In this document: in pieces, positions 1 through 64,000 of the stretch | Layout: the number at the start of each line of letters is the position of its first letter | Position numbering within the stretch: the first letter of the stretch is position 1 | The notes under the pieces: model-generated | The model's input: only the letters and a program-made list of their open reading frames with translations | Told to the model about the DNA's origin: nothing | Databases searched by the model: none | Made by a program: the position numbers and the translations under genes | Assembly: GCA_014803575.1 (NCBI GenBank) | Contig: JAAVBO010000003.1 | Span: forward strand, 87,165-151,164 | Direction: 5' to 3' | Source: a bacterium | GTDB taxonomy: Bacteria; Pseudomonadota; Alphaproteobacteria; Rs-D84; CACZYB01 | Length of the DNA: 64,000 nt

Positions 1-46
1 TGATTTTATACATAGAGATAACAATAATTTTGATAAGGAATATAGA

Positions 47-1147
47 TTGTTATCTGAAAAAATAGATGAAAAAAATCCTTCTGTGAATATTCGTGCTATT
101 GATTGTCTTCGCGGTTGTACTGGGTATGGAGCTTCTTTTTATGATGTAGATTATCGTATATATTATGATAATATTGCTAATAGTGATGAATGTATTATTT
201 ATAGAAGGAATAATGCAAAAATAAAAGTTAGGACTGGAGCTTTTGATTATAAAAAATTCTTGCCTGAAAATTCTAATGTGAAAACGGATGATGACTTTCT
301 TCTTTTAGTAAATAAATATAAAGAATATAACGAGGATAAAGATAAGGAATTGAAATCTTGTTATAAAATATATGAAGATAATTCTTTGACTTCTACAGAA
401 AAAGATGAAAAATATACTCAATGTGAAACAGATAACGAAAATACAAATAATAAGTTTGAAGGATTGTTAAAATCGTATATTTTTGAAGGAGGATTAGAAA
501 AGGATAAAAATAAGATACAATCAGTAATTGCAGATTGTAAACAAGCAGTTGAACAAGCATCAAAATATAAGGAAAATTATAATAAATGCAGTGAAAATAT
601 TAAAGGTAAAGTTGATAATTATAAGAAATCTATAGGATATAATAACTTAAAAGATTTAAGTTTAGGTTCATCATATAAAGTTGTAGATTTTGCAAAAGAT
701 GGTGTTATGATTAAAAGAGAATTTAATGCTCAAGAAATGCAGCTTTTTTCTTTTGTTGCAGCTATAGCAGGCAAAACTCCTTCTTCTGAGCAGTCATATT
801 TTGTTTACACAAAAGATACAAACTATGCAAATGGGGATTATTTCCGTAATAGAGGTTTGTATTATATAGAAGATGGGGTGTATAAATATACTACTGTAAC
901 CGGAGCAACTAATTCACTTCAGGCTTTAAAACCAACAAAATATAAAATAATAGATGTTAAAGAGAAAATAGCAGAAATAGAAAATAGTTGTGGTAAAAGT
1001 GATTATAAATATATAGATTTCTTAAAAGATGAAACAATTATACAGTGTGATATAACTGATTCTAACTATTGTTATAAGGATGGAAATAAGAAAAAGTGTT
1101 TTGAGGAAAAAGATGGAATAATAATACCTGATGATATTATGAGATGA
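47..1147 (+). CDS. Hypothetical Lys/Asp/Cys-rich protein, probably 5'-truncated by the window edge
   Basis: 366-aa ORF with a TTG start at 47. The same frame stays open back to nt 2, so the gene probably begins outside the window. No recognisable domain. Confidence 0.4.
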   Translation: MLSEKIDEKNPSVNIRAIDCLRGCTGYGASFYDVDYRIYYDNIANSDECIIYRRNNAKIKVRTGAFDYKKFLPENSNVKTDDDFLLLVNKYKEYNEDKDKELKSCYKIYEDNSLTSTEKDEKYTQCETDNENTNNKFEGLLKSYIFEGGLEKDKNKIQSVIADCKQAVEQASKYKENYNKCSENIKGKVDNYKKSIGYNNLKDLSLGSSYKVVDFAKDGVMIKREFNAQEMQLFSFVAAIAGKTPSSEQSYFVYTKDTNYANGDYFRNRGLYYIEDGVYKYTTVTGATNSLQALKPTKYKIIDVKEKIAEIENSCGKSDYKYIDFLKDETIIQCDITDSNYCYKDGNKKKCFEEKDGIIIPDDIMR

Positions 1148-1176
1148 TGAATATTAAATTTTTCCATATTAATCTA

Positions 1177-1210
1177 AAATCTCCTCATCATTCGGTGGGG
1201 AGGTTTTTAT
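1177..1210 (+). terminator. Rho-independent terminator after the first gene
   Basis: Hairpin ctcctcatcattcggtggggagg followed by a T-run. Confidence 0.5.
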
Positions 1211-1282
1211 TTATGGGTAAAACACATTATCTATAATTTATTTGTTAATGATTTTATGGTAACAAATGATAATAAAAAGTTT

Positions 1283-1305
1283 GTGTCCACGAGGGCACGA
1301 GGTTT
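1283..1305. repeat. 23-nt motif gtgtccacgagggcacgaggttt, left copy
   Basis: Matches 3764-3786 (gtgtccacgatggcacgaggttt) at 22 of 23 positions. Both copies are followed by a T-rich tract. Confidence 0.6.
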
Positions 1306-1453
1306 GTGTTTTTCTCAATAAAACTTCAAAATTTTCTTCAAAAACACCTAAAAACAGGCATTTTTCTTGCACTTTCTTGTGTTTTTTCGCTTACAAACCC
1401 AAAACAACACGACATAATTATATATATAAAACAAAAAACGAAAGGGTTTAAAA

Positions 1454-1705
1454 ATGTTACAAAAATTTCAAAACTGGCTTATCGCTAACAACTACAAACT
1501 TAATACTGCAAAAGATTATCAAGGTCGTATAACTCGCCTTTGTAAATATGAAAATATCAGCCTTGAAAATCTTATTGCAAACATTACTTCAATCTTACCT
1601 CAATACGAATTCGGTGAAAAATATTCTTATGGTAGTCGCTCTCATACAAGTGTTAAACAAGCTCTTCGTCACTTCAACAAATTTTTGAATCAGGAGGTAA
1701 GATAA
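1454..1705 (+). CDS. Small protein resembling a phage-integrase N-terminal SAM-like (core-binding) domain; possibly an integrase remnant
   Basis: 83 aa. The pattern FQNWLIANNYKLNTAKDYQGRITRL...KQALRHFNKFL fits the Y...L / ALR.FF.FL pattern of integrase N-domains, recalled from memory. Confidence 0.3.
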   Translation: MLQKFQNWLIANNYKLNTAKDYQGRITRLCKYENISLENLIANITSILPQYEFGEKYSYGSRSHTSVKQALRHFNKFLNQEVR

Positions 1706-1761
1706 TATTTCAAATCAAAGTAAATGTTATGTTGAAAAAGATAGAGGCTGTGAGGGTGTAA

Positions 1762-2076
1762 ATGGATATAAAGACTTTGAATGACGATTTTAGAAAAAGC
1801 CTTTTAGGAGGAAAAGTGATGCTGACCAGAGGTATTTCCAGTAAAGGTCAAAAGGCGATAAACGAGATTTTATATAGGGTAAAAACTTTTGATAATTTTA
1901 CCACGGATAACGACCCATATAATGAACACGATTACGGAAGTTTTTTATACGACGGTCAAAAGATTATGTGGAAGATAGACTATTACGATAAGGATTTAAG
2001 GTACTTTTCTGAAGATCCAGAAGATGTATCAAAAACTATTAGAGTTATGACTATTATGTTGGTGGAGGAATATTGA
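1762..2076 (+). CDS. DUF3768-like protein (plasmid/mobile-element associated)
   Basis: 104 aa with the motifs EHDYG and KIDYYD. I recall DUF3768 as carrying HDFG and IDYYD motifs; this is from memory. Confidence 0.4.
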   Translation: MDIKTLNDDFRKSLLGGKVMLTRGISSKGQKAINEILYRVKTFDNFTTDNDPYNEHDYGSFLYDGQKIMWKIDYYDKDLRYFSEDPEDVSKTIRVMTIMLVEEY

Positions 2077-2148
2077 AAAAATGTCTTGAAATTTGATTAT
2101 TTATTTACTAAATATATTTTATGTGAATAAACAAGAAAGGAGAATAAA

Positions 2149-2808
2149 ATGGCTGATAAATATGTAATACAAATAGCTAAAGAAGATGGAGCTCAAACTT
2201 GTGAAAAAGACGAAAATGGAGAGAATAAGAAAACAAGTGATGGTCGTTGTATAGTGGCATCAACGGATACAGAAAATCAAATAAATTTTGTATGTGATAA
2301 TGATAATATAAATTTAGAAGGTATTGATAAAAAAATAAAAAATAAATTACAAAATAATGAAAGCTTTACAAAAAAAAGAGAAGAGTATAATCAAGCAAAC
2401 TATAGAATAATTTTAAAAGATGTTGGAACACATAAAGAAAATGAATTATTTTTATTTTCCGCTAAATCAAATTGTATAGATTGTGAATCATTGTTTAGTA
2501 CTATTAAAAGTTATACTGGTGAAAAAAAATCCATAAATGAAGAAATAGAAAATCTTATAACGGAAATAAAAAATTTAAATGACAGTAATTTAATTTGTTG
2601 GGATGAATTTTGTCATATTGAAGAATTTTATGAAGATGATAATAAAAATAAGATCTTAAAAAAAATGAATAGATTATATATTACACCTAAAAATTTTGAT
2701 AAAGAAAAAGATATATTATGTTTTATAAATATAAATGATGAGGCCAAAAATGGAGAAGAGATATTTGACCCATTTAATTATGAAGAAATTCATGAATGTG
2801 AAAATTAA
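2149..2808 (+). CDS. Hypothetical acidic Cys-containing protein
   Basis: 219-aa ORF preceded by a strong RBS (aaaggagaataaaATG). No recognisable domain. Confidence 0.45.
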   Translation: MADKYVIQIAKEDGAQTCEKDENGENKKTSDGRCIVASTDTENQINFVCDNDNINLEGIDKKIKNKLQNNESFTKKREEYNQANYRIILKDVGTHKENELFLFSAKSNCIDCESLFSTIKSYTGEKKSINEEIENLITEIKNLNDSNLICWDEFCHIEEFYEDDNKNKILKKMNRLYITPKNFDKEKDILCFININDEAKNGEEIFDPFNYEEIHECEN

Positions 2809-2920
2809 ATTAAGTAATTATTAACTTATCCATAACATCACATAAACAAGCCAGAATTAAGCAAAACTAGTTCTGGCTTATGATTTACTACTAACATAAA
2901 TATGCTTATTCCTGCTTGAT

Positions 2921-3487
2921 TTAATTAAATATCTGATAGTCAAAAATCATATTGTCTGTACTGACAAGGCTCATACTTTCACTTTCAGACACTTCAAACT
3001 CTTTACTAATATATTCCGATATCCCACCTACATAATAAATAGGGGATACAACTATATTGTCTGGATACAGGCCGTTTAGTTTTACTTCTTCCCCATCTGT
3101 TTTTATATATACTTCAGCCTTTATTTTAGGTTGGATTTTTATGAATGCTTTTATCACATCGTCTACTGCGAACTTATCACTTTTTATTCCCAAAGCTACA
3201 TGAGCATGATAGTTTGTGTATGATTTACCTAGCTCTTTGACTACTACTAAATTAAAGTGTTTTTTGTATAGCTTAAACCAATGTGAGCCAAGCAATTCTT
3301 GAAACAGTTTATTAAATGTATTATGCAAACGACTGATAAGTTGAGTATCTGTAGTAGGAGTATTCACATACCAACGAAGGCTAGCAAATACTCCTTTGCT
3401 GTTGATAGTATTGGTAAGCCAATCCTCTATACTATTGATATTTTTGGTTTGTAAGATATTATGTCTTATGTGTTTTATCTGAGTCAT
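2921..3487 (-). CDS. Putative HUH-type rolling-circle replication initiator (Rep-like)
   Basis: 188 aa with an HUH-like motif (HYHAHVAL) and a downstream Y..K motif (EYISKE), consistent with HUH endonuclease motifs II and III. Assignment is tentative. Confidence 0.3.
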   Translation of the reverse strand: MTQIKHIRHNILQTKNINSIEDWLTNTINSKGVFASLRWYVNTPTTDTQLISRLHNTFNKLFQELLGSHWFKLYKKHFNLVVVKELGKSYTNYHAHVALGIKSDKFAVDDVIKAFIKIQPKIKAEVYIKTDGEEVKLNGLYPDNIVVSPIYYVGGISEYISKEFEVSESESMSLVSTDNMIFDYQIFN

Positions 3488-3755
3488 TATTTATATTAGT
3501 AATATATTGATTAGTATTATGTTATTAGTATATATTATTTTATATTAAAAGTATAAAAGAAATTTACTATAAGTTTATTTATATAGTATTTCAAAAGTCC
3601 GATTAGGTATCTACACCACCTCTTCTTTGACCAAAAAGGGCCTATAATATATAGAATTGAAATTTTTTTGAATTTTTACGGACTTTTTTAATAAAAATCG
3701 TAAGTTGTTGATTTTACAGAAAAGAAATTTTTAATTTTTTTATAGCGGTGCAAAT

Positions 3756-3787
3756 AAAACCTCGTGTCCACGATGGCACGAGGTTTT
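3756..3787. terminator. Bidirectional hairpin containing the right copy of the 23-nt motif
   Basis: aaaacctcgtg-tccacgatgg-cacgaggtttt: an 11-bp stem flanked by A and T runs. The motif copy lies at 3764-3786. Confidence 0.55.
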
Positions 3788-3975
3788 ATTTTCTAATTCC
3801 ACTAAAAATCACAAAAATAAAAAACAAATATTGTATATAAAGGGCATTTTTATACTATTTTTAGTGAAATTTATATAAAATTTTATATAATCTTGAAAAA
3901 TAATAAAATATCGCAATATACAAAATAAACACAAATAATATAAAAATCCTTTACAGGATATAATAAATAATTATA

Positions 3976-4533
3976 ATGAGAGATGTTGTTAAAATTATTT
4001 CAAGCCAGTATATAATTATGAAAAAAATATTTTTACTATTTTTGATTATAATTTCCACTCAAGTTTTTTCAAAAAGAAAAACTGTGGATAGGATTTATAC
4101 AAAGGAAGAGGAAGAGATAATCAAAAATTATCTTGGAACATTTTATTTTAAAGGTCTTAAACCGACAAAACATTTGGTAATAGTGCCAAGTGATCAATAT
4201 GGTAAAATAGCAGTGTTTGATTATGTAACCCCAAAAAGACATTTATGTACTCTGGAATTTGATGATTTTGATTTATATGAAGGTATGAATGCCTCAACTT
4301 GTATGTTTTTGGATTGTCTTGAACAAGGTGTAGAGGAAACTAGACCTGCACTTACAATATATATCATATATTGTAAAACAGAAGATGGAATTAAAGAAAT
4401 ACTTTTTGAAGAAAAGGAATATTTTGCAAGATATAAAGAATGTATTCGAAATAACTGTGATATTGACAGTTTATATCATCGAATCCCTCCACACAATTAT
4501 TATTATTACAGATTAGAGGAAAAGGGGGAATAG
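3976..4533 (+). CDS. Hypothetical secreted protein
   Basis: Signal peptide MKKIFLLFLIIISTQVFS, so the likely true start is ~4018. No recognisable domain. Confidence 0.4.
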   Translation: MRDVVKIISSQYIIMKKIFLLFLIIISTQVFSKRKTVDRIYTKEEEEIIKNYLGTFYFKGLKPTKHLVIVPSDQYGKIAVFDYVTPKRHLCTLEFDDFDLYEGMNASTCMFLDCLEQGVEETRPALTIYIIYCKTEDGIKEILFEEKEYFARYKECIRNNCDIDSLYHRIPPHNYYYYRLEEKGE

Positions 4534-4545
4534 TCCCCTTTTTTA
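4521..4545. terminator. Bidirectional terminator between convergent genes
   Basis: gggg-aatagt-cccc hairpin followed by a T-run. Confidence 0.5.
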
Positions 4546-5502
4546 TTTTGCAGTTTTAAGCATATTAACCCGCCATTTATTTCTGTCTTTACCTATTTGA
4601 TCTGATGTGCATTCTTCTGCTGCTTTTTTCCAATCTCTTGCTCTTATTGCCTTAAAAAATTCGGGCCAACCATCGCTTCCTGTTTCTTTTTTATCTTTAT
4701 CATTCCCGTCGTGAAATCTTTTACCCATATTATATTCCATATCCAATAGAACTTTTTTTACATTATATGGATAAGAGAGAAAATCTTTAAATTTTGCTTT
4801 AACTTGATCTAAATCTTTATATAGATGGTCTTTTACTTTTTCATTTATTTCTTCCTCTCTTATTATTAAATAATCATCACGTTTATATTTCTCTGCTTTA
4901 TAATTATATGGTTTATTCTTTGGACCATTTTTTCCCAGCTTGTTACGTGTTGTTATTATTTTATCATATTCTTCCATCTTTCTTTCATCTGTTACCTCTA
5001 TTTCGGTTTTCGGATCAACTAAATTTAATTTTACCATATCTTCTTTTTTTGCTATCATATTTCCTGCACCTATTGTTACATTTCCCTTTGTATCTGCATA
5101 CCCAAATGTTTTAATGTCTTCAAGTTTTTTTATTTCTTCTTCCATTTCTGGTAATAAATGGGTATATAGTTTCTTTTCAATTTCTCTTTCCCATTCTTTT
5201 ACTTCCATTGATTCCCTACTAAACATAGGGTGTTTTGGTGGATGAAGTTCTCTTTCACCGTTTGGTTTTTCATATATTAAATCTCCCCATATAGTTTTAT
5301 CAGCATCTTTACCAGACCAAGGTCGTTGAGTTAAATAGTCAGGTGCAAGACCTGAAACATCCTTTACTATACATCGACAATTAGGATGTGGTTTTTCCGG
5401 TACATCTTCAATGTTTGTATATTCAGTTAAATGTAAAGCTTTGCATGTATCACAAGATTTTCCTCCGTTGTCCGCAATCCAGATATAATTTACTTTTTTC
5501 AT
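4543..5502 (-). CDS. Fusion of a MuF-like Cys-motif module to a GH24 (T4-type) lysozyme; no signal peptide
   Basis: N-terminus SCDTCKALHL...HPNCRC resembles the conserved C-terminal motif of phage Mu F / SPP1 gp7 proteins. C-terminal half is lysozyme-like: E-x7-YADTKGNVTIGAG ... RDWKKAAEE...NKWRVNML. Start moved to MKKVNYIW at 5502, which has an aaggaaa RBS. Confidence 0.55.
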   Translation of the reverse strand: MKKVNYIWIADNGGKSCDTCKALHLTEYTNIEDVPEKPHPNCRCIVKDVSGLAPDYLTQRPWSGKDADKTIWGDLIYEKPNGERELHPPKHPMFSRESMEVKEWEREIEKKLYTHLLPEMEEEIKKLEDIKTFGYADTKGNVTIGAGNMIAKKEDMVKLNLVDPKTEIEVTDERKMEEYDKIITTRNKLGKNGPKNKPYNYKAEKYKRDDYLIIREEEINEKVKDHLYKDLDQVKAKFKDFLSYPYNVKKVLLDMEYNMGKRFHDGNDKDKKETGSDGWPEFFKAIRARDWKKAAEECTSDQIGKDRNKWRVNMLKTAK

Positions 5503-5534
5503 TTTATTTCCTTTTAAGTTATTAAATAAAAAAA

Positions 5535-5558
5535 GGACTAGTGTAGATACACTAGTCC
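5535..5558. promoter_or_regulatory. Perfect 24-bp palindrome (candidate operator) in a divergent intergenic region
   Basis: GGACTAGTGTA-GA-TACACTAGTCC lies between the divergent genes 4543..5502(-) and 5861..7309(+). Confidence 0.4.
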
Positions 5559-5860
5559 CATTGGTTAAAAAACACCATACCATAATTTAAAGAAGGATTT
5601 ATTAAAAGATAAGGACCTTGTACTATATATTGAAAAATAAGGTCAAAAATAAGGACCGTTTTTTTCTATCGGTCTATAAATCCTATTATATATTAAAATA
5701 GGAAATAATACAAATAAAAAAATATGTTATCATCTATTTGATAATACAGAAATATTTTAATTTGATTGTCTTTTTTATATAAATTTTCCATTTACAACAA
5801 AAACAGCAAATAAAAAACGGTCGTTTAAATTGAACAATTAATGAAATAAAAGGAGATAAA

Positions 5861-7309
5861 ATGAATAGAAAAGATATTCTTAATAATTTAGACCATGCGT
5901 TGGGTGAGTATAAATCTGCACAGTTGTTTGTAGATAATGAAGATAATGCTCAATATATAGTAAATATTGTTAAAAAAATTGATGCTCTTTATTACGGATT
6001 ATTTGATGGAATTGTGGCACCGAGTTATGCTTATGTTTCTAAAGATAAGGTAATGAAAGATAGACATGCCTATGATGCTGATTATGAAAGAGCTAAAAAA
6101 TATGCTGATGTTTTTAGGGGATTTGTTAATGATGTTGAGGTTAAAAAAACTTTTTCTTTGATAGAATCTTTGAAAAAAGAATTACAAAATACAAAAGACG
6201 GTATAAAAGGTGGTATAAATGGTATAACGGAAGGTTTTATTGATGCTTTTGTGAAATTGAAATATGCTTTGGGAGATTTGTTTGTTGATGTAGTTGGTGA
6301 GGGTGTAGAAATTGTAATGAATATAATGGAGCTTGTTGATACATTAGAAAATAAAATCTCTGAGGTTTTATATAATGCCTATAAAATGCCTTTGCACGAA
6401 TCTAAACTACCAGAAATTGAGACAAATAGTCATAATTATTATTATTATCCAGTTGATTCTTCATTAAGAAAAATAAGAATTGATTTTAGGGATAAACTTA
6501 ACGATTTTTATGCTCATAAATTAAACCATGCAACAAAGCCTGCTGACTTTTATTATGGAATTAAGGGGTGTCATTTTCATTTTATTAAACAACATAAAAT
6601 GGATCACAATGAGTGGTTTCATGCTTTTCAGATGGAGAGGGATGGATATTACGTACCTGATACTAATGAGTTCTATAATGAAGAAAATTTTTATTCAAGA
6701 CTCATTGAAAAAATTTTTGCCCTTATACCATATAAAGAAGAGCATATGAAATCAAAATTACCATTGAAAATTATGGAAAATATTTTTGAATATGCAGAAA
6801 TCTTGAAAAAAAACAGATTTAAAACAAATTATGATGGAAAGCAAGACTATGAAGGTCAAAAAAAAGTATATATTTGTTTATTGGCAAGTATTGTTGGAAC
6901 TTTCTTAACGCCTGCTATACTAAGATCACCTAGAGCAAATATGGAGTTTAGGACATCTTTGAGTGTTGAAGAATTGACGGATAATTTTGAAAAAAATCTT
7001 TCAAACCTTAAACAAATTGCTTCAAAACTATCTGAAAAAGAGAAATTGACTCCGGTTGAAAAGGATATTTGCAGTAAGTTAAGTGTGTTGGATAACAACT
7101 TATTTACTTATGACTGGGCTACTGAGATAAATAAAGATTATGATAAGGCAAAATTTAAGGAAGCAAAAAGACTTGCAAAAAATAATGACAGGTATAAAGA
7201 TGCCGAGTATATTCTTGCAGTAAGGAAGTTGCAAGCAAAGTATTTGGGTATGGAATACGATGAAAAGCTTGCTGATGGAATTGCAAAAAGAAAGTTATTA
7301 GAAAAGTAG
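5861..7309 (+). CDS. Hypothetical protein
   Basis: 482-aa ORF with RBS ggagataaaATG. No signal peptide and no recognisable domain. Confidence 0.45.
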   Translation: MNRKDILNNLDHALGEYKSAQLFVDNEDNAQYIVNIVKKIDALYYGLFDGIVAPSYAYVSKDKVMKDRHAYDADYERAKKYADVFRGFVNDVEVKKTFSLIESLKKELQNTKDGIKGGINGITEGFIDAFVKLKYALGDLFVDVVGEGVEIVMNIMELVDTLENKISEVLYNAYKMPLHESKLPEIETNSHNYYYYPVDSSLRKIRIDFRDKLNDFYAHKLNHATKPADFYYGIKGCHFHFIKQHKMDHNEWFHAFQMERDGYYVPDTNEFYNEENFYSRLIEKIFALIPYKEEHMKSKLPLKIMENIFEYAEILKKNRFKTNYDGKQDYEGQKKVYICLLASIVGTFLTPAILRSPRANMEFRTSLSVEELTDNFEKNLSNLKQIASKLSEKEKLTPVEKDICSKLSVLDNNLFTYDWATEINKDYDKAKFKEAKRLAKNNDRYKDAEYILAVRKLQAKYLGMEYDEKLADGIAKRKLLEK

Positions 7310-7381
7310 TGATTGATTTTTGTTGGCGTAAGGGATTGCCAGTTTTTAGACAATCCTTTTTTTGTATGATAAGAAATGATA

Positions 7382-8452
7382 TTAGTCTTCAGATTGAGGA
7401 TTTTGTTTTGGTAAACATCCACAGCAACTATCAAATACTTTAATTTGTTCTAGGAATTTCAATATCCTTTTTAAATCTTTGGAAGATAGTATATCTTTCT
7501 TATTATTGCTTAAATTAGATGCTAAATATTCAATAAGATTTTTAATAGCTATATCTTTATTATTGTAATTTTTTATTTGTTCAATAAATCCATCAATTCT
7601 AGCAAAATATAAATTTATAGTTCTTCTGTTTTTTTGTTTATATGCTTCATTCAAAAGAATGAATACTGGAGAAATACAAAAAACAAAAAAAGGTAACTTA
7701 TAAAAAAAACAAATTTTTAAAATATTTTTTAAAGAATTAATATCTTTATTTATAAATTGTGTAATATTATCGACTTTTGAAAGATATTGTATCAAATTAT
7801 AATTCATATAAATGAAAAATCCAATACCAATAAGTATCCATAAAATAGATATAAAAAACAATATTCCAAAAGCAGAATATGTGTTAGGTTTTAAAAGTGA
7901 AAATCTCTGTTCATTATTTATTATATTAGATTTATTATAATTGTTAGTATAGTTTTTAGCTGTTTCTGAATACATAAGTTTGAGTTGATTATATTTTTCT
8001 TCTGATTTTCTTCTAAGTTCTTCAATATTATCTAAATTTGTCAATTTATTATTAACTATGTTTTCCAATCTGTCTAATAAATTTTTTTGATTAAATTCTT
8101 TTAAATCTATCAATATCTGTTTCAATTTATCACTTTCTGTAAAAATTTTATCATAATAATTCTGACTCATATGAGCTATCTTAAAATTTCTAGATAATTC
8201 AGAAATTTTTTTTAATATTTTATCAATATTTAATAAATACTTTCTCATTGACATATGATCTTTTTCTTTATAAAGTTCAAGTGCACTGTAAGTTTTTTTT
8301 ATTCTTTCAATTTCAGAAGAAGTTTCTATTAAAATATTTTCTAATTCTTTCAATCCTTTTTTATTATCTTTAGATATCTTCTTTTTTAAATAATCTCTAA
8401 TATTATGTAAAAGGTCTTTTAACATAGTCTGCATAGTTTCAAAGGTATTCAT
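7382..8452 (-). CDS. Hypothetical coiled-coil membrane protein
   Basis: 356 aa with two hydrophobic segments (AFGILFFISILWILIGIGFFIY, FFVFCISPVFILL). N-terminal half looks coiled-coil. C-terminus CCGCLPKQ. Confidence 0.4.
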   Translation of the reverse strand: MNTFETMQTMLKDLLHNIRDYLKKKISKDNKKGLKELENILIETSSEIERIKKTYSALELYKEKDHMSMRKYLLNIDKILKKISELSRNFKIAHMSQNYYDKIFTESDKLKQILIDLKEFNQKNLLDRLENIVNNKLTNLDNIEELRRKSEEKYNQLKLMYSETAKNYTNNYNKSNIINNEQRFSLLKPNTYSAFGILFFISILWILIGIGFFIYMNYNLIQYLSKVDNITQFINKDINSLKNILKICFFYKLPFFVFCISPVFILLNEAYKQKNRRTINLYFARIDGFIEQIKNYNNKDIAIKNLIEYLASNLSNNKKDILSSKDLKRILKFLEQIKVFDSCCGCLPKQNPQSED

Positions 8453-8597
8453 TTTTATATTCCTTTTTTATTCTTATTTCACATATAGAATATAATTCCA
8501 TATCGAAATAAAAAGTCAAAATCAGAATATTGAGTATTTTTATTTAAGTATTTATATTTACAGATGAAATTAAGGAATTTTAGCGGGCAAAAAAAAC

Positions 8598-8611
8598 GTT
8601 CGTTATTTTTG
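8598..8611. repeat. Left arm of a 14-bp perfect inverted repeat (gttcgttatttttg)
   Basis: The partner is at 8751-8764 (caaaaataacgaac). The arms bracket a 139-bp segment containing the poly-C tract and a promoter. Confidence 0.5.
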
Positions 8612-8698
8612 CACGGTGCGATTCGTAAAGTTTTTAGCTATATTTTAATGTAAAAAATATCCTTAAATAGAATTTTATTTAGTAAAATCAATCATTTA

Positions 8699-8707
8699 CC
8701 CCCCCCC
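8699..8707. repeat. Homopolymeric C9 tract (candidate slipped-strand phase-variation site)
   Basis: Nine consecutive C in a roughly 28% GC genome. It directly abuts a TTGACT -35 hexamer upstream of the glycosyltransferase operon. Confidence 0.6.
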
Positions 8708-8736
8708 TTGACTTTTATTCCAAATTGGTATATTTT
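8708..8736 (+). promoter_or_regulatory. Sigma70-like promoter (TTGACT-N17-TATTTT) facing the glycan operon
   Basis: TTGACT at 8708-8713, a 17-nt spacer, then TATTTT at 8731-8736. Hexamers were read by eye in AT-rich DNA. Confidence 0.35.
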
Positions 8737-8750
8737 TTTATTGTTCATTA

Positions 8751-8764
8751 CAAAAATAACGAAC
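8751..8764. repeat. Right arm of the 14-bp inverted repeat
   Basis: Reverse complement of 8598-8611. Confidence 0.5.
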
Positions 8765-9000
8765 ATTAAAATTGAACAGTATTACTAATATGGGGAATAT
8801 ATTATCTGCAACAACAAAACATTATCAATTATATATTCCTCTCTTTAAATTAAAAGGTAAAAAATGGCAACAGAAAAGAGTAATAACGAATTAAAAGAAT
8901 TTTACATAGAAAACAATGTGTCTGATGAGGAATTAGCTGACTATTTATATTCACTACAAGATAATAACAAAGTTGTATCAATAAGATTGGAGAATAAGTA

Positions 9001-9969
9001 ATGGTAAGTGTTAGTGTTATAATGCCCGTATATAATACTAAAGAAAAATACTTTCGAAAAGCTATAGAAAGTATCTTAAAACAAACATTTAAAGATTTTG
9101 AGTTAATTATTGTTGATGATTGTTCCGATAAATATATAGAGGAAATAGTTTCTTCTTATAATGATATTCGTATTAAATATTACAGATTAAATAAAAATTT
9201 AGGAGCGGCAAGTGCAAGAAATTTTGCAATACAAAAATCAAATGGTAAATATTTGGCATTTATGGATTCAGATGATATTTCTTTACCAAACAGATTGCTT
9301 ATACAATATAATTTTTTAGAACAAAATAAAGAAATCGGTTGTATTGGAACTTGTTATAAAATTAAAGGAAAAAATATCAAAATTTTCGGGAAAAATATTT
9401 TTAAGCATGATGAAATTGTAAAATATCTTCTTTTTAAATGTTGTGCATTTTGCCAATCAACAGTGATGCTTTGTAAAGATATATTAATTAACAATAATAT
9501 ACTTTACAGATCAGAATATGTTCCATCAGAAGATTATGCTCTTTGGTTAGATTTAATTGGAAAAACCAGATTTGAAATTCTTAAAAATACATTAGTTATA
9601 TATAGAAATCATAAAGAAAGTATTTCTCATAAAATGAAAAGTATTCAAATAGAAACATCTTTAAAAGCTCAAATTGAAGCAATAAGAAAAAATTGTAACA
9701 TAGAAATATCTATATTAAATGAAATTTTTTCTATATGTAAAATAAAGGATCTTGAAATAAAAGATATTAAAAAATTTGAACAAATAATACTAAATACAGA
9801 TATAACAAATGATTCATTAAAACAATTCCTTAGAAATAAAACAAGAAGAATTTTCTATCATACACATGGCTTTAAAAAACAATATTATCTTTGTCATTCT
9901 AAATTAAATAAACTTTTTAAATTTCCTTTGTATTGGAGGATATTTATTTTTATAACAAGGATGTTTTAA
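9001..9969 (+). CDS. Family 2 glycosyltransferase
   Basis: VSVIMPVYNTKEKYFRKAIESILKQTFKDFELIIVDDCSDK and a DSDD motif; classic GT2 N-terminus. Confidence 0.8.
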   Translation: MVSVSVIMPVYNTKEKYFRKAIESILKQTFKDFELIIVDDCSDKYIEEIVSSYNDIRIKYYRLNKNLGAASARNFAIQKSNGKYLAFMDSDDISLPNRLLIQYNFLEQNKEIGCIGTCYKIKGKNIKIFGKNIFKHDEIVKYLLFKCCAFCQSTVMLCKDILINNNILYRSEYVPSEDYALWLDLIGKTRFEILKNTLVIYRNHKESISHKMKSIQIETSLKAQIEAIRKNCNIEISILNEIFSICKIKDLEIKDIKKFEQIILNTDITNDSLKQFLRNKTRRIFYHTHGFKKQYYLCHSKLNKLFKFPLYWRIFIFITRMF

Positions 9970-10124
9970 ATGATTTTAAATTTAGATTACACAAAGGAAA
10001 AAATATCAAATTTAAAGGATAAAAACACAATTTTATCATTAGTTAAAATTTTTGCTCAAAATAAAAATATTAATGAGGAATATAAAAATTTTTTAAATGA
10101 AATAATAACTTACATGGAGACAAA

Positions 10125-11084
10125 ATGAAGACAATTATTGTAACAGGTGGAACAGGATTTTTAGGTTCTAATTTATGTATTCGATTAATAAATGAGGGTA
10201 ATAAAGTTATTTGTATTGATAATAATTATACCGGACGTTTAGAAAATATAAAAGAAATAGAAACTAATGCTAATTTTAGATTTATTAAACACGATATTTG
10301 TGAACCATTAGAAATTACTGAGCATATAGACCAAATTTATAATCTTGCTTGTCCAGCATCTCCGCCTGCTTATCAAGGAAAACATTCTATTGATACAACG
10401 AAAACTTGTGTGTTTGGTGCGATTAATATGCTTGAACTTGCAAAAAAGCATAATGCGACAATACTTCAAACTTCAACATCTGAAATTTATGGTGAGCCTC
10501 TTGTCCATCCACAAGTGGAAACATACAGAGGTAATGTTAATCCTATTGGTATTAGAGCTTGTTATGACGAAGGAAAACGTTGTGCAGAATCTTTATTCTT
10601 TGATTATCACAGACATGAAGGCGTTGATATAAAGTTGGTTCGCATTTTCAATACATATGGTCCTAAAATGGATCCAAATGATGGTCGTGTTATTTCAAAC
10701 TTTATATGTCAAGCATTATCAGGACAAGATATTACTATTTATGGTGATGGACATCAAACTAGATCCTTTTGTTATGTTGATGATTTGATTGAAGTAATAA
10801 TTCGTATGATGAATTCATCATTTGGATTTATTGGTCCTGTAAATATTGGAAATCCAAATGAATTTACAATAAAGGAATTGGCCGAAATGGTCGTTGATAA
10901 AATAGGAAATGGTTCAAAAATTATTTATAAAGATTTACCTTCTGATGATCCAACACAAAGAAGACCGGATATTACTTTGGTACAAACTAAACTTAATTGG
11001 ACACCGATAGTTCAATTAAATGAGGGATTAGATAAGACTATTAAATATTTTAAGACTCAAATAAATCTATTTAAGAAAGGTTAA
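10125..11084 (+). CDS. UDP-glucuronate decarboxylase (UDP-xylose synthase-type NAD-dependent epimerase/dehydratase)
   Basis: GTGFLGSNL Rossmann motif, a YDEGKR catalytic Y-x3-K, and overall UXS/ArnA-decarboxylase-like sequence. Confidence 0.8.
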
Positions 11085-11087
11085 AAA

Positions 11088-12386
11088 ATGAAAGTAGGAA
11101 TAATAGGTACAGGATATGTAGGACTTCCAACCGGTGTCGGTTTGGCAGAACTTGGAAACGAAGTAATTTGTATAGATAGAGAACAATCAAAAATTGATGC
11201 TTTAAAAGCTGGTAAAATTACACTTTATGAAGATGGTTTGGAAGAGCTTTTTCATAAGAATATGAAAGAAGGACGTATAAAGTTTACAACTTCTATGAAA
11301 GAAGGAATTGAGCAATCTGACTTGGTTATTATTGCAGTTGGAACACCTCCTCATCCCGTAACAAAGGAAGCTGATATGAAGTATATTCATGCTGCGGCTA
11401 CAGAACTTGCTGAACATCTTCAGGGATATACTGTAATTGCAACTAAATCTACTGTTCCTGTTGGTACAGGTGATGATATAGAAGCATTAATAAGAAAGAA
11501 AAATCCAAATGCAGATTTTGATGTTATCTCTTTACCGGAATTTTTACGTGAAGGATTTGCAGTTCATGACTTTTTTAATCCCGATAGGATTGTAGTTGGT
11601 GCAAATTCACAGAAGTCTTGTAATGTCATAAAAGAACTTTATAAACCATTTGAAGAAAAAACAAATATATTATTTGTAAAACGTCGTTCAAGTGAAGTTA
11701 TAAAATATGCTTCCAATGCATTTTTAGCAATAAAAATTCATTATATTAATGAAATGGCTAATTTTTGTGAAAAAACTGGTGCTGATATTTATGAAGTTGC
11801 TAAAGGTATGGGGTTGGATAGCAGAATTGGTCCAAAGTTTTTAAATCCTGGTCCTGGATATGGTGGTTCTTGTTTTCCAAAGGATACTATGGCTATGTCC
11901 TATATGGCACGACAAAATGATGTTGATATGACTTTAATTAATGCTGCTATTAATGGAAATACAAAACGTAAAAAAGAAATGGCGGATAGAGTCTTAAATG
12001 CAATTAAAGGTATTGAAAATCCGAAAATTGCTGTTTTAGGGTTGGCATTCAAAGATGGAACTGATGATTGTCGTGAAAGTCCGGCAATAGAAATCATAGA
12101 AAATCTATTGGAAAATAATGCTAATATTATAGCATATGATCCAAAGGCAATGGAAACAGCAAAACTTTTACTTGGTGATAAAATCAAGTATGCAAATGAT
12201 ATGTATGAATGTTTAAAAGATGCTGATGTCCTTGCAATTTTAACAGAATGGGAAGATTTTAAAAATTTAGATTTGAACAAAGTCGCAAAGCTTATGCGTA
12301 ATAAAAATATTGTTGATTGTAGGAATCTGATTGATGCTAAAAATGTACTAACTAATGGATTCAACTATAAAGGTATTGGTAGGTAA
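11088..12386 (+). CDS. ugd: UDP-glucose 6-dehydrogenase
   Basis: GTGYVGLPTG NAD-binding motif and a GGSCFPKD catalytic-Cys motif. 432 aa. Confidence 0.9.
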   Translation: MKVGIIGTGYVGLPTGVGLAELGNEVICIDREQSKIDALKAGKITLYEDGLEELFHKNMKEGRIKFTTSMKEGIEQSDLVIIAVGTPPHPVTKEADMKYIHAAATELAEHLQGYTVIATKSTVPVGTGDDIEALIRKKNPNADFDVISLPEFLREGFAVHDFFNPDRIVVGANSQKSCNVIKELYKPFEEKTNILFVKRRSSEVIKYASNAFLAIKIHYINEMANFCEKTGADIYEVAKGMGLDSRIGPKFLNPGPGYGGSCFPKDTMAMSYMARQNDVDMTLINAAINGNTKRKKEMADRVLNAIKGIENPKIAVLGLAFKDGTDDCRESPAIEIIENLLENNANIIAYDPKAMETAKLLLGDKIKYANDMYECLKDADVLAILTEWEDFKNLDLNKVAKLMRNKNIVDCRNLIDAKNVLTNGFNYKGIGR

Positions 12387-12389
12387 AAT

Positions 12390-14498
12390 ATGGTAAATAA
12401 AACAATAAAAAATAAATTAGAAGAAAAAACATCACCTAAAATTTCAATTATTGTTCCTGTGTATAATGTAGAAAAATATCTACAAAGATGTTTAGATTCT
12501 TTGGTTAATCAGACATTAAAGGATATTGAAATAATATGTATTAATGATGGCTCCAAAGATAATTCATATAAAATTCTGAAGGACTATGCTAAAAGAGATA
12601 AAAGAATAAAAGTATTTACACAAGATAATTCAGGACCGGCCAAAGCCAGAAATGTAGGTTTAAAAAACGCAACAGGTGAATTTATAATGTTTTGTGATTC
12701 TGATGATGAATATACTGAAGATATGTGTAAAGATATGCTATCTTGTATAAAAAAACAGAATGTTGATCTTGTTATGTGTAATACTACGTTATTAAACAGA
12801 GAAGAGAAGGAGATAACAAGCAAATATTATTTCCCTTTTTCTCCTGGGAAATATACTGTTGATGATAGAATTAAAATTGGAATTAATGTATATTTATGGA
12901 ATAAAATTTTTAAAAAATCAATAATAGATTCTTATAATATTAAATTTCCAGAAGGACATAAATCTGATGATAATCTTTTTATTTACGAATATGTAATGGT
13001 TTCTGATAATATATATATTTTAGATGAAAAATTATATTATCATTATGATATAGAGAATTCTATTATGGATTTATATAATAGTAAGAAAATAAAGTTATGT
13101 GATGTATTAGATAAATTAGATATATTGATTAATTTATATAATTTTCTTCAAAAATATAATATATTTGTTCAAAATAAAAAAAGTTTTTCTTATATATTTT
13201 ATACCGAGTTATTTTATGCTTGGATACATGTTCCAGAAGAATTTAAAAAAGAATTTTTGACTAGAAGTTCTGAAGTAGTGCAAAATATCAAAATAAATAA
13301 TTTTTTATATAATCCTAGTGACTTGTATAAATTAAAAGTTATTGAAGTTATAAACAATAACAATTATTTAGCAGCAGAAAAATTATTAGATTTTTTATTA
13401 AGTACTCAAAATAAAGCTAGAAATAAATATTTATTTGCAGAAACAGTAAAACCGATTTTTAAAGAATATTGTATACCTATAGTTTTTAATTGTGATAATA
13501 ATTTTGTAATGTATTTATCAATTGCATTACAATCTATAATTGATAATTCTTCTGTTGAACATAATTATGATATTTGTATTTTAAATGAAGATATTTCTGA
13601 AAGAAATCAAGAAAAATTACATAGAATTTTTTATAAGCATAAAAATTTTTCTTTAAGATTTTTTAATATGAAAAATATTTCTTTACAATATAATTTATCA
13701 AAATATAAAACTATTAATCATGTAAAAACAGCTGCATATTATCGTTTGTTTGTTCCTGAAATATTTAAATATTATAAAAAAGTAGTCTATTTGGACAGTG
13801 ATATTATTGTTAATTGTGATATTTATAAATTAATAGAGAAAAATATAGAAAATTATTCTTGTGCTGCAGTACGTGATTTTTATATTTCTAATATTAAAGA
13901 AGGTAATGAATTTGTATTTCCTGGTATTATTGAGTATAGTAAAAATATACTTAATATTTCTAATTTTAATAAATATTTTAATTCTGGTGTAATGATTTTT
14001 AATATAAATAAAATGAATAAATTTAATTATTTTGATAAATTTATAAAAATTGCAGAAATTAATAATAAATATTTTAATGATCAAAATGTATTAAATTCAG
14101 TATTACAAGATGATGTTTATTTATTAGATTCTAGTTATAATATGCAACTTAATTCTGGAGCAATTCTTTTCATTTATTGTAATTTAATTCCTTTAAATAA
14201 AATAAAAATTTTGCATTTTTGTAGCAAATACAAACCGTGGAATAAATCATCTCTTGATCAATATGATACCATTTGGTGGGAATATGCAAGAAAAACTCCA
14301 TTCTATGAGGAAATATTAATGAATTTAATGAATGCAAAAAGTACACAAAATGTGAAAACTCAGCGTCCTAACAACAATAACTATCCTCAATTTCAATATC
14401 ATCATAAGTTAGAAAGAATATTTTCTGTAAAAGGGTTATATACACCAAACAAAAAATATAAAGTTCTTACAATTTTTGGTATAAAAATAAAATTTTAG
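12390..14498 (+). CDS. Bifunctional glycosyltransferase: N-terminal GT2 domain plus C-terminal GT8 (LgtC/RfaJ-like) domain
   Basis: N-terminus ISIIVPVYNVEKYLQRCLDSL...CDSDD. C-terminus YYRLFVPEIF...VVYLDSDIIV...NSGVMIFN, typical of GT8. Confidence 0.7.
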   Translation: MVNKTIKNKLEEKTSPKISIIVPVYNVEKYLQRCLDSLVNQTLKDIEIICINDGSKDNSYKILKDYAKRDKRIKVFTQDNSGPAKARNVGLKNATGEFIMFCDSDDEYTEDMCKDMLSCIKKQNVDLVMCNTTLLNREEKEITSKYYFPFSPGKYTVDDRIKIGINVYLWNKIFKKSIIDSYNIKFPEGHKSDDNLFIYEYVMVSDNIYILDEKLYYHYDIENSIMDLYNSKKIKLCDVLDKLDILINLYNFLQKYNIFVQNKKSFSYIFYTELFYAWIHVPEEFKKEFLTRSSEVVQNIKINNFLYNPSDLYKLKVIEVINNNNYLAAEKLLDFLLSTQNKARNKYLFAETVKPIFKEYCIPIVFNCDNNFVMYLSIALQSIIDNSSVEHNYDICILNEDISERNQEKLHRIFYKHKNFSLRFFNMKNISLQYNLSKYKTINHVKTAAYYRLFVPEIFKYYKKVVYLDSDIIVNCDIYKLIEKNIENYSCAAVRDFYISNIKEGNEFVFPGIIEYSKNILNISNFNKYFNSGVMIFNINKMNKFNYFDKFIKIAEINNKYFNDQNVLNSVLQDDVYLLDSSYNMQLNSGAILFIYCNLIPLNKIKILHFCSKYKPWNKSSLDQYDTIWWEYARKTPFYEEILMNLMNAKSTQNVKTQRPNNNNYPQFQYHHKLERIFSVKGLYTPNKKYKVLTIFGIKIKF

Positions 14499-14807
14499 GA
14501 AAGATATTAGGTTTATAGAATATATTCTATCGGTAAGAAATGAAAATCAATATAAGATACTAAGAATATTAGGGTTTAAAATTAAATTTAAAAGAAAAAA
14601 TAAATAATTATCAATTACTTATATGCTGAAAATCAAAGATTATATTTCTTTCGGTAAGATATTATTTTGGATTTTTAATTCAATTATTTCTTGATAATTA
14701 TAGAATTATACTTAAACTAATATTTAGTAAACAAGAAAAATATAATTGAGAAGAAAATTTTTTACAGTTTATTTTAAAACTGCAAAACATTTTTTGAAAG
14801 GTAGATT

Positions 14808-15899
14808 ATGTCTATATCTTATGTATTACAAACTCAACATAAGACTTTTAATGCAAATTTTCATACAGGGAAAATAGTATATGGTGAAAATAAAGAATTT
14901 AACTGGATTTATGATTGTGGAAAGAGTAATTTGGTTCGGCAATATTTAAAGGAAGTTGATAAAGTTGATTTGATTTTTATCTCTCATTTTGATAGAGATC
15001 ATATTAATGGACTTCCTATACTTTTAGCTGATCCTAAGGCAGAAAATGCACAAATAGTTGTGCCATATTTGACAGATGAAGATATTGCTATTTTATTCAG
15101 TGGAAATTTTTATTCATCAATAAAACAAAAGGAACGACAAGATGCTTTTTATAAATTTATGAATGAATTGTTAGAAATACAATCTCAGGAAAAGTTTGAG
15201 AAAGAGTTTGTTTATGATTTATCAAAAGATGATGAGAAGAGTGATAAAAATGATAAAGAGTGTAACGGACAAAAAATCATTCCTATTGTTGGAAATAATT
15301 GTGGTTTTGCAATGGAAGTAAAGTTTCCAAATGATGAAATATGGGCTTTTAAAACTCATGTTTTTGAAGATAGTAAATTAAGAAAATCAATGCAGAATTT
15401 GTTAAAAGGTTCAACACTGAAAAAAGAATTAAGGGATAATTTTAATGAGTTTAAGGAAAAATTCAAAAAAGAGTATAAGAAAGAGATACAAAAAATAAAG
15501 AAAGAATTGGGAGGAGAATCAAGAAATGTTATGACAATGTCCATGATTTCAATGCCTGAAAAAATAATATATTGTCATATCGATTGTGCTCCTCTTGCTT
15601 GGTTGCATACAGGAGATGCGTATCTATCTGACATTAATATTTGGAAACAATTTTTAGCTTTTTTGATTCCTTACAGATGGAGGATAAATGTTTGTGTGTT
15701 GCCTCATCACGCTTCAGTAAAAAGTGAAAATAAAAAATTGTATAGAATGCTAGATGAAATGTGTAATTATATTGTTACTCCGTCCTCAAGAGTTTCATTT
15801 TCTTATCCTTCGGTTAGAAACCTGTTTTTTGTTAATTGGTTAAGTTTTGAAACTATTTATAAACCGGATTATTTTATATATTCTCATTTTATATTTTAG
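14808..15899 (+). CDS. MBL-fold metallo-hydrolase with a ComEC-like HxDxDH motif
   Basis: LIFISHFDRDHINGLPIL, compared with the ComEC beta-lactamase-domain motif HADQDH. Confidence 0.45.
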   Translation: MSISYVLQTQHKTFNANFHTGKIVYGENKEFNWIYDCGKSNLVRQYLKEVDKVDLIFISHFDRDHINGLPILLADPKAENAQIVVPYLTDEDIAILFSGNFYSSIKQKERQDAFYKFMNELLEIQSQEKFEKEFVYDLSKDDEKSDKNDKECNGQKIIPIVGNNCGFAMEVKFPNDEIWAFKTHVFEDSKLRKSMQNLLKGSTLKKELRDNFNEFKEKFKKEYKKEIQKIKKELGGESRNVMTMSMISMPEKIIYCHIDCAPLAWLHTGDAYLSDINIWKQFLAFLIPYRWRINVCVLPHHASVKSENKKLYRMLDEMCNYIVTPSSRVSFSYPSVRNLFFVNWLSFETIYKPDYFIYSHFIF

Positions 15900-16192
15900 A
15901 AATTGTTGATTAAATATATATCTTGATTCCGGTAATTTTTATTGTTATTATTATATTAATTATGGAAAAGGGATTAGGAATATGAAAAAAATAAATGAGC
16001 TTTTGAAAATAAAACCTTCAATAGAAGAGTTTGAAAATTGTGTGAAAATTGGTAAGAATTTTTGGAAAAATTCTATGAAGGAACAATGTAAGTTGGTTGA
16101 AAAACAAAAGGAAGAGCATAGAAAATTAAAACCATCTCCTGAATTGTATAAGATAGAATTTACGTTATAAAATTGATTTAAAAAAAGGTAAA

Positions 16193-16642
16193 CTAAATAC
16201 GATTTAATTTATGATTTTTAAGAAAATTTTTGTTTGATAACATTAAGTTTTCAGGAAGATTATTTATATCAAACCATTTCCATTCGGCACATTTATTTCG
16301 TTCCATAACTTTTGGTTCTCCCTTATATTTTTTACAAAAAAGATGTAGTGTTATGTAATGTTTTTCTGTTTCTTTGAAAAAGTCATTAGTAACGCCTTCC
16401 AGCCACACATCGTTTGCGTTAATTGTAAGGTTTGTTTCTTCTTTTGCTTCACGAATTGCAGCTTCTTCGTTTGTTTCACCGAATTCCATATGACCACCAG
16501 GTGGACACCATGTATTAAATCCGTGTGGACTTTTCCTTAATCCCAATAATACTTGATTATGTTCATTGAAAATATATAATCCGACACCAACGCGAATACT
16601 TTTTTCCATAATTTTTCCCTTCTTATTCCTTCCTTTCCCCAC
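16193..16642 (-). CDS. NUDIX hydrolase
   Basis: Nudix box GGHMEFGETNEEAAIREAKEETNL. The true start is probably MEKSIRV at ~16609. Confidence 0.75.
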   Translation of the reverse strand: MGKGRNKKGKIMEKSIRVGVGLYIFNEHNQVLLGLRKSPHGFNTWCPPGGHMEFGETNEEAAIREAKEETNLTINANDVWLEGVTNDFFKETEKHYITLHLFCKKYKGEPKVMERNKCAEWKWFDINNLPENLMLSNKNFLKNHKLNRI

Positions 16643-16908
16643 AAATACCGAATATGAGTTTTAGGTTATATCGTTTTTTGTGGGTGAGGTGTATGCCTGT
16701 TGAGCTTATTACTATGACAGTTTTTAGAATCCAAATTCTTACGTAGTAGGATTTGTGTTTAAGTTTTATTTTTTCCTTTGTTCGATATTCAGAACCGTCC
16801 GGATTTTCGATTTCTGTGCTTTTCCCGAAACCGTATTTGTTGTTGTCAAAGTCCAAACCGTATTCAATATATATCATAAATTTATGATACTATAAATTAT
16901 AGGTTGTA

Positions 16909-17172
16909 TCAAGAATTATTTTCCAATTCTTTGTCTACCTCGCTCATATAACGACTGAAAGTTTCCCAGTCCATATTAGTGACTTTTAGAACTTTGCAAA
17001 TACTTTCACTTGATGGCCAACGACATTTTCCGCTTGGGTAGAAACGCTTGCTTTTGTTAAATGCAGTTGCATCTAAGCCCGCTTTTTTTGCCAGTGCGGA
17101 AACTGATAATCCGTTTATGTATGCTATTTTATCAATTACTTTCCATATTTTGGAATGTTCTTTGTTCATCAT
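16909..17172 (-). CDS. Small HTH DNA-binding protein (Ner/Nlp-like)
   Basis: LSVSALAKKAGLDATAF...WPS resembles the Ner/Nlp family pattern. Confidence 0.3.
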   Translation of the reverse strand: MMNKEHSKIWKVIDKIAYINGLSVSALAKKAGLDATAFNKSKRFYPSGKCRWPSSESICKVLKVTNMDWETFSRYMSEVDKELENNS

Positions 17173-17389
17173 TTTTTCTCTCCTTGTGTTACAATTTAAA
17201 GTAAAGTAAATTCAATATTTACAATCATAGAGAGAAAAATTTCCAATGCAATTAGAACATATTCCTACATAATATTAATTGTAATTGTTTTCCGGTTGTT
17301 TTTGTTATCCATAAATTTCCTTGACAGGATAGGGATTTGAAATTATTATAATTTTAATTTAATTCTTTTTATTAATTAGGGGAAATCAG

Positions 17390-18367
17390 TTGAAAAAATT
17401 ATTTATAATTGTGACATTTTGTTTTATGCAAATGATGTTTTCTGATTTGTTATTTGCTTCGTCATTTCAGGATTTTTTTGTGGTGAAGGGTATTAGTGTT
17501 TCGCAAAGTGCCTCTTCTTCCAGTGAAGCAAAAAAGTTAGCGTTAAGCAGTGCAAGAGATGAGGCTTTTAATACTGTTTTAAAAAGATTGCTTGTGTCCA
17601 GTGATATTTCGAATGTTGTTGTGCCTGATAATTATAATATGGAAAAGTTTATACAGACAGTCAAACTTAATAATGAAAAGACTACTTCAACATCATATAG
17701 TGCGGTTGTTGATGTGCAAATAAATAAGAATTTGATGTCGGATTATCTTAAAAATCAGGGATTTAAAGTTTTGGAAGATCTTCCTCCGTCTACTTTTTTA
17801 ATGTTTTCCGATGGTTATGATTATGGATTTTCGGATGCTAACTATGGAAATGGAAATGTAGTTCCGTTTGCAGGTGTTGGATATTCGGATTTGTATAGTT
17901 ATGATGTGGATAGTGCAAGTATTGATGTATTTAAAAGTATGCTTTCAAAATATAATGCAAATAATGTTATAGTTGTTAAAGTGCAAAGTGCAGGTGATGT
18001 TTATAATGTTTCGTTTAAGGATAAGCTTTTGGGTATAAATAGCAGTTTTAAAACCAACTATGAACATTTTGTGACTGACTTAGTTCTTGCAATAAATGAT
18101 GCTTATAAAATGGCAACAGATGAAGGTGATTTTGGAAAGTCAATTTCTATGTTGGTGCCTATATTCGGGCTTTCTGATTGGATAGATATTGAAAAAATTA
18201 TTTCTAAAGTTTCATCTATAAAATCCTATGAAGTGCAGGCTTTAAAGTATAATAAAGCTCAGTTGAAATTGAAATATAATTATGATTTAGATTCGGTCAT
18301 AAATGCTTTGCGTAAAGCCGGATTGGATGTGCAAAATAAGAATACTTACTTGATTGTGAAACGATAA
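17390..18367 (+). CDS. Hypothetical exported protein
   Basis: N-terminal signal peptide. Its stop codon overlaps the hda start (ATAATG). Confidence 0.45.
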   Translation: MKKLFIIVTFCFMQMMFSDLLFASSFQDFFVVKGISVSQSASSSSEAKKLALSSARDEAFNTVLKRLLVSSDISNVVVPDNYNMEKFIQTVKLNNEKTTSTSYSAVVDVQINKNLMSDYLKNQGFKVLEDLPPSTFLMFSDGYDYGFSDANYGNGNVVPFAGVGYSDLYSYDVDSASIDVFKSMLSKYNANNVIVVKVQSAGDVYNVSFKDKLLGINSSFKTNYEHFVTDLVLAINDAYKMATDEGDFGKSISMLVPIFGLSDWIDIEKIISKVSSIKSYEVQALKYNKAQLKLKYNYDLDSVINALRKAGLDVQNKNTYLIVKR

Positions 18368-19041
18368 TGCAACAATTACCTTTGATGTTGGAACATAGAA
18401 GACTTTTGGGTCGTGAAGATTTTCTTGTATCGCCTTGTAATATAGAGGCGGTAGAATGGATTGATGTGTATCCGGAATGGTATGGCAATAATGGTATTGT
18501 CGTTTTGGGTGATAAATCTTCCGGTAAAACGCATCTTTCTTGGCTTTTCAGTGAGAAGAGTGAAGCGAAAGTTTACAATATGTCAGAAATTAAAGATGAA
18601 ATTTTTTCTGATGTGGTGCCTATTAATTCTGCATTGGTGATAGATGATATTGATTTTGGAATAGGTGATTGGGAGTTGGAAGAAAATTTGTTTCATATAA
18701 TAAACTATGCGATTGAATGTAATACAAAGTTATTTTTTACAACAACTGTGTCTTTGAACAATTTAGAATTTCAAGTAATGGATTTGAAAACCAGATTACT
18801 TAGCTTTCCAGTGGCAAAAATTTATGCACCTGATGATGATTTATTAAAGGCTTTGCTTGTGAAACAATTTATGGAGAGGGGAATTGTTGTTGAGGCGGAA
18901 GTTATTGAGTATATTGTAAAGCATATTGAACGTAATGCTTCGTCTGTGAAATATCTTGTGGAAAGGGCTGATTTATTATCGGTTAGTGAAAAAAAGAAGA
19001 TTACCATACCTTTTATTAAAAAAATAATTGATGAAATGTAA
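18367..19041 (+). CDS. hda: DnaA-homolog Hda (DnaA regulatory inactivator) family protein
   Basis: GDKSSGKTHL Walker A, LVIDDIDFG Walker B, and a size and architecture like DnaA domain III with no DNA-binding domain. Confidence 0.65.
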   Translation: MQQLPLMLEHRRLLGREDFLVSPCNIEAVEWIDVYPEWYGNNGIVVLGDKSSGKTHLSWLFSEKSEAKVYNMSEIKDEIFSDVVPINSALVIDDIDFGIGDWELEENLFHIINYAIECNTKLFFTTTVSLNNLEFQVMDLKTRLLSFPVAKIYAPDDDLLKALLVKQFMERGIVVEAEVIEYIVKHIERNASSVKYLVERADLLSVSEKKKITIPFIKKIIDEM

Positions 19042-19042
19042 G

Positions 19043-19669
19043 TTATATTATATCTATATTTATTTTATGTTTGGTTAATATTTGTTGTAATGTTTCTTTT
19101 GAAAGAGAACCGTGTCTTAACATTTCAATTTTGTTATTTGAAATTTTTATTATGGTAGATGGTGTGCCCGACAATACCTCATTTGTTTGAAGTATTGGGA
19201 TTTGAGGAAAGATTTTTTCGGCATTATCTGCTATTAGGCAAGGAGAATTTCCTGATTTATTACAGCTTGTTGAAATAAGGGGTGTGCTTATCTTTGTAAG
19301 AATTTGTTGAAGGGTTTTATTGTTTGGAATGCGGATACCTATTTCATTATTTTTGATTGTAAGAGGGGAAAGTTTTGTATTTTCTTTTGCTCTTACAATT
19401 ATGGTTAAATCACCAAATGTTTTTAGTAAAAGTTTTTCTGTTTTTGTGAGGTTTGCAAAGTTTTCAATACTTTTTATATTTGGAAAATTCAGGAGTAGGG
19501 TTTTTGTTTTTTTTCTTCCTTTTAATTTATAAATTTTTTCTATTGCGGTTGTGTTTGTTGCATTACAACCTATGCCGAAAACTGTATCGGTTGGGAATAT
19601 GATTACTTCGTTATTTAAAATTTTTTGTATGAAAAGTTTAATGTTTTTCTTATTATTTTCAAATATCAT
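19043..19669 (-). CDS. tsaC: L-threonylcarbamoyladenylate synthase (YrdC/Sua5 family, t6A)
   Basis: IIFPTDTVFGIGCNATN...KGRKKTKTLLL: YrdC fold motifs. 208 aa. Confidence 0.75.
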   Translation of the reverse strand: MIFENNKKNIKLFIQKILNNEVIIFPTDTVFGIGCNATNTTAIEKIYKLKGRKKTKTLLLNFPNIKSIENFANLTKTEKLLLKTFGDLTIIVRAKENTKLSPLTIKNNEIGIRIPNNKTLQQILTKISTPLISTSCNKSGNSPCLIADNAEKIFPQIPILQTNEVLSGTPSTIIKISNNKIEMLRHGSLSKETLQQILTKHKINIDII

Positions 19670-19743
19670 AAATACAGCCTTGATTAGTTTTAATTTTTCA
19701 GTTATTATATATTATATACAAATTAAAAATAAATACAAATGGT

Positions 19744-20811
19744 TTGACTATGAAGATTTTACATTTTATTGATAGTTCTTATTTTTATCTTCACAGAAAG
19801 ACTATTTCTGAGCTTATTTTATCGCTTAGCAAGAATGGAGTGGAGCAGGAGGTAATTACTTCTAATGGAACTCAATTAGGTTTGATTTCTCAGGTAGTAT
19901 CTGTTAGATATTGGAAGGTTGCTAATGGTAGAAGTGCGAATACTTTTATGAATAAGTTCAGAATGTGGCTTTGGGCTTCTCAGTTTTCTCCTGATATTGT
20001 TATTAAGTGGGGAAAACAGGCACGACAGTTGGCTCCGTCTGGTGATTTTGTGCAAATTTCTTTTTTGAATGAGAAGGCTAATTTGAACAGTTTTGATAAG
20101 TCTGATTACATTATGACTAATTTGGAAAGTGTTCTTGAATATGTGAAGCAAAATGGATTTAGTGGTGCAAAGGCGTTTTATGTGCCTAGTTTTGTTTATG
20201 AATATAAGGATGTGAAACCTTTGGATAGGAGAGATTTTTATATGCCGGAAAAGGCAAAGATAATTTATATTGCTGGTAATTTTTTAAAGGGGATTGGGTT
20301 TGAAAATATGTTTGAAGTTGTGTCCTCTATTCAGAATACTTACTTTTTTATTGTCGGAAGTGGGCGAGATGATGAGTATATTAAGGATTATGCGTCAAGA
20401 GTTAATATGAAGGCCAGATCTCGTTTTATTGAAGAGATTGAAAAGTCGTTTGTTGCATTGCAACTTGCCGATTTTGCGATTTTGACTTTTGATGATTTGG
20501 AACTTCAAAAGAACATTTTGGAGGCGTGGTTAAGTAAAAAATTGGTTCTGACTCTTAAAAATGATATTTCTTCCGAGTTTGTGAAGGATGGTGTGAATGG
20601 TTTTGTTGTGCCGAAGAATGATACTTATTTTTTACGAAAGAAGTTGAAGGAAGTGATGGAACTTTCGGAGGAAGACAAAAATCGTATTGTTAATAATGCT
20701 TATGAAAATGCGAAGGATTTTGTGGATTCAAAAATAATCCTTAATTATATTAAGGTATTTGAAGATCTTATATCCAAATATAATTCCAGAAAAAATCTGT
20801 TTAATAATTAG
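19744..20811 (+). CDS. Glycosyltransferase group 1 (GT4)-like protein, degenerate
   Basis: MKILHFIDSS N-terminus and the overall length and pattern of GT-B enzymes. Weak. Confidence 0.35.
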   Translation: MTMKILHFIDSSYFYLHRKTISELILSLSKNGVEQEVITSNGTQLGLISQVVSVRYWKVANGRSANTFMNKFRMWLWASQFSPDIVIKWGKQARQLAPSGDFVQISFLNEKANLNSFDKSDYIMTNLESVLEYVKQNGFSGAKAFYVPSFVYEYKDVKPLDRRDFYMPEKAKIIYIAGNFLKGIGFENMFEVVSSIQNTYFFIVGSGRDDEYIKDYASRVNMKARSRFIEEIEKSFVALQLADFAILTFDDLELQKNILEAWLSKKLVLTLKNDISSEFVKDGVNGFVVPKNDTYFLRKKLKEVMELSEEDKNRIVNNAYENAKDFVDSKIILNYIKVFEDLISKYNSRKNLFNN

Positions 20812-20961
20812 AATGTTTATATTTCATATAATTCTATATTATGATATTATAATATCGTTATATGGAAATGTATAAAAAACTCAAATTTTTTAGATGAAAT
20901 AAAGAATACATAAAATAATATTTTTATAAAAAAAAGGGAGTTTTGTTTCCCCTTTTTTAAC

Positions 20962-21591
20962 TTATTTAGAACCTTTGCCCTTCATATATTTAAATGCGAT
21001 TGCCATATATTGTTTTCCGGTCCAAATTGTAAGAATGCTTGCGATTAAAAGTAAGCAACAACCTGTAACGTAAACATTAAATAAGAACAAATCCCATCCG
21101 GAATTGTAAAATCTGTTTTTGAAATTTGCACCGAATATTAAAAAGCAGATTGCGAAAAGTTGGGTTGCCGTTTTCCATTTTGCAAGTTTTGATACCGGCA
21201 TTTTTATATGGAAATTGCCGAGATATTCGCGAAGTCCGGATACAAAAATTTCACGACTTATTATCACGGTTGCAAGTATTGTTTCAAATATTGATACGAA
21301 CTTTGTTTGTGTAAGGACTATCAATACTGCTGTTACAAGAAGTTTGTCTGCAATAGGGTCTAAGAATCGTCCTATTTCAGAGGTAGTTTTGGTTTTTCGT
21401 GAAATGTATCCGTCAAGGTAGTCGGTAATGCTTGCAATGACGAATAGGGCGCAAGCAATGTAATTTGAATAGATTATATTTCTGCTGTAAAGCATACAAA
21501 ATATTATCGGGATTATAAGGATTCTTATATAAGTTAAAATATTTGGTAAAGTCCATATAAGGTTTATTTTTTTATTTGATTTTTTTCTCAT
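20962..21591 (-). CDS. pgsA: CDP-diacylglycerol--glycerol-3-phosphate 3-phosphatidyltransferase
   Basis: CDP-alcohol phosphatidyltransferase motif DYLDGYISRK...GRFLDPIADK. Multi-TM. Confidence 0.85.
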   Translation of the reverse strand: MRKKSNKKINLIWTLPNILTYIRILIIPIIFCMLYSRNIIYSNYIACALFVIASITDYLDGYISRKTKTTSEIGRFLDPIADKLLVTAVLIVLTQTKFVSIFETILATVIISREIFVSGLREYLGNFHIKMPVSKLAKWKTATQLFAICFLIFGANFKNRFYNSGWDLFLFNVYVTGCCLLLIASILTIWTGKQYMAIAFKYMKGKGSK

Positions 21592-21660
21592 TTTATTTCC
21601 CTTTTTTCCTAATAAATTTATCTTAGCAAATAAAAAAATAGTTGCAATAGTATTTTTTTA

Positions 21661-23475
21661 CTAATGAAAAAATTTGTGGATTTTTTCGGCTAAGTTCTTG
21701 TTTATACCGTCAACTTTTATTAATTCTTCTATGTTGGCATTTATAATATTTTTAACACTTCCAAAATAATTAAGCAGAGCTTTTTTCTTTGATGCACCAA
21801 TGCCCTCTATGTCATCAAGGGCAGAGCGGAATGTTGATTTTGCTCTTTTTTCTCGGTGTGTTGTGATTGCGAATCTGTGTGCTTCGTCACGAATCCTTTG
21901 TAAGAAGAATAAAACAGGGTCGTTTTTTGCAAGGTTTATTGGTTCCTTGCCCATTTGGTAAAGAGTTTCTTCGCCTGCGTTTCTGTTTTCACCCTTTGCA
22001 ATACCGACAAGTGGGGTTGTAAGTTCTAATCGTCTTAGAACGTGATGAGCAACGTCAAGTTGACCTTTACCACCATCAACTATTATTAAATCGGGAAGGG
22101 TGTTTTCTGCCTTTGCCCTTGTATAACGGCGGGTAAGGACTTCCTCCATCATTTTATAATCGTCGCCCAAAATATCGCTTTTGATGTTATATTTACGATA
22201 ATTTTCCTTTTGGAATCCTTTAGGACCTACGACAATCATAGCACCTATTTTATTTGTGCCGAATGTGTGGGAGTTATCAAAAACATCAATTCGTTTTGGT
22301 GAGTTTGGGAGGTGGAAAAGTTTTTGCATATCGTCCATATATTTTTTCTGATTTATTTCTGTTATAAATTTATGTTCAAGGTGGGCGTTGGCATTGGATA
22401 CAATGTTATCAACGATTTTTTTCTTTTCTCCCTTTTGCGGAGTGTCAATTTCAACCTTTGCTCCCTTTATTTCCGAAAGGGTTTCTTCTAACTCCTCCTT
22501 TATATTAGTAAGAGGTATGTTTGTAAGGATTAGTTTTGGAATGTCACGTTCCAAATAAAATTGTTCTATGAATTCATATAAGATTTCCTCTTCTGTTGCA
22601 TTTTGAGTTTTTGTTGGAAAGTAGGAAAAGTTTCCGCAAATTATGGATTTACGAGAGAAGAAAACTTCTATTTCATAGACATTATCACGGTTGACAAGAC
22701 AGATTATATCCGTATCGCTGTCAAGACTTGAAAAAGTGCTTTTTTTTAGGATTTGGTTCAGATAGCTTATTTTGTCGCGGTAAATTATTGCAGTTTCGTA
22801 GTCTCGGTTTTGACTGGCAATTTGCATTTTTTCAGAAAATTCATTGATTATAGCCTTGTTTTCACCCTTTAAAAACGAGATGGCTTTGTCTACCTGTGCT
22901 CTGTATTGTTCAGGGAGAATTTTAAGACAGCAAGGAGCAGAGCATTTCTTTATTTGGTAAAGAAGACAAGGAGATTGTCGATTTTTGAATAAAGTATCAC
23001 GGCAAGTGCGAAGTCCGAACATTGATTGAATTATCTTTATTCCTTCGTTTACGGCAAGACTTGATGGAAAGGGACCGAAGAAATGAAAAGCACTGCTTTT
23101 GTCACCACGAAATTTTCCCAGTTTTGGAAATTCGTCCTTTGATATAGTTAGGTAAGGGTAGCTTTTATCGTCTTTCAGTAAAATATTATACTTTGGGTTG
23201 AGCTTTTTTATCAAATCTTGTTCTACTATTAATGCCTCGTTTTCAGTATTTGTTTGAATTATTTCCATTTTTCGGGTTTCGTGAATCATTTTCTTGATTC
23301 TTTCGGAAAGTCCGTCAAGGTCTGTGTAGTTTTTTATTCTTTTGTGTAAATTTTTTGCTTTTCCAACATAAAGCACCTTTCCGTTTTCATCAAACATACG
23401 ATAAACCCCAGGGGAATTTGGGGTATTTTTGTGAAAATCTCTTATTATTTCAAGACCTGTCGCTTTTTGTATCAT
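21661..23475 (-). CDS. uvrC: Excinuclease ABC subunit C
   Basis: GIY-YIG N-terminus (PGVYRMFDENGKVLYVGKAKNL), a UvrBC domain, and a C-terminal RNaseH-like plus HhH region. 604 aa. Confidence 0.95.
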   Translation of the reverse strand: MIQKATGLEIIRDFHKNTPNSPGVYRMFDENGKVLYVGKAKNLHKRIKNYTDLDGLSERIKKMIHETRKMEIIQTNTENEALIVEQDLIKKLNPKYNILLKDDKSYPYLTISKDEFPKLGKFRGDKSSAFHFFGPFPSSLAVNEGIKIIQSMFGLRTCRDTLFKNRQSPCLLYQIKKCSAPCCLKILPEQYRAQVDKAISFLKGENKAIINEFSEKMQIASQNRDYETAIIYRDKISYLNQILKKSTFSSLDSDTDIICLVNRDNVYEIEVFFSRKSIICGNFSYFPTKTQNATEEEILYEFIEQFYLERDIPKLILTNIPLTNIKEELEETLSEIKGAKVEIDTPQKGEKKKIVDNIVSNANAHLEHKFITEINQKKYMDDMQKLFHLPNSPKRIDVFDNSHTFGTNKIGAMIVVGPKGFQKENYRKYNIKSDILGDDYKMMEEVLTRRYTRAKAENTLPDLIIVDGGKGQLDVAHHVLRRLELTTPLVGIAKGENRNAGEETLYQMGKEPINLAKNDPVLFFLQRIRDEAHRFAITTHREKRAKSTFRSALDDIEGIGASKKKALLNYFGSVKNIINANIEELIKVDGINKNLAEKIHKFFH

Positions 23476-23589
23476 TTTTTTTCACTTTTTGCTTTTCTTT
23501 GTTTGTATTTTATGATATACTGCTTTTTAGTTATATGATAAACTACAAAAGTTTAGAGTAAAGAATTTTTTTTAAATAAGGAGAAGAGA

Positions 23590-24072
23590 ATGTTAATAAG
23601 AAAAAATGATTCCGGACGTTCCATAGTTGAAATGCTTGGTGTCTTGGCTATTATGGGTGTTATCACTGTTATGGGTATTTCCGGTTATTCCCAAGCAATT
23701 GGAAAAATCAACAGAAATAAAGTTGTTGAAGATGTAACAAGAATCGTTCAAGAGGTTAGGGGACTTTATGCCGGTAAAACTGATGTTTATACAAAGGTTC
23801 CTGCTGGATCGGAAACTGATGATTTGTTACTTTCCATTGGATTTAGAAGATCATCTGATAAGCATCCGTTTGGTGGTGTTTATTACATATCTCCTGCGAC
23901 TGAGGAAGATAGCGGTGCAAAAAGATATTTCAATGTTAATATTACAGGTTTGGATAAACAGGATTGTTTCTATCTATGTACATCTAATTGGGAAGGAACA
24001 CACGAAGATTGTGATACTACTAAGGCTTGTGGTTCAGATAGTGACAATACTTTGGCTTTATCATTTGAATAA
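23590..24072 (+). CDS. Type IV pilin / pseudopilin-like protein
   Basis: Class III leader with a processing site G|RSIVE (Glu at +5), followed by the hydrophobic helix MLGVLAIMGVITVMGISGY. Strong RBS aaggagaagagaATG. Confidence 0.65.
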   Translation: MLIRKNDSGRSIVEMLGVLAIMGVITVMGISGYSQAIGKINRNKVVEDVTRIVQEVRGLYAGKTDVYTKVPAGSETDDLLLSIGFRRSSDKHPFGGVYYISPATEEDSGAKRYFNVNITGLDKQDCFYLCTSNWEGTHEDCDTTKACGSDSDNTLALSFE

Positions 24073-24094
24073 TTTTATTTTTATAAAAATTTTA

Positions 24095-24122
24095 ACCCGT
24101 CCTTTTTCAGGACGGTTTTTTT
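24095..24122. terminator. Bidirectional terminator between the pilin and Slam-like genes
   Basis: ccgtcc-tttttca-ggacgg followed by a T-run. Confidence 0.6.
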
Positions 24123-24135
24123 ATAATTAAGAGCT

Positions 24136-25503
24136 TCAGAATCGTTGGTTAAGTGTCATTTCTATGGCACTTTTTTCATATTCGTGTTGCCATACGTTGG
24201 AATTTTTATCTGTGTAGGTATAAGTAATGGTTGGCGAGAATCCCCAAAAACTTAATTTTCTGTTTGATAGAGATAATGAGTATTTTCTTGTAATATCTTT
24301 TTCTTTTATTTCTTCAAACTTTAAGTTTTTTACAAACCATCTTTCCTTATCATAATTTGTGTATAATATGGAAGGTTCAACATACATTGTGAATCCGTAT
24401 GGAAGTTCTATGCCAAAACCTATTGCATAGCTGTTTCTTGTATTGGAATAAATTCGTTCCTTTGTATTTTCAATTTCATATCCTGTTCTGAAAATTAAAT
24501 ATTTTGAGGCATCGAACATATATGATAATCTGGCATTAATTCCGCGAGTATCTCCATCCAAAATTTCGCCATAATCATCATATCTTGTTGGCATATAAGA
24601 AAGAGTTAAACCTCCGGATAGACTTCTTGTAAAATCATAACCGGTATTTATTTTTAATCCGACTGCGTAGCTGTAAGGTTGGTGGGCAAGCCATCTTCTG
24701 TATGCGGAAGGTCCAGCAAAAATTTCTCCATTTTTCCAAACATATTTTGGACCGAAATTATAACTTAAATAAAGATCGTCATATTCTTTTTTATTGTATG
24801 TATTTGAATAAAGCATAGCTTCATTTCTTAATCGCCATTTATCATTAATTAAAAATTCATAACTTCCGCCGAGGGAAACATTAAAACCTATGGCTTTTTC
24901 TTTATCTGATAATTGATTACAAAGTACGCCCCACATAGTCATAATACATTGTTCGCCACCGGTTGCGTTGTTGATATTATCATCCGGTGCGGCGCCGATA
25001 TTAAACCAGATATTCCAATTTTTGTTTTGTCGTGCGACATAAATATATTTTGCGATTTCTTGTTTTACAGGTGGAGGAAGAGTTTCGTCTGTTGCTGCTA
25101 ATCTTAAATGATAATCAGCTCTGTACCATGATTTTTGTAGCATATAAAGTTGTGCGAGTTTGAATCTTATTGATGATATATTTGGTTGGTAATCAAGGAT
25201 GAATCTTAAAATTTCAATTGCATCATCTATACGATTTTCAAGGGTTGCGATTTCAGAGAGAAGATATAGACGTTCTATTTCCAATTCCTTTACATTGAAA
25301 GGAGATTTTAGAAGTAGTGTTTTTGCACTGTCATATTCTTTATTTTTAATAAATTCTTTTGCTAAATTTATTATTTGTATGGGATTTAATTTGATAATTT
25401 TTTCAGAAGTTTCTGTATCGGGAATAGGAGTAATTTCCTCTGCCTTAATATCAAAAGATATTAAGGAAAAAATTACTCCTATGACTATAATAAATAACTT
25501 CAT
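24136..25503 (-). CDS. Outer-membrane TPR plus beta-barrel protein resembling Slam (surface lipoprotein assembly modulator, DUF560)
   Basis: Signal peptide, then an N-terminal TPR-like region, then a C-terminal region of alternating aromatic beta-strand patterns ending in a terminal Phe (LNQRF). The NWNIWFNIGAAPDDNINNA segment matches the DUF560 barrel start as I recall it. Confidence 0.55.
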   Translation of the reverse strand: MKLFIIVIGVIFSLISFDIKAEEITPIPDTETSEKIIKLNPIQIINLAKEFIKNKEYDSAKTLLLKSPFNVKELEIERLYLLSEIATLENRIDDAIEILRFILDYQPNISSIRFKLAQLYMLQKSWYRADYHLRLAATDETLPPPVKQEIAKYIYVARQNKNWNIWFNIGAAPDDNINNATGGEQCIMTMWGVLCNQLSDKEKAIGFNVSLGGSYEFLINDKWRLRNEAMLYSNTYNKKEYDDLYLSYNFGPKYVWKNGEIFAGPSAYRRWLAHQPYSYAVGLKINTGYDFTRSLSGGLTLSYMPTRYDDYGEILDGDTRGINARLSYMFDASKYLIFRTGYEIENTKERIYSNTRNSYAIGFGIELPYGFTMYVEPSILYTNYDKERWFVKNLKFEEIKEKDITRKYSLSLSNRKLSFWGFSPTITYTYTDKNSNVWQHEYEKSAIEMTLNQRF

Positions 25504-25625
25504 TTAATTATAATTAACGTTTTTTTGATACATATAATTTATATCTGAAATTTATGTATGTCAATAAAGTCTCAACATTTATTTCTCAATAAAATTAATC
25601 AAAAAAACGTCTCCCTTTTTTTTTG
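25504..25625 (-). promoter_or_regulatory. Intergenic module, copy 1 (inverted relative to copies 2 and 3), with TTGACA-N17-TAAATT oriented toward the Slam gene
   Basis: On the minus strand the -35 is at 25564-25559 and the -10 at 25541-25536; the Slam start codon is at 25503. The reverse complement of this region aligns with 27064-27184. Arm sequences are degenerate (aacgttttttt / aaaaaaacgtc). Confidence 0.5.
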
Positions 25626-27035
25626 TTACTTACGTTTTGCACCGAATATGATATCCCAGTAAGTTGCACCTTTCCATGTTTCTTTACCAGAATTATCGTA
25701 ATCAGTCCATCCCCAACCGCCAGAATATCTTCCAACTGCTTCAGAAGGATCCTTATCAGCACCATAATATGCAGTTAATAAAGTCTCTGAATCCGGATAC
25801 ATAGGATATATTGTACCGTCTTCATCTTCATGTATAAAATGTTCTTTTGTATAATAGTCGAACTTTTTACCATCAGCTGTATATTCTGATGAAATATCAT
25901 CACCTTCTTTTGTTACAGTAACATCATACCAGTTATTAAATTTGAAATTTGCTACTTCTTTCATTGTTGCACCCGGTGTGACAGTAAGAGATACAGTTCC
26001 ATCTAAATCCATATAAGCAAGATCTTGTTCGTTGCTTGTAAGATTATAGCTTTCATCCATAATGTTACCCAAAGCACGACCTTCAAATGTGAAATTATCA
26101 GTTATATTTTCAATTTTTCTTTTTTCATTTCCGCCAAAGAAAAATACGGTTGCACTTTCTTTATTTTTGTAATCATTTACAAAATTATCCTTCATCATAC
26201 CGAATTGAGCATAGGATAGTTCCATACTGTCACCGCCAAGGGTAAGTTCGTATGTGTGATTTCCTTTTTTCTTTTCTCCTTTAAGAAGACCGGTATTATC
26301 TTTTCTAAGGTCGGATAATTCAAATTCTAAATCCTTTACATTTATGCCGTTTGCATCTATTTTTATACCTTTCGCATTACCATTTTCATCAACAGTAAAT
26401 TGTATAACACTGTCTTCTTGTTCTATATTAGATGGGAATTTGAAATCTTTTGAAAGATCATATTTTACTGCTGTGAATTTATCTTTATTTTCTGTTATTG
26501 CAGTTTTTATATCTTCGGCTTTTTCAATAATAGAATCTATAATATTGTCAGCTTTTGCGATTTCGTTTGCAATTTCTTTACCAACAAAAATAGTTAATCC
26601 CTGTGTAATAGCTGTTTTGAAAATGGTTTCATCTTCTAACTTTTCTGTAATAGTGTTTAAGATTTCTTTATCTACATTTATCCAATTTGCATAAATTTGA
26701 ATAAGATTATATTTTTTTTCTGTTTCGCTTAGTCCTGTTGCTTTTGCGGATTTAGAAGTTGCATTTCTTGCATTTGAATAATTAGATGCAGAGGCAGTTA
26801 AAGATTCATTTACAGATACAATTTTATCATAATTTGATGTATCAATAGGAGCCCCAAGCTCTTTTTCTGCCATAGCAACAATTTCTTTTTTATTATCTGA
26901 TTGAACAGAGAATGAAGAAACTGTTGTAGTAGGCAAAGTTGTATTTGGAACGGAGTTTCCGCCACCGTTACCACCACCGCAAGCGGTAAGTATGGTTGAT
27001 AGAGCGATTAAGCTTATTTTTAAATTATTTTTCAT
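25626..27035 (-). CDS. Putative surface lipoprotein, paralog 1 (TbpB-like C-terminal barrel; candidate Slam substrate)
   Basis: Lipobox LTAC, a GGGNGGGNSVPNTTLP linker, and a C-terminal FKFNNWYDV motif. The protein ends in IIFGAKRK, matching the TbpB C-terminus (...VVFGAKRQ) as I recall it. Confidence 0.55.
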   Translation of the reverse strand: MKNNLKISLIALSTILTACGGGNGGGNSVPNTTLPTTTVSSFSVQSDNKKEIVAMAEKELGAPIDTSNYDKIVSVNESLTASASNYSNARNATSKSAKATGLSETEKKYNLIQIYANWINVDKEILNTITEKLEDETIFKTAITQGLTIFVGKEIANEIAKADNIIDSIIEKAEDIKTAITENKDKFTAVKYDLSKDFKFPSNIEQEDSVIQFTVDENGNAKGIKIDANGINVKDLEFELSDLRKDNTGLLKGEKKKGNHTYELTLGGDSMELSYAQFGMMKDNFVNDYKNKESATVFFFGGNEKRKIENITDNFTFEGRALGNIMDESYNLTSNEQDLAYMDLDGTVSLTVTPGATMKEVANFKFNNWYDVTVTKEGDDISSEYTADGKKFDYYTKEHFIHEDEDGTIYPMYPDSETLLTAYYGADKDPSEAVGRYSGGWGWTDYDNSGKETWKGATYWDIIFGAKRK

Positions 27036-27063
27036 ATTAATTTCCTTTCAGTTTTTTATATTA

Positions 27064-27184
27064 GTCAAAAAAAAGGTACGTTTAAATTGACCGATTTTAT
27101 TAAAAAATAAACATTAGGATTTTATTGACATACACGAAATTAGGATATAAATTATATATGTCAAAAAAAAACGTACCTTTTTTT
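27064..27184 (+). promoter_or_regulatory. Intergenic module, copy 2: 16-bp inverted-repeat arms flanking a TTGACA-N17-TAAATT promoter that currently points antisense
   Basis: The arms are aaaaaaaaggtacgttt (27067-27083) and aaaaaaaaacgtaccttttttt (27163-27184). The -35 is at 27125-27130 and the -10 at 27148-27153, both on the plus strand. Confidence 0.5.
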
Positions 27185-27226
27185 ATCACTTTATTACTGA
27201 ATGAAACTACTCCTTATTTGTTAAAG

Positions 27227-28738
27227 TTATTTACGTTTTGCTCCGAAGACTGATTCAAACATATATTCTGTTCCTTCAATCTCATCGCGGAGATGTAATC
27301 TTCCAACAACTTCTTCTAATTCATTCATATCACCATAATACTCATCTTCAATGAAGTGATCTCTCTGATTGAAATCTATTTCTTTAAATTTATTAAAATC
27401 TCCATATATGTCATCTCCCGTTAATGTAATTTGACCATTGTTATAGTTGACATCATAGAAATTATCAAATTTAAGATTTAAATTTTTATTTAGGGAATCA
27501 TCTTTGAATGAAACGGTTAAATCAGCATTTCCATTAAGTATGAGTGCATTTTTACCTTCGATACTAGCGGTACCAATAGCTTTTCCTGTAAATGATATTT
27601 CATTATTATCGTTTAATACATACACAAGCTCATCTTTGGATGCGATAAGTTTTTCTTTGTATCCGCCAAAGAAAACATCAGAAGTTTCTGTATGAGGTAA
27701 TTCAACATTATTATCAGGATTATTGGATAGTGGACGGTTTGCCGATAATATTGTTTTATATAATGATCCAAAGTCAGAGTATGATAGTCCAACGGATTTT
27801 CCCCCAAGGATTATTTTATATTGATAATTGATATCAACTCCATCATCTTTTATATCACTAGAATCATATTCATTATCATCACTAATTTTATTTGCAAAAT
27901 CAATTAATCCTGTGTCTTTATCATAAACATAATATTTATAAGATTCCGTTTGATTTTTTTCTCCTATAATAAAGCCGTTTTTATCTTCTTTGAAATCATT
28001 AATATCAAAATCTATTGTTAAGTCTGTATCAAATTCATCTGATGGATTATTACGTTCATTATGTTCATAATGCATTCCTGTGACTTTATTATCCTTCACT
28101 GTATACTTAAATATGTTACGAGTTGTTGCATATTGATCATCTTTATTATCGGATAATTCTACAGTTGCAAGAGAAAATGTTTCTAATGTAGCTTGTTTTT
28201 TAATATCCTCGACATCTCCTGATATATCACCAATAGTTTCAAAAGTTGATTTTATGTTGTCATCTGTTAACTTTTCTACTATATCGTTTTTGTTTATAAG
28301 TTTTAGGGCATCAATAAATTTTTGTTTGTTTTCCCTTAAAACTTCTTCTGATTGGTCAGCCAAATTTTCAAGGACATCTTTCAATTCGTCGACATAACTT
28401 AATTTTACTTGGGCTATGCGATATTTTTTTTCGGCATCAGTCAAATTTTGGGATGAAACTTTTGCATTTGAAGTTGCACTTCTGTTTGGATTGTTTTTAT
28501 GAATTGCTTCGTATTTAGAAGCTACTTCTTCTGTGTATTCGGCGACATCTATTTTACCAAGATGTCCTTCAACATAATCAATAATATCTGATTTATTATC
28601 TACACTTGTTTTCATAGCGGTTATAGTTTCTGCACGTGGTAAAGTTGTATTTGGAACGGAGTTTCCACTTCCACCACCACCGCAAGCAGTAAGTAAAGTT
28701 GATAGAGCAATTAAGCTTATTTTTAAATTGTTTTTCAT
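27227..28738 (-). CDS. Putative surface lipoprotein, paralog 2
   Basis: The true start is MKNNLKISLIALSTLLTAC at 28738; the ORF-track start at 28837 runs through the upstream module. The protein ends in SVFGAKRK and has a KFDNFYDV motif. Confidence 0.55.
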   Translation of the reverse strand: MKNNLKISLIALSTLLTACGGGGSGNSVPNTTLPRAETITAMKTSVDNKSDIIDYVEGHLGKIDVAEYTEEVASKYEAIHKNNPNRSATSNAKVSSQNLTDAEKKYRIAQVKLSYVDELKDVLENLADQSEEVLRENKQKFIDALKLINKNDIVEKLTDDNIKSTFETIGDISGDVEDIKKQATLETFSLATVELSDNKDDQYATTRNIFKYTVKDNKVTGMHYEHNERNNPSDEFDTDLTIDFDINDFKEDKNGFIIGEKNQTESYKYYVYDKDTGLIDFANKISDDNEYDSSDIKDDGVDINYQYKIILGGKSVGLSYSDFGSLYKTILSANRPLSNNPDNNVELPHTETSDVFFGGYKEKLIASKDELVYVLNDNNEISFTGKAIGTASIEGKNALILNGNADLTVSFKDDSLNKNLNLKFDNFYDVNYNNGQITLTGDDIYGDFNKFKEIDFNQRDHFIEDEYYGDMNELEEVVGRLHLRDEIEGTEYMFESVFGAKRK

Positions 28739-28766
28739 TTTGTTTCCTTTCAGTTTTTTTATATTA

Positions 28767-28886
28767 GTCAAAAAAAAGGAACGTTTAAATTGACCTATTG
28801 TATTGAAAATAAATATTAGGATTTTATTGACATACACGAATTTAGAATGTAAATTATATATGTCAAAAAAAAACGTTCCTTTTTTT
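28767..28886 (+). promoter_or_regulatory. Intergenic module, copy 3: arms with a compensatory T-to-A change and the same antisense-pointing promoter
   Basis: The arms are aaaaaaaaggaacgttt and aaaaaaaaacgttccttttttt (ggaacg/cgttcc, versus ggtacg/cgtacc in copy 2). The -35 is at 28827-28832 and the -10 at 28850-28855. About 90% identical to copy 2 over ~170 bp. Confidence 0.5.
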
Positions 28887-28900
28887 ATTACTGAATGAAA

Positions 28901-30001
28901 CTAGTCTCTTTTCAATCCAAATGCGGCGTTGAAGTCAATGATGGAAATTCCAGGTCTGTTTTCATCTTTGAAATCATTACCTGTATATTCTTCACCATCT
29001 CTCATAGCTTCTATGATTTCCATACCGCCACCGGCTTCAACAACTGTGTTTGTTAAATCATCATAATAGTAGTTAAGTGTAAAATTATTTAGTCCGCCGA
29101 GAGCATTTTTTTCTTCGCCGTTTTTAAATTTGAAAAGGTCATCTTCTCCTGTGAATTTTTCAAATTTTACATTAACATCAGATTCACCAAATTTGTCAGT
29201 AACAACTACATCATACCAATTATCAAAATTCATTGTTAAAGTAGATGTTGGGTTTGCTCCATTGTCAAAATGAAGTGTTGCTTTACCGTCAAGATTTATA
29301 TTACCTTCTTTGGAACCTTGATTTGCAATGTTTTCTTCGGCACTTACTCCTCCAATTGCTCTACCGGTAAAGTCAATAGATGCGATGTCTTTTTCAATTT
29401 TATCCGGAGAAATTTCTCTTTCTTTATATCCGCCGAACACACCTAATTGATATTCATCTAAGTCATCACTTTCTTCTTTTGGTATATACTTACCGTTTTC
29501 ATCAGTACCATATTCAATAGATTTACCATTTAGGCGGAAGAAGTCAAAATAACTTAAACCAAGTTCTTTTCCCATTGATTCAAAGGTTAGTTCTTGATAC
29601 ATCTCATGATCTCCTTCTGGACCATCATAGATAAATTTATTTTCATTATTTCTTTTAAATACTGTTTCTCCGTTTTCATCAGAAAAAGATACAATTTTTC
29701 CATTATCATCTACGTTGAATTTAAAACTCGAATTTTCACCTTCATCAAATACAGTAAATTTTATGTCGCTGATATCAGCATATTGTTTAGCACGTGATGT
29801 TGATGTAGCGGATCTTACGCTTTCGGGTTTTTCCTTTGTAAGGTCAATACGACTTTTCAAAGATGTTATTTGTCTGTTGGATGCTTCGACAGTAGTAGGC
29901 AAAGTTGTGTTTGGAACGGAGTTTCCGCCACCATTACCACCACCGCAAGCGGTAAGTAAAGTTGATAGAGCAATTAAGCTTATTTTCAAATTATTTTTCA
30001 T
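28901..30001 (-). CDS. Putative surface lipoprotein, paralog 3
   Basis: The same MKNNLKISLIALSTLLTACGGGNGGGNSVPNTTLP N-terminus, a C-terminal MNFDNWYDV motif, and an ending AAFGLKRD. Confidence 0.5.
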   Translation of the reverse strand: MKNNLKISLIALSTLLTACGGGNGGGNSVPNTTLPTTVEASNRQITSLKSRIDLTKEKPESVRSATSTSRAKQYADISDIKFTVFDEGENSSFKFNVDDNGKIVSFSDENGETVFKRNNENKFIYDGPEGDHEMYQELTFESMGKELGLSYFDFFRLNGKSIEYGTDENGKYIPKEESDDLDEYQLGVFGGYKEREISPDKIEKDIASIDFTGRAIGGVSAEENIANQGSKEGNINLDGKATLHFDNGANPTSTLTMNFDNWYDVVVTDKFGESDVNVKFEKFTGEDDLFKFKNGEEKNALGGLNNFTLNYYYDDLTNTVVEAGGGMEIIEAMRDGEEYTGNDFKDENRPGISIIDFNAAFGLKRD

Positions 30002-30047
30002 AGTAATTTCCTTTCATTAGTTTATTATTATTTACTTTGTGTTAAAT

Positions 30048-31607
30048 TTATTGACGTTTCGCACCGAAGACATATTCTAAACTTGTGTTTATTTTACCTT
30101 CCTTATCTTTATATTCTATAATTCCACCACCAACTGCTTCTGTTGGAGAGTGTGCATTTTCACCATAAAGATTTACAAAACTTGATTGATTTGTTGAATT
30201 ATTAAGCATATCAATAATCATTTGATTTTCTAAACTTCCTATATTATCGTAAAATTTAGAATCTTCTATTTTGTTATATCTTATATCATATCCTCCACTT
30301 ATAAAATGTCCATCTGGGGCAATTGTAGTATTTGGTGAATATACTACTTCTTCTTCATATTTTGGAGTAATATTCATACTAATTCCGTTGTCCCAATTAA
30401 CATTTAAAGATGTTGTTGTGTTCATATTTGAAAAATGAACATTTAAAGATGTATCTCCTTGTAAAAATTTATCTATTCCAGATACATTTAAATTACCGTA
30501 TGCTTTACCTTTAAATGTTACATCTCCTAATTCATAAGATTTACTTATATCATAGAATGGAAATAATAAAGCACTTTGATTTTTTTCATTAAATCTGTTT
30601 TGATTTGTATTATATCCAAGTGTTGCCAGATAATGGTTTGACGATTTATTATTATCAACTTGGATATAAGTAAAATCAGCGTATGATAATCCTACGGATG
30701 TTCCTCCTAAAATAATTTTGTAATTATTTTTATCATCAGATGTTTTTATTATTTTATTCCCATCTTCATCTATTATATCATCTTTGTTAAAAGTTATGGT
30801 TTTATTTGTTATATCAGAGTTAAATGACAAACTATATATATCTCCATTACTGTCAGTATTATATTTTAAAGTAAAACTTTCATCATCTCTTAATGGAGTA
30901 AACTGTAATTGATCTATACTTATGTCTTTATAATTATTTTCAATAAAATCAAGTCGTTTTGTATAGTATGAGGGATCAAATGCGTAAATAGTTGCATTTT
31001 TATTTAAATTTATAGTATCTACTATCATTTCAACACTATTTGAATACTTTATGAAATTATTCATGTCATCTTCTGTTATTATTTTTCCATATTTAGTTTC
31101 ATATAAATATTTAGTAACCCTATTTTGAAAATCAACCATTCCAAGAAAAGCTTCACTATAAATTGTATTAAAATAAACATAATTATAAAGAAATTCGTTG
31201 ATAAAATTTTCATCATTTTTTGATATTTCTTCTAATTGTTCTAATCCATTATCTTCTAATGCTATTTCGACATGTTTTCTAATATAGTTTATATTATCTA
31301 TTAATTTTTTAGTTATTGTATCTATTATTTCATCTTCTGATAATGAATTGTACTTATCATCTTTAATTAAAATATCATAAGTATTTTTATCCAAGAGTTC
31401 ATCGTGAACATTTTGGAACCATGTAGAATTTTTTACAGTTTGAAAAGCATTAGAATTTGATTTTATTGAAATCTTTGCTGAATTTGTATCAGAAATTGTC
31501 GGTAAATTTGTATTTGGAATAGAACTTCCGTCACCACTTCCACCACCACCGCAAGCAGTAAGTAGGGTTGATAGAGCAATTAGGCTTATTTTAAAATTGA
31601 TTCTCAT
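30048..31607 (-). CDS. Putative surface lipoprotein, paralog 4 (first gene of the array)
   Basis: MRINFKISLIALSTLLTACGGGGSGDGSSIPNTNLP N-terminus and an ending YVFGAKRQ. It lies 46 bp upstream of paralog 3. Confidence 0.5.
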   Translation of the reverse strand: MRINFKISLIALSTLLTACGGGGSGDGSSIPNTNLPTISDTNSAKISIKSNSNAFQTVKNSTWFQNVHDELLDKNTYDILIKDDKYNSLSEDEIIDTITKKLIDNINYIRKHVEIALEDNGLEQLEEISKNDENFINEFLYNYVYFNTIYSEAFLGMVDFQNRVTKYLYETKYGKIITEDDMNNFIKYSNSVEMIVDTINLNKNATIYAFDPSYYTKRLDFIENNYKDISIDQLQFTPLRDDESFTLKYNTDSNGDIYSLSFNSDITNKTITFNKDDIIDEDGNKIIKTSDDKNNYKIILGGTSVGLSYADFTYIQVDNNKSSNHYLATLGYNTNQNRFNEKNQSALLFPFYDISKSYELGDVTFKGKAYGNLNVSGIDKFLQGDTSLNVHFSNMNTTTSLNVNWDNGISMNITPKYEEEVVYSPNTTIAPDGHFISGGYDIRYNKIEDSKFYDNIGSLENQMIIDMLNNSTNQSSFVNLYGENAHSPTEAVGGGIIEYKDKEGKINTSLEYVFGAKRQ

Positions 31608-31640
31608 TTTTTTTACCTTTCATTAGTTTTTATTTGTTCA

Positions 31641-31660
31641 AAAATAATGATCGTTATTTT
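31641..31660. repeat. Near-palindromic A-tract/CG-core element (aaaataatgatcgttatttt)
   Basis: 17 of 20 positions match 31817-31836 (aaaataacgatcgttttttt), which has a perfect AACGATCGTT core. Confidence 0.4.
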
Positions 31661-31816
31661 AGGTATATACTTTTTTTTAGAAAATTAATTTTATTTTTTA
31701 GAGAGTTTTAAAATTTAAACGACGAAATTATATTGAATAATCAAATAGATAAATAATCAGTAAAAATATTGCTTGAAAATATTCTTATCCAAATATAAAA
31801 TATTTTTGATTGTTCC

Positions 31817-31838
31817 AAAATAACGATCGTTTTTTTTT
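31817..31838. repeat. Palindromic A-tract / AACGATCGTT / T-tract element
   Basis: Partner of 31641-31660. Together they bracket ~155 bp upstream of lipoprotein paralog 4. Confidence 0.4.
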
Positions 31839-31856
31839 ACCGATATTTTTTTTATT

Positions 31857-33116
31857 TTATTGATATCTTAATGCTTCGATTGGGTCCAGTTTGGTTGCCT
31901 TTATTGCAGGGAAAAGTCCGGAGGATATGCCTACAATAATTGCGACAGAAAAACTTATGATTACGGTTATTAATGATATAGGTACATTTTTATCTAAGAC
32001 TGCGCCTGCGATTTGTGACAGGGCTATACCTATAATCATACCTATCATACTTCCTATGAAAGATATAAGTATGGATTCCGTTAAAAATTGTCCCATAATG
32101 GAGCTGTTTTTTGCACCTATTGCCTTTCTAATACCTATTTCCCTTGTTCGTTCGGTGACGGAAACAAGCATCATATTCATAATACCTATACTTCCAACGA
32201 TAAGAGAAATTGAGGCTATGGAGGCAAGAAGGATTGAAAGGTAAGTTCCGACGGAGCGCATAGTTTCTTGGATTTCGGTCATATTATCAATACGAAAATC
32301 ATTTTCAGCGGTTGGTTTTAATCGTCTTGATTCACGAAGAGCATTTTCAATTAGTTTTGTTGCGCGTTCCATATTATTTTCGTTATCTACCTGTGCCATT
32401 ATGTAGTTTACTCGGTTAGGAATGTTTGTTCCCTGAACACGGCGACGATAGGTTGTTATCGGCATAAGGACTATATCATCTTGGTCCATACCGCCCATAC
32501 CTTGACCTTTGGATTTAAGGATACCCTTTACAATGAATGGAACATTTTTTATTCGCATAGTTTTTCCAAGTGGATTTTCGTCGTGGAAAAGTTCATCTGC
32601 GATAGTTTTTCCTATTACTATGTAAGAAGATGCTGCCTTTACATCGCGGTCGGTGAACATAGCCCCTTTTTCAATTTCCCAGTTGCCGGTGTACAGGTAG
32701 TCTGGGGTAGTTGCGACTATGGAGCCGGCGTAGTTTTCATTTCCGTAGACTAGCTGTCCTGCACCATTTACCATAGGAGAGACAGCTGATATGTGCTTTA
32801 TGTTTTTTATAACGTCGGCGTCATTGGTTTTTATTATAGTCATACCGGAACCCTTTACACCGGAAGTTGCGACAAATTCCGGACGAATGATTAGTAGGTT
32901 ACTTCCCATTCCGGCAAGACTTTCATTTATCATATTTGACACGGTTTGACCTGCGGCAACCATTATAACTACGGCACAAACTCCTATAATAATACCTAGG
33001 GTTGTAAGAAATGAGCGGAGTTTGTTTGCCTTTATTGAAATCCATGATTCACGGAATACTGCCTCTGCCATATGTGTTTTTTTGTTATCGGTTGCTATTT
33101 TTGTGTTGCAAGTCAT
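31857..33116 (-). CDS. ABC transporter permease, MacB/FtsX-type (large periplasmic domain plus a C-terminal FtsX 4-TM bundle)
   Basis: One N-terminal TM, a ~220-aa periplasmic region, then three C-terminal TMs ending ...KATKLDPIEALRYQ. Typical MacB/LolCE topology. Confidence 0.8.
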   Translation of the reverse strand: MTCNTKIATDNKKTHMAEAVFRESWISIKANKLRSFLTTLGIIIGVCAVVIMVAAGQTVSNMINESLAGMGSNLLIIRPEFVATSGVKGSGMTIIKTNDADVIKNIKHISAVSPMVNGAGQLVYGNENYAGSIVATTPDYLYTGNWEIEKGAMFTDRDVKAASSYIVIGKTIADELFHDENPLGKTMRIKNVPFIVKGILKSKGQGMGGMDQDDIVLMPITTYRRRVQGTNIPNRVNYIMAQVDNENNMERATKLIENALRESRRLKPTAENDFRIDNMTEIQETMRSVGTYLSILLASIASISLIVGSIGIMNMMLVSVTERTREIGIRKAIGAKNSSIMGQFLTESILISFIGSMIGMIIGIALSQIAGAVLDKNVPISLITVIISFSVAIIVGISSGLFPAIKATKLDPIEALRYQ

Positions 33117-33826
33117 TATCTTTTCCCCTTAAATTCAGAAACTTTACCATCGTAGTGAAGAACGCCGTCAAGTATGTAGATAAGGCGGTCGGCATAATTT
33201 GCAATATCCGGTTCGTGGGTGACAAGGACAATGGTTTTTCCTTCTTTATTTAAAGAAGTAAACAAGTCCATTATTTCAATGGAAGTTTTTGTATCCAAAT
33301 TTCCGGTTGGTTCGTCGGCAAGAATTAAAGTAGGTTCGTTGATTAGTGCTCTTGCAATTGCAACACGTTGTTGCATACCACCGGATATTTGATTTGGAAA
33401 TCGGTCGGTAAATTTTCCAAGTCCTACATGTTCCAGCATATTTTTTGCCTTTTCATGTTGGCAAGTAAGGTTGTATCCCGAATAAATCAGTGGAATACAA
33501 ACGTTATCAAGCAGAGTTCTTTTCATAAGAAGATTGAACCCTTGAAATACAAAGCCGATTTTTTTATTTCTTATTTCAGCAAGTTGGTCATCGTTCATAG
33601 ATGATACAATTTGCTCATCAATTTCATATATACCTGATGTTGGTTTATCAAGACAGCCTAGTGTATTCATAAGTGTGGATTTACCACTTCCCGATGGACC
33701 CATAATAGCAACGAATTCACCTTCGTTGATTGTGAAATTGATATCCTTTAATACCGGATATGAATTACCTCCATCCATAAAGTAGGTTTTATATAGATTT
33801 TTTACTTCTATGACTTTTTTTGCCAT
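33116..33826 (-). CDS. ABC transporter ATP-binding protein (MacB/LolD-type)
   Basis: Walker A GPSGSGKST, signature ISGGMQQRVAIARAL, Walker B LILADEPTGNLD, and H-loop VTHE. The start is probably MAKKVIEV at 33826. Confidence 0.9.
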   Translation of the reverse strand: MAKKVIEVKNLYKTYFMDGGNSYPVLKDINFTINEGEFVAIMGPSGSGKSTLMNTLGCLDKPTSGIYEIDEQIVSSMNDDQLAEIRNKKIGFVFQGFNLLMKRTLLDNVCIPLIYSGYNLTCQHEKAKNMLEHVGLGKFTDRFPNQISGGMQQRVAIARALINEPTLILADEPTGNLDTKTSIEIMDLFTSLNKEGKTIVLVTHEPDIANYADRLIYILDGVLHYDGKVSEFKGKR

Positions 33827-33836
33827 ATTGGTTTTC

Positions 33837-35066
33837 CTATCTGCGTCTTCCGCCACCAGGTCCGCCAACTCTTATTGCAGGAGTTGCTTTGGAGCTTTTT
33901 GCGGTTCCATTGTAGTTAAACTCCGAAATTACAAAGTCATTTTCGTTTAGTTCGTCGGAAATTATTTCTGTTATGCTTCCGTTTGTGATACCTTTTTTTA
34001 TTTTGATTGCATTTAGTGTTTTTGATTCATCATCGTAGGTATAAACGAAACCTTCACCGGCACCTAATCTTGAATTTTCCGGATAGATAACTTTATCTCG
34101 CAAAACGTCTTCCGGTTTGAATTGAAGGGTTATGTTATCAAGGATTTTTACATCGTTTTTTTCTTGTGTATTAATTTCAACGAATGCAGTCATTCCAGGG
34201 AGAAGTTTGTTATCCTTGTTATCAATTTTTATTATAACTGTGTAGATAACGACATTTTGTTCTGTTGTTGGGTTAAGGCGGATTTGGTCAACGTAACCTT
34301 TGAATGTTTCAAGTGGGAATGCGTCGACAGTAAAATCAACAGATTGTCCTTTTTTGATTGTTCCTATGTCGGCCTCGGAAATGCTTGCTTCTATTTGCAT
34401 TTTCTTTAAATCTTCGGCAATTGTAAATAATGTTGGAGCGGAGAATGATGAGGCTATGGTTTGACCTTCCTCGACATCTCTTGAAATAATGACACCTGAT
34501 ACAGGAGAGGTTATTCTTGTATAATCCATATTTCGCTTACTTCTTTCCAAATCGGAAGTTGCAGAGGTGTAGTCGGCTTTGGCAGTAGTGAGTTCTGTTT
34601 CTGCCTGATCAAGTTCAACCTTTGCTATGTAGCCGGCATTGTAGAGTTGTTCAATTCTTTCCTTATTCAATTTTGCGAGTTCGTATTTTGCCTTTGCTTG
34701 AGTTTGTCTTGCTTGAGAAGCGTTTACATCTTCTACGAACAAAGATTTATCAACCTCAGCAAGTAATTGACCGATTTTTACATTGTCATTATAGTCTGCG
34801 TAGATTTTATCGATAATGCCAGATACTTGGGCACCGACACTTACAACATTGACTGGATTGACTATGCCTGTTGCACTTACCTTTGATTTTACATCACCTT
34901 TTGTAATTTTAGAAAATTCAAAATTGTTTGGTTTTAATTTTAATTCAGAGGGAGTTGAAAACAAAATTTTTTTACCAATTAACAATATTACGCATATTAA
35001 AATTATGTAAAAAATTCTTTTTTTCCAGTTGGCTTTTTTTCCAGCTGTGTTATTTGTTGTTTCCAC
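33837..35066 (-). CDS. Periplasmic adaptor (membrane fusion protein, HlyD/MacA family)
   Basis: An N-terminal TM, coiled-coil hairpin regions and a beta-barrel/lipoyl pattern typical of MFPs. Confidence 0.75.
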   Translation of the reverse strand: METTNNTAGKKANWKKRIFYIILICVILLIGKKILFSTPSELKLKPNNFEFSKITKGDVKSKVSATGIVNPVNVVSVGAQVSGIIDKIYADYNDNVKIGQLLAEVDKSLFVEDVNASQARQTQAKAKYELAKLNKERIEQLYNAGYIAKVELDQAETELTTAKADYTSATSDLERSKRNMDYTRITSPVSGVIISRDVEEGQTIASSFSAPTLFTIAEDLKKMQIEASISEADIGTIKKGQSVDFTVDAFPLETFKGYVDQIRLNPTTEQNVVIYTVIIKIDNKDNKLLPGMTAFVEINTQEKNDVKILDNITLQFKPEDVLRDKVIYPENSRLGAGEGFVYTYDDESKTLNAIKIKKGITNGSITEIISDELNENDFVISEFNYNGTAKSSKATPAIRVGGPGGGRRR

Positions 35067-35083
35067 TTTTATCCCTCCTTTTG

Positions 35084-36460
35084 TTATTGTAATGAACCTA
35101 AGTTTTTAAGGTTTAAATCACCTGCGGCTTTAAGTAGTGCAATTTTTGCAGTATATAAATCATATTGTGCAGAAATTGATTGTTTTCTTGCTGAAACAAG
35201 TTTTGATTGTGCTTCCATAAGGCTGATGATGTCGCCTTTACCTGCTTGGTATGAACCGAGAGCAACCTGTTCATTTTCGTTTGCACTTTCAAGCATTTTT
35301 GTTGCAAGTTCAACGCTCTTTATACTTGTTTTGTAATCGTTGTATGCGTTGACTATGTTTAATTCTATGTCTTGTTTTAATTGTTGTAGAGCTTCTTTTT
35401 CGGCAGCATATGAATATTTTGCATTTCTAAGAGAGTAAGTGTGTTCGAATCCCGTGAATATAGGAAGAGAAACTCTTACACCTATTGCATCGCTTTCTCT
35501 ATCTCTTTTTATGCCACCAAAGTCAATGTCTTCGTCATACCAGTTTTTGTTTGCGAAACCGGAAATTGTTGGAAAGTATGCTGCGCTTGCCTGTCTTACC
35601 TTTGCATAAGAGGCCTTTACATCAGCAATTTTTGCCATTAAATCAGGACGTTTTTCCATTGCAATGTCTATTATTTCATCAACAGATTTTGAGATGAGTT
35701 CGTTGGTTGTATTTGCATAAGAAGTAACAAGTTTTATATCCATACTTGGTGGAAGACCAAGAAGTTTTGCAAGGTTTGCCTTTGCAAGACGAACGGCTTG
35801 CTCCTGTTTAACGGTATCAAGTTGACGTTGAATGTAGGTTGTTTCTGTTTGAAGAGTATCTGCCTTTGATGACATACCTAGTTCAAATTTTTTGAATGCA
35901 AGTTCAAATGATTTTTTACTTGCTTCCTCATCGGCCTTAACTGCAGCGAGTTCTTCAATAGAAGAAAGAGCGTTATAGTATGCAGAAATTACGTTATATG
36001 CAACGGTTTGCAATGTATTGTTGTATTGGAAATTCATAGAGTTCATAGTTTGGAAAGTTTGTTCAACCTGTGCTTCACGATTTCCGAAATCATATAATAA
36101 CCAATTTAAAGATAGACCGGCACTTAAATCCTTACCGTTTGTTTCAACCGGTGGTATACCTGTGTAATCTTCATTATTACTGTCTTGATATGTTGCGGTT
36201 GCATCGATTTGAGGATAGTATGATGCGTATGAACGTTTGTATGCGGTTGAGCCGACCTTTGTATTTAACCATGCTTGTCTTGTTTCAGGGTTATTGCACA
36301 TTGAAAGTTCAATAACATCTGCAAGATTAAGTTCATCGGTTTCAACATTTTTTGAAATGTTGCAAGATTTACTTATTTCAAATGTTGATTTTTCCAATGT
36401 TTCGGCATTTGCTATTGTTGATATAAATAAAGTTGATAGTAATAATATAATTTTTTTCAT
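35084..36460 (-). CDS. TolC-family outer-membrane efflux protein
   Basis: Signal peptide and the two repeated halves of the TolC/OEP fold with long helical segments. 458 aa. Confidence 0.8.
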   Translation of the reverse strand: MKKIILLLSTLFISTIANAETLEKSTFEISKSCNISKNVETDELNLADVIELSMCNNPETRQAWLNTKVGSTAYKRSYASYYPQIDATATYQDSNNEDYTGIPPVETNGKDLSAGLSLNWLLYDFGNREAQVEQTFQTMNSMNFQYNNTLQTVAYNVISAYYNALSSIEELAAVKADEEASKKSFELAFKKFELGMSSKADTLQTETTYIQRQLDTVKQEQAVRLAKANLAKLLGLPPSMDIKLVTSYANTTNELISKSVDEIIDIAMEKRPDLMAKIADVKASYAKVRQASAAYFPTISGFANKNWYDEDIDFGGIKRDRESDAIGVRVSLPIFTGFEHTYSLRNAKYSYAAEKEALQQLKQDIELNIVNAYNDYKTSIKSVELATKMLESANENEQVALGSYQAGKGDIISLMEAQSKLVSARKQSISAQYDLYTAKIALLKAAGDLNLKNLGSLQ

Positions 36461-36581
36461 TGTAGTACTCCTTAAAATATTGTTTCAGTATATCAATAAA
36501 TATTAAGAGAGTCAATTTATTTATGATATATTTCTGCTGTCTAAACATATACAAATGTATAATTGTTTTTAAGAAGGTTAT

Positions 36582-36610
36582 AAAAAAAACTCCTCGTAAA
36601 GAGGAGTTTT
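36582..36610. terminator. Terminator downstream of the LysM gene, upstream of the TolC operon
   Basis: ctcctc-gtaaa-gaggag hairpin with flanking A and T runs. Confidence 0.55.
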
Positions 36611-36626
36611 CAGAGGTATTATATTA

Positions 36627-37841
36627 TTATTTTTTCTTTACTGATTTTTTCTTTTCAATGATTGCTTTTTCTTTTAGTTCAGTAAATTTTTCACTGTTCT
36701 TTTTTACCATTGTGAATACTTGACCAACATAGATTTTGTTTGGATCTTTGATTTGTGATTTGTTTGCTTCAAAGATAACAACATAGTTTGTTCCTTTGCC
36801 GTATTCTTTTAGGGCTAAGTTCCATAGGCAGTCGCCTTTTTTAACAACAACCATAGAATTTTCGCCGTCGATAAGAACAGGTGTGAATTTGTATTCAACG
36901 CGTTTTGCAACTTTGCCTTTTGAATTTAACATATCGGCACGAACTGTTTGTTTTTCATCGGATAGTTCGTAAGTTGTGTCAACAGACCAGTTTCCATTTT
37001 TATCCGATGTTGTTGTAGCGATAAGTTTGTTGTTCATATAAAGGTTGATTTTTGTATTCTTTTTAGCTTTACCTTCTGTGTAGAAGTTGCCTTTTTCATT
37101 ATAATCAATCTTTTCAATACGAAGAGCACCTATGTTTTGTCCCTTTGGAGCTTTTAAAACTTTGGAGTTTTTATTGTCGCCCATAAGGACAGCAACATCT
37201 TCGTTTGATTTTTTAGATACGTGAAGAACTGCGGATTGTTTGCTTTTAATTTTTTCACCGTTGTCATTTAAAACATAAAGTGAAAGTTTTCTGTTTCCGA
37301 CAGGAAGAGCTTTCTTTGGTATAAATACCCATTGTCCGTTTTCATCGGCAGTTTCTGTTCCGATTTCGTGATCGTTGTCAAGGATGTGGACTATGTCACC
37401 GGCTTTTGCTTGACCTGCGATAACGGCTTCACCTTTTTCCATGCGGACTATGTCAAATGAAGGATAGATGATTTCATTTTTCTTTTCTTCTGATTTAGAG
37501 AAAAGTTTTGACCACCAGCTTTGTTTTGTTTCTTTTTTGGTTACTTGTTTTTCAACCTTTGCAGGTTCAAGTGTTGCAACATTTGCTTTGTCTTTGTTGA
37601 AAATAGATATAACCCATATCATAATTGCAATTATTATAACAAAGATTACAAGTGCGACTATGAATTTTTTCTGTTTATCAGACATTTTTGTTTCTTTTAC
37701 TTTTTTATATTTTGCTTTTACTTTTTCCTTAAAAGAAGTTTTTTGTTTTTGAGACTTTGTTGCAACTTCTTTTTTTTCTTCTGTTTTTGGTGCAGAAGTT
37801 TGTGTGTCAGTTGTGTTTAAAATAGGTTCTTTTTTTTCCAT
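36627..37841 (-). CDS. LysM-domain membrane protein with Ig-like repeats
   Basis: Lys/Glu-rich N-terminus, one TM helix, the repeated motifs DENGQWVF / DKNGNWSV, and a C-terminal LysM (VVKKGDCLWNLALKEYG...IYVGQVF). Confidence 0.55.
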   Translation of the reverse strand: MEKKEPILNTTDTQTSAPKTEEKKEVATKSQKQKTSFKEKVKAKYKKVKETKMSDKQKKFIVALVIFVIIIAIMIWVISIFNKDKANVATLEPAKVEKQVTKKETKQSWWSKLFSKSEEKKNEIIYPSFDIVRMEKGEAVIAGQAKAGDIVHILDNDHEIGTETADENGQWVFIPKKALPVGNRKLSLYVLNDNGEKIKSKQSAVLHVSKKSNEDVAVLMGDNKNSKVLKAPKGQNIGALRIEKIDYNEKGNFYTEGKAKKNTKINLYMNNKLIATTTSDKNGNWSVDTTYELSDEKQTVRADMLNSKGKVAKRVEYKFTPVLIDGENSMVVVKKGDCLWNLALKEYGKGTNYVVIFEANKSQIKDPNKIYVGQVFTMVKKNSEKFTELKEKAIIEKKKSVKKK

Positions 37842-37947
37842 TTGTTAGACTCCTATACTTGTTTAAATTTGTCTTTGTTGTCAAAATTAAACCTTTTTTG
37901 CATAAATGTCAAGAATAATATGTATTTTGTCAAAGATGTTGTTTTTA

Positions 37948-38814
37948 CTATCTAAAAAGGACCGGTAATGCAAATAAAAGGGCAAGTATACCAAATAAAA
38001 ATTGTTCCTTTGGTGTTCGTTCTTTATAAATATAAGCGGATAGAATCATTATTATTGGGGTTGCAATCCTCATAAATAAAAAAGTTATGCTTACGGAAAG
38101 GAAGTGTTGCATAGAATAAAGAATTGCAAATTCACCCATTGTAAAAACTACACCTATTGCCATAAGGGCAGGTTGTTTTAGTTGTTTGAAACAATTGTAT
38201 TGTTTTTCCCTTAAAAGGAAGAATGTTGAAATTAAAAAACATACAGTGGAGCTTATCATACTGTATATATACCAGTTAAATCCACCAATTCCGATTTTAT
38301 CAGTAGTCATATTTATTATAATAAGAATTGTTAGTAATATGAATAGTTTTTTTACATATTTACTTAAATCACATGCTGGACCTTTTAAAAAGAAAATTAC
38401 ACCTAATATGCTTAATGCTATACAAGAAAATAGTTGTGGGTATGTTAAGCTTTCGGATAGAATAAAACTGTTTATGATTGCGCCGATACCCAAAGATATA
38501 AAGCCTGCAAAGAATGATGATGAATTGCTTTCCTTTGCAATTTCTGCGGTGTATTTTAGGGAAAGGTATAAAAGTATTCCCTTTATTATACAGGCAAGAA
38601 GAGGGACACATTTATTTGTATTTATTTCTTTTAATGGAAGTAATAAATCATACATAAATGGTATTGTCATAATTAAAAATATAACTATGTATGCTCCGTT
38701 TGCGAAAGTGATTTGTTTAGAGGAGAAATTTTTTGTTCCGATTTTTACTGTGAATGATCTTAATACTATAACTGTAGTAATTAATATTCCGGCAATGAAA
38801 GATGTTAATGTCAT
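37948..38814 (-). CDS. Integral membrane protein (possibly EamA/DMT-like)
   Basis: 288 aa with ~9-10 predicted TM segments. No diagnostic motif. Confidence 0.35.
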   Translation of the reverse strand: MTLTSFIAGILITTVIVLRSFTVKIGTKNFSSKQITFANGAYIVIFLIMTIPFMYDLLLPLKEINTNKCVPLLACIIKGILLYLSLKYTAEIAKESNSSSFFAGFISLGIGAIINSFILSESLTYPQLFSCIALSILGVIFFLKGPACDLSKYVKKLFILLTILIIINMTTDKIGIGGFNWYIYSMISSTVCFLISTFFLLREKQYNCFKQLKQPALMAIGVVFTMGEFAILYSMQHFLSVSITFLFMRIATPIIMILSAYIYKERTPKEQFLFGILALLFALPVLFR

Positions 38815-38953
38815 TTTTAATTCCTTTATTTTTTTATGATTATATTCTTATTGGTGATTTTTTTCAATATTTTTTATGATTTTTATTTTTGACTTGAAAA
38901 AATATTGTATTCTATTTATACTTTAAACACTTTAATATTATAGGAGTTAAAAT

Positions 38954-39520
38954 ATGAAACAACAAGCTAATCAAATAAGACCAGGTTGGGTTATTCTTAA
39001 CAATGGTAAACAATATACTGTTATCGGTATTCAAATTTTGCAACCTGGAAAGGGTGGCGCATTTATCCAAGTTGAAATGCGTGATGTTGAAACCGGACTT
39101 AAAACACAAGAAAGATGGAGAACTGTTGATTCAGTTGAAAAGCTTCTTGCGGAAGATAAAAACTATCAATTCCTTTACAAGGAAGGTGATGACCTTGTGT
39201 TTATGGAAGAAGAAACTTATGAACAAATCACTATCTCACCTGATTTATTGGGGGACAGACTTCCACTTCTTCAAGACGGTATGAAAGTGATTATTTCTTC
39301 TATTGAAGGAAAGCCTGTATCAATACAACTTCCAAAAACAGTTGTTGCGAAAATTTCTGAAACTGAACCTGTTGTAAAGGGACAAACCGCAACAAGTTCA
39401 TTTAAGCCTGCGATACTTGATAACGGTATTCGTGTTATGGTTCCACAGTTTTTAGATGCGGGTGATGATATAGTTATTTTGACTGATGATTTAACTTATA
39501 TCGAACGTGCGAAAAAATAA
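38954..39520 (+). CDS. efp: Elongation factor P
   Basis: 188 aa with an EF-P KOW-like N-terminal domain (GKGGAFIQVEMRDVETG) and two OB domains. Confidence 0.95.
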   Translation: MKQQANQIRPGWVILNNGKQYTVIGIQILQPGKGGAFIQVEMRDVETGLKTQERWRTVDSVEKLLAEDKNYQFLYKEGDDLVFMEEETYEQITISPDLLGDRLPLLQDGMKVIISSIEGKPVSIQLPKTVVAKISETEPVVKGQTATSSFKPAILDNGIRVMVPQFLDAGDDIVILTDDLTYIERAKK

Positions 39521-39523
39521 TTT

Positions 39524-39551
39524 CACAGCCTCTTTTAAGAGGCTTTTTTAT
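39524..39551 (+). terminator. Terminator after efp
   Basis: agcctctt-ttaa-gaggct followed by a T-run. Confidence 0.55.
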
Positions 39552-39561
39552 TGGAGGGAGT

Positions 39562-40152
39562 ATGATTGTTAAGCGATTTATCAAAGGTCCGCTTCAAAAT
39601 AACAATTATGTGATTATTGATGAAGAATCTCGTGAAGCGGTACTTATTGATTGCAGTGAGCCATCTGATGATATTATGGATTATATAAAGGAGCAGGGGG
39701 CAACATTGAAATATATACTTCTTACCCATACACACCCTGATCATATACAAGGGGTTAATTATTATAGAAAGAAGTATGGGGTTTCGGTTTTTCTTCATAA
39801 GGATGACTTTCCTCTATTGAGTCAGCTTGGTCAATATTTTGCAGGGGCGGAGTCCGTTTCGGTGGATAAATTGTTTGATGATGATGCAGAGTTTAGTATA
39901 GGTAATAAAAAGATAAAAGTTATACATACCGCTGGGCATACTGAGGGTAGTGTATGCTTTTTGATTGATAATATGCTTTTTTCAGGGGATACTTTGTTTT
40001 ACGGAACTTATGGTCGGACGGACTTGCCGTTTGGTGATGAAAGGAAGATGTTTGAAAGTTTGAAAAGACTTTTTAAACTTGATAATGATATTGTTGTTTA
40101 TCCGGGACATGGAAGAGATACCGGAATAGGGGCGGAGAAAGTTAGATATTAA
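39562..40152 (+). CDS. MBL-fold hydrolase (GloB/hydroxyacylglutathione hydrolase-like)
   Basis: THTHPDHIQG, the classical HxHxDH motif. 196 aa. Confidence 0.7.
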   Translation: MIVKRFIKGPLQNNNYVIIDEESREAVLIDCSEPSDDIMDYIKEQGATLKYILLTHTHPDHIQGVNYYRKKYGVSVFLHKDDFPLLSQLGQYFAGAESVSVDKLFDDDAEFSIGNKKIKVIHTAGHTEGSVCFLIDNMLFSGDTLFYGTYGRTDLPFGDERKMFESLKRLFKLDNDIVVYPGHGRDTGIGAEKVRY

Positions 40153-40222
40153 AATTTGAAATATCATCTAAACTTATTTAATTTTTTTACTCTGTAAACT
40201 TAACAAACAAAAGGAGTAAAAA

Positions 40223-40834
40223 ATGACAATATATACATATTTAAGGGTATCAACAGACAAGCAGGATTATTATAATCAGCGGGTTGGAATTATTGATTTT
40301 TGTAATAAAAACGGATGGAAGATTGATAAAGAAATTATTGATGACGGTGTTAGTGGTGTAAAGGAACCTATTAACAGAAAACTTGGTAAATTATTAAAAG
40401 AAATAAAATGTGGTGATATTTTGGTGGTGTCGGAAATTTCACGGTTGGGAAGAAAGCTTTTTATGCTTTTTCGCATACTTGAAAATCTGCTTAATAATGG
40501 GGTTAATGTTTATTCCGTGAAGGATGGATATTCTCTTGATAATTCTATACAAAGTAAGGTGTTGGCGTTTGCTTTTGGAATGGCGGCTGAAATAGAGCGT
40601 GATATGATTTCGCTTAGGACGAAGGAGGCTTTGGCTAAAAAAAGGAAAGATGGAGTTGTCCTCGGACGACCAAAAGGTAGAAAAAATAAAAGGTTGAAGC
40701 TTTGTGATAAGGTTGAGGATATAAGGTATTTGTTGGATTTACAGATTCCGAAAATAAGAATTGCAAAAAAATTGAAAGTTTCAAAAAATACTTTGAATAG
40801 GTTTATTAAATTATATGATATAAAAAAATGTTAA
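40223..40834 (+). CDS. Small serine recombinase (Hin/Gin invertase / resolvase family)
   Basis: YLRVSTDKQ catalytic-Ser motif, GDILVVSEISRLGR and GRPKG motifs, and a C-terminal HTH (IAKKLKVSKNTLNRFIK). 203 aa. Confidence 0.85.
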   Translation: MTIYTYLRVSTDKQDYYNQRVGIIDFCNKNGWKIDKEIIDDGVSGVKEPINRKLGKLLKEIKCGDILVVSEISRLGRKLFMLFRILENLLNNGVNVYSVKDGYSLDNSIQSKVLAFAFGMAAEIERDMISLRTKEALAKKRKDGVVLGRPKGRKNKRLKLCDKVEDIRYLLDLQIPKIRIAKKLKVSKNTLNRFIKLYDIKKC

Positions 40835-40846
40835 AATTATATAAAA

Positions 40847-40868
40847 AATCCCCCGTACGGAGGATTTT
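40847..40868. terminator. Hairpin trailer shared with tRNA-Lys(TTT); bidirectional terminator
   Basis: aatcccccgtacggaggatt is the reverse-complement copy of the aatcctccgtatgggggatt element at 43325-43344 and 48985-49004. Confidence 0.55.
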
Positions 40869-40875
40869 CAAACTT

Positions 40876-40951
40876 TGGTGGGTGATTGGGGATTCGAACC
40901 CCAGACCCACTGATTAAGAGTCAGTTGCTCTACCAACTGAGCTAATCACCC
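40876..40951 (-). tRNA. tRNA-Lys (anticodon CTT)
   Basis: 76-nt cloverleaf read by hand: GGGTGAT acceptor, anticodon loop CTCTTAA, T-loop GGTTCGAATCC, and an encoded CCA. Confidence 0.85.
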
Positions 40952-41069
40952 AAAAATATTTTTTAAGTATAAATGCTTTTATTCATAAATTCAAGTATTT
41001 TTTATAAATAAAAATTTTTATTTGAAAGGGAAGTAAACAAAATATATTTCTTTACTTCCCATATTACCC

Positions 41070-41654
41070 TTACTTTTCAGACATTACTTCCTTTACCCAA
41101 GAGGAAAGATTTTTACCAGTTCTTCCATAGGTTACATAGGAATTTTGTTCTACATCACATCCTTTGCAAAGAGAAGTCAAATCTGTGACTGTTTTATCTT
41201 TTCCGCCACCGCCATGAGTTATAAAAGGAATAACTTTTTTTCCTGTCAAATCATTTTCAGATACAAAAGTTCTTACCGGTGTTGATGCGGTTCCCCACCA
41301 TACAGGAGTTCCGATGAATACTATATCATAATCGGCTATATTTTCTACCTTGGATTTAAGCGGTGGAAGAGTTCCATTACTTAATTCCTCTTTTGCTTTC
41401 TTTGTCTGTTCGTCATAATCACTTGGATAGGGTGTTTTCAGTTCTATACTAAACAAATCGCCATTAGTTTCCTTTTGTATTTGTTGGGCAATTTCCTTTG
41501 TATTTCCGCTTAACGAATAATAAGCAATCAATATTTTTGATTTATCAATATTTTGTGCACTGACTTGGGTTGATAAAAGCATACTTGCTAAACCTATTAC
41601 AAATTTTTTATTCATATTTTTCTCCTTTGTTTTGTTGATATAAGAAATCCGCAA
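41070..41654 (-). CDS. Flavodoxin-family protein with an N-terminal signal peptide
   Basis: ILIAYYSLSGNTKEIA flavodoxin FMN-binding N-motif and IPFITHGGGG. The likely start is MNKKFVIGLASMLL. Confidence 0.6.
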   Translation of the reverse strand: MRISYINKTKEKNMNKKFVIGLASMLLSTQVSAQNIDKSKILIAYYSLSGNTKEIAQQIQKETNGDLFSIELKTPYPSDYDEQTKKAKEELSNGTLPPLKSKVENIADYDIVFIGTPVWWGTASTPVRTFVSENDLTGKKVIPFITHGGGGKDKTVTDLTSLCKGCDVEQNSYVTYGRTGKNLSSWVKEVMSEK

Positions 41655-41754
41655 ATTTATTTTACAAGTTAAAGTTAACTCTAAGTCAAGTGTTTTTTAT
41701 TTTCTATTGACTTAGAGCCAACTTTAAGGCAATATATTAATCACAAAAAAGGAG

Positions 41755-42192
41755 ATGAAAATGACTTATACAATAGGACAAGTTGCGAAAAAAACAGGAC
41801 TTACAACTCATACTTTACGCTTTTATGATAAAGAAGGGCTTTTGCCGAATGTTAAGAAAAATCTGTCCGGAATAAGATATTTTTCTGATAATGACTTAAA
41901 TTGGATTGTTATATTAGAATGTCTAAAATCAACCGGACTTTCATTAAAAGATATAAAACATTACATAGATTTATATAAACTAGGTAACAAATCGTTAAAT
42001 GAAAGATTAGAAATTTTTAAAATACAAAAAAAGCGTGTAAAAGAACAAATTTCATTACTTAAAGAAAATATGAAAAAAATAGATTTTAAGATTAAATATT
42101 ATGAAGAGGCAATTAAAAATGGTGAAGAAAATATTTACGAAAAAAATACTTATTTAGCAAAAGAAAGAAATAGAGTTTTAAAATTAAAATAG
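41755..42192 (+). CDS. MerR-family transcriptional regulator
   Basis: YTIGQVAKKTGLTTHTLRFYDKEGLL: a MerR HTH. Confidence 0.8.
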   Translation: MKMTYTIGQVAKKTGLTTHTLRFYDKEGLLPNVKKNLSGIRYFSDNDLNWIVILECLKSTGLSLKDIKHYIDLYKLGNKSLNERLEIFKIQKKRVKEQISLLKENMKKIDFKIKYYEEAIKNGEENIYEKNTYLAKERNRVLKLK

Positions 42193-42208
42193 TTTATCAG
42201 AGGTTATT

Positions 42209-43171
42209 ATGAAAAAAAATTTTTTCAAAATTAGCACGTCATTATTCATACTTTTTGCCATATGTTTTTTTATATATGTATTTTTTATACCTGTCAGTAA
42301 AGATGAAAAAACAATAATTGAAATAAATCAGGGGGACAGATTGTCTGTTGTTGCGGATAAACTTTACAATAAAAAAATCATAAACTCAAAATTTTTATTT
42401 AAGCTTTGGATGTATCTTACATGGAACCAAAACAAAATAAAAATCGGGGAATATGAAATTTTGCCATCATCCACACTTAATCAGATAAAATCTGTTGTTA
42501 CAAGCGGACGAATGTATAATAAATATATCACTATTCCGGAGGGATTAACCGTAAAACAAATATATGAAATTTTAGATAGTCGCGACGATTTGGTTGGCAA
42601 AATTACAGAGGTCACAGAGGAGGGATTTCTACTTCCGCAAACATATGCATACAATAAAAATATTTCCAAAAATGACTTAATTATTAAAATGAAAAAGGCA
42701 ATGGAGGAAACTATTGATAAAGAATGGGAAAAACGAGATGATGGACTTCCGCTTAAAAATAAAAAAGAAGCTATAATACTTGCTTCCATAGTGGAAAAAG
42801 AAACCGGTATTCCGGAGGAAAGAGGTTTGGTTGCATCCGTTTTCATAAATCGTCTTAACAATAATTGGCGTATTCAAAGTGATCCTACCGTAATTTATAC
42901 TCTTACAAATAAGTATGGAAATATGATGGGTCGAAAACTTTATAAAAAGGATTTAGAGGCGGATACTCCTTACAATACTTATAAAATAAAGGGGCTTCCG
43001 GTTGGTGCAATTGCCAATCCCGGACTTGAAAGTATAAAAGCAGTCCTTCATCCTGTAAAATCAGATTATTTTTATTTTGTTGCTGATGGAAGTGGCGGAC
43101 ATAAATTCGCAACTACCCTTGAAGAACACGAAAAAAACAGGGCAAAATGGAAAGAAATAAGAGATAAATAA
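42209..43171 (+). CDS. mltG: Endolytic murein transglycosylase MltG (YceG family)
   Basis: N-terminal TM, a YceG-like domain, and conserved IPEG...ASIVEKET...PTVIYT motifs. Confidence 0.8.
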   Translation: MKKNFFKISTSLFILFAICFFIYVFFIPVSKDEKTIIEINQGDRLSVVADKLYNKKIINSKFLFKLWMYLTWNQNKIKIGEYEILPSSTLNQIKSVVTSGRMYNKYITIPEGLTVKQIYEILDSRDDLVGKITEVTEEGFLLPQTYAYNKNISKNDLIIKMKKAMEETIDKEWEKRDDGLPLKNKKEAIILASIVEKETGIPEERGLVASVFINRLNNNWRIQSDPTVIYTLTNKYGNMMGRKLYKKDLEADTPYNTYKIKGLPVGAIANPGLESIKAVLHPVKSDYFYFVADGSGGHKFATTLEEHEKNRAKWKEIRDK

Positions 43172-43241
43172 TATTTTTATAAAAAATGCTTGACTATATA
43201 CTTTTTTGTAGTATTATTTATTGCTATAAAGCATTAGCTTT

Positions 43242-43317
43242 GGGTGTTTAGCTCAGCTGGTAGAGCAACTGACTTTTAATCAGTGGGTCACAGGTTCAAG
43301 TCCTGTAACACCCACCA
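43242..43317 (+). tRNA. tRNA-Lys (anticodon TTT)
   Basis: 76 nt: GGGTGTT acceptor, anticodon loop CTTTTAA, T-arm GGTTCAAGTCC, and an encoded CCA. Confidence 0.85.
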
Positions 43318-43352
43318 AAGTTTGAAAATCCTCCGTATGGGGGATTTTTTTT
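43309..43352 (+). repeat. Left 44-bp direct repeat (tRNA-Lys 3' end plus trailer hairpin); attL-like
   Basis: 43 of 44 positions match 48969-49012. Confidence 0.7.
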
Positions 43353-43384
43353 CTGAGAAAAATAAATATATAGGAGGAGTTAAA

Positions 43385-44100
43385 ATGGCAGATAATAAAA
43401 AATCGTTTTTGAAATATCTAAAACAAGAAAAATTACAAGGAAAAATCAGAAGTTATGAATTATATTTTAAAAGAAAACTTACTGAATTGGAACAAACTAT
43501 TTTTGGTATTACAGGAAAACAGCTTTTTGAAATTGATAATGTTGCCGATTTAGAAAAATTATTAGAAGAATTAAGTGAAGAAAAAAATGGCGTGATTATT
43601 CCTCTAAATATGGCCATGGTATTCCCAATGCCATAGTTGCTACACATTATAGAAATTTTTTAAAATCAAAAAAAATTATTAAAGATATTGAAGATGATAC
43701 AATCAAAATAAGTAAAAAAACTGAAAGAAAAGCCTTTATTAAATTAAGGTTAGGACAATCAACGCTTCGTAAAAAAATTCTTAAAAAAAGAAAAGAATGT
43801 GAAATTTGTAAAATTAAAAATAAAAAACTATTAATTATTAGTCATATAAAACCTTGGGCTAAATCTAACGATTTAGAAAAACTTAGTGAAGACAATATTT
43901 TATTATTATGTCCTATGCATGATGCATTATTTGATAAAGGTTTAATTTCTTTTGATGAAAATGGTAAAATCTTAATTTCATCTAAACTTGATAAGAATGA
44001 ATTGAAATTGATGAATATTGATAAAGGAAGTAATATAAAAATAAATTCAGAAGAGCAAATTGAATTTTTAAAATATCATAGAAAAAAATATTTTCCTTAA
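43385..44100 (+). pseudogene. HNH nuclease (HNH_2-like), frameshifted
   Basis: The N-terminal part (MADNKKSF...) ends in frame at 43636. The HNH core (CEICKIKNKKLLIISHIKPWAKS...LLCPMHDALFDKG) continues in another frame with no ATG until 43915. A shift of one base at ~43600-43625 explains this. Confidence 0.5.
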
Positions 44101-44255
44101 ATAACTTCAATATCTTTCAATATCTATAAATACCTCACTAAAACCTACCATTAATTTAAATTGTAAAGTAGGTTTCTGGGGGGCTTTCATACCATTTTCT
44201 TTTTTCAATGAATGGGCGTAGGTTGTGGAAAGATTAAGGATTTTGTATTTGTAAT

Positions 44256-44916
44256 TTACTTTGCACCCATACTTGAAAGCTCTGATTTCTCATCATTATT
44301 ATTGGCTTTCACAAAGCCGTAATCAAAGAAAATGCTTGGGCTGAAATCACGCAAAAGTATATTCTGACTTTTAAAAATATCGCTCATGCTAAACTTCAAA
44401 TCGTTCCTTATGTAAAAACCGCTGTCCCCCGGTAATACCATCATTGCTAAATCCACGAACGGAGGCCTCACTTCCAATATAAAATCCGTCGGAGGAGAAA
44501 AGTTCATCACGGCTGTATTGCCCGTCAAATGTAGTTGCCAAATTTACAAAACCGAAATTAAATTCCTTGTCAATATAGGCGTTTGTGATAGTGTTAAGAA
44601 GTTTGTTTATCTCATCTACGGTCAAGCATTTATTAAGAAAAGGTTTTGCAAGTTTGTTGATTTCGCCAGAGGAAAGTTTTGTATTCCCATCAAATTCAAT
44701 GCTGTTGATTTGAACGCAGTGTGATGATTTTTGAGGGGCAGTTTCCTCCTGTTGTTGAGGTTGTTGTGTTACGGGTTTTGTGATTGCTCGTTCAAGCTCC
44801 TGCCTTCTAAATCCCGCATCAATTAATTGTTGTTGTGAACGTTGAATTTGTTCAGGAGTTTGCGAAAACACTACCCTCGCACAGAATACAAAAATAACTA
44901 AAAATACCTTTTTCAT
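44256..44916 (-). pseudogene. Remnant of a TpsB (ShlB/FhaC-type) two-partner-secretion transporter, truncated and frameshifted
   Basis: Signal peptide plus a POTRA-like region (VQINSIEFDGNTKLSSGEINKLAKPFLNKCLTVDEINKL). Only ~260 aa span two frames. No TpsA gene is nearby. Confidence 0.45.
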
Positions 44917-45297
44917 AATGGGAAAATTATACTATTTGCGATTTTTAATGCAAGGGGAAAATTGAAAGTAAATCGGTATTTATATTTTGTTCTTGACTTT
45001 TTGGAGAAAATGTAGTATTTATATATAAATCGTGAATAATAAATGAAAATAAAGCTTCGTAATGTGTGTATTGAATTTTATTGATATTAAAACTTTTGTT
45101 AATATCTCAACTCCACTTGTAATAAATTGTTTACAAGAAATGAAAGGAGAAATTATGGGAATATTAATGAGAAGTGTAGAGTTGTACCTATTGCTGTGGA
45201 GTATATGATATTTACATATATTTTAATATCTTTTTCTTTATATACATAGAAGAGTCAATAGGAGATAATTTTATATTATCTGACTCCACACCATTTT

Positions 45298-45966
45298 TTA
45301 ATCAGGAAAGTTCTCAATAAAATCTTTAAGTTCTTCGAGTATAATAAAAGCATTTGTTGTTGGATTATTTAAGTCTATTTCTTTATTATCAATAATACAG
45401 TGTTCTTTCCTAATTTTTTTAGCGTTTTCAATTGCTATTGATATATTATTTTGCATTTTAGAAAAATCTAATTCTTTTTCATAATTTAGTAAATATTTTT
45501 TTAATTTACAAGGACAGTCATCTTTAGATATTTCAGTTGGACAATATACAAAATGTAATAATGCCCAAAATTCTATATTAGGAATACTATATATAAAATG
45601 TATACCATGTTCTTTTGCTTTCTTTATAGCGTTTTGTAATTTAGTTTTATGAGCATTAGTTGTTCTATCATCTTCATCAATTACAACAAAAACTTTATCA
45701 TGTTCATTTTTATCTTTAGTTTCTTCAATTGCTCTATCAGTTAATTTTTCACAATCTTGATCACTTCCTGGTCTTGGAATATCTATTTGTCCCAAAATAG
45801 TTCTTCGTTTATTTTCGTTATCAGGATAAATTTCTCTTACAAGAAAATTTTTTAAATCAGTTAAATATTTTGATTCTGTAACTTTCCCTTCAACAAAAAA
45901 ATCAACACGGGGTCTTTGAATTTTGAGTTTGTTAAAATATTGATCTCTTTTATTTTTTTTAGGCAT
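45298..45966 (-). CDS. RloB-like (TOPRIM-like) protein, partner of the AAA_21 ATPase (AbiLii-like)
   Basis: N-terminal motif RVDFFVEGKVTESKYL (an EGxxTE-type motif) and an IEFWALLHF motif, both recalled as typical of the RloB family. Confidence 0.6.
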   Translation of the reverse strand: MPKKNKRDQYFNKLKIQRPRVDFFVEGKVTESKYLTDLKNFLVREIYPDNENKRRTILGQIDIPRPGSDQDCEKLTDRAIEETKDKNEHDKVFVVIDEDDRTTNAHKTKLQNAIKKAKEHGIHFIYSIPNIEFWALLHFVYCPTEISKDDCPCKLKKYLLNYEKELDFSKMQNNISIAIENAKKIRKEHCIIDNKEIDLNNPTTNAFIILEELKDFIENFPD

Positions 45967-45968
45967 TA

Positions 45969-47330
45969 TTATTCATCCATTAATTTTTCTAATTCTCTAA
46001 TATCTCCTAGAAAGGGAATTGCTCCAAATCTACCTTTTAAATAACCGGATTCATAATCATAATTATTTCTTATATCTTTGAATGATGATAATGGATAAAC
46101 TGTTGATACTCCAGAAATATCTTTTTCTATAAACCAAATTTCATCCCGTCTTAATATATCACTTTTTAATAAATTAACATCATGGGTTGTACATATAAGT
46201 TGAGCTCCACCTTTGTTTATCTTTGGATTATTAAAAGCTTGAACCAATCTTTTAACAAGAATAGGATGTAGAGATCTTTCTATTTCATCACAAATAAATA
46301 TTCCACCATTTATAAAAGCAGGATAGAACATAATTATTTTACTTAAAAAAGCTAATGTACCGTCACTTTCTTGATTATTACTTAAAGGATATTCATTACC
46401 ATCTTTACCAATATGATAGTATTTTAACTGATAATCATATTTTGGAGGTTCAAAATTTTCTATTTGCACACTTTTAAATTTTGCAGTTATTTTTTTATTA
46501 AATATATCAAATAATTCCTTATTAAGAGATTGTGTTTCTTCATCAATTTTAATTTGTTCTATTTCAAATCTAGAAATACCTAAATCAATAGAATTAAGCC
46601 ATTGACTAATTTTATTAATTTCTCGCTTATTATTATATAATTCTACTAATCTATTATCAGGAATTTGAAATTCATTACAGAAGATAAAACATTTATTAAA
46701 AAACTTATGTATTCTTGTATAAGGAATTATATTTCTTTTTGTTAATAGTTCTAAGACTAAAACATCTTGTCTTTTAGATATAGTATCCTTAATATAATCT
46801 TTATCATAATTAGAGATATCACTGTCCTCATAAACTATATTTCCATTTTCTCTATTGTATAGTATTTTATTATTAGATGTTAAAGTTTCTGTTTTTATAA
46901 TTTGTTTGTTAAATATTAATTTATATATTATAATTTTCTTATCTAAGAAAAACTCAAATTCGAGAAGAGAATCTTTAGATTTACTTTCTTCATCAAGGAT
47001 GAAAGGAACATATGCAGATAATTTTGATAAATTTTTTTCTGAATTATTTAAAAATTGTTTCATTTTTAAAAATAATGATAATAATTTAGATTTACCAGAA
47101 GCATTTGCTCCATAAAAAATAGAAACAGGTAATACTTTATCTTCATCTTCTTTTGTTTCTATTAAATTCCAAAATTCTTTTTGTGAAGAGAAACGAGTTT
47201 CTTCAGAAAATAAAATATGATTTTCATCTTTGAAAGAAAAATGGTTAGAAAAAGATATTCTAATTATATTAGATCTTTCTTTTTTCATAGTATATCTCCG
47301 AATTTTAGTTAACTGATATTTATAATACAT
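45969..47330 (-). CDS. AAA_21-type ATPase (AbiLi / RloC-like abortive-infection ATPase)
   Basis: Walker A GANASGKSK, ICDEIERSLHP (Walker B / D-loop) and LICTTHDVNLL (H-loop). 453 aa. It lies 2 bp upstream of the RloB-like gene. Confidence 0.65.
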   Translation of the reverse strand: MYYKYQLTKIRRYTMKKERSNIIRISFSNHFSFKDENHILFSEETRFSSQKEFWNLIETKEDEDKVLPVSIFYGANASGKSKLLSLFLKMKQFLNNSEKNLSKLSAYVPFILDEESKSKDSLLEFEFFLDKKIIIYKLIFNKQIIKTETLTSNNKILYNRENGNIVYEDSDISNYDKDYIKDTISKRQDVLVLELLTKRNIIPYTRIHKFFNKCFIFCNEFQIPDNRLVELYNNKREINKISQWLNSIDLGISRFEIEQIKIDEETQSLNKELFDIFNKKITAKFKSVQIENFEPPKYDYQLKYYHIGKDGNEYPLSNNQESDGTLAFLSKIIMFYPAFINGGIFICDEIERSLHPILVKRLVQAFNNPKINKGGAQLICTTHDVNLLKSDILRRDEIWFIEKDISGVSTVYPLSSFKDIRNNYDYESGYLKGRFGAIPFLGDIRELEKLMDE

Positions 47331-47496
47331 ATATTTTTAACGAAATCAATAAAATTTGCATTTTTTTTGCAAACATTGTCATAAAAAATTCTTATATAAA
47401 AAATTTTATTTACATTTGTATATATTTGTATTGACAATGCAAATAAAATAAGATATACATAAAATTATGTATATAAAATTATATAAGGATACAAAA

Positions 47497-47673
47497 ATGA
47501 TTAACATAAATATAAGAATTGATGAGCAATTAAAAAAGGATACTGAGGTTATATTGGATAGTTTAGGATTGACTATATCTGATGCAGTAAGGATTTATTT
47601 TTCGCAGATTCGAAATACAAGGAGTATTCCTTTTATGTTGAAAAGTAATGAAGAGCCTCAAGATAAGGAGTAA
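47497..47673 (+). CDS. RelB/DinJ-family antitoxin (orphan)
   Basis: MININIRIDEQLKKDTEVILDSLGLTISDAVRIYFSQIRNTRSIPF aligns with the DinJ N-terminus. No intact toxin gene follows. Confidence 0.55.
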   Translation: MININIRIDEQLKKDTEVILDSLGLTISDAVRIYFSQIRNTRSIPFMLKSNEEPQDKE

Positions 47674-47950
47674 AATATGAAAAGACAAGAAAAATGTCCA
47701 AAGTGTAAATAAGTTCATGAAATAACAAATATATGGAAAGATTTATGTCCGCATTGTAAATTAAACATTTCTAAATTTGTATTGGTAGTCTTGTCTTTTT
47801 GGATATTTCTTATTCTAGGAGCTATTAAAAACAAATAAAACACCAGCTCCTGTATGGGCATTATGGAGTTTTATAATAAGTCTTATTATTATGATTTACG
47901 ACTTGAATTATATTTCAAAGATGAAGAAGAAATAATATATAAGGTATAAT

Positions 47951-48836
47951 ATGGAAAATTTACATAAATATCTGGAAAACAATAAAGTATTTCTTGCAAA
48001 GGTAATTCATTTTATTGATTATGCAGATACTGCACTTGATAAAAAATGTCTGGAAGATTTAAAAAATAGTAAATATAAAGGGCATTATGAAATAAATAAC
48101 TTTAAGAAAAGATGGAAAAGTTTATGGTTTTGTAGCTAAGGCTAAGCATAAATTATTAATAGAAAAATTTGGTGCAAATAAAAAAGATAGTCTTGTTAAA
48201 AATTGTCTAGTAATTTTTATCTCTGATGCAGCTCAAGTTGTTGGATATTATAAAGATGCAACAATATATAGAAATTCTCAATCAAATGAATTTTCTGATT
48301 ATTATTTTTTTGAGGCGGATGTAGAAAATACTTTCATTATATCTCCTTATAACAGATGGGATATAAAATTTTCGGATTTAAATTTTGGACAAGCTCAAAG
48401 AAAATATGTAGATGAGAAAAATAGAAAGGCAGTATCTGATATTTTAAAAAAATTAGAAAATAATGGTAAAGAAAATAATTTATATCAGGAAACATCAGAA
48501 TTAACAACTAAGGAAAAAAAGTTTTAGTTCCTCACCTAAAATGTGAAGGTAGAATATCTCAAAACATAGTTAATAAAATAAAAAAAGAAAAAGGATATAC
48601 TTGTGAAGTGTGTGGTTTTAATTTTTCTGTCCATTATAAACATTTTGAAATCTAATTTTATAGAATTGCATCATTTAAATATGTATAAAAATCTAAGAGA
48701 AAATGAAACTAGAAAATTAAATAAAAATGATTTTGCTGTATTATGTTCCAATTGTCATAGAATGATACATAAATTAAAATCAATTGAAGGAAATAAGAAG
48801 GATATAGAAAAATTAAAAAAACTTTATAAAAAATAA
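47951..48836 (+). pseudogene. Decayed HNH endonuclease gene (possibly a former type IV / McrA-like restriction enzyme) with multiple frameshifts
   Basis: The HNH core is split across frames: CEVCGFNF...HYKHFEI (stop), then ELHHL...NDFAVLCSNCHRMIH. The N-terminal ~190 aa are also split across at least two frames. Confidence 0.45.
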
Positions 48837-48968
48837 GAATTAAGAAATTTAATATATATCTTCTTTCCTATACCAGTCAGCACTAAACGAAAATTCTGAA
48901 AATGGAATAATGGGAGAAAAACAATAGGTTTGTGGATAATATAGAAAAGTTAGAGAATGGTTCACAAT

Positions 48969-49012
48969 CACCCACCAAAGTTTGAAAATCCTCCGAATGG
49001 GGGATTTTTTTT
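48969..49012 (+). repeat. Right 44-bp direct repeat (orphan tRNA-Lys 3' end plus trailer hairpin); attR-like
   Basis: A copy of 43309-43352 with one mismatch (a at 48996 versus t at 43336). No tRNA body lies upstream. Confidence 0.7.
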
Positions 49013-49192
49013 GAAAGACTATGTTTGAAATGTTTTAAAAATTAATGATTGTTCTAATTTTGTTCTTGACTTTTTTACAAAAATAGTGTATAGTATTTTC
49101 TGACTAATGGGATAAGTCTCTCTCCACTATTAGTTATTGATTTTTTAATTTTAATACTCACATCTCTGTGGGTATTTTTTCTATTTAAAGGA

Positions 49193-49384
49193 GTGATAAT
49201 GAAAAAAATATTTGAATTTTTATTAACTGCACTTAAAAAGTGTTTTGTGAAACCTGATGGTCAAATAGGACTTAAACGAATATTGGGAACTTTGTTGGTT
49301 TTAAGTTATATCGGTGTTTCCATATATACAAATTCGTTTGAAAATCCGGTTGCAATATTAACCTTATTATTTTCAGGAGTGTAA
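49193..49384 (+). CDS. Small membrane protein, holin-like
   Basis: 63 aa with two hydrophobic segments, lying immediately upstream of the spanin-like and endolysin genes. Confidence 0.3.
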   Translation: MIMKKIFEFLLTALKKCFVKPDGQIGLKRILGTLLVLSYIGVSIYTNSFENPVAILTLLFSGV

Positions 49385-49386
49385 AT

Positions 49387-49578
49387 ATGAAGAAAGTTTA
49401 TTGTATTATGGCTGGGATTTTGGGAACCCTGCTTGTTTATTTTAAAGGAGAAGAAAATGGCGTGTCGAAACAAAAAGCAAAGCAAACTAAAAAAATTCTT
49501 AAAAAAGTTAATGCGAAAACTAAAATTAAAACTCGTGTTAATAATGTTGGTGTTGACAAGTTGCACTACCGAGATTGA
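49387..49578 (+). CDS. i-spanin-like protein (N-terminal TM plus a Lys-rich periplasmic segment)
   Basis: MKKVYCIMAGILGTLLVYF TM helix followed by a charged segment. The putative lipoprotein gene overlaps its 3' end in the +1 frame. Confidence 0.25.
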   Translation: MKKVYCIMAGILGTLLVYFKGEENGVSKQKAKQTKKILKKVNAKTKIKTRVNNVGVDKLHYRD

Positions 49579-49687
49579 TAGTTTTTGTTCCATATATGAA
49601 CCTATACTTCCAAGCAGACAGGATACTTTGGAAACTTCGCGTCATCTTAATCTTTATTATGAAATTTATGTGAGTGAATGCAAATGA
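49511..49687 (+). CDS. o-spanin-like small lipoprotein overlapping the i-spanin-like gene
   Basis: MRKLKLKLVLIMLVLTSC has lipobox LTSC. The ORF overlaps the 49387 gene out of frame (Rz/Rz1-like arrangement), and its stop overlaps the endolysin start (ATGCAAATGA). Confidence 0.3.
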   Translation: MRKLKLKLVLIMLVLTSCTTEIDSFCSIYEPILPSRQDTLETSRHLNLYYEIYVSECK

Positions 49688-50094
49688 ATTCTTTGATAAA
49701 AAAGTATGAGGGATGTTTCCTTGTTGCCTATAAATGTCCGGCCGGTGTTTGGACTATTGGTTATGGAAATACAAATGTTGATGGAGTGCCTGTTTATGAA
49801 GGAATGAGTATTACACAGGATAGAGCGGAGGTACTTCTTTCTGAATGGATAGAAAATGAAGTTAAGCCATACATTTCCGACCTTAATTTAAAAGGAAAAC
49901 AGCTTGAAGCTATAATTTCCCTTGTTTATAATGTTGGAGGTCCGGCATTTAAAAAATCCAAACTTAGACAGGCAATACTTAACAAAGATTATGAGTCCGT
50001 GTGTCGCGAATGGGATTTTGGTTTTAAATCCAATCTTAAAGGTATATATAAAAGAAGGGTTGAAGAACTTTTTCTTTTCATAAGTGAAATATAA
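49678..50094 (+). CDS. Phage-type lysozyme (GH24 endolysin)
   Basis: YEGCFLVAYKCPAGVWTIGYGNT ... LVYNVGGPAFKKSKLRQAILNKDYESVCREW. A Cys occupies the position of the conserved second catalytic Asp (YKC versus YKD). Confidence 0.75.
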   Translation: MQMNSLIKKYEGCFLVAYKCPAGVWTIGYGNTNVDGVPVYEGMSITQDRAEVLLSEWIENEVKPYISDLNLKGKQLEAIISLVYNVGGPAFKKSKLRQAILNKDYESVCREWDFGFKSNLKGIYKRRVEELFLFISEI

Positions 50095-50095
50095 T

Positions 50096-50128
50096 CTCTC
50101 CCCATCATCATAGGTGGGGAGTTTTTTT
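50096..50128 (+). terminator. Terminator after the endolysin gene
   Basis: ctcccca-tcatcatagg-tggggag followed by a T7 run. Confidence 0.6.
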
Positions 50129-50150
50129 ATATTTAATATAGGAGGAAAAT

Positions 50151-50987
50151 ATGACAAAGATATTAAAAAGGATAGAAGATTTAATGCTATCCGATGCTTA
50201 TACAAACTTATCAAATCCTAAACATAAAGAAGTAACGGATGAGGTAAGCAAGTATTTCAAAGAGAATTTTAAAGATGGTCCAAATAGCAAAAAGAAATAT
50301 AAGTGGGTATGTGGTCCAAAAGATAATTGTGGATATTGTGCATTATTAAACGGGAAGATGTTGGATAATATGGAAGATTTTGAGGTATGTCCTCCAGTTC
50401 ATCCTAATTGTAAATGTGAGATTATAGAGGTATGGGTTGAGGAAGAGGATGATGAGGAAATAAAAATTAGTGATAAAGGTATAGAATTTTTGAAAGAACA
50501 AGAAGGCAGTATAACTTATCAAAAGAAAATAGGATCGTATAAAGATGGGATGTTTCGTGTATATAAAGATAATGCTGGATATGATACTATTGGATACGGA
50601 CATAAATTAAAAGAAAATGAAAAAAATAGAGGAGTTTTCAAGAATGGTATTACAGAAGAAGAAGCAGAAAAACTGTTACTTAAAGATTACCAAGTTGCTA
50701 TTGATGATTATAATAAATATATAAAAAGAAAAGACTATACTCAAAATCAAGTTGACGCAATTTTATCTTTCTTGTATAATGCAGGAGGTGGTGTCAATGT
50801 TGGAAAATCCAATACTGTATACTTATTAAAAAATAAATTAGATAAACATCCTGTCAGTAAGAAGATATTGGAAAAAGAATTTAAGGAATGGAATACATCA
50901 GATGGAGAATATAATGATGTTTTAAACAAAAGGAGAAATGCAGAATGGGAATTATTTACAAAGGGAAAATACAAAGTAAAAAAATAA
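50151..50987 (+). CDS. Fusion of a MuF-like Cys-motif module to a GH24 lysozyme (paralog of 4543..5502); no signal peptide
   Basis: CGYCALLNGKML...VCPPVHPNCKCEI, then FLKEQEG...VYKDNAGYDTIGYGHKL and ILSFLYNAGGG lysozyme motifs. Confidence 0.55.
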   Translation: MTKILKRIEDLMLSDAYTNLSNPKHKEVTDEVSKYFKENFKDGPNSKKKYKWVCGPKDNCGYCALLNGKMLDNMEDFEVCPPVHPNCKCEIIEVWVEEEDDEEIKISDKGIEFLKEQEGSITYQKKIGSYKDGMFRVYKDNAGYDTIGYGHKLKENEKNRGVFKNGITEEEAEKLLLKDYQVAIDDYNKYIKRKDYTQNQVDAILSFLYNAGGGVNVGKSNTVYLLKNKLDKHPVSKKILEKEFKEWNTSDGEYNDVLNKRRNAEWELFTKGKYKVKK

Positions 50988-51469
50988 TAATTTTTGTATT
51001 ACTACTTATAATTTCTTCTGTCTCAGTAAAAGCTGAAGACTGTAAAGAAGAGGATTATGATAGATTTTTTAATTTTATAGAAAAAAAAGTCTATTGCGAT
51101 TTGGAAGGTGATGGTAACGGTTGGGATAAATTATGTAATGATCAAATAAATTGTTATGGCTTAGGAGCGGGGGCAATAGATTGTATTGGAACAGAATTAA
51201 AAGCTTGTGATAAACTATTGAATGAAGAATATCAGAAAGCAATGGAACGAGCAAAAGAGTATGATGATTGTGAAAGAGATAAACCTTATGGTAAAAAATG
51301 CCATTGGGAACGTTTAAAACAAGCAGAACTTAGTTGGATAAAATTTAGAGATGAAGATTGTGAAGTTGATGTTAATTTTTACGCAAGTGTTAGTAGTCTT
51401 GATATTGTTGTTTGTCGTAGAGAAAAAACAAAAGAAAGAATAAAACAATTAAGACAGTTTTTTAAATAA
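50945..51469 (+). CDS. Periplasmic DUF1311 / LprI-like (lysozyme-inhibitor family) protein
   Basis: Signal peptide, then CDKLLNEEYQKAMERAK ... LKQAELSWIKFRDEDCE, matching the DUF1311 pattern L..aQraW..yRD..C as I recall it. The start overlaps the preceding gene by 43 nt. Confidence 0.5.
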   Translation: MGIIYKGKIQSKKIIIFVLLLIISSVSVKAEDCKEEDYDRFFNFIEKKVYCDLEGDGNGWDKLCNDQINCYGLGAGAIDCIGTELKACDKLLNEEYQKAMERAKEYDDCERDKPYGKKCHWERLKQAELSWIKFRDEDCEVDVNFYASVSSLDIVVCRREKTKERIKQLRQFFK

Positions 51470-51546
51470 AATTTTCATCAAATCAAATAGGCAATGACAG
51501 AAATAATTGGCGACAAGATAAACTATTATCAATTATAGAATAAAAA

Positions 51547-51566
51547 AAAGGGAGATTACTCTCCTT
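51547..51566. terminator. Bidirectional terminator (ggaga-ttac-tctcc)
   Basis: A hairpin flanked by an A8 run and T-rich sequence, between convergent genes. Confidence 0.5.
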
Positions 51567-52077
51567 TATATCTGTTTGCTGTAACATTAGTCACTTTACA
51601 AAAAGCAGAAAAGGTTTCATGTGTGTAGCAATCATTTTTTATATATTGTTTTTTACCGGGATAATAAATTGCCATTATTATATCATACATATATTTTTCA
51701 GGAGCATTATATAATTTTAGATAAGGTCTGGATGGAGGATATGATGATATATCCCTATTTGCAGAATAATCACATTCAAGGTAAATATATTCATCAGTTA
51801 TGTCATCTATATCACATGTAAAATGTTCAATATGGGAATAATCAAGAAATGTATCAATATTTATTATTTTTATTTTATCATCCATTTTAGTTATTGCTAA
51901 ACTCATTGATTCAGGATCATCTGAAGTATAAACTCCAAAAAAATCATCAATGGATAAAACTTTCTCCTCTTCCGCCCAAACAGGAACAGAAAGAAGCAAA
52001 AATAATATAGCAAAAATCTTTTTCATAAAAATCTCCTTATTATGAATAATGATACCAGAGCAGGGTATTAAATGCAA
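51556..52077 (-). CDS. Hypothetical secreted protein
   Basis: Signal peptide MKKIFAILFLLLSVPVWA; the true start is likely at ~52026. No recognisable domain. Confidence 0.4.
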   Translation of the reverse strand: MHLIPCSGIIIHNKEIFMKKIFAILFLLLSVPVWAEEEKVLSIDDFFGVYTSDDPESMSLAITKMDDKIKIINIDTFLDYSHIEHFTCDIDDITDEYIYLECDYSANRDISSYPPSRPYLKLYNAPEKYMYDIIMAIYYPGKKQYIKNDCYTHETFSAFCKVTNVTANRYKGE

Positions 52078-52135
52078 TGAAATAGTTGACTGGAGGATTG
52101 GACAGTTATATTATTTTTATGAAAGGTGAATTCAA

Positions 52136-52606
52136 ATGATAAAAGTTTTATTTGTATGTTTGGGAAATATTTGTCGTTCTCCCATGGCTCAGTTCGTGTT
52201 TCAACAAATGGTTGATAATGCTGGATTGTGTGATAAGTTTGAGATAGATTCTGCCGGAACTGAGGGTTATAATGAAATGGCTCACGAAGGTATTCATTAT
52301 GGAACTAGGGAAATACTTACCCAAATGAAAGTTCCTTTTTCTGAGCATTATTCAAGGCGGATAAGAAAGGAAGATTACAACAAATTTAATTATATTATCG
52401 CGATGGATGAAAGCAATGTGGAGGATATTCAAGCTCTTATCGGCAAAGATAAAGATGGAAAAATAAGTATGCTTTTGGATTATACAAAGACCCCTCGTAA
52501 AATAAAGGACCCGTGGTATACTGGCAACTTTGATGAAACTTATTGGGATGTTGTTGACGGTTGTCAATCTTTCCTTGAGTTTTTAAAGAAACAAGGGAAA
52601 GTGTAA
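52136..52606 (+). CDS. Low-molecular-weight protein-tyrosine phosphatase
   Basis: VLFVCLGNICRSPMAQ, the CX5R(S/T) P-loop motif. 156 aa. Confidence 0.85.
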   Translation: MIKVLFVCLGNICRSPMAQFVFQQMVDNAGLCDKFEIDSAGTEGYNEMAHEGIHYGTREILTQMKVPFSEHYSRRIRKEDYNKFNYIIAMDESNVEDIQALIGKDKDGKISMLLDYTKTPRKIKDPWYTGNFDETYWDVVDGCQSFLEFLKKQGKV

Positions 52607-52608
52607 AG

Positions 52609-52685
52609 TGGTGCGCCATAGAGGAGTCGAACCTCTAACCTTCTGATCCGTAGTCAGATACTCTATCCAATTGAGCTAATGGCGC
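52609..52685 (-). tRNA. tRNA-Arg (anticodon ACG)
   Basis: 77 nt: GCGCCAT acceptor, anticodon loop CTACGGA, T-arm GGTTCGACTCC, and an encoded CCA. Confidence 0.8.
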
Positions 52686-53223
52686 AAAGATGCAAATATT
52701 ATATTATATTTTTCTTTAAATGCAAGTAAATTTTAAGAAAACATACCGAAGGGGTTATCTTTGCCAATTATCCATTGCGGTTATCATTTCCTTGGACACT
52801 GATTTTATAATTTGATTATCAGAAAGGTCGCGTTTTTTAACACTTGCTTTTAATTCATTATCAACTTTTTCTTTACGTGAAAGTATTTCTTTTTCAATAG
52901 AGTTAAAGTCAAATTTATTTAAGTCAATAGTTCTTTTATATCCGAATGTCTTCATAATAACCTACCTTTTTTTATTATAATAAAACAATGAAGGAAGATT
53001 TTCAAGTTTAAATTAGTTGACTTTCTCATCAAATCATAAGACAATATAAAAAGGAGAAAGTTATGTTTAAAGTGATATATCTTTTTGTATTTATAGTTTT
53101 TATAAGTGCTACTGCCTTTGCTCTTCGTGAATACGAAAGGTGCGAAGACAAAATGTTTCAATGTCTTGGCGAATACACAATAACTATAAAGGATAATATC
53201 AAATACCTTTATAAAAAATTTAA

Positions 53224-53772
53224 TTAATCAATAAATTTTACATAAGTATTCATATCAACAATCTTATCCTCATATTTGCAATATATATGTCTTTTTAACA
53301 CAGCTTCTAGTTCATATCCTGATTTAAGTGCGACATTTTGCGATTTTGTATTTTTATGATGAGTCATAATTACGAATTTTTGAATGCCAAGTATTTTTGA
53401 AAGTTCTTTTTCCATAAGGGAGACTGCTTCCATCATATATCCGTGGCCTGTATATTTATCGGAAATCCAATAACCAAATTCAGCATATTTGTCTTCTGCT
53501 CTATAATTATGTAAATCAATAAATCCCATAAAATTATTATCTTTGTCATAAATTATATAACCGAAATGATTGTCCGAATTTTCAAATGATGATAAGTAGT
53601 TATAATATGATTCCGGTGAAAAATCAAAAATCCAATTAAGGTATCTTGAAATAGTATCATAGCTTTCCATAGCTACTTTATAGCCAGTATTTGCAAGTTC
53701 AAACGATGGTTTTGGTTTTTGAAGATATATTCTTTCTCCTTCAATTCTTTCTGGTGTAATGATTTTTTCCAT
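53224..53772 (-). CDS. GNAT-family N-acetyltransferase (RimJ/RimL-like)
   Basis: Size and motif pattern of the GNAT fold (…GYIIYDKDNNFMGFIDL… and a motif A region HGYMMEAV). Confidence 0.7.
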   Translation of the reverse strand: MEKIITPERIEGERIYLQKPKPSFELANTGYKVAMESYDTISRYLNWIFDFSPESYYNYLSSFENSDNHFGYIIYDKDNNFMGFIDLHNYRAEDKYAEFGYWISDKYTGHGYMMEAVSLMEKELSKILGIQKFVIMTHHKNTKSQNVALKSGYELEAVLKRHIYCKYEDKIVDMNTYVKFID

Positions 53773-53782
53773 AATAACCTCC

Positions 53783-56581
53783 TTAATGTGCGTCTTTCCA
53801 GTTTTGGGCGATACCGATTTCTACAACCAATGGAACAGACAGTTTTACAATATTTTCCATGGTATCTTTTATAAGTTTGGATGCATATTCGATTTTATCA
53901 TCTCGCACTTCAAAAACAAGTTCGTCGTGGACTTGAAGAAGCATACGAATGTCATCAGTTAAGTTTTGCTCCCTTAAAGTATTTTGAATTTTTATCATAG
54001 CCATTTTCAAAATATCCGCTGCAGTTCCTTGTATAGGGGCATTGATTGCAGCCCGTTCCGCATAGGCTTTAAGGCGAGGATTGTTGATATTTGCGATAAA
54101 AGATTTACGCCCCATCGCGGTTTTGATATAGCCGTTTTGATGTGCGAAATCCTTTGTTTCTTCCATATACTTTTGTATTTCAGGGAAGTTTTTGAAATAG
54201 TTATCAATGTATGCCTTTGCCTCGGTTTGCGAAATGTTTAGTTGGTTTGCAAGCCCGAATGAAGAAATACCGTAAATAATACCAAAGTTTATTGCTTTTG
54301 CCTTACGTCTTGTATCCGAATCAAGTTCTGTTTCCGGTATACCGAAAACTTGTGAAGCTGTGCGAGTATGAATATCCACATTATCAAGGAATGCTTGCTT
54401 TAAATTTTTAACATCGGCAAAATCTGCCATTACTCTAAGTTCAATTTGAGAGTAGTCGGCGGAAAGGAGTTTAAACCCGTTTGAGGCGATAAAAGTTTTC
54501 CTTATATCCTTTCCCAAATCGGTCCTTATCGGTATGTTTTGAAGGTTCGGATTGTTGGAAGAAAGACGTCCGGTAGATGTTCCGCATTCAAAATAGTTTG
54601 TATGAACTCGCCCATCGCGTGGCAAAATTTGTTTTGGAAGAGTATCTGTATAAGTTCCCTTTAATTTCGCAATCTCACGATACTTTAAAACTTTATCCGC
54701 GATTTCGTATCCTTGATATGAAAGTTGTTTTAAAACATCAATGTCAGTTGAATATCCGTCAGTGGATTTTTTCTTTGCTGGATATGGAAGTCCCATTGTA
54801 TCAAACAACATTTCGCCAAGTTGTTTTGGTGAAAGTATATTAAATGAAACTCCTGTTATTGCGAAAATTTCACCCTCCAAACCGGAAAGAATTTTTTCAA
54901 ACTCTATACTTAAATCGGAAAGTGTCTGACTGTCAATTTTAATTCCCCATTCTTCCATAGAAAACAGAATATAGACAAGTGGCAAATCCATATCGTAATA
55001 GATTTTTGAAAGTTCCTTATCTGCATCCAGTCTTTCCTTAAATATATTATAAAGGCGAAGTGTGATGTCTGCATCTTCCGCCGCATAGTCAAGTGCCTTT
55101 TCAAGTGGAGCTTCTGCAAATGTGATTTGAGCCTTCCCGCTTCCGCAAACATCGGCAAAATGTATTGTGGAATAGTTAAGGTGATTTAATGCCAAATCGT
55201 CCATATTATGAAGGTTTTTTGTGCTGTCTAAATCATAACTCATCACCATAGTATCTTCAACAGGATACACATCTATACCAAGCTGTTTGAAAATGTGCAT
55301 ATCGTATTTTATGTTGTGCCCTATTTTTACAACTTCCGGATTTTCAAGTAAAGGTTTAATGTAGCTTGTCAGCTCATTAACAGGGATTTGATTTTCTACA
55401 AGTGTATCTTGTCCGTCATTAAATAAATCGGTGCCGTCAAAAACTTTTTTAATGTGATGTATGGGAATGTAGCAGGCTTCTCCTTCATCTGTTGCAATGG
55501 ACATTCCTACGATAGAGGCGGAAAGGCTGTCAAGTCCCGTGGTTTCCGTATCAACTGCAAAGCGTTTTGCTTCCTCACATTTCTTTATCCACTTTTGAAG
55601 TGTTTCAATATCACGAACAAGTTCATAATGCTTTTCAACATTGTTGATTACTGGTTTGTTTATTATAGTCGGTTCATTAGTTGTATCAGTGGTCGGAACT
55701 GGAGTTTTTGAAACTTCCTCAATAAACTTATTTGCCTTTGAAATAAGGGATTTGAATTCCATTTCATTTATAAATGAAAGAAGTTTTTCCGCATCAACCG
55801 GTGTTTTTTTAAGTGTATCCAAAGGGGTTGCAAGTGGTACATCTTTTTTAAGTGTTGCAAGCTGTTTTGAAATTTTTGCAAGCTCTGTATTGGTTTCAAT
55901 GGTTTCACGGCGTTTGTCCTGTTTTATGTTTCTTGCATTTTCAAGAAGTGATTCAAGTGAACCATATTTGTTGATAAGTTCTGCCGCGGTCTTTGGTCCG
56001 ATACCCTTTACCCCGGGGATATTATCGGTTGAATCACCAATTAACGCCTGCACATCAACAACTTTGTTTGGTTCAACACCGAATTTATCAAGGACTGTTT
56101 GTTTATTAACTTCCTTTTGCTTTAATGGGTCGAATATAGAAACTTTGTCTGTTAAAAGTTGCATCAAGTCCTTATCTGATGAATAAATAACAGCAGTGTC
56201 GCCATTTTCCTCTATTTGATGAGCATAGGTTGCAATTAAATCATCCGCTTCAAATCCAAGTTGTTCGATTGATGGAAGATTGAATGCCTCCACCGCCTTT
56301 CGGATATAGGCGAATTGCGGGATAAGTTCCTCTGGCGTTTCACTCCTGTTTGCCTTATATTCCGGATAAATATCGTTTCTGAAATTTTTTCTGGCGGCAT
56401 CAAAAATCACAGCAACTATTTCATCCTTTCCATCCCTTTCAATAAGGAGTTTCAAAAGCATATTGCAAAAGCCATATACTGCACCAACCGGTAAATTATC
56501 GCTTCTTGAAATAGGTGGGAGAGCATAAAATGCACGAAAGATAAATCCTGAGCCATCAACCAAAATATATTTTTTATTCAT
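53783..56581 (-). CDS. polA: DNA polymerase I
   Basis: 932 aa with a 5'-3' exonuclease domain (ILVDGSGFIFRAFYA), a 3'-5' exonuclease domain, and polymerase motifs RRKAKAINFGIIYG and LLQVHDELVFE. Confidence 0.95.
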   Translation of the reverse strand: MNKKYILVDGSGFIFRAFYALPPISRSDNLPVGAVYGFCNMLLKLLIERDGKDEIVAVIFDAARKNFRNDIYPEYKANRSETPEELIPQFAYIRKAVEAFNLPSIEQLGFEADDLIATYAHQIEENGDTAVIYSSDKDLMQLLTDKVSIFDPLKQKEVNKQTVLDKFGVEPNKVVDVQALIGDSTDNIPGVKGIGPKTAAELINKYGSLESLLENARNIKQDKRRETIETNTELAKISKQLATLKKDVPLATPLDTLKKTPVDAEKLLSFINEMEFKSLISKANKFIEEVSKTPVPTTDTTNEPTIINKPVINNVEKHYELVRDIETLQKWIKKCEEAKRFAVDTETTGLDSLSASIVGMSIATDEGEACYIPIHHIKKVFDGTDLFNDGQDTLVENQIPVNELTSYIKPLLENPEVVKIGHNIKYDMHIFKQLGIDVYPVEDTMVMSYDLDSTKNLHNMDDLALNHLNYSTIHFADVCGSGKAQITFAEAPLEKALDYAAEDADITLRLYNIFKERLDADKELSKIYYDMDLPLVYILFSMEEWGIKIDSQTLSDLSIEFEKILSGLEGEIFAITGVSFNILSPKQLGEMLFDTMGLPYPAKKKSTDGYSTDIDVLKQLSYQGYEIADKVLKYREIAKLKGTYTDTLPKQILPRDGRVHTNYFECGTSTGRLSSNNPNLQNIPIRTDLGKDIRKTFIASNGFKLLSADYSQIELRVMADFADVKNLKQAFLDNVDIHTRTASQVFGIPETELDSDTRRKAKAINFGIIYGISSFGLANQLNISQTEAKAYIDNYFKNFPEIQKYMEETKDFAHQNGYIKTAMGRKSFIANINNPRLKAYAERAAINAPIQGTAADILKMAMIKIQNTLREQNLTDDIRMLLQVHDELVFEVRDDKIEYASKLIKDTMENIVKLSVPLVVEIGIAQNWKDAH

Positions 56582-56691
56582 ATCAAACCTTTTCCTTAAA
56601 ATTCCTTATATGAATGATTATATAGGTAAAATGTGAAAATACAATAAAATAAATGTTGCATTTTTTCCTTTGTCTTGGTAATTTTTTATAA

Positions 56692-57819
<1,128 letters not shown>

Positions 57820-57822
57820 TTG

Positions 57823-58554
57823 TTACCCTTTGAAATTTTCGTATTGTTGGAGTAGTTTTTGTGGTATTTTTACCTCGTAAATACCACTTTTTTCTAAATT
57901 TCTTAATTCAAAACCTGCATAGCTTATACGGATAAGTTTGTTTACTTCGTAGCCGAGTGAAGATAGAGTTTTTCTTATTTCTCTGTTTTTTCCTTCTATT
58001 AATTTTACGGTTAGCCAAGAATTTGATGATAATACTTTATCGACCTTTACATCAATTTTTTTATATTTTATGCCGTCGACTGTTATTCCGTTTTTAAGTT
58101 TCAGTATGTCATCTTTTGATGGTGTGCCGTGGACACGGACTTTGTAAATGCGTTCAAATTCGTTTTTTGGACTTTCCATAAATCGTTGAAATTCACCGTC
58201 ATTTGTAAGAAGAAGTAAGCCTTCGGAATTTAAATCTAATCTTCCGATTGAAAGAAGTTTGCCGTATTTATTTCCTATATCATCAAAGATAGTTTTGCGA
58301 CCGTTTTCGTCATTGTGGCTTGTGATAAGTCCGGCTGGTTTATGATAGATGTAAAGTTTTGTATCTTCGCGTTTTGAAAGAGGTTGACCGTTTACTGAAA
58401 TTATATCATCGTATGAAACATTAAGTGCAGGGGAATCTATAATATGTCCGTTTACAGATACCTCGCCATTAAAAATTTTTTGTTCTGCAACGCGTCTTGA
58501 ACAAAGACCGCTTTCAGATATGATTTTGGCTACTCTGTTTTTTTCTTTTCGCAT
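57823..58554 (-). CDS. rRNA pseudouridine synthase (RsuA/RluB family)
   Basis: S4 domain N-terminus (GLCSRRVAEQKIFNGEVSVNG) and the catalytic motif SIGRLDLNSEGLLLLTNDG. Confidence 0.85.
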   Translation of the reverse strand: MRKEKNRVAKIISESGLCSRRVAEQKIFNGEVSVNGHIIDSPALNVSYDDIISVNGQPLSKREDTKLYIYHKPAGLITSHNDENGRKTIFDDIGNKYGKLLSIGRLDLNSEGLLLLTNDGEFQRFMESPKNEFERIYKVRVHGTPSKDDILKLKNGITVDGIKYKKIDVKVDKVLSSNSWLTVKLIEGKNREIRKTLSSLGYEVNKLIRISYAGFELRNLEKSGIYEVKIPQKLLQQYENFKG

Positions 58555-59869
58555 TTTTTTCTATTGTCAAAAATTCTTTTAAAAAAATTCTATCATTGTT
58601 TTTATTTATTTTAAAGGATTTTTTTATTTCTTTTATATAATGTTTTTTAAGTTTGACAACTGATAGGGTCCAAAGTATGGCAAATATCAATCCAAATAAA
58701 GGTATATGGTAGTTTATAAATTCTGATTGCGGTAGGGTTTTTTGTATGATTAAAATTGAAATGCCTGCTAAAACTCCACCAAGTGGGTTTATAACTCCTT
58801 CTAAAAGTGTGCGGATTTTTGCCCTTACTTTTGATGAAATTATATTGAATGACATATTAATGGAGTTTGCTTGTATTGACATACCTATGAAGTCCTGTAA
58901 AAATTCGGTAAGTATTATTGCCCAAAATTGCGGATATATTATTATCAAACTTAGTCCTATTACCTGAGAAACAGGGAGATAAAATAGTCCGTTTATTATT
59001 CCTATTTTCTTTATTACGATAGGGGAAATTACAAATTGCATTGCGAGTGCGGAAAATTGTATAATCATAGTAAATAATCCTATGAATGAGGCGATTTTTT
59101 CGGGGTTGTCGTATCTTATTACCAAAAATTGTGAGTAATAAAAATAGGTTAGGGTGTTTACCAGCCAGAATGAAATGAAAACTATGCTTAAATATTTTAA
59201 AAATGAAGAGGCAAAGTAGTGTTTTGCACCGTCCTTAAAATTATTTATTAAAGTTTTAAGTTGTTTTTTGCCCACTTCGTCATCGTAATTATTTTTTATT
59301 AGGGAAATTAGGATATATGAAATTACAATTGTGATTATCCATATTGCGATTAGGTAAATGTTGGAAAAGTATTTTGGGATTATGTTGGCTATCATTCCTC
59401 CGCTTATGGAAGCTATGATGTTTGCACTACATAAAACAGGATATATTTTTGATGCCTTTGATGGTTCGACATTTTCATTTATCAATGCCCAAAGTTGTAT
59501 TGAAAATATTGATGGGATTGATACTATTATTATACTTAATATAAGAAGTGTTGAAAAAAGTGTGGTTTTATTAAACATATTATGATTTTCTATTACAAGT
59601 ATTTCTATTATCAAAAAAATAATAAATATTATTTGTGAAAATTTTATAATGGTTTGTTTTTTGAATATATCGGAAAAGAAAGCAGATATTATATTTATAA
59701 AGAAAGAGCCAAGGGCAGAAAATATAAAGTAATATGGAAGTGTGTTTGCATCGGATTTTGCAATTAAAAAAGAATATACCCCAGCCCAACCTGCGGTATA
59801 TCCCAATTGAAGCAATAACAAAATTGCAAAGAATATAATGTTTTTTGTATCTTTTATGAAACTATACAT
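58514..59869 (-). CDS. Multi-TM membrane transporter (MFS-like)
   Basis: About 12 hydrophobic segments. The likely start is MYSFIKD at 59869, overlapping the upstream gene's stop by 1 nt (TAATG). Confidence 0.4.
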   Translation of the reverse strand: MYSFIKDTKNIIFFAILLLLQLGYTAGWAGVYSFLIAKSDANTLPYYFIFSALGSFFINIISAFFSDIFKKQTIIKFSQIIFIIFLIIEILVIENHNMFNKTTLFSTLLILSIIIVSIPSIFSIQLWALINENVEPSKASKIYPVLCSANIIASISGGMIANIIPKYFSNIYLIAIWIITIVISYILISLIKNNYDDEVGKKQLKTLINNFKDGAKHYFASSFLKYLSIVFISFWLVNTLTYFYYSQFLVIRYDNPEKIASFIGLFTMIIQFSALAMQFVISPIVIKKIGIINGLFYLPVSQVIGLSLIIIYPQFWAIILTEFLQDFIGMSIQANSINMSFNIISSKVRAKIRTLLEGVINPLGGVLAGISILIIQKTLPQSEFINYHIPLFGLIFAILWTLSVVKLKKHYIKEIKKSFKINKNNDRIFLKEFLTIEKNAKRKKQSSQNHI

Positions 59870-62514
59870 TATTTTACCTGTATATATTTTGTTATTTTGT
59901 TCAGGGTGGCTTTTGTATCCATTGGTAATCTTTCCACAATAGGGAATTTGCCTTCCGGTGGAAGGTCGCCCCATTTACCGCCGGCAGACCAGACTATTGA
60001 TGCAACATTATAGTTTTCCCCAGGAACTAGTGTTTTTGGAACTACTATGTAAATATAGTTATTATCAACAAATTTTATTAATGATAAAGAGTTATCTATT
60101 CCCAAAGGTCTTTCCGGTGTGATATTATTGACTAAGTAGAAAGAATTTACATGTCGTTCGTAATTAATCATAGTGCTTATTGGTTTTTCGGAAAGTATTT
60201 GCGGAAGTTTCCAAACCGAAAGTTCGTTTATTCCGTTTGCATATTCGTTGTTATTAAAAAGAATTGAAAAGTCAATGCCTGAATTTTTATCCATAATATA
60301 ATTATCATTTTTAATTCTTATGTAGATAAGGTTTTCATCTTGACCTATACCCAATTCTTTTAATTGTTTGTTGGAAGATGACTTTGTTGTGGAAGTTATC
60401 TTCTTGTTTATGTATTTGGATATAGATTTTTCCGTTAATAGTTTAAATTTTATGTTTGATTGTTTTAAGTGCAGATGTGTTATATCTTTTTGTATAGGTA
60501 AAATTAAATCATCTTTTAATCTGTTAGTGTTTATTTTACCTGTATATAATAGATGATATAAGATATTTTCCGGAATGTCAAAACTCATTTCATCGTTTGT
60601 GATTTTGCTGTATCCGTTTATTGTTATTTGACCTTGGTTTTTAGGAATATAAAGTAGAGAATTTTCTTTGTAAATATTTATAACATTATTTTCATCAGAA
60701 ATATTTTCCACTGTATCAAATATATCTTTGCTGTAATTATATTTTATACTTCTTTCTTTGAAATTAGGAAGTTGATTAAATAATTTGCTGAATTTGGAAA
60801 AATCGTTATCTTTGAAATAAAATACGGTCGTTGCAAATGAAGGTAATTTTTCAAAGTTCAAAACTCCGTTTTCAATTTTTACTTTTATATCTTTATCGCT
60901 TGTAAATATTTGTTTTATATTATCATTTTCTATGTATTGTTTTAAATTTAGTTTGAAATATTTGTATTCATCGGAAAGATTGGATACAACTATTGCATAT
61001 TCGTTTCCATTATTTAATAAGTAAGTATATATTTTGTTATCAAAGAATGGTATTTGAGCCATTTCGCCCTTGAAAAATAATTGAGCATAATCATTTTTAA
61101 GTTTGATAAGTTTTTTGTAATAGGAAAGAACAGAATTTTTATCATTTTGTTGTTGTGCCACATTATGCAAATCGTAATCTTCTGATATTGGCATTAATGT
61201 TTTATCGGCAGAGGAAAAGCCACCATTTTTCTTGTTATTCCATGCCATGGTATGTGAAGGTGAATGTAACCAGAAGTCAGGTCTGTTTGCATTTAAAATT
61301 CCAGCAAGTCCTATTTCATCACCGAAATAGATTTTTGGCTGAACCGGAGTAAGTAAAAGTATTGATGCGATTAATTTTAATTCCGCAGGAGTTGGATTTA
61401 TAAATCGTGAAGAAATTCTTGCTCCGTCGTGGTCGCTGTTGTAAAAGACTCTGTCTTGTAATTTATTTACTTGATATTTTATAGGATTTATGAATGTAGA
61501 GGCAATGAAGTCACTTGTTAAATAGTCCTTTAAATATACTCTTTGGTATGGCCAAAATTCATCTGTCATAGTGTTTCCCAACATAACATCAAAACTTTGT
61601 CTGTCTTGTTCCTTATATGGTATATTATAAGGTATAGGAATACTTTCCGCAATAAGGGCTTTGTTGGGTCCGTATTTTTCCATCATATGAGCTTTCATTT
61701 TTCTCCAAAACTCAAAGTTTTGCGGTTGGTGGAATTGTAATTCTTCACCCGGTCCGTTTATGAATAAATGTTTTGTCGCGTCAACGCGAAAACCGTCAAC
61801 GCCAATGTCTAACCAAAAGTCCATAACACTTAGAATGTATTCTTGAACTTCCGGATTATAAAATTGTAAGAAAGGAGATTCTCCCCATAAAGAATAGTAA
61901 TATATTCCATTAGGTAGTTTATTCCATGCTTTTGATGTGAATTGTCCGGGGTAATCGTTAAAGTTCATCCATGGACCTTCAATAGGGGTTTCGTTTACTA
62001 TAATCCAATCTTTATATTTACTTGTATCAGGATTTGCAAGAATGTCCTTGAATATAAAGTTTTCAACGGAAATTACTGTGGTTACGAAATCTATTACTAT
62101 ATGAATATTGCGTTTGTGTGCTTCTTTTAACAGGCGTTTGAAATCGTCAAATGTTCCTAAATCTGGATTGATGGATTTCAAATCCTTTACTTCATATCCA
62201 TAGTTGGATCTAAGTCTGTTCGGATCAGAAAGAGAATCTGCAATTGGCATTAAATATATTGTGTTTACACCCAAATCTTTTATATAATCAAGTTTTTCTG
62301 TGATACCGTTAAAATCGCCTATACCGTCGCCGTCACTATCCTTGAATGCCTTTGGAAGGATATGATATATTACCATTTTATCATACCATTCGTAGTTATG
62401 TTCGTTATTATCTGTTGTATTTGTTATTTTGTGTGTAGGAATGAATGTCAGTAATGAAAGTGTGATTAAAATTAAAATAATTATTAGCCAGATGTATAGT
62501 TTTTTATTTTTCAT
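59869..62514 (-). CDS. GH13 alpha-amylase-family glycoside hydrolase with C-terminal extension domains
   Basis: DGDGIGDFNGI and GVDGFRVDATKH (catalytic Asp region), FGDEIG, and an N-terminal TM/signal sequence. The start is taken as MKNKKLYIW. Confidence 0.8.
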   Translation of the reverse strand: MKNKKLYIWLIIILILITLSLLTFIPTHKITNTTDNNEHNYEWYDKMVIYHILPKAFKDSDGDGIGDFNGITEKLDYIKDLGVNTIYLMPIADSLSDPNRLRSNYGYEVKDLKSINPDLGTFDDFKRLLKEAHKRNIHIVIDFVTTVISVENFIFKDILANPDTSKYKDWIIVNETPIEGPWMNFNDYPGQFTSKAWNKLPNGIYYYSLWGESPFLQFYNPEVQEYILSVMDFWLDIGVDGFRVDATKHLFINGPGEELQFHQPQNFEFWRKMKAHMMEKYGPNKALIAESIPIPYNIPYKEQDRQSFDVMLGNTMTDEFWPYQRVYLKDYLTSDFIASTFINPIKYQVNKLQDRVFYNSDHDGARISSRFINPTPAELKLIASILLLTPVQPKIYFGDEIGLAGILNANRPDFWLHSPSHTMAWNNKKNGGFSSADKTLMPISEDYDLHNVAQQQNDKNSVLSYYKKLIKLKNDYAQLFFKGEMAQIPFFDNKIYTYLLNNGNEYAIVVSNLSDEYKYFKLNLKQYIENDNIKQIFTSDKDIKVKIENGVLNFEKLPSFATTVFYFKDNDFSKFSKLFNQLPNFKERSIKYNYSKDIFDTVENISDENNVINIYKENSLLYIPKNQGQITINGYSKITNDEMSFDIPENILYHLLYTGKINTNRLKDDLILPIQKDITHLHLKQSNIKFKLLTEKSISKYINKKITSTTKSSSNKQLKELGIGQDENLIYIRIKNDNYIMDKNSGIDFSILFNNNEYANGINELSVWKLPQILSEKPISTMINYERHVNSFYLVNNITPERPLGIDNSLSLIKFVDNNYIYIVVPKTLVPGENYNVASIVWSAGGKWGDLPPEGKFPIVERLPMDTKATLNKITKYIQVK

Positions 62515-62572
62515 AATGTCCTCTCCTTTAATTTTTACTATAATAACTACTTTAAGAATATTTTCAATAAAA

Positions 62573-63607
62573 TTATGTTTTTTTGTTTGCAAATGCGCAA
62601 ATGTTAAAAAGTATTTGTGAAAGAATTATTTCTGCCGGAGAATTTGTTGTTTTGCACATAATTTCTGCTTCGTTAAGTTTGGAAATAATTTTTATGATTT
62701 TATCCGTATTCCAAAACTTTAATTGTCTTTCGTAACTGGGTTTAAGTTTGAAAAATATTGGTGGTTTTGAATTTTCAATTACGGTAGAAATGGTTTGACC
62801 CTTTTCAACTTCACCAGCCATAAAGTAAAGATTTTTGAAGTGATATAAAACTGTTCGTAAAAGTTGTATGGGGTAAATTCCTTCGTTTAAAAGTCGGTTT
62901 AAAACAGATGAAAGTTTTTTATTGTTGCCTTCTGCAACTGACATGGGAAGGTCTGACATATTAAGGACGGAGGAGTCCATAATGCAGTTTATTGCATCAT
63001 CCAAGGTGATAAAATCTTTGCCATATAAGTATAGGCAGAGTTTTTCAAGCTCCATCCTTGTGGTTGCTCTGTTTTCACCAAAATTTTCACGAAGATACAG
63101 TAAAACTTCATCGGGAATTTTTTTTATACCATTTTTTACCAAAGTTTGACGGATAAGGTTTGAAAGATTTTCACCGTCGTCAGTATAGCTTGGAAGTGAA
63201 GCAAGTTTTGGATTGGTTTCAAAAAGTATGCGAAGTTTTGAAGATGGAGGAAGTTCGTCTGCGGACATTATTATGAATGCTTCCAGTTTATCGGTGGATT
63301 TAAGTAAATCCTTTAATGTATCGGCAATATCGTTTGTAGCATCTTTTATTTTTATAACTTTGCGAGATGAAAGGAAGGAAATTGTTGTTGCTTCGTCAAC
63401 AAGTTTTGACGGGTCGTCTTTTATTTCTTCTGCTTTGAATTCAAAAACAGAAAATCCGTCCTCGCTGTCGGGTGCGATTGCGTCAGATGTGGTATTAAAA
63501 TTTTCCAATACTTGTCCTCTGTCCGGTCCGTAAAAAAGAATACCGGATAAATTGGAAAATTTATTTTTCAGTGCGGTGTTAAAATCGTTTTGTTTAAATT
63601 TTGCCAT
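62573..63607 (-). CDS. holA: DNA polymerase III delta subunit
   Basis: About 340 aa with LFYGPDRGQVLE N-terminus and the overall HolA pattern. It sits downstream of an lptE-like ORF, as in proteobacterial synteny. Confidence 0.7.
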   Translation of the reverse strand: MAKFKQNDFNTALKNKFSNLSGILFYGPDRGQVLENFNTTSDAIAPDSEDGFSVFEFKAEEIKDDPSKLVDEATTISFLSSRKVIKIKDATNDIADTLKDLLKSTDKLEAFIIMSADELPPSSKLRILFETNPKLASLPSYTDDGENLSNLIRQTLVKNGIKKIPDEVLLYLRENFGENRATTRMELEKLCLYLYGKDFITLDDAINCIMDSSVLNMSDLPMSVAEGNNKKLSSVLNRLLNEGIYPIQLLRTVLYHFKNLYFMAGEVEKGQTISTVIENSKPPIFFKLKPSYERQLKFWNTDKIIKIISKLNEAEIMCKTTNSPAEIILSQILFNICAFANKKT

Positions 63608-64000
63608 TTGCTTTTTCTGTAAAATAAATGATTATTGAAAAATAAATTTGTTCTGCAATGTCGTTTATTGCCAATTTTATTGCATTATTTTTTAACATTT
63701 CCGTTGAAAATTGATCTTTCAAAATGTTATATGAAATTTGCGAATTTGCATTTTTTGAAAGGACGGCATTATGGTTTTTATTTGTAAGTGTGTAAGTTGC
63801 ATTCATTGTAATTAAGTAAGATGATGCAATACCATCGTTTTTAATTGTATAATCTGTAATTTTTGGTTGAGAAAGAGTTATGTTTAGATAGTATTTTGGG
63901 TTTTCCGGTTTACCGTCCGGGGTAAGTTTGTTTAAAAGGGTATTTCTTAAATCAATTCCTCTTGCACCATCGAAATCTTTTACAGGAGCTATTGCAATTT
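63594..64000 (-). CDS. Probable LptE-like lipoprotein gene, 5' end beyond the window
   Basis: The minus-strand frame stays open from 63594 to the window edge with no stop. The position upstream of holA suggests lptE. Sequence similarity itself is weak. Confidence 0.3.
   Translation of the reverse strand, partial: IAIAPVKDFDGARGIDLRNTLLNKLTPDGKPENPKYYLNITLSQPKITDYTIKNDGIASSYLITMNATYTLTNKNHNAVLSKNANSQISYNILKDQFSTEMLKNNAIKLAINDIAEQIYFSIIIYFTEKANGKI

Follow-up and report, generated by a model that had tools for sequence, protein, structure and literature searches.

Organisation of the lipoprotein array

The window analysed here is a whole stretch of DNA of 64,000 nucleotides. Its ORFs include four lipoprotein genes on the minus strand (SLP-A to SLP-D, here A to D), each with a lipobox, upstream of a Slam/type 11 secretion (T11SS) gene. 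All four are complete and share one orientation. The region is best explained as a Slam cargo array in an uncultured, low-GC alphaproteobacterium.

The Slam gene (24136 to 25503, minus strand) encodes an outer-membrane protein that matches PF04575 (SlipAM) over the full length of the profile (1-288/288, E 3.7e-36). Its nucleotide identity among three strains is at least 98.8%. It is presumed to be the translocon of all four lipoproteins.

SLP-A (30048 to 31607, minus strand) is the first gene in the array and encodes a 519-amino-acid lipoprotein with the lipobox LTAC/GGG. No Pfam family was found in SLP-A at or above the gathering cut-off. SLP-B (28901 to 30001, minus strand) is 366 amino acids long and is composed of a tether, a beta handle, and an 8-stranded barrel, with no helical domain. 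SLP-C (27227 to 28738, minus strand) encodes a 503-amino-acid lipoprotein. Its true start is the ATG at 28738 and not the GTG upstream; other assemblies call it at 503, 506, or 507 amino acids. SLP-D (25626 to 27035, minus strand) is 469 amino acids long and contains a tether, an alpha-helical domain (approximately residues 49 to 197), a handle, and a barrel. Its AlphaFold model (pLDDT 81.9) places the helical domain ahead of the handle and barrel, and structure prediction thus backs the handle and barrel labels given in the preliminary description. Orthologues of SLP-D are 98, 87, 71, and 67% identical.

SLP-D ends in a conserved 3’ sequence, TTCGGTGCAAAACGTAAGTAA (25626 to 25646, minus strand; repeat family D4), which encodes FGAKRK and the stop codon. 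This sequence recurs at 27227-27247 and 30048-30068.

The 5’ module

Each gene begins with a copy of repeat family D1, referred to here as the 5’ module. The copies lie on the minus strand at 31498 to 31631 (A), 29892 to 30025 (B), 28629 to 28762 (C), and 26926 to 27059 (D). The module of A consists of the ribosome-binding region and approximately 110 nucleotides that encode the signal peptide, lipobox, Gly tether, and an (S)IPNTNLP motif. The B copy is 93% identical to the D copy, and the C copy has a tether (GGGGSGN) that is shorter by one codon.

The first ~100 nucleotides of the four genes are 84-95% identical in pairwise comparison. B (29902-30001) and D (26936-27035), the pair previously given as an example of near-identity, are 94% identical without gaps, and 94.5% identical over 110 nucleotides by blastn. 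The B/C and C/D modules are 89-90% identical, with in-frame 3-nucleotide indels within the Gly tether. The module of A is less similar: its identity is 84% with B and with D, and it reaches 92% with C over 74 nucleotides. The description of all four 5’ ends as almost identical is therefore overstated for A. Variation in tether length, also proposed earlier, does exist. It occurs in whole, in-frame codons, and resembles conversion rather than slippage.

The 64 kb contain exactly four copies each of a 26-nucleotide core and a 23-nucleotide core of the module, where none are expected. By blastn, the 5’ ~100 nucleotides and one 51-nucleotide patch shared by A and C are the only significant DNA similarity between the paralogs. 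The module is not a common lipoprotein signal peptide found genome-wide: the window has four copies, and the other matches are family members. Among 185,579 species representatives, a single genome matched, with one copy in a family member, and the JGI metagenomes held one copy, also in a family member. In a search of 5.8 billion proteins, all matches to the N-terminus only were B-type members of the SLP family.

Gene bodies

Outside the N-terminus, the paralogs share 27-34% protein identity, and their bodies have no alignable DNA. C and D align over their whole length at 28% identity (E 7e-34). B, which is missing the helical domain, aligns to the other three in their beta-rich parts. The motifs LSY.DFG, F.G.A.G, FDNWYDV, EAVG, and FGAKR are common to the barrels. 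The C-terminal barrel, reported earlier as conserved, is so as protein motifs but not at the DNA level. The middles were reported as unrelated, which holds in part: as proteins, C and D are homologous throughout and B matches the beta-rich parts.

The body of D is 39-42% identical to proteins of other species, versus 27-32% to A, B, and C. The reverse is seen in its N-terminal 36 amino acids, which are 91-97% identical to B and C versus 47-72% to those other-species proteins.

Exchange between 5’ modules

Where residues are identical, the codons are so too at 77% of positions in the module and at 54% elsewhere in the genes. The B/D pair gives 85% and 53% (p 0.0015). Within a lineage, modules of different gene types are more alike (93.9%, 94.4%) than are modules of the same gene type from different lineages (91.4%, 86.3%), and the modules group by lineage, not by gene type. 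These lineage-versus-type differences rest on few sites because the module is only ~105 nucleotides long. In contig L002, the B module contains a C-type block in which four substitutions and a 3-nucleotide indel are linked. The ribosome-binding region of D is C-type in the window, and B-type in L002 and L007. The four-gamete test was failed by 37 of 190 site pairs.

Together these observations show that recombination, by short conversion tracts from paralog to paralog, keeps the 5’ modules alike among ancient paralogs. Gene conversion in the array, as first suggested, is thus found in the module and ribosome-binding region; it was detected nowhere else between paralogs. Because codon identity is 77% and not 100%, module conservation may also owe something to selection acting on the mRNA or on the translation-initiation region.

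The 5’ identity could instead reflect purifying selection only, for a signal peptide, lipobox, and tether that suit the Sec, Lol, and Slam machinery, combined with AT-rich codon bias, and no exchange between paralogs. The peptide encoded by the module is nearly invariant, codon bias by itself yields 54% identical codons, and the LTACGG and xLP motifs are kept even in distant family members. Against this, synonymous identity is above the internal baseline, and lineage-specific synonymous variants are common to different gene types. The signal peptides of distant members are clearly different (39-72% identity), so the constraint is loose. The C-type block with its indel in L002, the exchange of non-coding ribosome-binding regions, and the 37 failing site pairs are also at odds with selection only. 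This explanation is already largely contradicted, and we consider it improbable.

We give about half as much weight to the possibility that the genes are recent tandem duplicates, with bodies that diverged fast under diversifying selection and a 5’ end that has not yet diverged. In favour of this are the tandem order of the genes, the repeated module upstream of them, and the raised dN/dS within the array. However, the bodies are unalignable as DNA at 27-34% protein identity, and the D body is nearer to other-species homologues than to its array neighbours. Both B-type and D-type genes are present in the sister lineage (Slam 84% identical in nucleotides), and the gene types are therefore older than the lineage split, yet the modules are lineage-specific.

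Intergenic hairpin modules

A hairpin module precedes C (28770 to 28892, minus strand). It is composed of ~16-nucleotide terminal inverted repeats, an inner palindrome, and a promoter-like site (TTGACA-16-TAAATT), with a folding energy of -32.1 kcal/mol (z -6.3). The module upstream of D (27067 to 27190, minus strand) has a z of -5.3. In the alignment of the two, a compensatory change is seen (GGTACG/CGTACC in the D copy versus GGAACG/CGTTCC in the C copy). The C and D modules are 92% identical over 151 nucleotides, in agreement with the ~90% noted for two of the upstream modules in the preliminary description. A third copy, inverted and 78-80% identical in reverse orientation, lies between D and Slam (25520 to 25623, plus strand). 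This copy is missing in L007, where the gap between D and Slam is 4 nucleotides.

Comparison of strains

The comparison sequences are all metagenome assemblies. They amount to a small sample: one species is represented by three haplotypes, and a sister lineage by five or six contigs. The array contains four, three, or one genes. The order A-B-C-D is present in the window and in L007/L008, and B-C-D in L002, L020, and L022; Slam is identical or 99% identical. In L021, an 8.3-kb element sits between B and C, inserted at the hairpin module that precedes C. Only one gene, either B-type or D-type, is present at the locus in the sister lineage, whose Slam gene is 84% identical in nucleotides. The array is therefore not static, and with its mosaicism and a 5’ module that is no general signal peptide, the earlier reading of cassette duplication and gene conversion is supported.

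SLP-A is missing from L002, L020, L021, and L022, with the junction within the common ribosome-binding stretch. The ribosome-binding region of the module thus marks the limit of the gain or loss of A. Contigs L009 (D-type) and L017 (B-type) are 96% identical across the upstream region and the first 95 nucleotides of the gene. Their bodies are unalignable, and 95.7% identity resumes at the last 24 nucleotides and continues into Slam. In L028, homology with L009 starts 3 nucleotides ahead of the ATG. The gene replacement seen in these contigs has the end of the 5’ module as its limit on one side, and the last ~20 nucleotides of the gene together with Slam on the other.

The flanks of the array are ~99% identical between strains, and inside the array there are patches at 38-86%. 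dN is 0.011-0.079 in array genes versus 0-0.005 in flanking genes (7-80x), and dS in the array is increased ~2-3 fold in most comparisons. A donor for the divergent body patches was sought within the array and none was found; the patches are therefore allelic imports. The bodies thus diversify separately from the modules, through patchy import of sequence from other alleles of their own gene type.

Short-read contigs break in the 5’ modules: L003 starts at window position 28694, L005 at 26955, and L024 ends 7 nucleotides into B. Metagenome assembly across repeats might on this account have produced the copy-number and mosaic differences as artefacts. Each haplotype nevertheless recurs in independent samples. 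The L002 haplotype is the same in four independent assemblies. The array of this type is found base for base in L020, and its 5’ region without change in L021 and L022, whose samples and assemblers differ. Contig L008 repeats the L007 type, and L001, L003, and one NCBI MAG repeat the window type. Of the explanations weighed here, artefact is the least credible.

An invertible segment upstream of SLP-A

A 156-base-pair segment upstream of A (31661 to 31816) is inverted between strains, a new finding of this analysis. It is flanked by two 20-base-pair palindromic repeats, AAAAAAACGATCGTTATTTT on the left (31817 to 31836) and AAAATAACGATCATTATTTT on the right (31641 to 31660). Compared with its L007 counterpart, the window copy is 63% identical in direct orientation and 94.3% identical when one of the two is reverse-complemented. 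Among finished contigs, L007, L008, and L023 are inverted and the rest are as in the window, with one haplotype only being inverted. The segment contains a promoter-like site (TTGAAA-17-TAAAAT, 31773-31801, plus strand). This site faces SLP-A in L007, but in the window it is directed away from the array. In promoter scans, such consensus matches were no commoner than in shuffled sequence.

A serine recombinase gene, 8.4 kb from the segment (40223 to 40834, plus strand; 203 amino acids; PF00239, E 6e-34), is a candidate invertase. It matches NCBIfam NF009949, ‘master DNA invertase Mpi family’, with E 4.5e-73 and 245 bits, below the cut-off of 272. The gene was found in all strains examined, and is 47-49% identical to one adjoining SLP-Slam in L017/L009. 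A second pair of repeats, of one family with those around the inverted segment, borders a promoter-like stretch upstream of glycan operons.

The inversion may be a rare rearrangement fixed between strains rather than a programmed switch; a palindromic operator-like site would then have served for homologous recombination. The haplotype-linked orientation in finished contigs, the constant orientation of the second site in three strains, and the lack of statistical enrichment of the promoter calls all agree with this. The breakpoints, on the other hand, are exactly at the two palindrome copies, in a hix-like architecture. L008 and L006 begin exactly at the right repeat, and L008 overlaps L023, from the same sample, by 55 nucleotides from that repeat. 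Two Logan contigs, L026 and L027, stop exactly where a k=31 in-branch would be expected with both orientations present in the sample. The conserved Mpi-family-like gene nearby, the repeats of the same family around the glycan-operon segment, and the related recombinase abutting SLP-Slam in the sister lineage also speak against a fixed rearrangement. We regard a fixed rearrangement as a real possibility, though not the favoured one.

Relation to known systems

The array pattern is real, but its type is already known. As in Slam-dependent surface lipoproteins and other T11SS cargo (TbpB, LbpB, fHbp, HpuA, hemophilin, PmSLP), a lipobox lipoprotein gene lies directly upstream of a DUF560 Slam. Profile searches of Pfam, NCBIfam, and PDB were all negative for membership of the SLPs in known Slam cargo families. 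Unlike known cargo loci, three or four cargo genes here precede a single Slam, an alpha-helical domain is added in A, C, and D, and the host is an uncultured alphaproteobacterium rather than a Neisseria, Moraxella, or Pasteurellaceae pathogen. No TonB-dependent receptor was seen next to the array.

In Mycoplasma (vsp, vlp, vsa) and Borrelia (vmp, vls), surface lipoprotein families combine a near-identical 5’ region or signal peptide with divergent bodies and recombine at conserved ends. Variation there relies either on a single expression site supplied by silent cassettes or on site-specific inversion at the individual genes. The four genes here are complete and in one orientation, and the array is therefore not a silent-cassette system with an expression site.

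Strains of Pasteurella multocida differ in which discrete, highly divergent PmSLP variant (~38% identity) they have at one and the same Slam-adjacent locus (PMC10075479). The B-type (L017) and D-type (L009) genes at one locus are the parallel here. P. multocida has one gene per strain, whereas variants here are also in tandem within one genome, and the 5’ module and 3’ end that bound the exchange are documented on the DNA level.

The lpl genes of Staphylococcus aureus are tandem lipoprotein paralogs in which a strongly conserved DNA stretch within each ORF is the recombination site, with copy-number change and shuffling of variable regions among strains (Tsuru & Kobayashi 2008, PMC2568036). 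That stretch occupies the centre of the lpl ORFs; here, conservation is found at the very 5’ end, together with a short 3’ end. The lpl host is Gram-positive and lacks a dedicated translocon gene, whereas this array adjoins Slam.

Mpi of Bacteroides fragilis inverts 13 regions, of which seven are polysaccharide promoters (PMC4747536). It is a small serine invertase that acts at short inverted repeats on promoter segments of ~150-200 bp, at several distant surface-structure loci. Here, an Mpi-family-like gene is accompanied by two repeat pairs of one family, upstream of the lipoprotein array and a glycan operon. The present case differs in phylum, in a recombinase below the NCBIfam equivalog cut-off, in a T11SS cargo array as target, and in that the inversion is read from assemblies.

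Proposed model

The model that we favour, and consider probable as a whole, is a Slam cargo array in which each gene would have three parts. The first is a portable, recombining 5’ module (ribosome-binding region and ~100 nucleotides for the signal peptide, lipobox, Gly-rich tether, and SVPNTTLP motif). The second is a variable effector, predicted to be a helical domain and/or a beta handle, and the third a TbpB-like 8-stranded barrel ending in FGAKR(K). The conserved ends may act as homology arms for replacement, gain, and loss, with the 3’ gene end and Slam as the 3’ anchor. The invertible segment would carry a promoter for A and B, flipped by the Mpi-like serine invertase; its consensus match suggests that it is OFF in the window orientation. 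C, D, and Slam may each have their own hairpin/promoter module, as similar consensus matches suggest. From gene adjacency and predicted fold, the one Slam next to the array would export all four proteins for display on the cell surface, and their diversity there may be selected by host or phage.

Slam Locus and Lipoprotein Genes

The Slam gene (24136-25503, minus strand) codes for a type 11 secretion outer-membrane protein of 455 aa. It matches PF04575 (SlipAM/DUF560) with an E-value of 3.7e-36 and 125.6 bits against a cut-off of 22, and the match covers the entire model (positions 1-288 of 288). The N-terminal TPR matches lie below their cut-offs, at 21.8 bits for PF24575 TPR_Slam (cut-off 35.2) and 18.9 bits for TPR_19 (cut-off 25). 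Neighboring Slam in both lineages described below is a 160-aa protein (23590-24072, plus strand) with a type IV pilin-like N-terminus (GRSIVEMLGVLAIMGVITV), which matched no Pfam or NCBIfam family.

Four lipobox ORFs, labeled A to D, lie immediately upstream of Slam. The MacAB-TolC genes (31857-36460) come first and are followed by a 249-nt spacer, A (30048-31607, 519 aa), B (28901-30001, 366 aa), C (27227-28738, 503 aa), and D (25626-27035, 469 aa), all on the minus strand. The gap between the last lipoprotein gene and Slam is 0-4 nt in comparison contigs L007, L006, L009, L014, L015, and L017.

Slam genes adjoin lipoproteins whose N-terminal part is variable and whose C-terminal part forms an 8-stranded barrel (PMC5449769, PMC12282271). 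A signal peptide and lipobox cysteine are present in all four genes, with the pattern L(L/I)TAC-GGG. The predicted structure of B (pLDDT 77.5) consists of a disordered tether, a beta handle, and a barrel, and that of D (pLDDT 81.9) contains an extra alpha-helical domain at approximately residues 49-197. The handle and C-terminal 8-stranded soluble beta-barrel of TbpB-like lipoproteins are thus found in the predicted structures, which, together with the adjacency to Slam, match the published rule. Membership of the TbpB/fHbp barrel families was not found by sequence, as no Pfam or NCBIfam match to A-D reached its cut-off. A PDB profile search with the lipoproteins gave no E-value below 0.27 and only chance coiled-coil matches, and an Rfam scan of 25300-32000 gave nothing credible. 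Judged by predicted fold and gene context, A-D behave as Slam cargo, and their surface display is predicted. An E. coli translocation assay for Slam-dependent surface display has been described (PMC5449769).

Independent assemblies for strain comparison were retrieved by exact-protein look-up and sorted by Slam nucleotide identity. The species-level group (window/L001, L002, and L007) shares at least 98.8% identity. The sister lineage (L006, L009, L014, L015, and L017) has a Slam gene approximately 84% identical to that of the species-level group.

Common 5' Module

The 5' module is defined here as the ribosome-binding region and the first 100-110 nt or so of coding sequence, which specify the signal peptide, lipobox, and glycine tether. 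B and D are 94% identical over the first 100 nt. The B/C and C/D pairs are approximately 90% identical at the 5' end, with 3-nt indels in the tether, and A is 84-92% identical to the other three. The preliminary description of all four 5' ends as almost identical therefore holds best for B, C, and D and less well for A. A core 23-mer and a core 26-mer each occur exactly four times in the 64 kb, where none is expected. A scan of JGI metagenomes for the module returned one contig of 1.2 kb.

Beyond this 5' stretch, no two of the genes resemble each other significantly as DNA, apart from one 51-nt patch common to A and C. Outside the stretch, the proteins are 27-34% identical. The C-terminal barrel, previously described as conserved, is conserved as protein motifs and nowhere as DNA. 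The middle regions, previously described as unrelated, are not all so, because C is homologous to D from end to end (E 7e-34), and the beta-rich parts of A, C, and D can be aligned with B.

Synonymous identity is higher in the module than in the remainder of the genes. Identical residues are encoded by identical codons in 77% of cases in the module versus 54% elsewhere, although the pairs are not independent. For B and D alone the values are 85% versus 53% (p 0.0015). The body of D, that is, the gene beyond the module, is 39-42% identical to homologues in other species versus 27-32% to A, B, and C. The N-terminal 36 residues of D, in contrast, are 91-97% identical to those of B and C versus 47-72% for the other-species homologues of its body.

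Synonymous variants in the module are specific to lineage and common to different gene types. Identity across types within a lineage is 93.9% (B versus D, group 1) and 94.4% (b versus d, the sister-lineage counterparts, group 2), while identity of the same type between lineages is 91.4% (B versus b) and 86.3% (D versus d). In L002, four substitutions and a 3-nt deletion (five linked differences) in the tether region of B form a C-type block. The non-coding ribosome-binding region of D is C-type in the window and B-type in L002 and L007. Of 190 informative site pairs in the module, 37 fail the four-gamete test.

Five lines of evidence agree in supporting concerted evolution of this module. The patterns in the module are not accounted for by purifying selection and codon bias alone. 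A recent duplication as the origin of A-D is excluded, since their bodies are too old.

Gene Bodies

Genes flanking the array are approximately 99% identical between strains, with dN of 0-0.005 and dS of 0.02-0.045. Between the same strains, the array genes A-D have dN of 0.011-0.079, dS of 0.046-0.154, and dN/dS of 0.24-0.64. Differences in the bodies are strongly clustered. In B, nucleotides 240-360 differ at 50 of 120 positions, and further blocks are present in A, C, and D.

A BLAST search for donors of the divergent body patches found none among the array paralogs, and one patch in the D gene of the window matches a sister-lineage D-type gene at 95%. Paralog conversion does not explain the body mosaics, since the patches have no donor in the array, and the mosaics are therefore attributed to allelic import between strains. 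Paralog exchange, as far as these alignments describe it, is confined to the 5' module. The earlier reading of the array in terms of duplication and gene conversion is upheld for paralog conversion in the module and does not extend to the body mosaics. The observation on which it was based is confirmed, and the interpretation, so refined, is supported.

Expression-site variation with silent cassettes, of the vls, vmp, or pilE/pilS type, pairs one expressed copy with promoterless truncated ones. Such silent copies were not found. In each strain examined, A-D retain an intact ORF that begins with an ATG and a signal peptide and is preceded by a ribosome-binding site, and because all copies are complete, the array is not a system of this kind.

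Array Content and Cassette Breakpoints

Gene content varies among strains, so the array is not static in the copy-number comparison that the preliminary description proposed. The order macB-A-B-C-D-Slam is present in the window and in L007/L008. The order macB-B-C-D-Slam is present in L002, L020, and L022, and also in L021, where an 8.3-kb recombinase-bearing element lies within the B-C intergenic module. In the sister lineage, one gene abuts Slam and is either B-type (L006, L014, L015, and L017) or D-type (L009). Sister-lineage contig L028 contains, at positions 1-577, the 3' end of a further family member (...ISFGAKRVD) located 23 nt before a D-type ATG, which indicates that arrays exist in this lineage too.

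The L002 haplotype was recovered in four assemblies. L020 is base-identical to L002 across the whole array, and L021 and L022 are identical to it in the 5' region. Other array haplotypes also recur. The differences are therefore not assembly artefacts.

Breakpoints lie at both ends of the genes. The L002 junction lacking A falls inside a ribosome-binding stretch of approximately 20 nt common to A and B. L009 (D-type) and L017 (B-type), which occupy the same locus, share 96% identity in the upstream region and as far as nt 95 of the gene. Their bodies are not alignable, and identity (95.7%) resumes 24 nt before the gene ends and continues into Slam. The D-type protein of L009 even has a B-type ending (...FG-LKRAN). 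Homology between L028 and L009 begins 3 nt before the ATG. Exchangeable cassettes are therefore delimited by the 5' module and by the 3' end plus Slam.

Tether and Intergenic Hairpin Modules

Tether variants are GGGGSGN, GGGNGGGN, GGGGSGDGSS, and GGGSGSGN. Length changes are always whole codons (multiples of 3) and are accompanied by linked substitutions where traceable. The longest repeat tract is (GGT)3. Slippage in the GGT tether as a means of phase variation is rejected, since the tracts are short and all indels are in-frame. The suggestion that the tether repeats could vary in length is borne out for whole codons, and frameshift phase variation is unsupported.

An array-specific hairpin module of approximately 115 nt has copies upstream of C (28770-28892) and D (27067-27190), and a third one (25520-25623), in inverted orientation, lies between D and Slam. 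No further copies were found elsewhere in the window. The upstream modules of C and D, reported earlier to be approximately 90% identical, are 92% identical over 151 nt. The module folds as a long hairpin, with z-scores of -6.3 for the C copy and -5.3 for the D copy, and a compensatory double change distinguishes the two copies (GGAACG/CGTTCC versus GGTACG/CGTACC). Promoter-like sites of the form TTGACA-16/17-TAAATT are present. L007 lacks the D-Slam copy, and there, as in the sister lineage, Slam directly adjoins the lipoprotein gene, in this case D. The module may act as a promoter, terminator, or attachment site.

The B-C hairpin copy is also the insertion site of the L021 element (L021 12652-20991, at approximately 28866 of the window). 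The insertion point is in the left arm of the hairpin module, between AAAAAGGAAC and GTTTTTTTTTGAC. The element codes for a 202-aa serine recombinase, an HTH_36 protein, a Hydrolase_2 protein, and many small ORFs, and the strain is otherwise like L020.

Invertible Segment Upstream of A

A 156-bp intergenic segment (31661-31816) between the MacAB-TolC genes and A is inverted in L007/L008/L023 relative to the window. It is bordered by two copies of a 20-bp palindrome, AAAA(A/T)AACGATC(G/A)TTATTTT, at 31817-31836 (left repeat) and 31641-31660 (right repeat). The window segment is 94.3% identical to the reverse complement of the L007 segment versus 63% in direct orientation, and this inversion explains the low macB-A identity between the two. 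An intergenic segment with flanking inverted repeats is thus found in both orientations among strains.

The best promoter-like site, TTGAAA-17-TAAAAT (10 of 12 matches), is directed towards A in the L007 orientation only. In the window and L002 types it faces away from the array, and no sense-strand promoter-like site was found in the window orientation of the segment. Promoter and terminator scans gave matches no commoner than in shuffled sequence, and so these sites serve as orientation markers only.

Contig ends are suggestive of both orientations being mixed within a sample. The right repeat is the exact starting point of contigs L008 and L006, and also of the 55-nt overlap between L023 and L008, which come from one sample. 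Logan contigs L026 and L027 end at the k=31 in-branch predicted by a simulated two-orientation mixture. The end of L025, 8 nt beyond the left repeat, is not explained by such a mixture, and a scan of JGI metagenomes for the left junction gave no match.

Upstream of SLP-Slam, the sister lineage has an inverted-repeat pair of another kind (ACCACCGTCTAGATTT ... AAATAGACGGTGGT, separated by approximately 100 nt), with a Resolvase+HTH_7 gene on one side and the lipoprotein gene on the other. It is located at approximately 925-1045 in L017 and 520-640 in L009, and is also present in L014 and L015. No orientation difference was found among these four contigs. The pair is possibly another invertible promoter.

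Candidate Invertase and Second Repeat Pair

A stand-alone serine recombinase of 203 aa is encoded at 40223-40834 (plus strand), between metallo-beta-lactamase-fold and flavodoxin genes. It matches NCBIfam NF009949, the master DNA invertase Mpi family, with an E-value of 4.5e-73 and 245 bits, below the cut-off of 272. The gene is conserved in all strains examined. In L017 and L009, the recombinase encoded just upstream of SLP-Slam is 47-49% identical to the product of this gene.

A second repeat pair of the same family as the palindromes bordering the invertible segment is present at 8595-8611 (AACGTTCGTTATTTTTG) and 8751-8767 (CAAAAATAACGAACATT), 139 nt apart. It encloses a promoter-like segment containing TTGACT, upstream of a glycosyltransferase/UDP-sugar operon (9001 onwards). 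In L002 (18958-19137) and L007 (20377-20556), a homologous element lies ahead of glycan operons that differ from this one. Its orientation is the same in the window, L002, and L007.

A tentative reading, to which we give somewhat less than even weight, is a Bacteroides-like master-invertase regulon in a gut-type alphaproteobacterium, in which the candidate Mpi-family recombinase flips promoters at several surface loci. The repeats of the proposed regulon would be the AACG(A/T)(A/T)CGTTATTT palindromes. Its loci would include at least the Slam cargo array (31641-31836) and the strain-variable glycan operon (8595-8767). Surface-lipoprotein display would then vary on two time-scales, with fast inversion switching it ON or OFF and slower replacement, gain, and loss of cassettes acting via the 5' module.

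Other Features

The polysaccharide region at approximately 9000-16740 is variable among strains. Past 16740, the window, L002, and L007 are unalignable and contain different glycosyltransferase or rml-like gene sets, with flanks approximately 99% identical. An exact-protein search with the product of 7382-8452 matched only the window's own strain. A 175-aa ShlB/FhaC-type POTRA fragment (44389-44916, minus strand) is apparently a truncated two-partner-secretion transporter. An RloB-like protein (45298-45966, minus strand) lies beside a 453-aa ORF.

Comparison with Known Systems and Significance

The locus has parallels among described systems. PmSLP of P. multocida has four allele clusters, approximately 38% identical to each other (PMC10075479), and in both cases a single Slam locus has alternative cassettes. 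The S. aureus lpl cluster (PMC2568036) is similar in having tandem lipoproteins with a conserved stretch within each gene as a recombination site. Bacteroides Mpi inverts 13 regions, including seven polysaccharide promoters (PMC4747536). Here the likeness is in the invertible segment, the Mpi-family-like recombinase, and the second repeat pair at a glycan operon.

Slam/T11SS cargo proteins, TbpB, fHbp, and PmSLP among them, are major antigens for vaccines, whose coverage is limited by the diversity of these proteins. At the DNA level, the present locus illustrates how cargo diversity can be organized. The short common 5' module and the 3' end by the translocon gene mark where whole effector cassettes swap, stack, and drop, with export compatibility presumably kept. 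Multi-cargo Slam arrays are hereby extended to uncultured commensal Alphaproteobacteria. The candidate inversion switch is the most novel lead, and it makes the locus a concrete case in which T11SS cargo may undergo phase variation by inversion. If true, this would be the first phase-variable T11SS cargo array under DNA-inversion control, and an Mpi-type global switch outside Bacteroidota.

Follow-up and report, generated by a model that had tools for sequence, protein, structure and literature searches.

The 26-bp hix and gix sites of the Hin/Gin/Cin/Pin invertases have a core of 2 bp with a 12-bp half-site on either side, and each of these enzymes acts on one segment of 1 to 3 kb. Systems in which a Mpi-type master invertase acts on dispersed invertible promoters are already known as well, and, to our knowledge, such regulons have been worked out almost solely in Bacteroidales. 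In Bacteroides fragilis, Mpi inverts 13 distant regions (PMC4747536). Here, we analyzed a stretch of 64,000 nucleotides (the window) from an uncultured alphaproteobacterium, which encodes a Mpi-like invertase and carries five pairs of inverted 26-bp sites in front of surface lipoprotein, polysaccharide, and further genes. We consider it probable that a chromosomal, trans-acting invertase of the Mpi lineage flips these promoter modules and thereby varies the cell surface. What is new in comparison with the described regulons is the host lineage, which is of the Rs-D84/Enterousia type, together with the putative sigma-70 promoters and the Slam-lipoprotein cargo.

A Mpi-like small serine recombinase

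The invertase gene (40223..40834, plus strand) starts with an ATG codon preceded by a good ribosome-binding site (AAAGGAG) and encodes a Mpi-type small serine recombinase of 203 aa. Residues 3 to 145 match the N-terminal resolvase domain of Pfam (PF00239; E = 6.1e-34), and Y6, R8, S10, R74, and R77 show no variation in an alignment of 51 homologous sequences. In the AlphaFold model (pLDDT 83), an alpha/beta catalytic domain and a long E-helix (residues 109 to 142) are followed by a C-terminal three-helix bundle at residues 161 to 197 (helices 161 to 172, 177 to 183, and 188 to 197). Full-length structures of gamma-delta/Hin and Tn3 resolvases were aligned with this model by Foldseek over 196 to 202 columns (E = 5e-11). 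The C-terminal helix-turn-helix (HTH) gave a weak Pfam match (HTH_23; E = 0.0056); we accept it because of the AlphaFold helices, the structural alignment, and the end-to-end match with the Mpi profile (see below), and the three-helix bundle is predicted to be the DNA-binding domain. The protein thus combines the YxRVST catalytic motif, which contains the Ser nucleophile, with an E-helix and a predicted C-terminal HTH in the size range of small serine recombinases (about 180 to 210 aa), whereas large serine integrases exceed 400 aa and have recombinase and zinc-ribbon domains. The open reading frame (ORF), the PF00239 match, and the model confirm the initial annotation of this locus in so far as it had ascribed to the protein the size and architecture of invertases and resolvases and not those of a large integrase.

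The same annotation had labeled the enzyme as Hin/Gin type, which proved to be imprecise. The NCBIfam model of the master DNA invertase Mpi family (NF009949) matches the invertase from end to end (residues 3 to 198) with 245.3 bits, the second-best NCBIfam family reaching only 37.6 bits, while pairwise comparisons gave 50.6 bits with Gin and 44.9 bits with gamma-delta resolvase. Because the score lies below the equivalog cutoff of NF009949 (272 bits), the enzyme is, by its sequence, a Mpi-like relative and not a strict Mpi equivalog. Homologs from Rikenellaceae and Tidjanibacter, at 269 and 263 bits, respectively, likewise fall under this cutoff. Related invertases are numerous, with thousands of significant matches in metagenomes of several phyla.

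With Hin, Gin, Cin, and Pin, the enzyme shares the superfamily, the fold, and (see below) the architecture of the putative 26-bp site, in which the 2-bp core is flanked by 12-bp half-sites with an A tract beside the core. It differs from them in its weak sequence similarity, in having many putative targets instead of one, in the length of the segments (0.1 to 0.18 kb versus 1 to 3 kb), and in the location of its gene, which is neither inside nor beside an invertible segment; hence, neither the single adjacent segment nor the close sequence kinship of the Hin/Gin group was found, and no enhancer of the Hin/Gin kind was recognizable here. Tn3/gamma-delta resolvases resemble the invertase over the full length of the fold, but no transposon, three-subsite res, or direct-repeat sites exist near the gene. 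In place of an adjoining res and transposase, its neighbors encode EF-P, an MBL hydrolase, tRNA-Lys, and a flavodoxin, and the sites described below are inverted pairs around putative promoters.

That this gene is the only recombinase gene of the window, as had been stated initially, was borne out at the Pfam level for the larger ORFs: no integrase, transposase, or second resolvase was found in the 64 kb among ORFs of at least 100 aa (overlap-only ORFs excluded). Reading of the small-ORF translations between 47.3 and 49.7 kb revealed no evident recombinase-like products.

Host and genomic context of the invertase gene

The titles of homologous loci name Alphaproteobacteria, "Candidatus Enterousia," and "Rickettsiales" metagenome-assembled genomes from guts, and the host is an Rs-D84/Enterousia-like uncultured gut alphaproteobacterium. 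The G+C content of the window is about 30%. Rs-D84, the order of Enterousia, is characterized by reduced genomes, mostly of <1 Mb (PMC12306168). In the literature, we found no description of invertons in Alphaproteobacteria of the Rs-D84/Enterousia type.

A tRNA-Lys(CTT) gene identified by ARAGORN (40876..40951, minus strand) is convergent with the invertase gene and lies 41 bp from its stop codon; the adjacency that had been annotated is therefore real. The gene order MacB-OEP-LysM-EamA-EFP-MBL-invertase is kept in two sister species, the invertases of which are 91% and 86% identical to the present one, indicating that the invertase gene is a stable chromosomal gene and not a mobile one. In the sister species with the 86% identical invertase (L013), other genes, without a tRNA, exist downstream. 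Since the upstream synteny is kept in L013 without the downstream tRNA, the gene orders mark tRNA-Lys(CTT) as a neighbor and not a functional partner of the invertase, and the adjacency is incidental.

A variable island (43.3 to 49.0 kb) is located at another tRNA gene, tRNA-Lys(TTT), 2.4 kb from the invertase neighborhood. It contains (43363..48851) an RloB/AAA_21 pair, a ShlB fragment, and small toxin-antitoxin-like ORFs, and the cargo differs in another strain. A 44-bp direct repeat, which begins within the 3' end of tRNA-Lys(TTT), delimits the island, in which no integrase was found by Pfam or by reading of the translations. A long tRNA-derived direct repeat is a signature of tyrosine integrases; the action of serine recombinases leaves no more than 2 bp. 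The 44-bp repeat thus indicates a lost tyrosine integrase and not the present invertase. The initial annotation had already regarded the invertase as an unlikely integrator of the tRNA-Lys island, and we now reject this role because of the different tRNA gene, the 44-bp repeat, and the synteny of the invertase gene in the sister species.

It would be conceivable that the invertase is the resolvase or integrase of some mobile element, be it the segment between the tRNA-Lys genes or the tRNA-Lys island, and that the modules described below are unrelated to it. We consider this very improbable. The invertase gene does adjoin a tRNA gene, synteny with L013 breaks just 3' of the invertase gene, and a 46% identical relative is evidently the integrase of an 8.4-kb element (see below). 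However, up to a distance of 8 kb from the gene, there is no transposase, no res-like array, and no site scoring above 10 bits with our position weight matrix (PWM; see below), the EF-P and MBL hydrolase genes are found upstream of it in three species, and the variable island belongs to tRNA-Lys(TTT), with its repeat of the tyrosine-integrase kind.

A single type of 26-bp site

The modules were located by a repeat search, followed by reading of the flagged intergenic regions. Ten 26-bp sites form five inverted pairs (modules A, B, C, E, and F), all of which are intergenic and immediately 5' of genes. The half-site consensus, TCAAAAAWAA[C/G]G, comprises 12 nt and flanks a 2-bp core on each side. 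A-4, A-3, and G-1 are conserved in 20 of the 20 half-sites, and the core dinucleotides are reverse-complementary inside all five pairs. The strict core AAASGNNCSTTT occurs five times in the window, with 0.35 occurrences expected. With the site PWM, each of the ten reaches 21 bits or more, while the next-best position of the window scores 9.9 bits, and no position in 200 shuffled sequences reached the PWM threshold. When the PWM was built with one module left out, the omitted pair still ranked within the top 10 of 63,974 positions. Such a single specific site type implies a single recombinase specificity. This one site type, in inverted pairs, bounds two modules that the initial annotation had put forward as targets of the invertase (27.1 and 28.8 kb) and also the 8.6-kb switch, which it had named as a possible target. 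Two further modules, which were absent from the earlier list, exist at 5.7 kb (E) and 31.7 kb (F).

The core recognized by Mpi is reportedly ARACGTWCGT. An exact copy of this sequence, AAACGTTCGT, is present in module A, and one-mismatch variants are present in modules B, C, E, and F. The PSA primer given in PMC10939037 ends with AGACGAACGT.

Modules and cargo genes

Module A (8587..8775, plus strand) has its sites at 8587-8612 and 8750-8775, with the cores TT/AA 163 bp apart. A promoter-like sequence in it (TTGACT-17-TATTTT, 8708-8736) faces a glycosyltransferase operon, and the module is therefore putatively ON. According to Pfam and the gene calls, the cargo (8864..14498, plus strand) consists of a 45-aa leader ORF and genes for a GT2, an epimerase/dehydratase, a UDP-glucose dehydrogenase, and a GT2+GT8 fusion. 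A switch with 82% identity to module A is found in other strains, where it is located 5' of a different polysaccharide locus. Module E (5643..5833; sites 5643-5668 and 5808-5833; cores AC/GT, 165 bp apart) lies between the divergent genes 4543..5583 (minus strand) and 5861..7309 (plus strand), and a consensus search revealed no clear promoter inside it.

The other modules accompany a gene for a surface lipoprotein assembly modulator (Slam; 24136..25503, minus strand; PF04575, E = 3.7e-36) and genes for four paralogous surface lipoproteins (25626..31607, minus strand) of 469 aa (25626..27035), 503 aa (27227..28738), 366 aa (28901..30001), and 519 aa (30048..31607). In module B (27065..27187, plus strand; sites 27065-27090 and 27162-27187; cores TA/TA, 97 bp apart), the putative promoter (27125-27153) faces away from the 469-aa lipoprotein gene, which corresponds to OFF. 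In module C (28768..28889, plus strand; sites 28768-28793 and 28864-28889; cores AA/TT, 96 bp apart), the putative promoter (28827-28855) likewise faces away from the 503-aa lipoprotein gene (OFF), and an additional pair of promoter-like hexamers is arranged face to face. The predicted flipped junction of modules B and C is AAAAAGGWACGTTTTTTTTTGACATATA. Module F (31638..31839, plus strand; sites 31638-31663 and 31814-31839; cores AT/AT, 176 bp apart) carries a promoter-like TTGAAA-17-TAAAAT (31773-31801) directed away from the 519-aa lipoprotein gene and would be OFF in the window.

Module D (25517..25610, minus strand), at 25.5 kb, is homologous to B and C but degenerate, and its orientation corresponds to their flipped state. 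The promoter-like TTGACA-17-TAAATT in it faces the Slam gene, the outer half-sites of the module have decayed, with a 4-nt spacer on one side, and its sites are under the PWM threshold. Module D is thus probably locked ON before Slam. It is missing in strains in which Slam directly follows the lipoprotein gene. We also considered whether the whole 469-aa gene might be flipped between D and B, two copies in inverted orientation at a distance of 1.4 kb, but rejected this because the D sites are degenerate. The initial proposal that the invertase flips the modules at 25.5 to 28.9 kb is supported in part: B and C have intact site pairs, but the 25.5-kb copy is degenerate, and B and C were observed in one orientation only (see below). 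Promoter-like hexamers exist inside A, B, C, D, and F, such consensus matches being no commoner in the window than in shuffled sequences. From their directions, we infer that A and D are ON and that B, C, and F are OFF in the window.

A lipobox (LLTAC), a Gly-rich linker, and a C-terminal FGAKR motif are common to all four lipoproteins. None of the four has a Pfam match, and the 469-aa lipoprotein has no sequence match in the PDB. For the AF2 model of the 366-aa lipoprotein (pLDDT 85), the top PDB folds are TbpB, LbpB, and fHbp, at a marginal E value of about 1e-3. These three proteins are classical Slam substrates. The arrangement thus resembles the Slam systems of the Neisseria type, in that a PF04575 gene adjoins lipoproteins with a lipobox, a Gly-rich linker, and a predicted TbpB-like beta fold, and we regard it as a Slam beside lipoproteins of putative TbpB/fHbp fold, the fold matches being marginal. 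It differs from the Neisseria-type systems in two respects. (i) The lipoproteins here lack Pfam and PDB sequence matches and are restricted to the host lineage (48 homologs). (ii) Phase variation here would be brought about by promoter inversion, whereas phase variation of the HpuA type depends on homopolymer slippage. Exact protein matches to the GT2, the product of the 356-aa gene, and the 503-aa lipoprotein were found in the source assembly only.

Module orientation in other assemblies

In the ENA assembly ERZ27276792, the invertase of which is 100% identical, module F is exactly inverted between the cores, with collinear flanks (global alignment score of 355 as flipped versus 233.5 as is). 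Module F is likewise flipped (ON) in ERZ23499746, and it has the orientation of the window in five other assemblies. The precise inversion of F in two other assemblies of the same species supports the initial view that the promoter modules are invertible. All five pairs have the repeat-bounded, intergenic arrangement of invertons, and both orientations were found in nature for F only. Because flipped F was seen in one strain type only, it could represent a fixed difference instead of ongoing switching.

The ends of contigs are of some interest in this respect. One scaffold of ERZ23499746 ends at the last base (inner end) of the left repeat of F, and one Logan contig ends at the last base (inner end) of an A-like repeat. 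Such ends are expected from a branching assembly graph when both orientations are present, and they are indirect indications that the A-like module may exist in both orientations. Several Logan contigs near F end 8 to 18 nt inside the segment, off the repeat, and were not counted as evidence of inversion. Matches of JGI metagenomes to the left junction of B/C were dismissed as unrelated terminator hairpins from an organism of higher GC content, the JGI collection containing no representative of the species.

Modules B and C are OFF in all of the other assemblies that cover them. Together with their core spacing of 96 to 97 bp, which is short for a serine-recombinase synapse, and with module D as an example of cassette decay in place, this uniformity could mean that only A, E, and F (163 to 176 bp) are active and that B and C are frozen relic cassettes like D. 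We find this rather unlikely, and it is compatible with our main explanation. The sites of B and C are among the top scorers (24.6 to 26.9 bits) and form perfect 16-bp repeats, the right site of C is recombination competent as an attB site (see below), and a strong OFF bias is usual for Mpi-controlled promoters (PMC10403206).

An 8.4-kb element inserted into module C

Two further assemblies carry an insertion of 8.36 kb in the right site of module C, precisely at its core. This element splits the switch, with the right site serving as attB. The element has endolysin-like and replication-initiator-like genes and a resolvase-family gene encoding a 202-aa recombinase that is 46% identical to the chromosomal invertase; 2 of its 10 ORFs have PHROGs matches. 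Comparison of attB (AAAAACG-TT-CCTTTT), attL (AAAAACG-TT-GGATTA), and attR (AATAATG-TT-CCTTTT) reveals that only "GTT," at the core of the right site of C, is common to the junctions, and the crossover thus occurred at the predicted 2-bp core. A host half-site is matched letter for letter by TCAAAAATAATG, the left half-site of attP. For the circular form of the element, the predicted attP junction is AAAAATAATG-TT-GGATTAAATTT.

It is possible, and we suggest it tentatively, that the Mpi-type recombinases of this lineage do two jobs with one site type, in that the chromosomal enzyme runs an inverton regulon while the 202-aa enzyme of a phage-like element serves as an integrase that uses an inverton site as attB. 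If this is true, the host invertase and the enzyme of the element might cross-act, thereby mobilizing the element or rewiring surface variation. The presence of the element at an inverton site also gives a hint of how evolution may have led from invertases to small serine integrases or back.

A putative link between the enzyme and the sites

The genomes of other organisms provide a modest link between the enzyme family and the site type. Next to a 61% identical homolog, an inverton with AAAATAACG-AT-GG arms is found 2 bp past the stop codon, and inverton arms of the form AAACG-AA-CGTTT (AAACGAACGTTT) lie just upstream of a Mpi-like gene of Tidjanibacter (Bacteroidales). A PWM search over 476 kb around homologous invertases gave three sites of at least 15 bits, versus about one expected.

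The present system resembles that of Mpi in several respects. (i) Mpi is a small serine recombinase of about 200 aa, and its profile is the best match, over the full length, of the present invertase. (ii) The invertase gene is away from its putative targets, which are several short promoter-bearing segments with a common repeat core (AAACG-WW-CGTTT). (iii) The cargo comprises surface polysaccharide and other surface molecules, and the host is a gut symbiont. The differences concern the host (an alphaproteobacterium versus Bacteroidales), the promoters (putative sigma-70 promoters with TTGACA/TAAATT versus the TAnnTTTG of Bacteroides), and the cargo, which here consists mostly of putatively Slam-dependent, TbpB-like lipoproteins; moreover, two of the modules measure only 97 bp. 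One enzyme with many remote promoters is the trait of the Mpi family, and here five modules with one site type, one of them seen inverted, are 8.4 to 34.6 kb from the invertase gene. The initial suggestion of Mpi-like flipping in trans over a distance is thus supported by the profile kinship and by the distant modules with their common site type, from which the invertase appears to be the enzyme acting on these sites.

Alternatively, the modules may be true invertons that are flipped by a recombinase encoded outside the window, either a Mpi-like paralog or a tyrosine invertase. The visible sequence is about 64 kb of the genome, and relatives can have two paralogs, namely, Mgla_MAG_18-bin_5 (L013, 86% identical, and L034, 49% identical) and UBA6376 (L015 and L021); given the partial view of the genome and the second paralog L034 of a relative, another invertase could exist here. 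In addition, the 46% identical paralog of the mobile element recombines at the right site of C. Nevertheless, we judge an external recombinase to be clearly unlikely, as the present invertase is the sole recombinase found in the window and belongs to the one family in which trans action on many promoters with a core of the AAACG-NN-CGTTT type is known, and as no tyrosine recombinase is found beside any module, unlike the case of the usual, locally acting invertases.

Proposed mechanism and implications

In the explanation that we favor, with the chromosomal Mpi-like invertase acting in trans, a dimer of the enzyme would bind each 26-bp site, and two inverted sites 96 to 176 bp apart would synapse. 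After cleavage of all four strands at the core dinucleotides, rotation of the subunits and religation would leave the segment in the opposite orientation. As each segment would carry a promoter of the sigma-70 type, the downstream genes would be switched ON and OFF independently, in trans over 8.4 to 34.6 kb. Module F would control the 519-aa and 366-aa lipoproteins, module C the 503-aa lipoprotein, and module B the 469-aa lipoprotein as well as Slam in strains without module D. Module A would control the glycosyltransferase/polysaccharide operon, and module E would act between two divergent genes. Module D, as a decayed copy, would keep Slam constitutively ON. The outcome would be a combinatorial variation of the surface in a gut alphaproteobacterium.

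The definition of a 26-bp site together with a 203-aa enzyme may help in annotating the many metagenomic homologs. For the organism itself, the presence of at least five switches within 64 kb, despite the genomes of less than about 1 Mb in its relatives, suggests that surface variation is a core need, possibly directed against host immunity or phages.

Phage-like element at module C

In other strains, an 8.36-kb phage-like element (L046, positions 15302-20483, and L063, positions 8112-12260, two homologous loci) is inserted at module C, and its exact insertion point is the 2-bp core of the right site of that module (window 28876-28877). The element carries 17 small ORFs, among them an endolysin-like gene and a replication-initiator-like winged-helix (wHTH) gene. 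Another of these ORFs encodes a 202-aa Mpi-like recombinase with 46% identity to the recombinase of the window. When the attP of the element is reconstructed, its left half-site, TCAAAAATAATG, is the same sequence as a host half-site.

Strain variation and promoters of the modules

The Slam/lipoprotein cluster also varies among strains. Module D (window 25504-25625) is present in some strains and absent in others, as shown by comparison with four homologous loci (L048, L049, L053, and L054). Where it is absent, a 472-aa lipoprotein gene is followed after only 4 bp by the Slam gene, and Slam would therefore depend on switch B. The number of lipoprotein genes differs as well (window 30048-31607 compared with the homologous loci L047 and L062); the 519-aa paralog is missing in some strains, which places the 366-aa gene directly behind switch F. 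Deletions of this kind might result from recombination between directly repeated sites.

Module C contains two promoter-like hexamer pairs that face each other (window 28827-28866), TTGACA-17-TAAATT on the plus strand and TTGACA-16-TAAATT on the minus strand. Because of these two pairs, the ON/OFF assignment of module C rests on homology with module D and not on the hexamers alone. In module A, a run of nine C residues lies immediately upstream of the -35 hexamer (window 8699-8707) in a genome of about 30% G+C. This run, absent from the A-like modules of other strains, could constitute a second, slippage-type layer of variation. The first gene behind switch A in all strains is a conserved ORF of 44 to 45 aa (window 8864-9001; MATEKSNNELKEFYIENNVSDEEL...), and the polysaccharide genes downstream of it differ among strains.

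tRNA-Lys genes and neighboring loci

A 44-bp direct repeat (window 43309-43352 and 48969-49012), spanning the last 9 nt of tRNA-Lys(TTT) and its terminator, borders a 5.5-kb island (window 43363-48851). Within the island lie an RloB/AAA_21 pair, a ShlB/POTRA fragment, and two further ORFs, one DinJ-like and one HNH-like. The equivalent slot in L001, a locus of another strain, is occupied by genes for a methyltransferase and an S66 peptidase, together with two dCTP-deaminase-like genes. No integrase is encoded in either version. Each of the two tRNA-Lys genes, with its terminator, makes up one arm of a 112-nt inverted repeat with 88% complementarity (window 40843-40954 and 43239-43350). The 2.3-kb flavodoxin-MerR-MltG segment enclosed by it could invert via homologous recombination; no variant of the segment was seen in L001.

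Elsewhere, a hairpin-like, G+C-rich 31-mer (CCTCGTGTCCACGAKGGCACGAGG) occurs in two copies of 87% identity (window 1275-1305 and 3756-3786), both within AT-rich intergenic DNA. Window positions 4543-5583, 49678-50987, and 50945-51469 cover genes for proteins with MuF-like (HPNCRC motif) and phage-lysozyme domains and, adjoining one of these genes, an LprI lysozyme-inhibitor gene. The genes look like effector/immunity pairs, and one of them is the left-hand neighbor of switch E.

What the first reader, a model, noticed from the sequence alone, without database searches (positions are those of the whole stretch)
43309..49012. 5.7-kb defence island at tRNA-Lys(TTT) bounded by 44-bp direct repeats; the orphan tRNA 3' fragment matches the CTT isoacceptor better
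The tRNA 3' end plus its trailer hairpin (cacccaccaaagtttgaaaatcctccgtatgggggatttttttt) is repeated at 48969-49012 with one mismatch. An orphan T-arm/acceptor fragment (ggttcacaatcacccacca) precedes the right copy. Its acceptor half (AATCACCCACCA) is identical to that of tRNA-Lys(CTT) at 40876-40951 rather than to tRNA-Lys(TTT). This implies that integration or recombination history involved both tRNA-Lys genes. The cargo is anti-phage and toxin-antitoxin genes, several of them decayed, and no integrase remains.
Basis: seen in the sequence. Interest (0 to 1): 0.6.

Follow-up and report, generated by a model that had tools for sequence, protein, structure and literature searches.

The report
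Old tRNA-Lys island scar, mosaic cargo
The repeat is real, but it marks an old, integrase-less variable region downstream of a lysine tRNA gene whose gene content has been swapped and deleted piecemeal, which makes it an ordinary kind of bacterial genome hotspot rather than one recently inserted 5.7-kb island.

Summary
The 44-nt repeat (43309-43352 / 48969-49012, one mismatch) is real. A third copy follows tRNA-Lys(CTT). The orphan shares an exact 31-mer with the CTT gene's 3' end. The supposed T-arm piece is not above chance.

The same orphan, with about 100-130 nt of its upstream flank, sits at the orthologous place in conspecific strains (L182-L186) and in a sister species (L087). It therefore predates that split.

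The DNA between the repeats is not one island:
- The ShlB stub is the remnant of a two-partner-secretion (CDI-like) locus that is intact in relatives.
- The AbiL / RelB / HNH-pseudogene cassette is one of at least three alternative fillings of a slot between the ShlB promoter region and the orphan.
- No integrase and no empty site were found.

In each genome the orphan's terminator matches that genome's own tRNA-Lys trailer. This indicates gene conversion among the copies, and it best explains the CTT-type acceptor.

Verdict: a decayed tRNA-linked genomic island that now serves as a defence and toxin hotspot, in an uncultured low-GC alphaproteobacterium. It is a new member of a known kind and of modest interest.

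The parts
40223..40834 (+). Small serine recombinase (Resolvase domain). It ends 8 nt from the CTT trailer. It is a neighbour and is not shown to act on the repeats.
   Evidence: Pfam Resolvase E=6e-34. Absent at this place in L085. A 46% homologue in L004 lies beside a CTT-type 3' fragment. None of 80 metagenome homologues has a tRNA-Lys link.
40843..40951 (-). tRNA-Lys(CTT) gene (40876-40951) plus its native terminator (40843-40875). This is the third copy of the repeat and the likely donor of the orphan's acceptor bases.
   Evidence: Exact 31-mer shared with the orphan.
43242..43317 (+). tRNA-Lys(TTT) gene, immediately downstream of mltG. The MltG-TTT adjacency is conserved in relatives.
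43309..43352 (+). Left repeat: the last 9 nt of the tRNA (CACCCACCA) plus the intrinsic terminator (11-bp stem, 4-nt loop, T8).
   Evidence: Homology to L083 ends exactly at 43352.
43385..44100 (+). HNH_2 restriction-endonuclease-like gene, split by a frameshift near 43620-43640.
   Evidence: PADLOC HNH E=1e-23 and Pfam HNH_2 E=1.5e-11 on the joined translation.
44138..44916 (-). ShlB/TpsB pseudogene. Residues ~120-413 are deleted (~896 bp) and there is a frameshift near 44200. It is the remnant of a two-partner-secretion locus.
   Evidence: Pfam POTRA_2 and ShlB. Nucleotide homology to full-length ShlB of L087, L090, L092 and L183. tblastn.
44962..45018 (+). D1a: a promoter-like repeat with an 18-nt core, ATTTTGTTCTTGACTTTT. 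It marks the left breakpoint of the swapped cassette.
   Evidence: Homology to L087 ends at 45018.
45298..45966 (-). AbiLii (RloB-like), intact.
   Evidence: Pfam RloB E=1.5e-32. PADLOC AbiLii E=8e-17. 87% amino-acid identity to L092.
45969..47330 (-). AbiLi (AAA_21 ATPase), intact.
   Evidence: PADLOC AbiLi E=9e-74. Pfam AAA_21.
47467..47673 (+). RelB/DinJ-type antitoxin with no toxin gene downstream.
   Evidence: Pfam RelB E=7.5e-13. Sequence 47674-47950 read directly.
47951..48836 (+). HNH nuclease pseudogene, spread over at least 3 reading frames.
   Evidence: Weak Pfam HNH hit, E=8e-4 and below the gathering score, on the joined translation.
48838..48964 (.). Non-coding flank conserved together with the orphan in other genomes.
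   Evidence: 78% identical to L087 5497-5628. About 96% identical to L183 from 48872 onward.
48965..49012 (+). Orphan: a 13-nt CTT-type acceptor 3' strand (CAATCACCCACCA) plus an intact terminator hairpin and T8.
49035..49091 (+). D1b: the second copy of the promoter-like repeat, upstream of the 61-aa / 63-aa / lysozyme genes. Homology to L087 resumes here.

Best explanation
The orphan is an old attR-like scar. It is a copy of the last 13 nt of a tRNA-Lys plus that gene's native terminator, and it marks the far end of a long-lived variable region that begins right after the tRNA-Lys(TTT) terminator.

Inferred origin: a two-partner-secretion (CDI-like) island integrated at tRNA-Lys(TTT) before this species split from its sister species, and its integrase has since been lost.

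Shown since then:
1. A slot between the ShlB promoter region and the orphan's flank has been filled with different defence cassettes in different genomes. The fillings are AbiL+RelB+HNH here, AbiL in L092, AAA_14/DUF4143+GIY-YIG+AbiE in L087, and only a DUF4143 remnant in L183.
2. In this strain the tpsA and toxin/immunity part was deleted. That left a ShlB stub and an HNH_2 pseudogene.

Inferred mechanisms:
- Cassettes are exchanged by homologous recombination in the conserved flanks.
- The three copies of the tRNA-Lys 3' end plus terminator are kept alike within a genome by short-tract gene conversion. This gave the orphan the CTT-type acceptor in this species.
- Today the orphan most likely works only as an intrinsic terminator between the cassette and the downstream lysozyme operon promoter.
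- AbiL is the only intact defence system in the interval.
For: The orphan is old and orthologous:
- Window 48838-49012 aligns to L087 5497-5677 at 78%. The L087 copy lies between different genes, AbiEi on the left and a 485-aa gene on the right.
- Conspecific loci L182-L186 are 96-99% identical in the flanks and carry the same orphan.

The content is mosaic:
- ShlB is full-length (559 aa) in L087, L090, L092 and L183. The window copy lacks ~896 bp.
- L083 shows TTT directly followed by a 2225-aa TpsA. L083 is colinear with L090, where TpsA, small ORFs and ShlB converge.
- Cassette breakpoints are 45018|45019 and 48837|48838 against L087, and 44967|44968 and 48871|48872 against L183.
- L092 continues through AbiLii into AbiLi at 88.8%.

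Concerted evolution:
- The window's TTT, CTT and orphan copies all read AAAATCCTCCG.
- L083 TTT and the L087 orphan both read AAAAATCCTTCTG, while L083 CTT reads AAAAATCCTCCG.
- Whatever the ancestral state was, one lineage changed the tRNA trailer and the orphan in the same way.
- The orphan shares an exact 31-mer with the window's CTT gene, although its flank has diverged 22% from L087.

Terminator function: the hairpin and a T7-T9 run are intact in every orphan, whereas the acceptor part has decayed in L087 (CACCTACTA).

The trailer is native to tRNA-Lys in this lineage. Its stem covaries in L085 and L003.
Against: - No integrase or integrase remnant was found in any genome, and no empty site was seen. 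Origin by site-specific integration is therefore inferred only from geometry.
- The repeat holds just 9-13 nt of the tRNA and 35 nt of trailer. This is unusual for tRNA-targeting integrases, which usually cross over within the anticodon loop or T-loop (my recollection of Williams 2002, not checked here).
- The L087 orphan's acceptor discriminates poorly between the isoacceptors (10/13 to TTT, 9/13 to CTT). The direction of conversion is therefore not settled.
- Strains L182-L184 have an orphan with 2-3 private changes (TTTAAGAAATCC), and their tRNA trailers could not be read.
- TTT-TpsA (L083) and ShlB-orphan (L087) lie on different contigs of the same MAG. Their contiguity rests on colinearity with L090.
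- All the data come from metagenome assemblies.
Confidence: 0.65

Rival explanations
1. A single 5.7-kb defence island integrated as a unit at tRNA-Lys(TTT) through an attP that carried a CTT-type tRNA fragment. It then lost its integrase and decayed in place.
For: - Direct repeats lie at both ends, and the left boundary is exactly at the end of the terminator.
- GC is low, 0.20-0.27, over the AbiL part, against about 0.30-0.37 in core genes.
- Several genes in the interval are pseudogenes.
Against: - The orphan and its flank are present in conspecific and sister genomes that have different content.
- The ShlB stub is orthologous to a full-length resident gene in relatives and has core-like GC of 0.35-0.40.
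- Homology breakpoints fall inside the interval, not at the repeats.
- No phage, plasmid or viral contig carries the att core or the cargo.
Confidence: 0.1
2. The orphan is what remains of a third, complete tRNA-Lys gene (a duplicated CTT-type gene) whose 5' part decayed or was deleted. On this view it is not an integration scar.
For: - The acceptor 3' strand is CTT-type and is followed by the native terminator.
- GGTTCA upstream resembles the start of a T-loop.
- The two functional tRNA-Lys genes are themselves paralogues with the same trailer.
Against: - The upstream 70 nt show no similarity to tRNA-Lys above shuffles, in either the window or L087.
- There is no tRNA covariance-model hit at E<=10.
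- The conserved upstream flank (48838-48964) is unrelated to tRNA sequence.
Confidence: 0.12
3. The three copies are recombination sites of the neighbouring small serine recombinase (40223-40834). It would invert CTT x TTT or CTT x orphan, or delete TTT x orphan, and would homogenise the sites as it did so.
For: - The recombinase gene ends 8 nt from the CTT copy.
- The sites are dyad-symmetric hairpins.
- A 46%-identical recombinase in L004 also lies next to a CTT-type tRNA-Lys 3' fragment.
- The CTT copy is inverted relative to the other two.
Against: - Among 80 metagenome loci with homologues at 49-61% identity, none has a tRNA-Lys gene or a tRNA-Lys 3' fragment nearby.
- The relative orientation of recombinase and fragment differs between the window and L004.
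- The order CTT(-)...MltG-TTT(+) is the same in the window, L083 and L085, so no inverted isomer was seen.
- L085 lacks the recombinase at this place.
Confidence: 0.05
4. The repeat is a coincidental or generic terminator with no historical link to the tRNA gene.
For: Intrinsic terminators are common and palindromic.
Against: - 0 matches are expected by chance against 3 observed, and the hairpin core occurs nowhere else in 64 kb.
- The orphan includes 13 nt of the tRNA acceptor strand with the CCA end.
Confidence: 0.01

Closest known systems
tRNA-gene-associated genomic islands with direct repeats made of the tRNA 3' end (the class catalogued by Williams 2002 and the Islander database; recalled from my own knowledge, the paper was not held)
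   Same: - The variable DNA begins right after a tRNA gene.
- It ends with a direct copy of the tRNA 3' end.
- It carries accessory genes of lower GC.
   Different: - There is no integrase.
- The repeat is mostly post-tRNA terminator: only 9-13 nt of the tRNA and 35 nt of trailer.
- The distal copy is conserved across species while the content between the repeats turns over.
- No empty site was observed.
Defence-system hotspots in bacterial pan-genomes (Hochhauser et al. 2023, PMC10121019)
   Same: - A fixed chromosomal position between core genes is filled with different defence systems in different strains.
- That paper reports 18 E. coli hotspots within tRNA loci and some hotspots with no detectable mobile element.
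   Different: - The host here is an uncultured low-GC alphaproteobacterium.
- The slot sits inside a decayed secretion and toxin island.
- It is delimited by a ShlB promoter region and an orphan tRNA terminator rather than by two core genes.
AbiL (AbiLi ATPase + AbiLii RloB-like) abortive-infection system
   Same: It is a two-gene operon. AAA_21 ATPase: PADLOC AbiLi E=9e-74. RloB protein: AbiLii E=8e-17, Pfam RloB E=1.5e-32.
   Different: It is only about 30% identical to the nearest plasmid-borne homologues. Function was not tested.
Two-partner secretion / contact-dependent inhibition loci (TpsB/ShlB + TpsA with C-terminal toxin and immunity arrays)
   Same: Relatives carry TpsA (TPS and Fil_haemagg_2 domains), a string of small ORFs, and ShlB at this locus.
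   Different: - In the window only a broken ShlB remains and tpsA is absent.
- In relatives tpsA and tpsB are convergent rather than in one operon.

Membership tests
tRNA-integrated genomic island (integrase type) | Lies immediately 3' of, or within the 3' end of, a tRNA gene. | tested here: met
   The interval starts at 43353, right after the tRNA-Lys(TTT) terminator. Homology with L083 stops at 43352.
tRNA-integrated genomic island (integrase type) | Flanking direct repeats that contain the tRNA 3' segment. | tested here: met
   44-nt repeat, 43/44 identical, 0 expected by chance. Only 9-13 nt of it are tRNA.
tRNA-integrated genomic island (integrase type) | Integrase or recombinase gene inside the island. 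| tested here: not met
   All ORFs in 43353-48968 were assigned and none is a recombinase. Relatives L083, L087 and L182-184 also show none in the interval.
tRNA-integrated genomic island (integrase type) | Presence/absence polymorphism as a unit (an empty site in relatives). | tested here: not met
   No relative has the TTT trailer joined to 49013+. The orphan is present in every syntenic relative, with different content. Sampling is small.
tRNA-integrated genomic island (integrase type) | Excision as a circle. | not testable with these tools
   This needs raw reads or PCR.
Defence island / defence hotspot | Clustered known defence genes. | tested here: met
   AbiLi and AbiLii are intact. An HNH_2 REase-like pseudogene, a second HNH pseudogene and RelB are also present.
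Defence island / defence hotspot | The same locus holds different systems in related genomes. | tested here: met
   The window and L092 carry AbiL. L087 carries AAA_14/DUF4143 + GIY-YIG + AbiEii/AbiEi. L183 carries only a DUF4143 remnant.
AbiL | Adjacent AAA ATPase (AbiLi) and RloB-like (AbiLii) genes. | tested here: met
   PADLOC E=9e-74 and E=8e-17. The genes are 2 nt apart on the minus strand.
AbiL | Protects against phage. | not testable with these tools
   The host is uncultured and no assay is available.
RelBE-type toxin-antitoxin pair | Antitoxin gene followed by a cognate toxin gene. | tested here: not met
   RelB is present. Downstream 47674-47950 holds only a broken zinc-ribbon-like small ORF, as read from the sequence.
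Two-partner secretion / CDI locus | Intact TpsB transporter and TpsA exoprotein. | tested here: not met
   ShlB lacks residues ~120-413 and is frameshifted. There is no TpsA in the interval. The locus is intact in relatives.
Serine-invertase switch (Gin/Hin-like) | Recombinase next to a segment flanked by inverted sites, with both orientations present in populations. | tested here: not met
   A Resolvase-domain protein lies beside a 112-nt, 88% inverted repeat. That repeat consists of the two tRNA genes. Only one orientation is seen in the window, L083 and L085. Homologues show no tRNA association.

The most novel reading that the evidence does not exclude
The three copies of the tRNA-Lys 3' end plus terminator are working recombination sites for the adjacent small serine recombinase, or for another enzyme supplied in trans. 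That enzyme would invert or delete the DNA between the copies and keep them homogenised. This would be a recombinase that uses a tRNA terminator hairpin as its site and drives cassette turnover at this locus.
Probability: 0.05. Interest if true: 0.6.

Novelty: new member of a known kind. Interest (0 to 1): 0.27.

Why it matters
This is a clear worked example of a general caution. A tRNA gene plus a matching downstream repeat does not prove that the DNA between them arrived as one unit.

Here the scar outlived its island across a species split. It was kept similar to the living tRNA genes by gene conversion, and probably kept intact because it still terminates transcription. Meanwhile defence cassettes and toxin modules were swapped or deleted around it.

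Island-prediction tools that delimit islands by tRNA-fragment repeats would call a false 5.7-kb unit here. The locus also documents defence-cassette turnover (AbiL versus AbiE/GIY-YIG/AAA_14) in a poorly known gut alphaproteobacterial lineage. None of this changes current understanding.

Tried and rejected
1. T-arm or tRNA-body similarity upstream of the orphan. Local alignment scored no better than shuffles, and there was no tRNA covariance hit.
2. A phage or element carrying the att core. There was no exact match to CACCCACCAAAGTTTGAAAA in viral contigs. The interval has no blastn match in phages. The best AbiLi plasmid homologues are only ~30% identical.
3. A known RNA family in the interval or in the conserved 5' region after D1b. 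Rfam found nothing apart from the three tRNAs.
4. The genome-contig scan with an MltG alignment. It was saturated by distant alphaproteobacteria and gave only two useful relatives, L003 and L004. Neither is syntenic downstream of the TTT gene.
5. An inversion between the two inverted tRNA-Lys genes, as a way to bring a CTT-linked island next to the TTT gene. The gene order is identical in the window, L083 and L085, and nothing supports a flip. It is not strictly excluded.
6. A family-wide link between the serine recombinase and tRNA-Lys. No link was found in 80 loci.
7. More distant ShlB homologues (L093-L097). Their contexts are unrelated and uninformative.
8. Reading Williams 2002 to check integrase sublocation classes. 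The paper is not held.
Full report
**1. The observation**

ARAGORN and Rfam place tRNA-Lys(TTT) at 43242-43317 (+), tRNA-Lys(CTT) at 40876-40951 (-), and tRNA-Arg(ACG) at 52609-52685 (-).

- The last 9 nt of the TTT gene plus 35 nt of trailer (43309-43352) recur at 48969-49012, 43/44 identical.
- A 42-nt pattern for this sequence matches three times in 64 kb, against 0 expected. The third match is the trailer of the CTT gene.
- The trailer folds into an 11-bp hairpin with a 4-nt loop followed by T6-T8, a typical intrinsic terminator. All differences among the three copies lie in the loop or in the length of the T-run.
- The hairpin core occurs nowhere else in the window. It is specific to tRNA-Lys and is not a generic terminator.
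- Left of the shared core the orphan reads CAAT, like the CTT gene. The TTT gene reads GTAA. This gives a 31-nt exact identity between the orphan and the CTT gene.
- The claimed T-arm fragment (GGTTCA) is not supported. The 70 nt upstream of the core align to tRNA-Lys no better than shuffles (p 0.28-0.49), and the tRNA covariance model finds nothing.

**2. Cargo**

| Coordinates | Strand | Content |
|---|---|---|
| 43385-44100 | + | HNH_2 restriction-like gene with one frameshift |
| 44138-44916 | - | ShlB/TpsB pseudogene lacking residues ~120-413 |
| 45298-45966, 45969-47330 | - | intact AbiLii/RloB and AbiLi/AAA_21 |
| 47467-47673 | + | RelB antitoxin without a toxin |
| 47951-48836 | + | HNH gene broken over at least 3 frames |

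There is no recombinase in the interval. GC is 0.20-0.27 over AbiL and 0.35-0.40 over ShlB. Core genes are about 0.30-0.37.

**3. Host and relatives**

MltG homologues identify an uncultured low-GC alphaproteobacterium known only from metagenomes.

- L001 and L002 are 100% identical to the window and add nothing independent.
- Useful relatives are:
  - the sister-species MAG GCA_051885355.1, about 85-87% nucleotide identity in core regions, as loci L083 and L087;
  - conspecific strains L182-L186, 96-99% identical in the flanks, found through the exact 63-aa protein encoded at 49387-49578;
  - L092 and L090, found through ShlB;
  - L085, L003 and L004, which are more distant.

**4. The trailer is native to tRNA-Lys**

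Both tRNA-Lys genes of L083, the CTT gene of L085 and the TTT gene of L003 have the same AAAGTTT...hairpin trailer, and the stem covaries among them. Homology between the window and L083 stops exactly at 43352. Homology with L085 stops at 40841, the end of the CTT trailer. The DNA downstream of both tRNA-Lys genes is therefore variable.

**5. The orphan is old**

- Window 48838-49012 aligns with L087 5497-5677 at 78%. There the sequence lies between an AbiEi-like gene and two unknown genes.
- L182-L186 carry the orphan with its flank from 48872 onward.
- The orphan therefore predates the split from the sister species. It cannot be the footprint of a recent 5.7-kb insertion.

**6. The content is mosaic**

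- In L083 the TTT terminator is followed by a 2225-aa TpsA.
- L083 is colinear with L090, where TpsA, several small ORFs and a convergent full-length ShlB follow one another.
- L087, L092 and L182-184 have full-length ShlB that is orthologous to the window stub. The window copy has lost ~896 bp.

The slot between the ShlB upstream region and the orphan flank holds different content in each genome:

| Genome | Content of the slot |
|---|---|
| window | AbiL + RelB + HNH pseudogene |
| L092 | AbiL, colinear with the window at 88.8% to the contig end |
| L087 | AAA_14/DUF4143 + GIY-YIG + AbiEii/AbiEi |
| L183 | 383 bp with a DUF4143-like remnant |

- Breakpoints are 45018|45019 and 48837|48838 against L087. 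They are 44967|44968 and 48871|48872 against L183.
- DNA to the right of the orphan also varies:
  - L087 has 2.9 kb extra right after the orphan.
  - The window's 50170-52037 segment is absent from L087.
  - L183 matches the window up to 50454 and again from 51496, and differs in between.

**7. Concerted evolution**

- In the window all three copies read AAAATCCTCCG.
- In the sister genome the TTT trailer and the orphan both read AAAAATCCTTCTG, while its CTT trailer reads AAAAATCCTCCG.
- Whatever the ancestral state was, one lineage changed a tRNA trailer and the orphan identically. Because the flank is orthologous, this points to gene conversion rather than independent insertion.
- The 31-nt exact identity with the CTT gene includes a base that is A in the window and L085 CTT genes but C in L083. 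The same explanation fits that identity.
- The L087 orphan acceptor (CTAACACCTACTA) is decayed and only weakly TTT-like (10/13 to TTT, 9/13 to CTT). The direction of conversion therefore remains open.

**8. Mechanism proposed**

- Shown:
  - the scar is old;
  - the content is mosaic;
  - cassettes are swapped at fixed breakpoints;
  - the TPS locus has been deleted in this strain;
  - the repeat copies are homogenised within each genome.
- Inferred:
  - the scar was created by site-specific integration of a TPS/CDI island at tRNA-Lys(TTT);
  - cassettes are exchanged by homologous recombination in the conserved flanks;
  - the orphan persists because it terminates transcription ahead of the D1b promoter of the 61-aa / 63-aa / lysozyme operon. 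The hairpin and T-run are intact in all orphans although the acceptor part decays.

**9. Rivals**

- A single-unit island is contradicted by sections 5 and 6.
- A decayed third tRNA gene finds no support in the upstream sequence.
- The neighbouring serine recombinase (40223-40834) is intriguing, because a 46% homologue in L004 also sits beside a CTT-type 3' fragment. However, 80 metagenome homologues show no link to tRNA-Lys. Orientation differs between the two cases. No inverted isomer was seen.
- Chance is excluded.

**10. Comparison with what is known**

The locus has the geometry of a tRNA-associated genomic island. It fails that family's tests for an integrase and for unit-wise presence or absence. 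It behaves like the defence hotspots described in E. coli, 18 of which lie in tRNA loci and some of which lack a detectable mobile element (PMC10121019). AbiL membership is met at the HMM level. The RelBE and TPS systems are incomplete here.

**11. Limits**

- All sequences are metagenome assemblies.
- The species appears in only a few samples.
- No reads were available to test for excision or inversion.

**Verdict:** a real feature, correctly observed and over-interpreted as a unit. It is a new member of a known kind, with interest about 0.27.

Noticed in passing
window 44962-45018 and 49035-49091; L087 1335-1391 and 8612-8668; L092 ~1152-1210: A second pair of direct repeats (D1) looks like a promoter (TTGACT, a spacer, then GTATAnT). 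Its 18-nt core occurs exactly twice in the window. Both copies sit at orthologous places in the sister genome. Inter-genome homology breaks about 20 nt after D1a and resumes at D1b. D1a is missing in conspecific L183. It may be the footprint of a homologous (Campbell-type) insertion or of promoter capture.
   Followed up: partly
window 40223-40834; L004 17900-18487 (-) and ~17700-17760 (-): A small serine recombinase ends 8 nt from the tRNA-Lys(CTT) terminator. A 46%-identical homologue in a different species lies 140 nt upstream of an orphan CTT-type tRNA-Lys 3' fragment with a terminator. 80 other homologues show no tRNA-Lys association.
   Followed up: partly
window 50151-51469; L182/L183 8765-10149: A protein with a MuF-like N-terminus and a lysozyme C-terminus is followed by an LprI lysozyme-inhibitor gene. 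In conspecific strains the N-terminus is conserved up to window 50454. After that the C-terminal domain (Pesticin-like) and the following gene differ. The sister genome lacks the module. It looks like a polymorphic toxin and immunity swap.
   Followed up: partly
window 52607-52685; L182 10729-16192; L087 10473-12285: The 3' side of tRNA-Arg(ACG) is another variable spot. In conspecific L182 homology stops 6 nt into the tRNA 3' end, and genes for DUF5906, DUF3768 and a KAP NTPase follow. In L087 1.8 kb with two unknown genes lies between LMWPc and the tRNA.
   Followed up: partly
window 44124-44967 vs L183 5358-7102: The ShlB stub is only ~89.5% identical to ShlB of conspecific strains, while the flanks to the right of the orphan are 96-99% identical. 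Either the pseudogene is evolving under relaxed constraint, or this segment was imported from a more distant lineage together with AbiL.
   Followed up: no
window 49193-50094: Two small genes of about 61-63 aa each, an overlapping ORF with a lipoprotein-like signal (LTSC), and a phage-type lysozyme resemble a phage lysis cassette. They are conserved in all syntenic relatives and lie directly downstream of the orphan and D1b.
   Followed up: no
L087 8730-8760: The sister genome has a further hairpin, TTCCTCCGTTAGGGGGAGTTTTTTTTT, in the 5' region of the 61-aa gene. It resembles the tRNA-Lys terminator but lacks the acceptor part. The window has no such hairpin at the corresponding place.
   Followed up: no
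L002 (window 40915-48994) and L099: The Logan contigs of SRR11425449 break inside the CTT tRNA and inside the orphan. The break inside the orphan coincides with the exact 31-mer it shares with the CTT gene's 3' end, which can break a k=31 assembly. The break inside the CTT tRNA (40915) is not at that 31-mer; the likely cause (inferred) is that the CTT tRNA sequence is identical in related species such as L085. The breaks are not evidence of rearrangement.
   Followed up: yes

Follow-up and report, generated by a model that had tools for sequence, protein, structure and literature searches.

[quoted passage not shown] The lactococcal system was defined through phage resistance (Deng 1999, as cited in PMC13064643 and PMC3985639), and the mechanism of AbiL was still listed as open in a 2026 review (PMC13064643). 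In E. coli, AbiLii from Fusobacterium was toxic and the Fusobacterium AbiLi had no neutralising effect on it; the lactococcal AbiLii was not toxic in this host (PMC3985639). Pairs of an AAA ATPase and a TOPRIM_OLD protein were validated as toxin-antitoxin-like in neutralisation assays (PMC10440598). AriB, the effector of PARIS, and P2 Old are tRNases (PMC12409363; bioRxiv 10.64898/2026.07.10.737580).

The locus described here was found in a stretch of 64,000 nucleotides, which is referred to as the window. The ORF listing of the window contained two minus-strand frames of the same orientation, 45969..47330 (453 aa) and 45298..45966 (222 aa). The stop probability per codon in this AT-rich DNA is approximately 0.084, which corresponds to P~5e-18 for 453 open codons and P~3e-9 for 222 open codons, and a chance origin of both frames was therefore excluded. 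The initial annotation had described the first product as a 453-aa ATPase. The frame was recovered, but this length represents only its longest extension. In the public annotation the protein starts at Met15 and comprises 439 aa, 100% identical to the ATPase in the window. A GGAG Shine-Dalgarno sequence is located 8 nt upstream of the ATG at 47288, and the homologues measure 431-440 aa. On these grounds the gene most likely extends from 45969 to 47288. The 222-aa frame indeed begins 2 bp after the ATPase gene, as had been claimed. This spacer marks an operon junction at which translational coupling could occur, and a junction of 1-2 bp was also observed in four related loci (L003, L004, L006 and L007). 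The features of the locus are collected in Table 1.

Table 1. Positions of the gene pair, its motifs and the surrounding elements in the window.
Feature	Position	Strand	Remarks
Left 44-nt direct repeat, islet border	43309..43352	+	Covers the final 9 nt of tRNA-Lys(UUU) and a terminator-like hairpin; repeat family D2
AbiLii-like RloB-family protein, predicted TOPRIM-like nuclease effector	45298..45966	-	222 aa
D97-E-D99, predicted TOPRIM DxD metal-binding motif	45670..45678	-	End of model strand 91-97
EGKVTE motif (E26, G27, T30, E31), predicted TOPRIM glutamate	45874..45891	-	Directly after strand 1 (21-25 in model)
2-bp spacer, ATPase stop TAA (45971-45969) to RloB ATG (45966)	45967..45968	-	Sequence GAA TAA TA ATG
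AbiLi-like ABC (AAA_21) ATPase	45969..47288	-	439 aa; longest ORF to 47330 (453 aa)
H-loop histidine H369 (TTHD)	46182..46184	-	From translation; H369 and Q363 invariant in 42 homologues
Walker B catalytic pair D334-E335 (IFICDE), followed by SLHP	46284..46289	-	D334, E335 and H341 invariant in 42 homologues
ABC signature-like motif ESDGT	46356..46370	-	From translation; E307, S308, G310 and T311 invariant in 42 homologues
Walker A / P-loop GANASGKS	47088..47111	-	From translation; G60, N62, G65 and K66 invariant in 42 homologues
Divergent intergenic region, ATPase-relB	47289..47466	.	Contains candidate promoter
Candidate promoter TTGATT-16-TATTAT	47349-47322	-	Consensus scan
RelB-family antitoxin-like gene, islet neighbour	47467..47673	+	Pfam RelB 7.5e-13; divergent from ATPase
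Right 44-nt direct repeat, islet border	48969..49012	+	1 mismatch; repeat family D2

In order to assign the pair to a family, both proteins were compared with PADLOC and Pfam models. The best PADLOC match of the ATPase was AbiLi (PDLC02335, 9.1e-74, 246 bits), the next model being at 1.5e-25. The RloB protein matched AbiLii (PDLC02337, 8e-17, 60 bits) over profile positions 24-91 of 170, a match that is equally partial for the lactococcal reference. In Pfam, the ATPase was recognized by AAA_21 (85.8 bits, 7e-24, gathering cut-off 27) and the small protein by RloB over the full profile length (113.8 bits, gathering cut-off 31.5). The relationship to AbiL and RloB that had been proposed from the initial inspection was thus borne out by the HMM matches. 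The AbiLi ATPase and the AbiLii/RloB protein are encoded by adjacent, co-oriented genes with the ATPase first, which is the arrangement by which PADLOC defines AbiL.

ORF55/56 of the Lactococcus prophage proPhi7 (MN534320), annotated as abortive phage resistance proteins, served as the lactococcal reference, standing in for the founder AbiLi/AbiLii of pND861. They scored 254/64 bits on the AbiLi/AbiLii models, compared with 246/60 bits for the pair in the window. The ATPase was related to its proPhi7 homologue by tblastn (2e-16, 94% of the length), and the RloB protein to ORF56 by BLASTP (5e-7) and, with the RloB profile, by hhalign (99.2% probability, E 9e-20). The identity of the pair to the lactococcal homologues was approximately 26-27%. 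Both systems display the same gene order, a 1-2 bp junction and the same best PADLOC models, and in each of them the small protein is a Pfam RloB member with EGxTE and DxD motifs. The pair in the window differs from the lactococcal one in its location on a chromosomal tRNA-linked islet and not on a plasmid or prophage, and in its host, a low-GC bacterium of Gram-negative type. Taken together, the pair is probably an intact two-gene anti-phage module of the AbiL family, that is, a split OLD-like system formed by an ABC ATPase and a separate TOPRIM-like nuclease. It represents a further intact AbiL-family locus, from a low-GC uncultured bacterium known by metagenome assemblies only. The pair would be called automatically by standard defence-finding tools, and in the public record it appears as an ‘ATP-binding protein’ and a ‘RloB domain-containing protein’.

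Translation of the ATPase gene revealed all the motifs reported in the initial annotation, namely Walker A, Walker B and the H-loop. The AF2 model (pLDDT 86.6) displayed a fold that matches Rad50, PtuA and OLD. PtuA (8ee4, 2.4e-7) was the closest solved ATPase by sequence and was also among the top fold matches. When compared with the P2 Old profile by hhalign, the match was limited to the segment from Walker B to the H-loop. Motifs and fold indicate that the protein is a Rad50/SMC-like ABC ATPase, with an ATP-binding and hydrolysis site that is complete as judged by its residues. The C-terminal tail of the protein, GYLxGRFGAIPFLG, is likewise invariant.

The EGxxTE-like motif that had been noted near the N-terminus of the 222-aa protein was found as EGKVTE. 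In a set of 24 RloB proteins, residues G27, T30, E31, D97, D99 and E132 were invariant and E26 was present in at least 90%. The conserved glutamate follows strand 1 and the DxD follows strand 3, as in the TOPRIM layout. In the structural model, the glutamate of EGxxTE and the DxD are placed like the active site of a TOPRIM metal-dependent nuclease, and such an activity is predicted for the protein. The best structural matches of the model were Ts OLD, a class 2 OLD and GajA. A search of the PDB by sequence yielded no solved RloB relative. RloB did not match the TOPRIM of P2 Old in a profile-profile comparison (hhalign), and a sequence-profile link of the two was therefore dropped.

Among the described systems, PARIS is the best mechanistic analogue, as it also consists of a split ABC ATPase and a TOPRIM-type effector encoded in a two-gene operon. 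With regard to AriA, the ATPase in the window matches a generic 304-position AAA_21-type model (1.5e-25), while its score on the AbiLi model exceeds this by about 160 bits. The effector is an RloB protein in place of DUF4435, and the DUF4435/AriB models of Pfam and PADLOC gave no match to the 222-aa protein. The ABC ATPase fold is shared with P2 Old, class 1-2 OLD and Gabija GajA; in these proteins the ATPase and TOPRIM parts are fused, whereas the window encodes two proteins. As for Gabija, the GajA model reached only 0.0021, and no helicase gene, GajB-like (UvrD-like) or other, was found in the islet. Septu PtuA/PtuB and the retron-associated PtuAB resemble the locus in that PtuA is near the ATPase by sequence and fold, but their effector is an HNH nuclease and not an RloB/TOPRIM protein. 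The match to MADS was poor, with 19 bits on NCBIfam MAD3 (cut-off 420) and 8e-8 on PADLOC mad3 versus 9e-74 on AbiLi.

A likeness to the restriction-linked rloA/rloB genes had been suggested as well. The locus has in common with Campylobacter RloA/RloB the Pfam RloB family and the ATPase partner, and if the pair were an accessory module of the same kind, partnering a restriction-modification system, the family of the small protein would be explained. The intact islet of L007 also encodes an HNH_2 protein that matches the PADLOC HNH / type II restriction-enzyme models (3.7e-25). However, the HNH_2 gene is frameshifted in the window, the annotated neighbours and the scanned ORFs included neither hsd nor methyltransferase genes, and in the 4 closer loci and the 74 distant ones the conserved unit consists of two genes only. 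Since the type I hsd context of Campylobacter and other restriction-modification genes were not found in the annotated parts of the window, the suggested likeness holds for the family and not for the restriction linkage, and a role as partner of a restriction system is considered highly improbable.

The association of both genes is widely conserved. The RloB gene was located directly 3' of the ATPase gene in 74 of the 80 distant loci, which belong to many phyla, and also in the closer loci L003, L004, L006 and L007. The nearest named homologues of the pair came from Alphaproteobacteria MAGs. Relative to the L007 copy, dN/dS was 0.05 in the ATPase gene and 0.17 in the RloB gene. Moreover, a 1.6-kb tract over the ATPase was found to be ~100% identical to a relative, which suggests a recent exchange of a working copy. 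In a related islet the ATPase is almost identical and the nuclease 12% diverged; this natural comparison could help to map the contacts between ATPase and RloB.

The state of the surrounding genes raises the question of whether the pair has itself become a non-functional remnant and decays with the islet around it. In the window, four of its islet neighbours are pseudogenes, and neither promoter nor terminator signals rose above background: 26 promoter-like sites were found against 25.5 expected from shuffles, so that TTGATT-16-TATTAT is only a candidate promoter, and the terminator scan gave no site above background. On the other hand, both ORFs are full length against their homologues, the catalytic residues are all intact, and the low dN/dS values and the nearly identical ATPase tract argue against decay. 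A remnant is thus very unlikely and, as judged from its sequence, the AbiL pair has stayed intact and is subject to purifying selection.

The initial annotation had placed the pair on an island, which could be specified as an islet of 5.66 kb adjoining a tRNA gene. A 44-nt direct repeat was identified at both ends, starting in the 3' end of tRNA-Lys(UUU) (43242-43317). Similarity to L007 starts at the left repeat and stops at ~48977-49000, and the same islet adjoins tRNA-Val(UAC) in a related genome. The four neighbouring genes are frameshifted and the pair is whole; apart from relB, it constitutes the sole intact cargo. These features indicate that the islet is small, decaying and horizontally moving. 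In the search for an unoccupied site in a relative, the same strain alone was recovered, and an exact-junction scan of metagenome contigs gave no match. The repeat also occurs a third time, at 40858-40884. This copy was considered as a recombination site and discarded, as the two tRNA-Lys genes are inverted paralogues over 112 nt, terminators included, which accounts for it.

A more elaborate reading is that the islet acts as an integrase-less defence cassette, which would move between tRNA genes with the help of a recombinase provided in trans, with the ATPase half exchanged separately and RloB perhaps acting as a tRNase. This proposal is speculative and rather doubtful. The exchanged sensor half would then comprise most of the ATPase gene, the upstream region and relB, apart from the nuclease half. 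If true, an RloB tRNase similar to AriB and Old would settle the unsolved mechanism of AbiL.

Because the mechanism of AbiL itself is unsolved, a course of events was derived from PARIS and P2 Old. By analogy with AriA/AriB and Old, the ATPase would be the sensor of infection and the regulator of the system, and it may hold the RloB nuclease inactive until a phage cue is perceived, after which the nuclease would be activated or released. The nuclease would then cut a nucleic acid of the host or of the phage, perhaps tRNA, and as a consequence phage growth would stop and the infected cell would be sacrificed. Sequestration of this type is not established for AbiL, given that the Fusobacterium AbiLi failed to neutralise AbiLii and that the lactococcal AbiLii was non-toxic.

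The same findings bear on the idea that the pair serves chiefly for addiction, as a toxin-antitoxin-like module with RloB as toxin and the ATPase as neutraliser, which would stabilise the islet and have no dedicated anti-phage role. The behaviour of AAA ATPase and TOPRIM_OLD pairs as toxin-antitoxin pairs (PMC10440598) and the toxicity of the Fusobacterium AbiLii (PMC3985639) are in line with it, as are the position of the pair as the only intact cargo, besides relB, of a decaying mobile islet and the presence of homologous pairs on very small enterobacterial plasmids. Nevertheless, AbiLi did not neutralise AbiLii in the Fusobacterium case (PMC3985639), phage resistance is the trait that defined the lactococcal system (Deng 1999, as cited above), and addiction leaves the chromosomal, single-copy spread over many phyla unexplained. 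Addiction is furthermore compatible with defence, because PARIS is both (PMC13064643). An addiction module in place of a defence system is therefore regarded as unlikely, and the anti-phage reading is preferred.

The surroundings of the pair were also inspected. A small antitoxin-like gene is located divergently upstream of the ATPase in the window and in L007 (RelB) and in L004 (ParD-like); the 68-aa protein encoded upstream of the ATPase in L003 is unrelated to RelB. A RelB/ParD-type gene was rejected as a general third component, as Pfam detected one RelB, one ParD_like and a few HTH proteins among 126 small upstream ORFs from 84 loci. In the search for an RNA component, the Rfam matches in the window were three tRNAs only. 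A small serine recombinase is a candidate for a recombinase acting in trans; a recombinase of this kind adjoins the AbiL pair in L003 and lies 2.5 kb away in the window, where a resolvase is encoded at 40223-40834. Finally, the low-GC region at 9-21 kb of the window was identified as a polysaccharide gene cluster.

The locus was found to be an intact, conserved and selected two-gene module, in which the ABC ATPase site is complete and the RloB protein has a TOPRIM-like acidic site. The two ORFs of the initial annotation and the 2-bp gap between them were borne out by the ORF listing and by the junction sequence GAA-TAA-TA-ATG, which places the RloB start 2 bp past the ATPase stop. In DNA as AT-rich as this, where stops have a frequency of ~0.084 per codon, the probability of an open run is ~5e-18 for 453 codons and ~3e-9 for 222 codons, so that neither ORF is due to chance. 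Translation displayed every motif that had been claimed (Walker A, Walker B and H-loop in the ATPase, the EGxxTE-like motif in the small protein). The 453-aa ORF exists, but its first codon is not the likely start of the ATPase. The public protein, 'ATP-binding protein [bacterium]', begins at Met15 and is 439 aa long (100% identical), GGAG is located 8 nt ahead of the ATG at 47288 on the minus strand, and homologues measure 431-440 aa. Judging from these sequences, the longest ORF overstates the extent of the ATPase. The public name of the small protein is 'RloB domain-containing protein [bacterium]'.

Features of the AbiL-type pair and of the islet that carries it (L007, related metagenomic contig with the same islet)
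Feature	Window position	Strand	Details
ATPase longest ORF	45969..47330	minus	453 aa, ORF listing
RloB ORF	45298..45966	minus	222 aa, ORF listing
ATPase motifs		minus	Walker A GANASGKS; ABC signature-like ESDGT; Walker B IFICDE then SLHP; H-loop TTHD (translation)
RloB protein motifs		minus	EGKVTE near N-terminus; DED (DxD) (translation)
44-nt direct repeat, left copy	43309-43352		last 9 nt of tRNA-Lys(UUU) (43242-43317) and terminator-like hairpin
44-nt direct repeat, right copy	48969-49012		one mismatch vs left copy
HNH_2 protein	43337-44100		frameshifted; in L007 257 aa, intact, matches type II restriction-enzyme-like models
ShlB/POTRA fragment	44154-44916		frameshifted; in L007 255-aa ORF, mere piece of ShlB-type transporter gene
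Zinc-ribbon membrane protein, downstream of relB	47677-47932		frameshifted; in L007 88 aa
HNH-like protein	47951-48836		frameshifted; in L007 325 aa

The AbiLi/AbiLii-type reading proved correct. The ATPase matched Pfam AAA_21 (7e-24, 85.8 bits, cut-off 27) and the PADLOC AbiLi profile (9.1e-74), the next-best PADLOC model being the generic AAA_21-length 'AriA' (1.5e-25). The small protein matched Pfam RloB (1.5e-32, 113.8 bits, cut-off 31.5) over profile positions 4-195 of 195, and PADLOC AbiLii (8e-17). NCBIfam had no specific model (MAD3, 19 bits vs a cut-off of 420). PADLOC scores were calibrated with the pair of the Lactococcus prophage proPhi7 (ORF55/56), as the founder plasmid sequences were not found. 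These reference proteins (410 and 192 aa, both annotated 'abortive phage resistance protein', with 1 bp between their genes) reached 254 and 64 bits with the AbiLi and AbiLii models. The window pair reached 246 and 60, and partial coverage of the AbiLii profile was common to both pairs. Alignment of an RloB profile built here with lactococcal ORF56 gave 99.2% probability (E 9e-20, 167 columns).

Among 42 ATPase homologues, the P-loop residues G60, N62, G65 and K66 (439-aa numbering), the signature motif (E307, S308, G310, T311), D334 and E335 of Walker B, and H341, Q363 and H369 were invariant, as were Y416, G419, G422 and P425 in the C-terminal tail. This tail, GYLxGRFGAIPFLG, lies beyond the H-loop (residues 407-425, window about 46012-46070) and could be where the RloB partner docks. 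The AlphaFold model of the ATPase (pLDDT 86.6) matched Rad50, SMC heads, Septu and retron PtuA, and Thermus OLD with E values of about 1e-10; by sequence, the nearest solved structure was PtuA (2.4e-7). In the RloB protein, G27, T30, E31, D97, D99, S127, E132, W134 and H138 were invariant and E26 nearly so across 24 proteins. Its model (pLDDT 87.5, pTM 0.83) positions E26 after strand 21-25 and D97-x-D99 at the end of strand 91-97, a predicted arrangement equivalent to the one by which TOPRIM domains are defined. Foldseek with this model returned no significant match, hhalign did not match the protein to P2 Old, and no relatives with a solved structure were found.

The RloB gene followed the ATPase gene by 1-2 bp in all four closer relatives (ATPase 34-99% identical). 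With one genome scanned per species, at least 568 ATPase relatives came to light. The 80 best of these loci span many bacterial phyla and include one archaeon; in 74 of them, the RloB profile matched an ORF directly downstream. The six others, all distant (L020, L034, L048, L066, L087, L088), had neither an RloB gene nor a co-oriented ORF downstream, and their ATPases are orphans or have lost the partner. With clustering at 50% identity, 12,861 representatives fell within the RloB family (E <= 1e-3), and homologous pairs were also present on small enterobacterial plasmids and in a few phages. The locus is an ordinary member of a family that is very large and already catalogued. A RelB/ParD-like third component was tested across 84 loci and rejected.

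The pair is located on horizontally moving DNA, a 5.66-kb islet between the 44-nt direct repeats, where GC falls to 0.23-0.24 (at 45-49 kb). The inter-repeat DNA was ~91% identical to positions 6904-12717 of L007, and the similarity begins and ends at the repeats. In L007 the flanking genes differ and tRNA-Val(UAC) adjoins in place of tRNA-Lys. No integrase gene was found inside the islet (43309-49012). All four further L007 islet ORFs are frameshifted in the window, whereas both AbiL genes are intact and show purifying selection (dN/dS vs L007: ATPase 0.05, RloB 0.17). A dead remnant is contradicted by this low dN/dS and by the intact motifs. A role as a restriction-linked accessory is unlikely: the annotated parts of the window yielded no restriction-modification genes, and the sole nuclease neighbour of the pair is a pseudogene.

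Identity to L007 was 99-100% at 46200-47800, a 1.6-kb tract that takes in relB, the intergenic region and the greater part of the ATPase gene, and 85-95% across the remaining islet. As a result, the ATPase gene differs by 0.8% (dS 0.037) and the RloB gene by 9.4% (dS 0.338). Given this mosaic, the tract looks like a recent recombination event ending within the ATPase gene. In L007 (8038-8484), relB is followed 3 bp on by the 88-aa zinc-ribbon protein, which has hydrophobic stretches and matched no family; it is a candidate, if unusual, toxin partner of the RelB-family antitoxin. Since this partner is broken in the window, relB (47467-47673) is left as an orphan.

AbiL has been classed with the ABC ATPase and TOPRIM systems Old, Gabija, PARIS and MADS (PMC11464382; PMC12409363). 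For lactococcal AbiL, both genes are tabulated as required, with action after phage transcription (Deng 1999, in PMC13064643). In the favoured explanation, the ATPase is a sensor gating the TOPRIM nuclease, which would then shut down the infected cell. AriB and P2 Old cleave tRNA (PMC12409363; bioRxiv 10.64898/2026.07.10.737580), and here, too, tRNA would be a plausible target, though an unproven one. A pure addiction module is possible: other AAA and TOPRIM_OLD pairs act as toxin-antitoxin pairs (PMC10440598), and AbiLii of Fusobacterium proved toxic to E. coli, although AbiLi of the same source did not neutralise it (PMC3985639). Such a role does not exclude defence. According to a 2026 review, PARIS-like working of AbiL and RloAB is still to be determined (PMC13064643), and the literature search found no paper solving the AbiL mechanism. 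What value the locus retains comes from this mechanism and from the pair's carrier, a small tRNA-associated islet that has no integrase.

Several neighbouring features were also observed. A small serine recombinase (resolvase) gene at 40223-40834, just past the terminator of tRNA-Lys(CUU), encodes a protein 45% identical to one encoded directly beside the AbiL pair of a closer relative (L003, 8019-8621); such a resolvase might mobilise AbiL-type islets. Together with their terminators, the tRNA-Lys CUU and UUU genes make up a 112-nt inverted repeat (40843-40954 and 43239-43350, 88% complementary), a potential inversion substrate that brackets flavodoxin, MerR and MltG/YceG genes. The low-GC stretch at 9001-20811 (down to 0.18) is a polysaccharide biosynthesis cluster with GT2, GT8 and GT1 glycosyltransferases, an epimerase/dehydratase and UDP-glucose dehydrogenase, and it also contains several ORFs without a family match. 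The MBL-fold hydrolase at 39562-40152 is probably a metallo-beta-lactamase-fold enzyme of the ordinary kind; its precomputed match to the anti-Pycsar Apyc1 family is weak. Finally, two phage-type lysozyme genes were located at 49678-51469. An N-terminal extension of the second shows weak Mu F / VG15-like similarity, and this gene overlaps the beginning of one for an LprI lysozyme inhibitor. The stretch may be what is left of a prophage, or else an effector-immunity pair.
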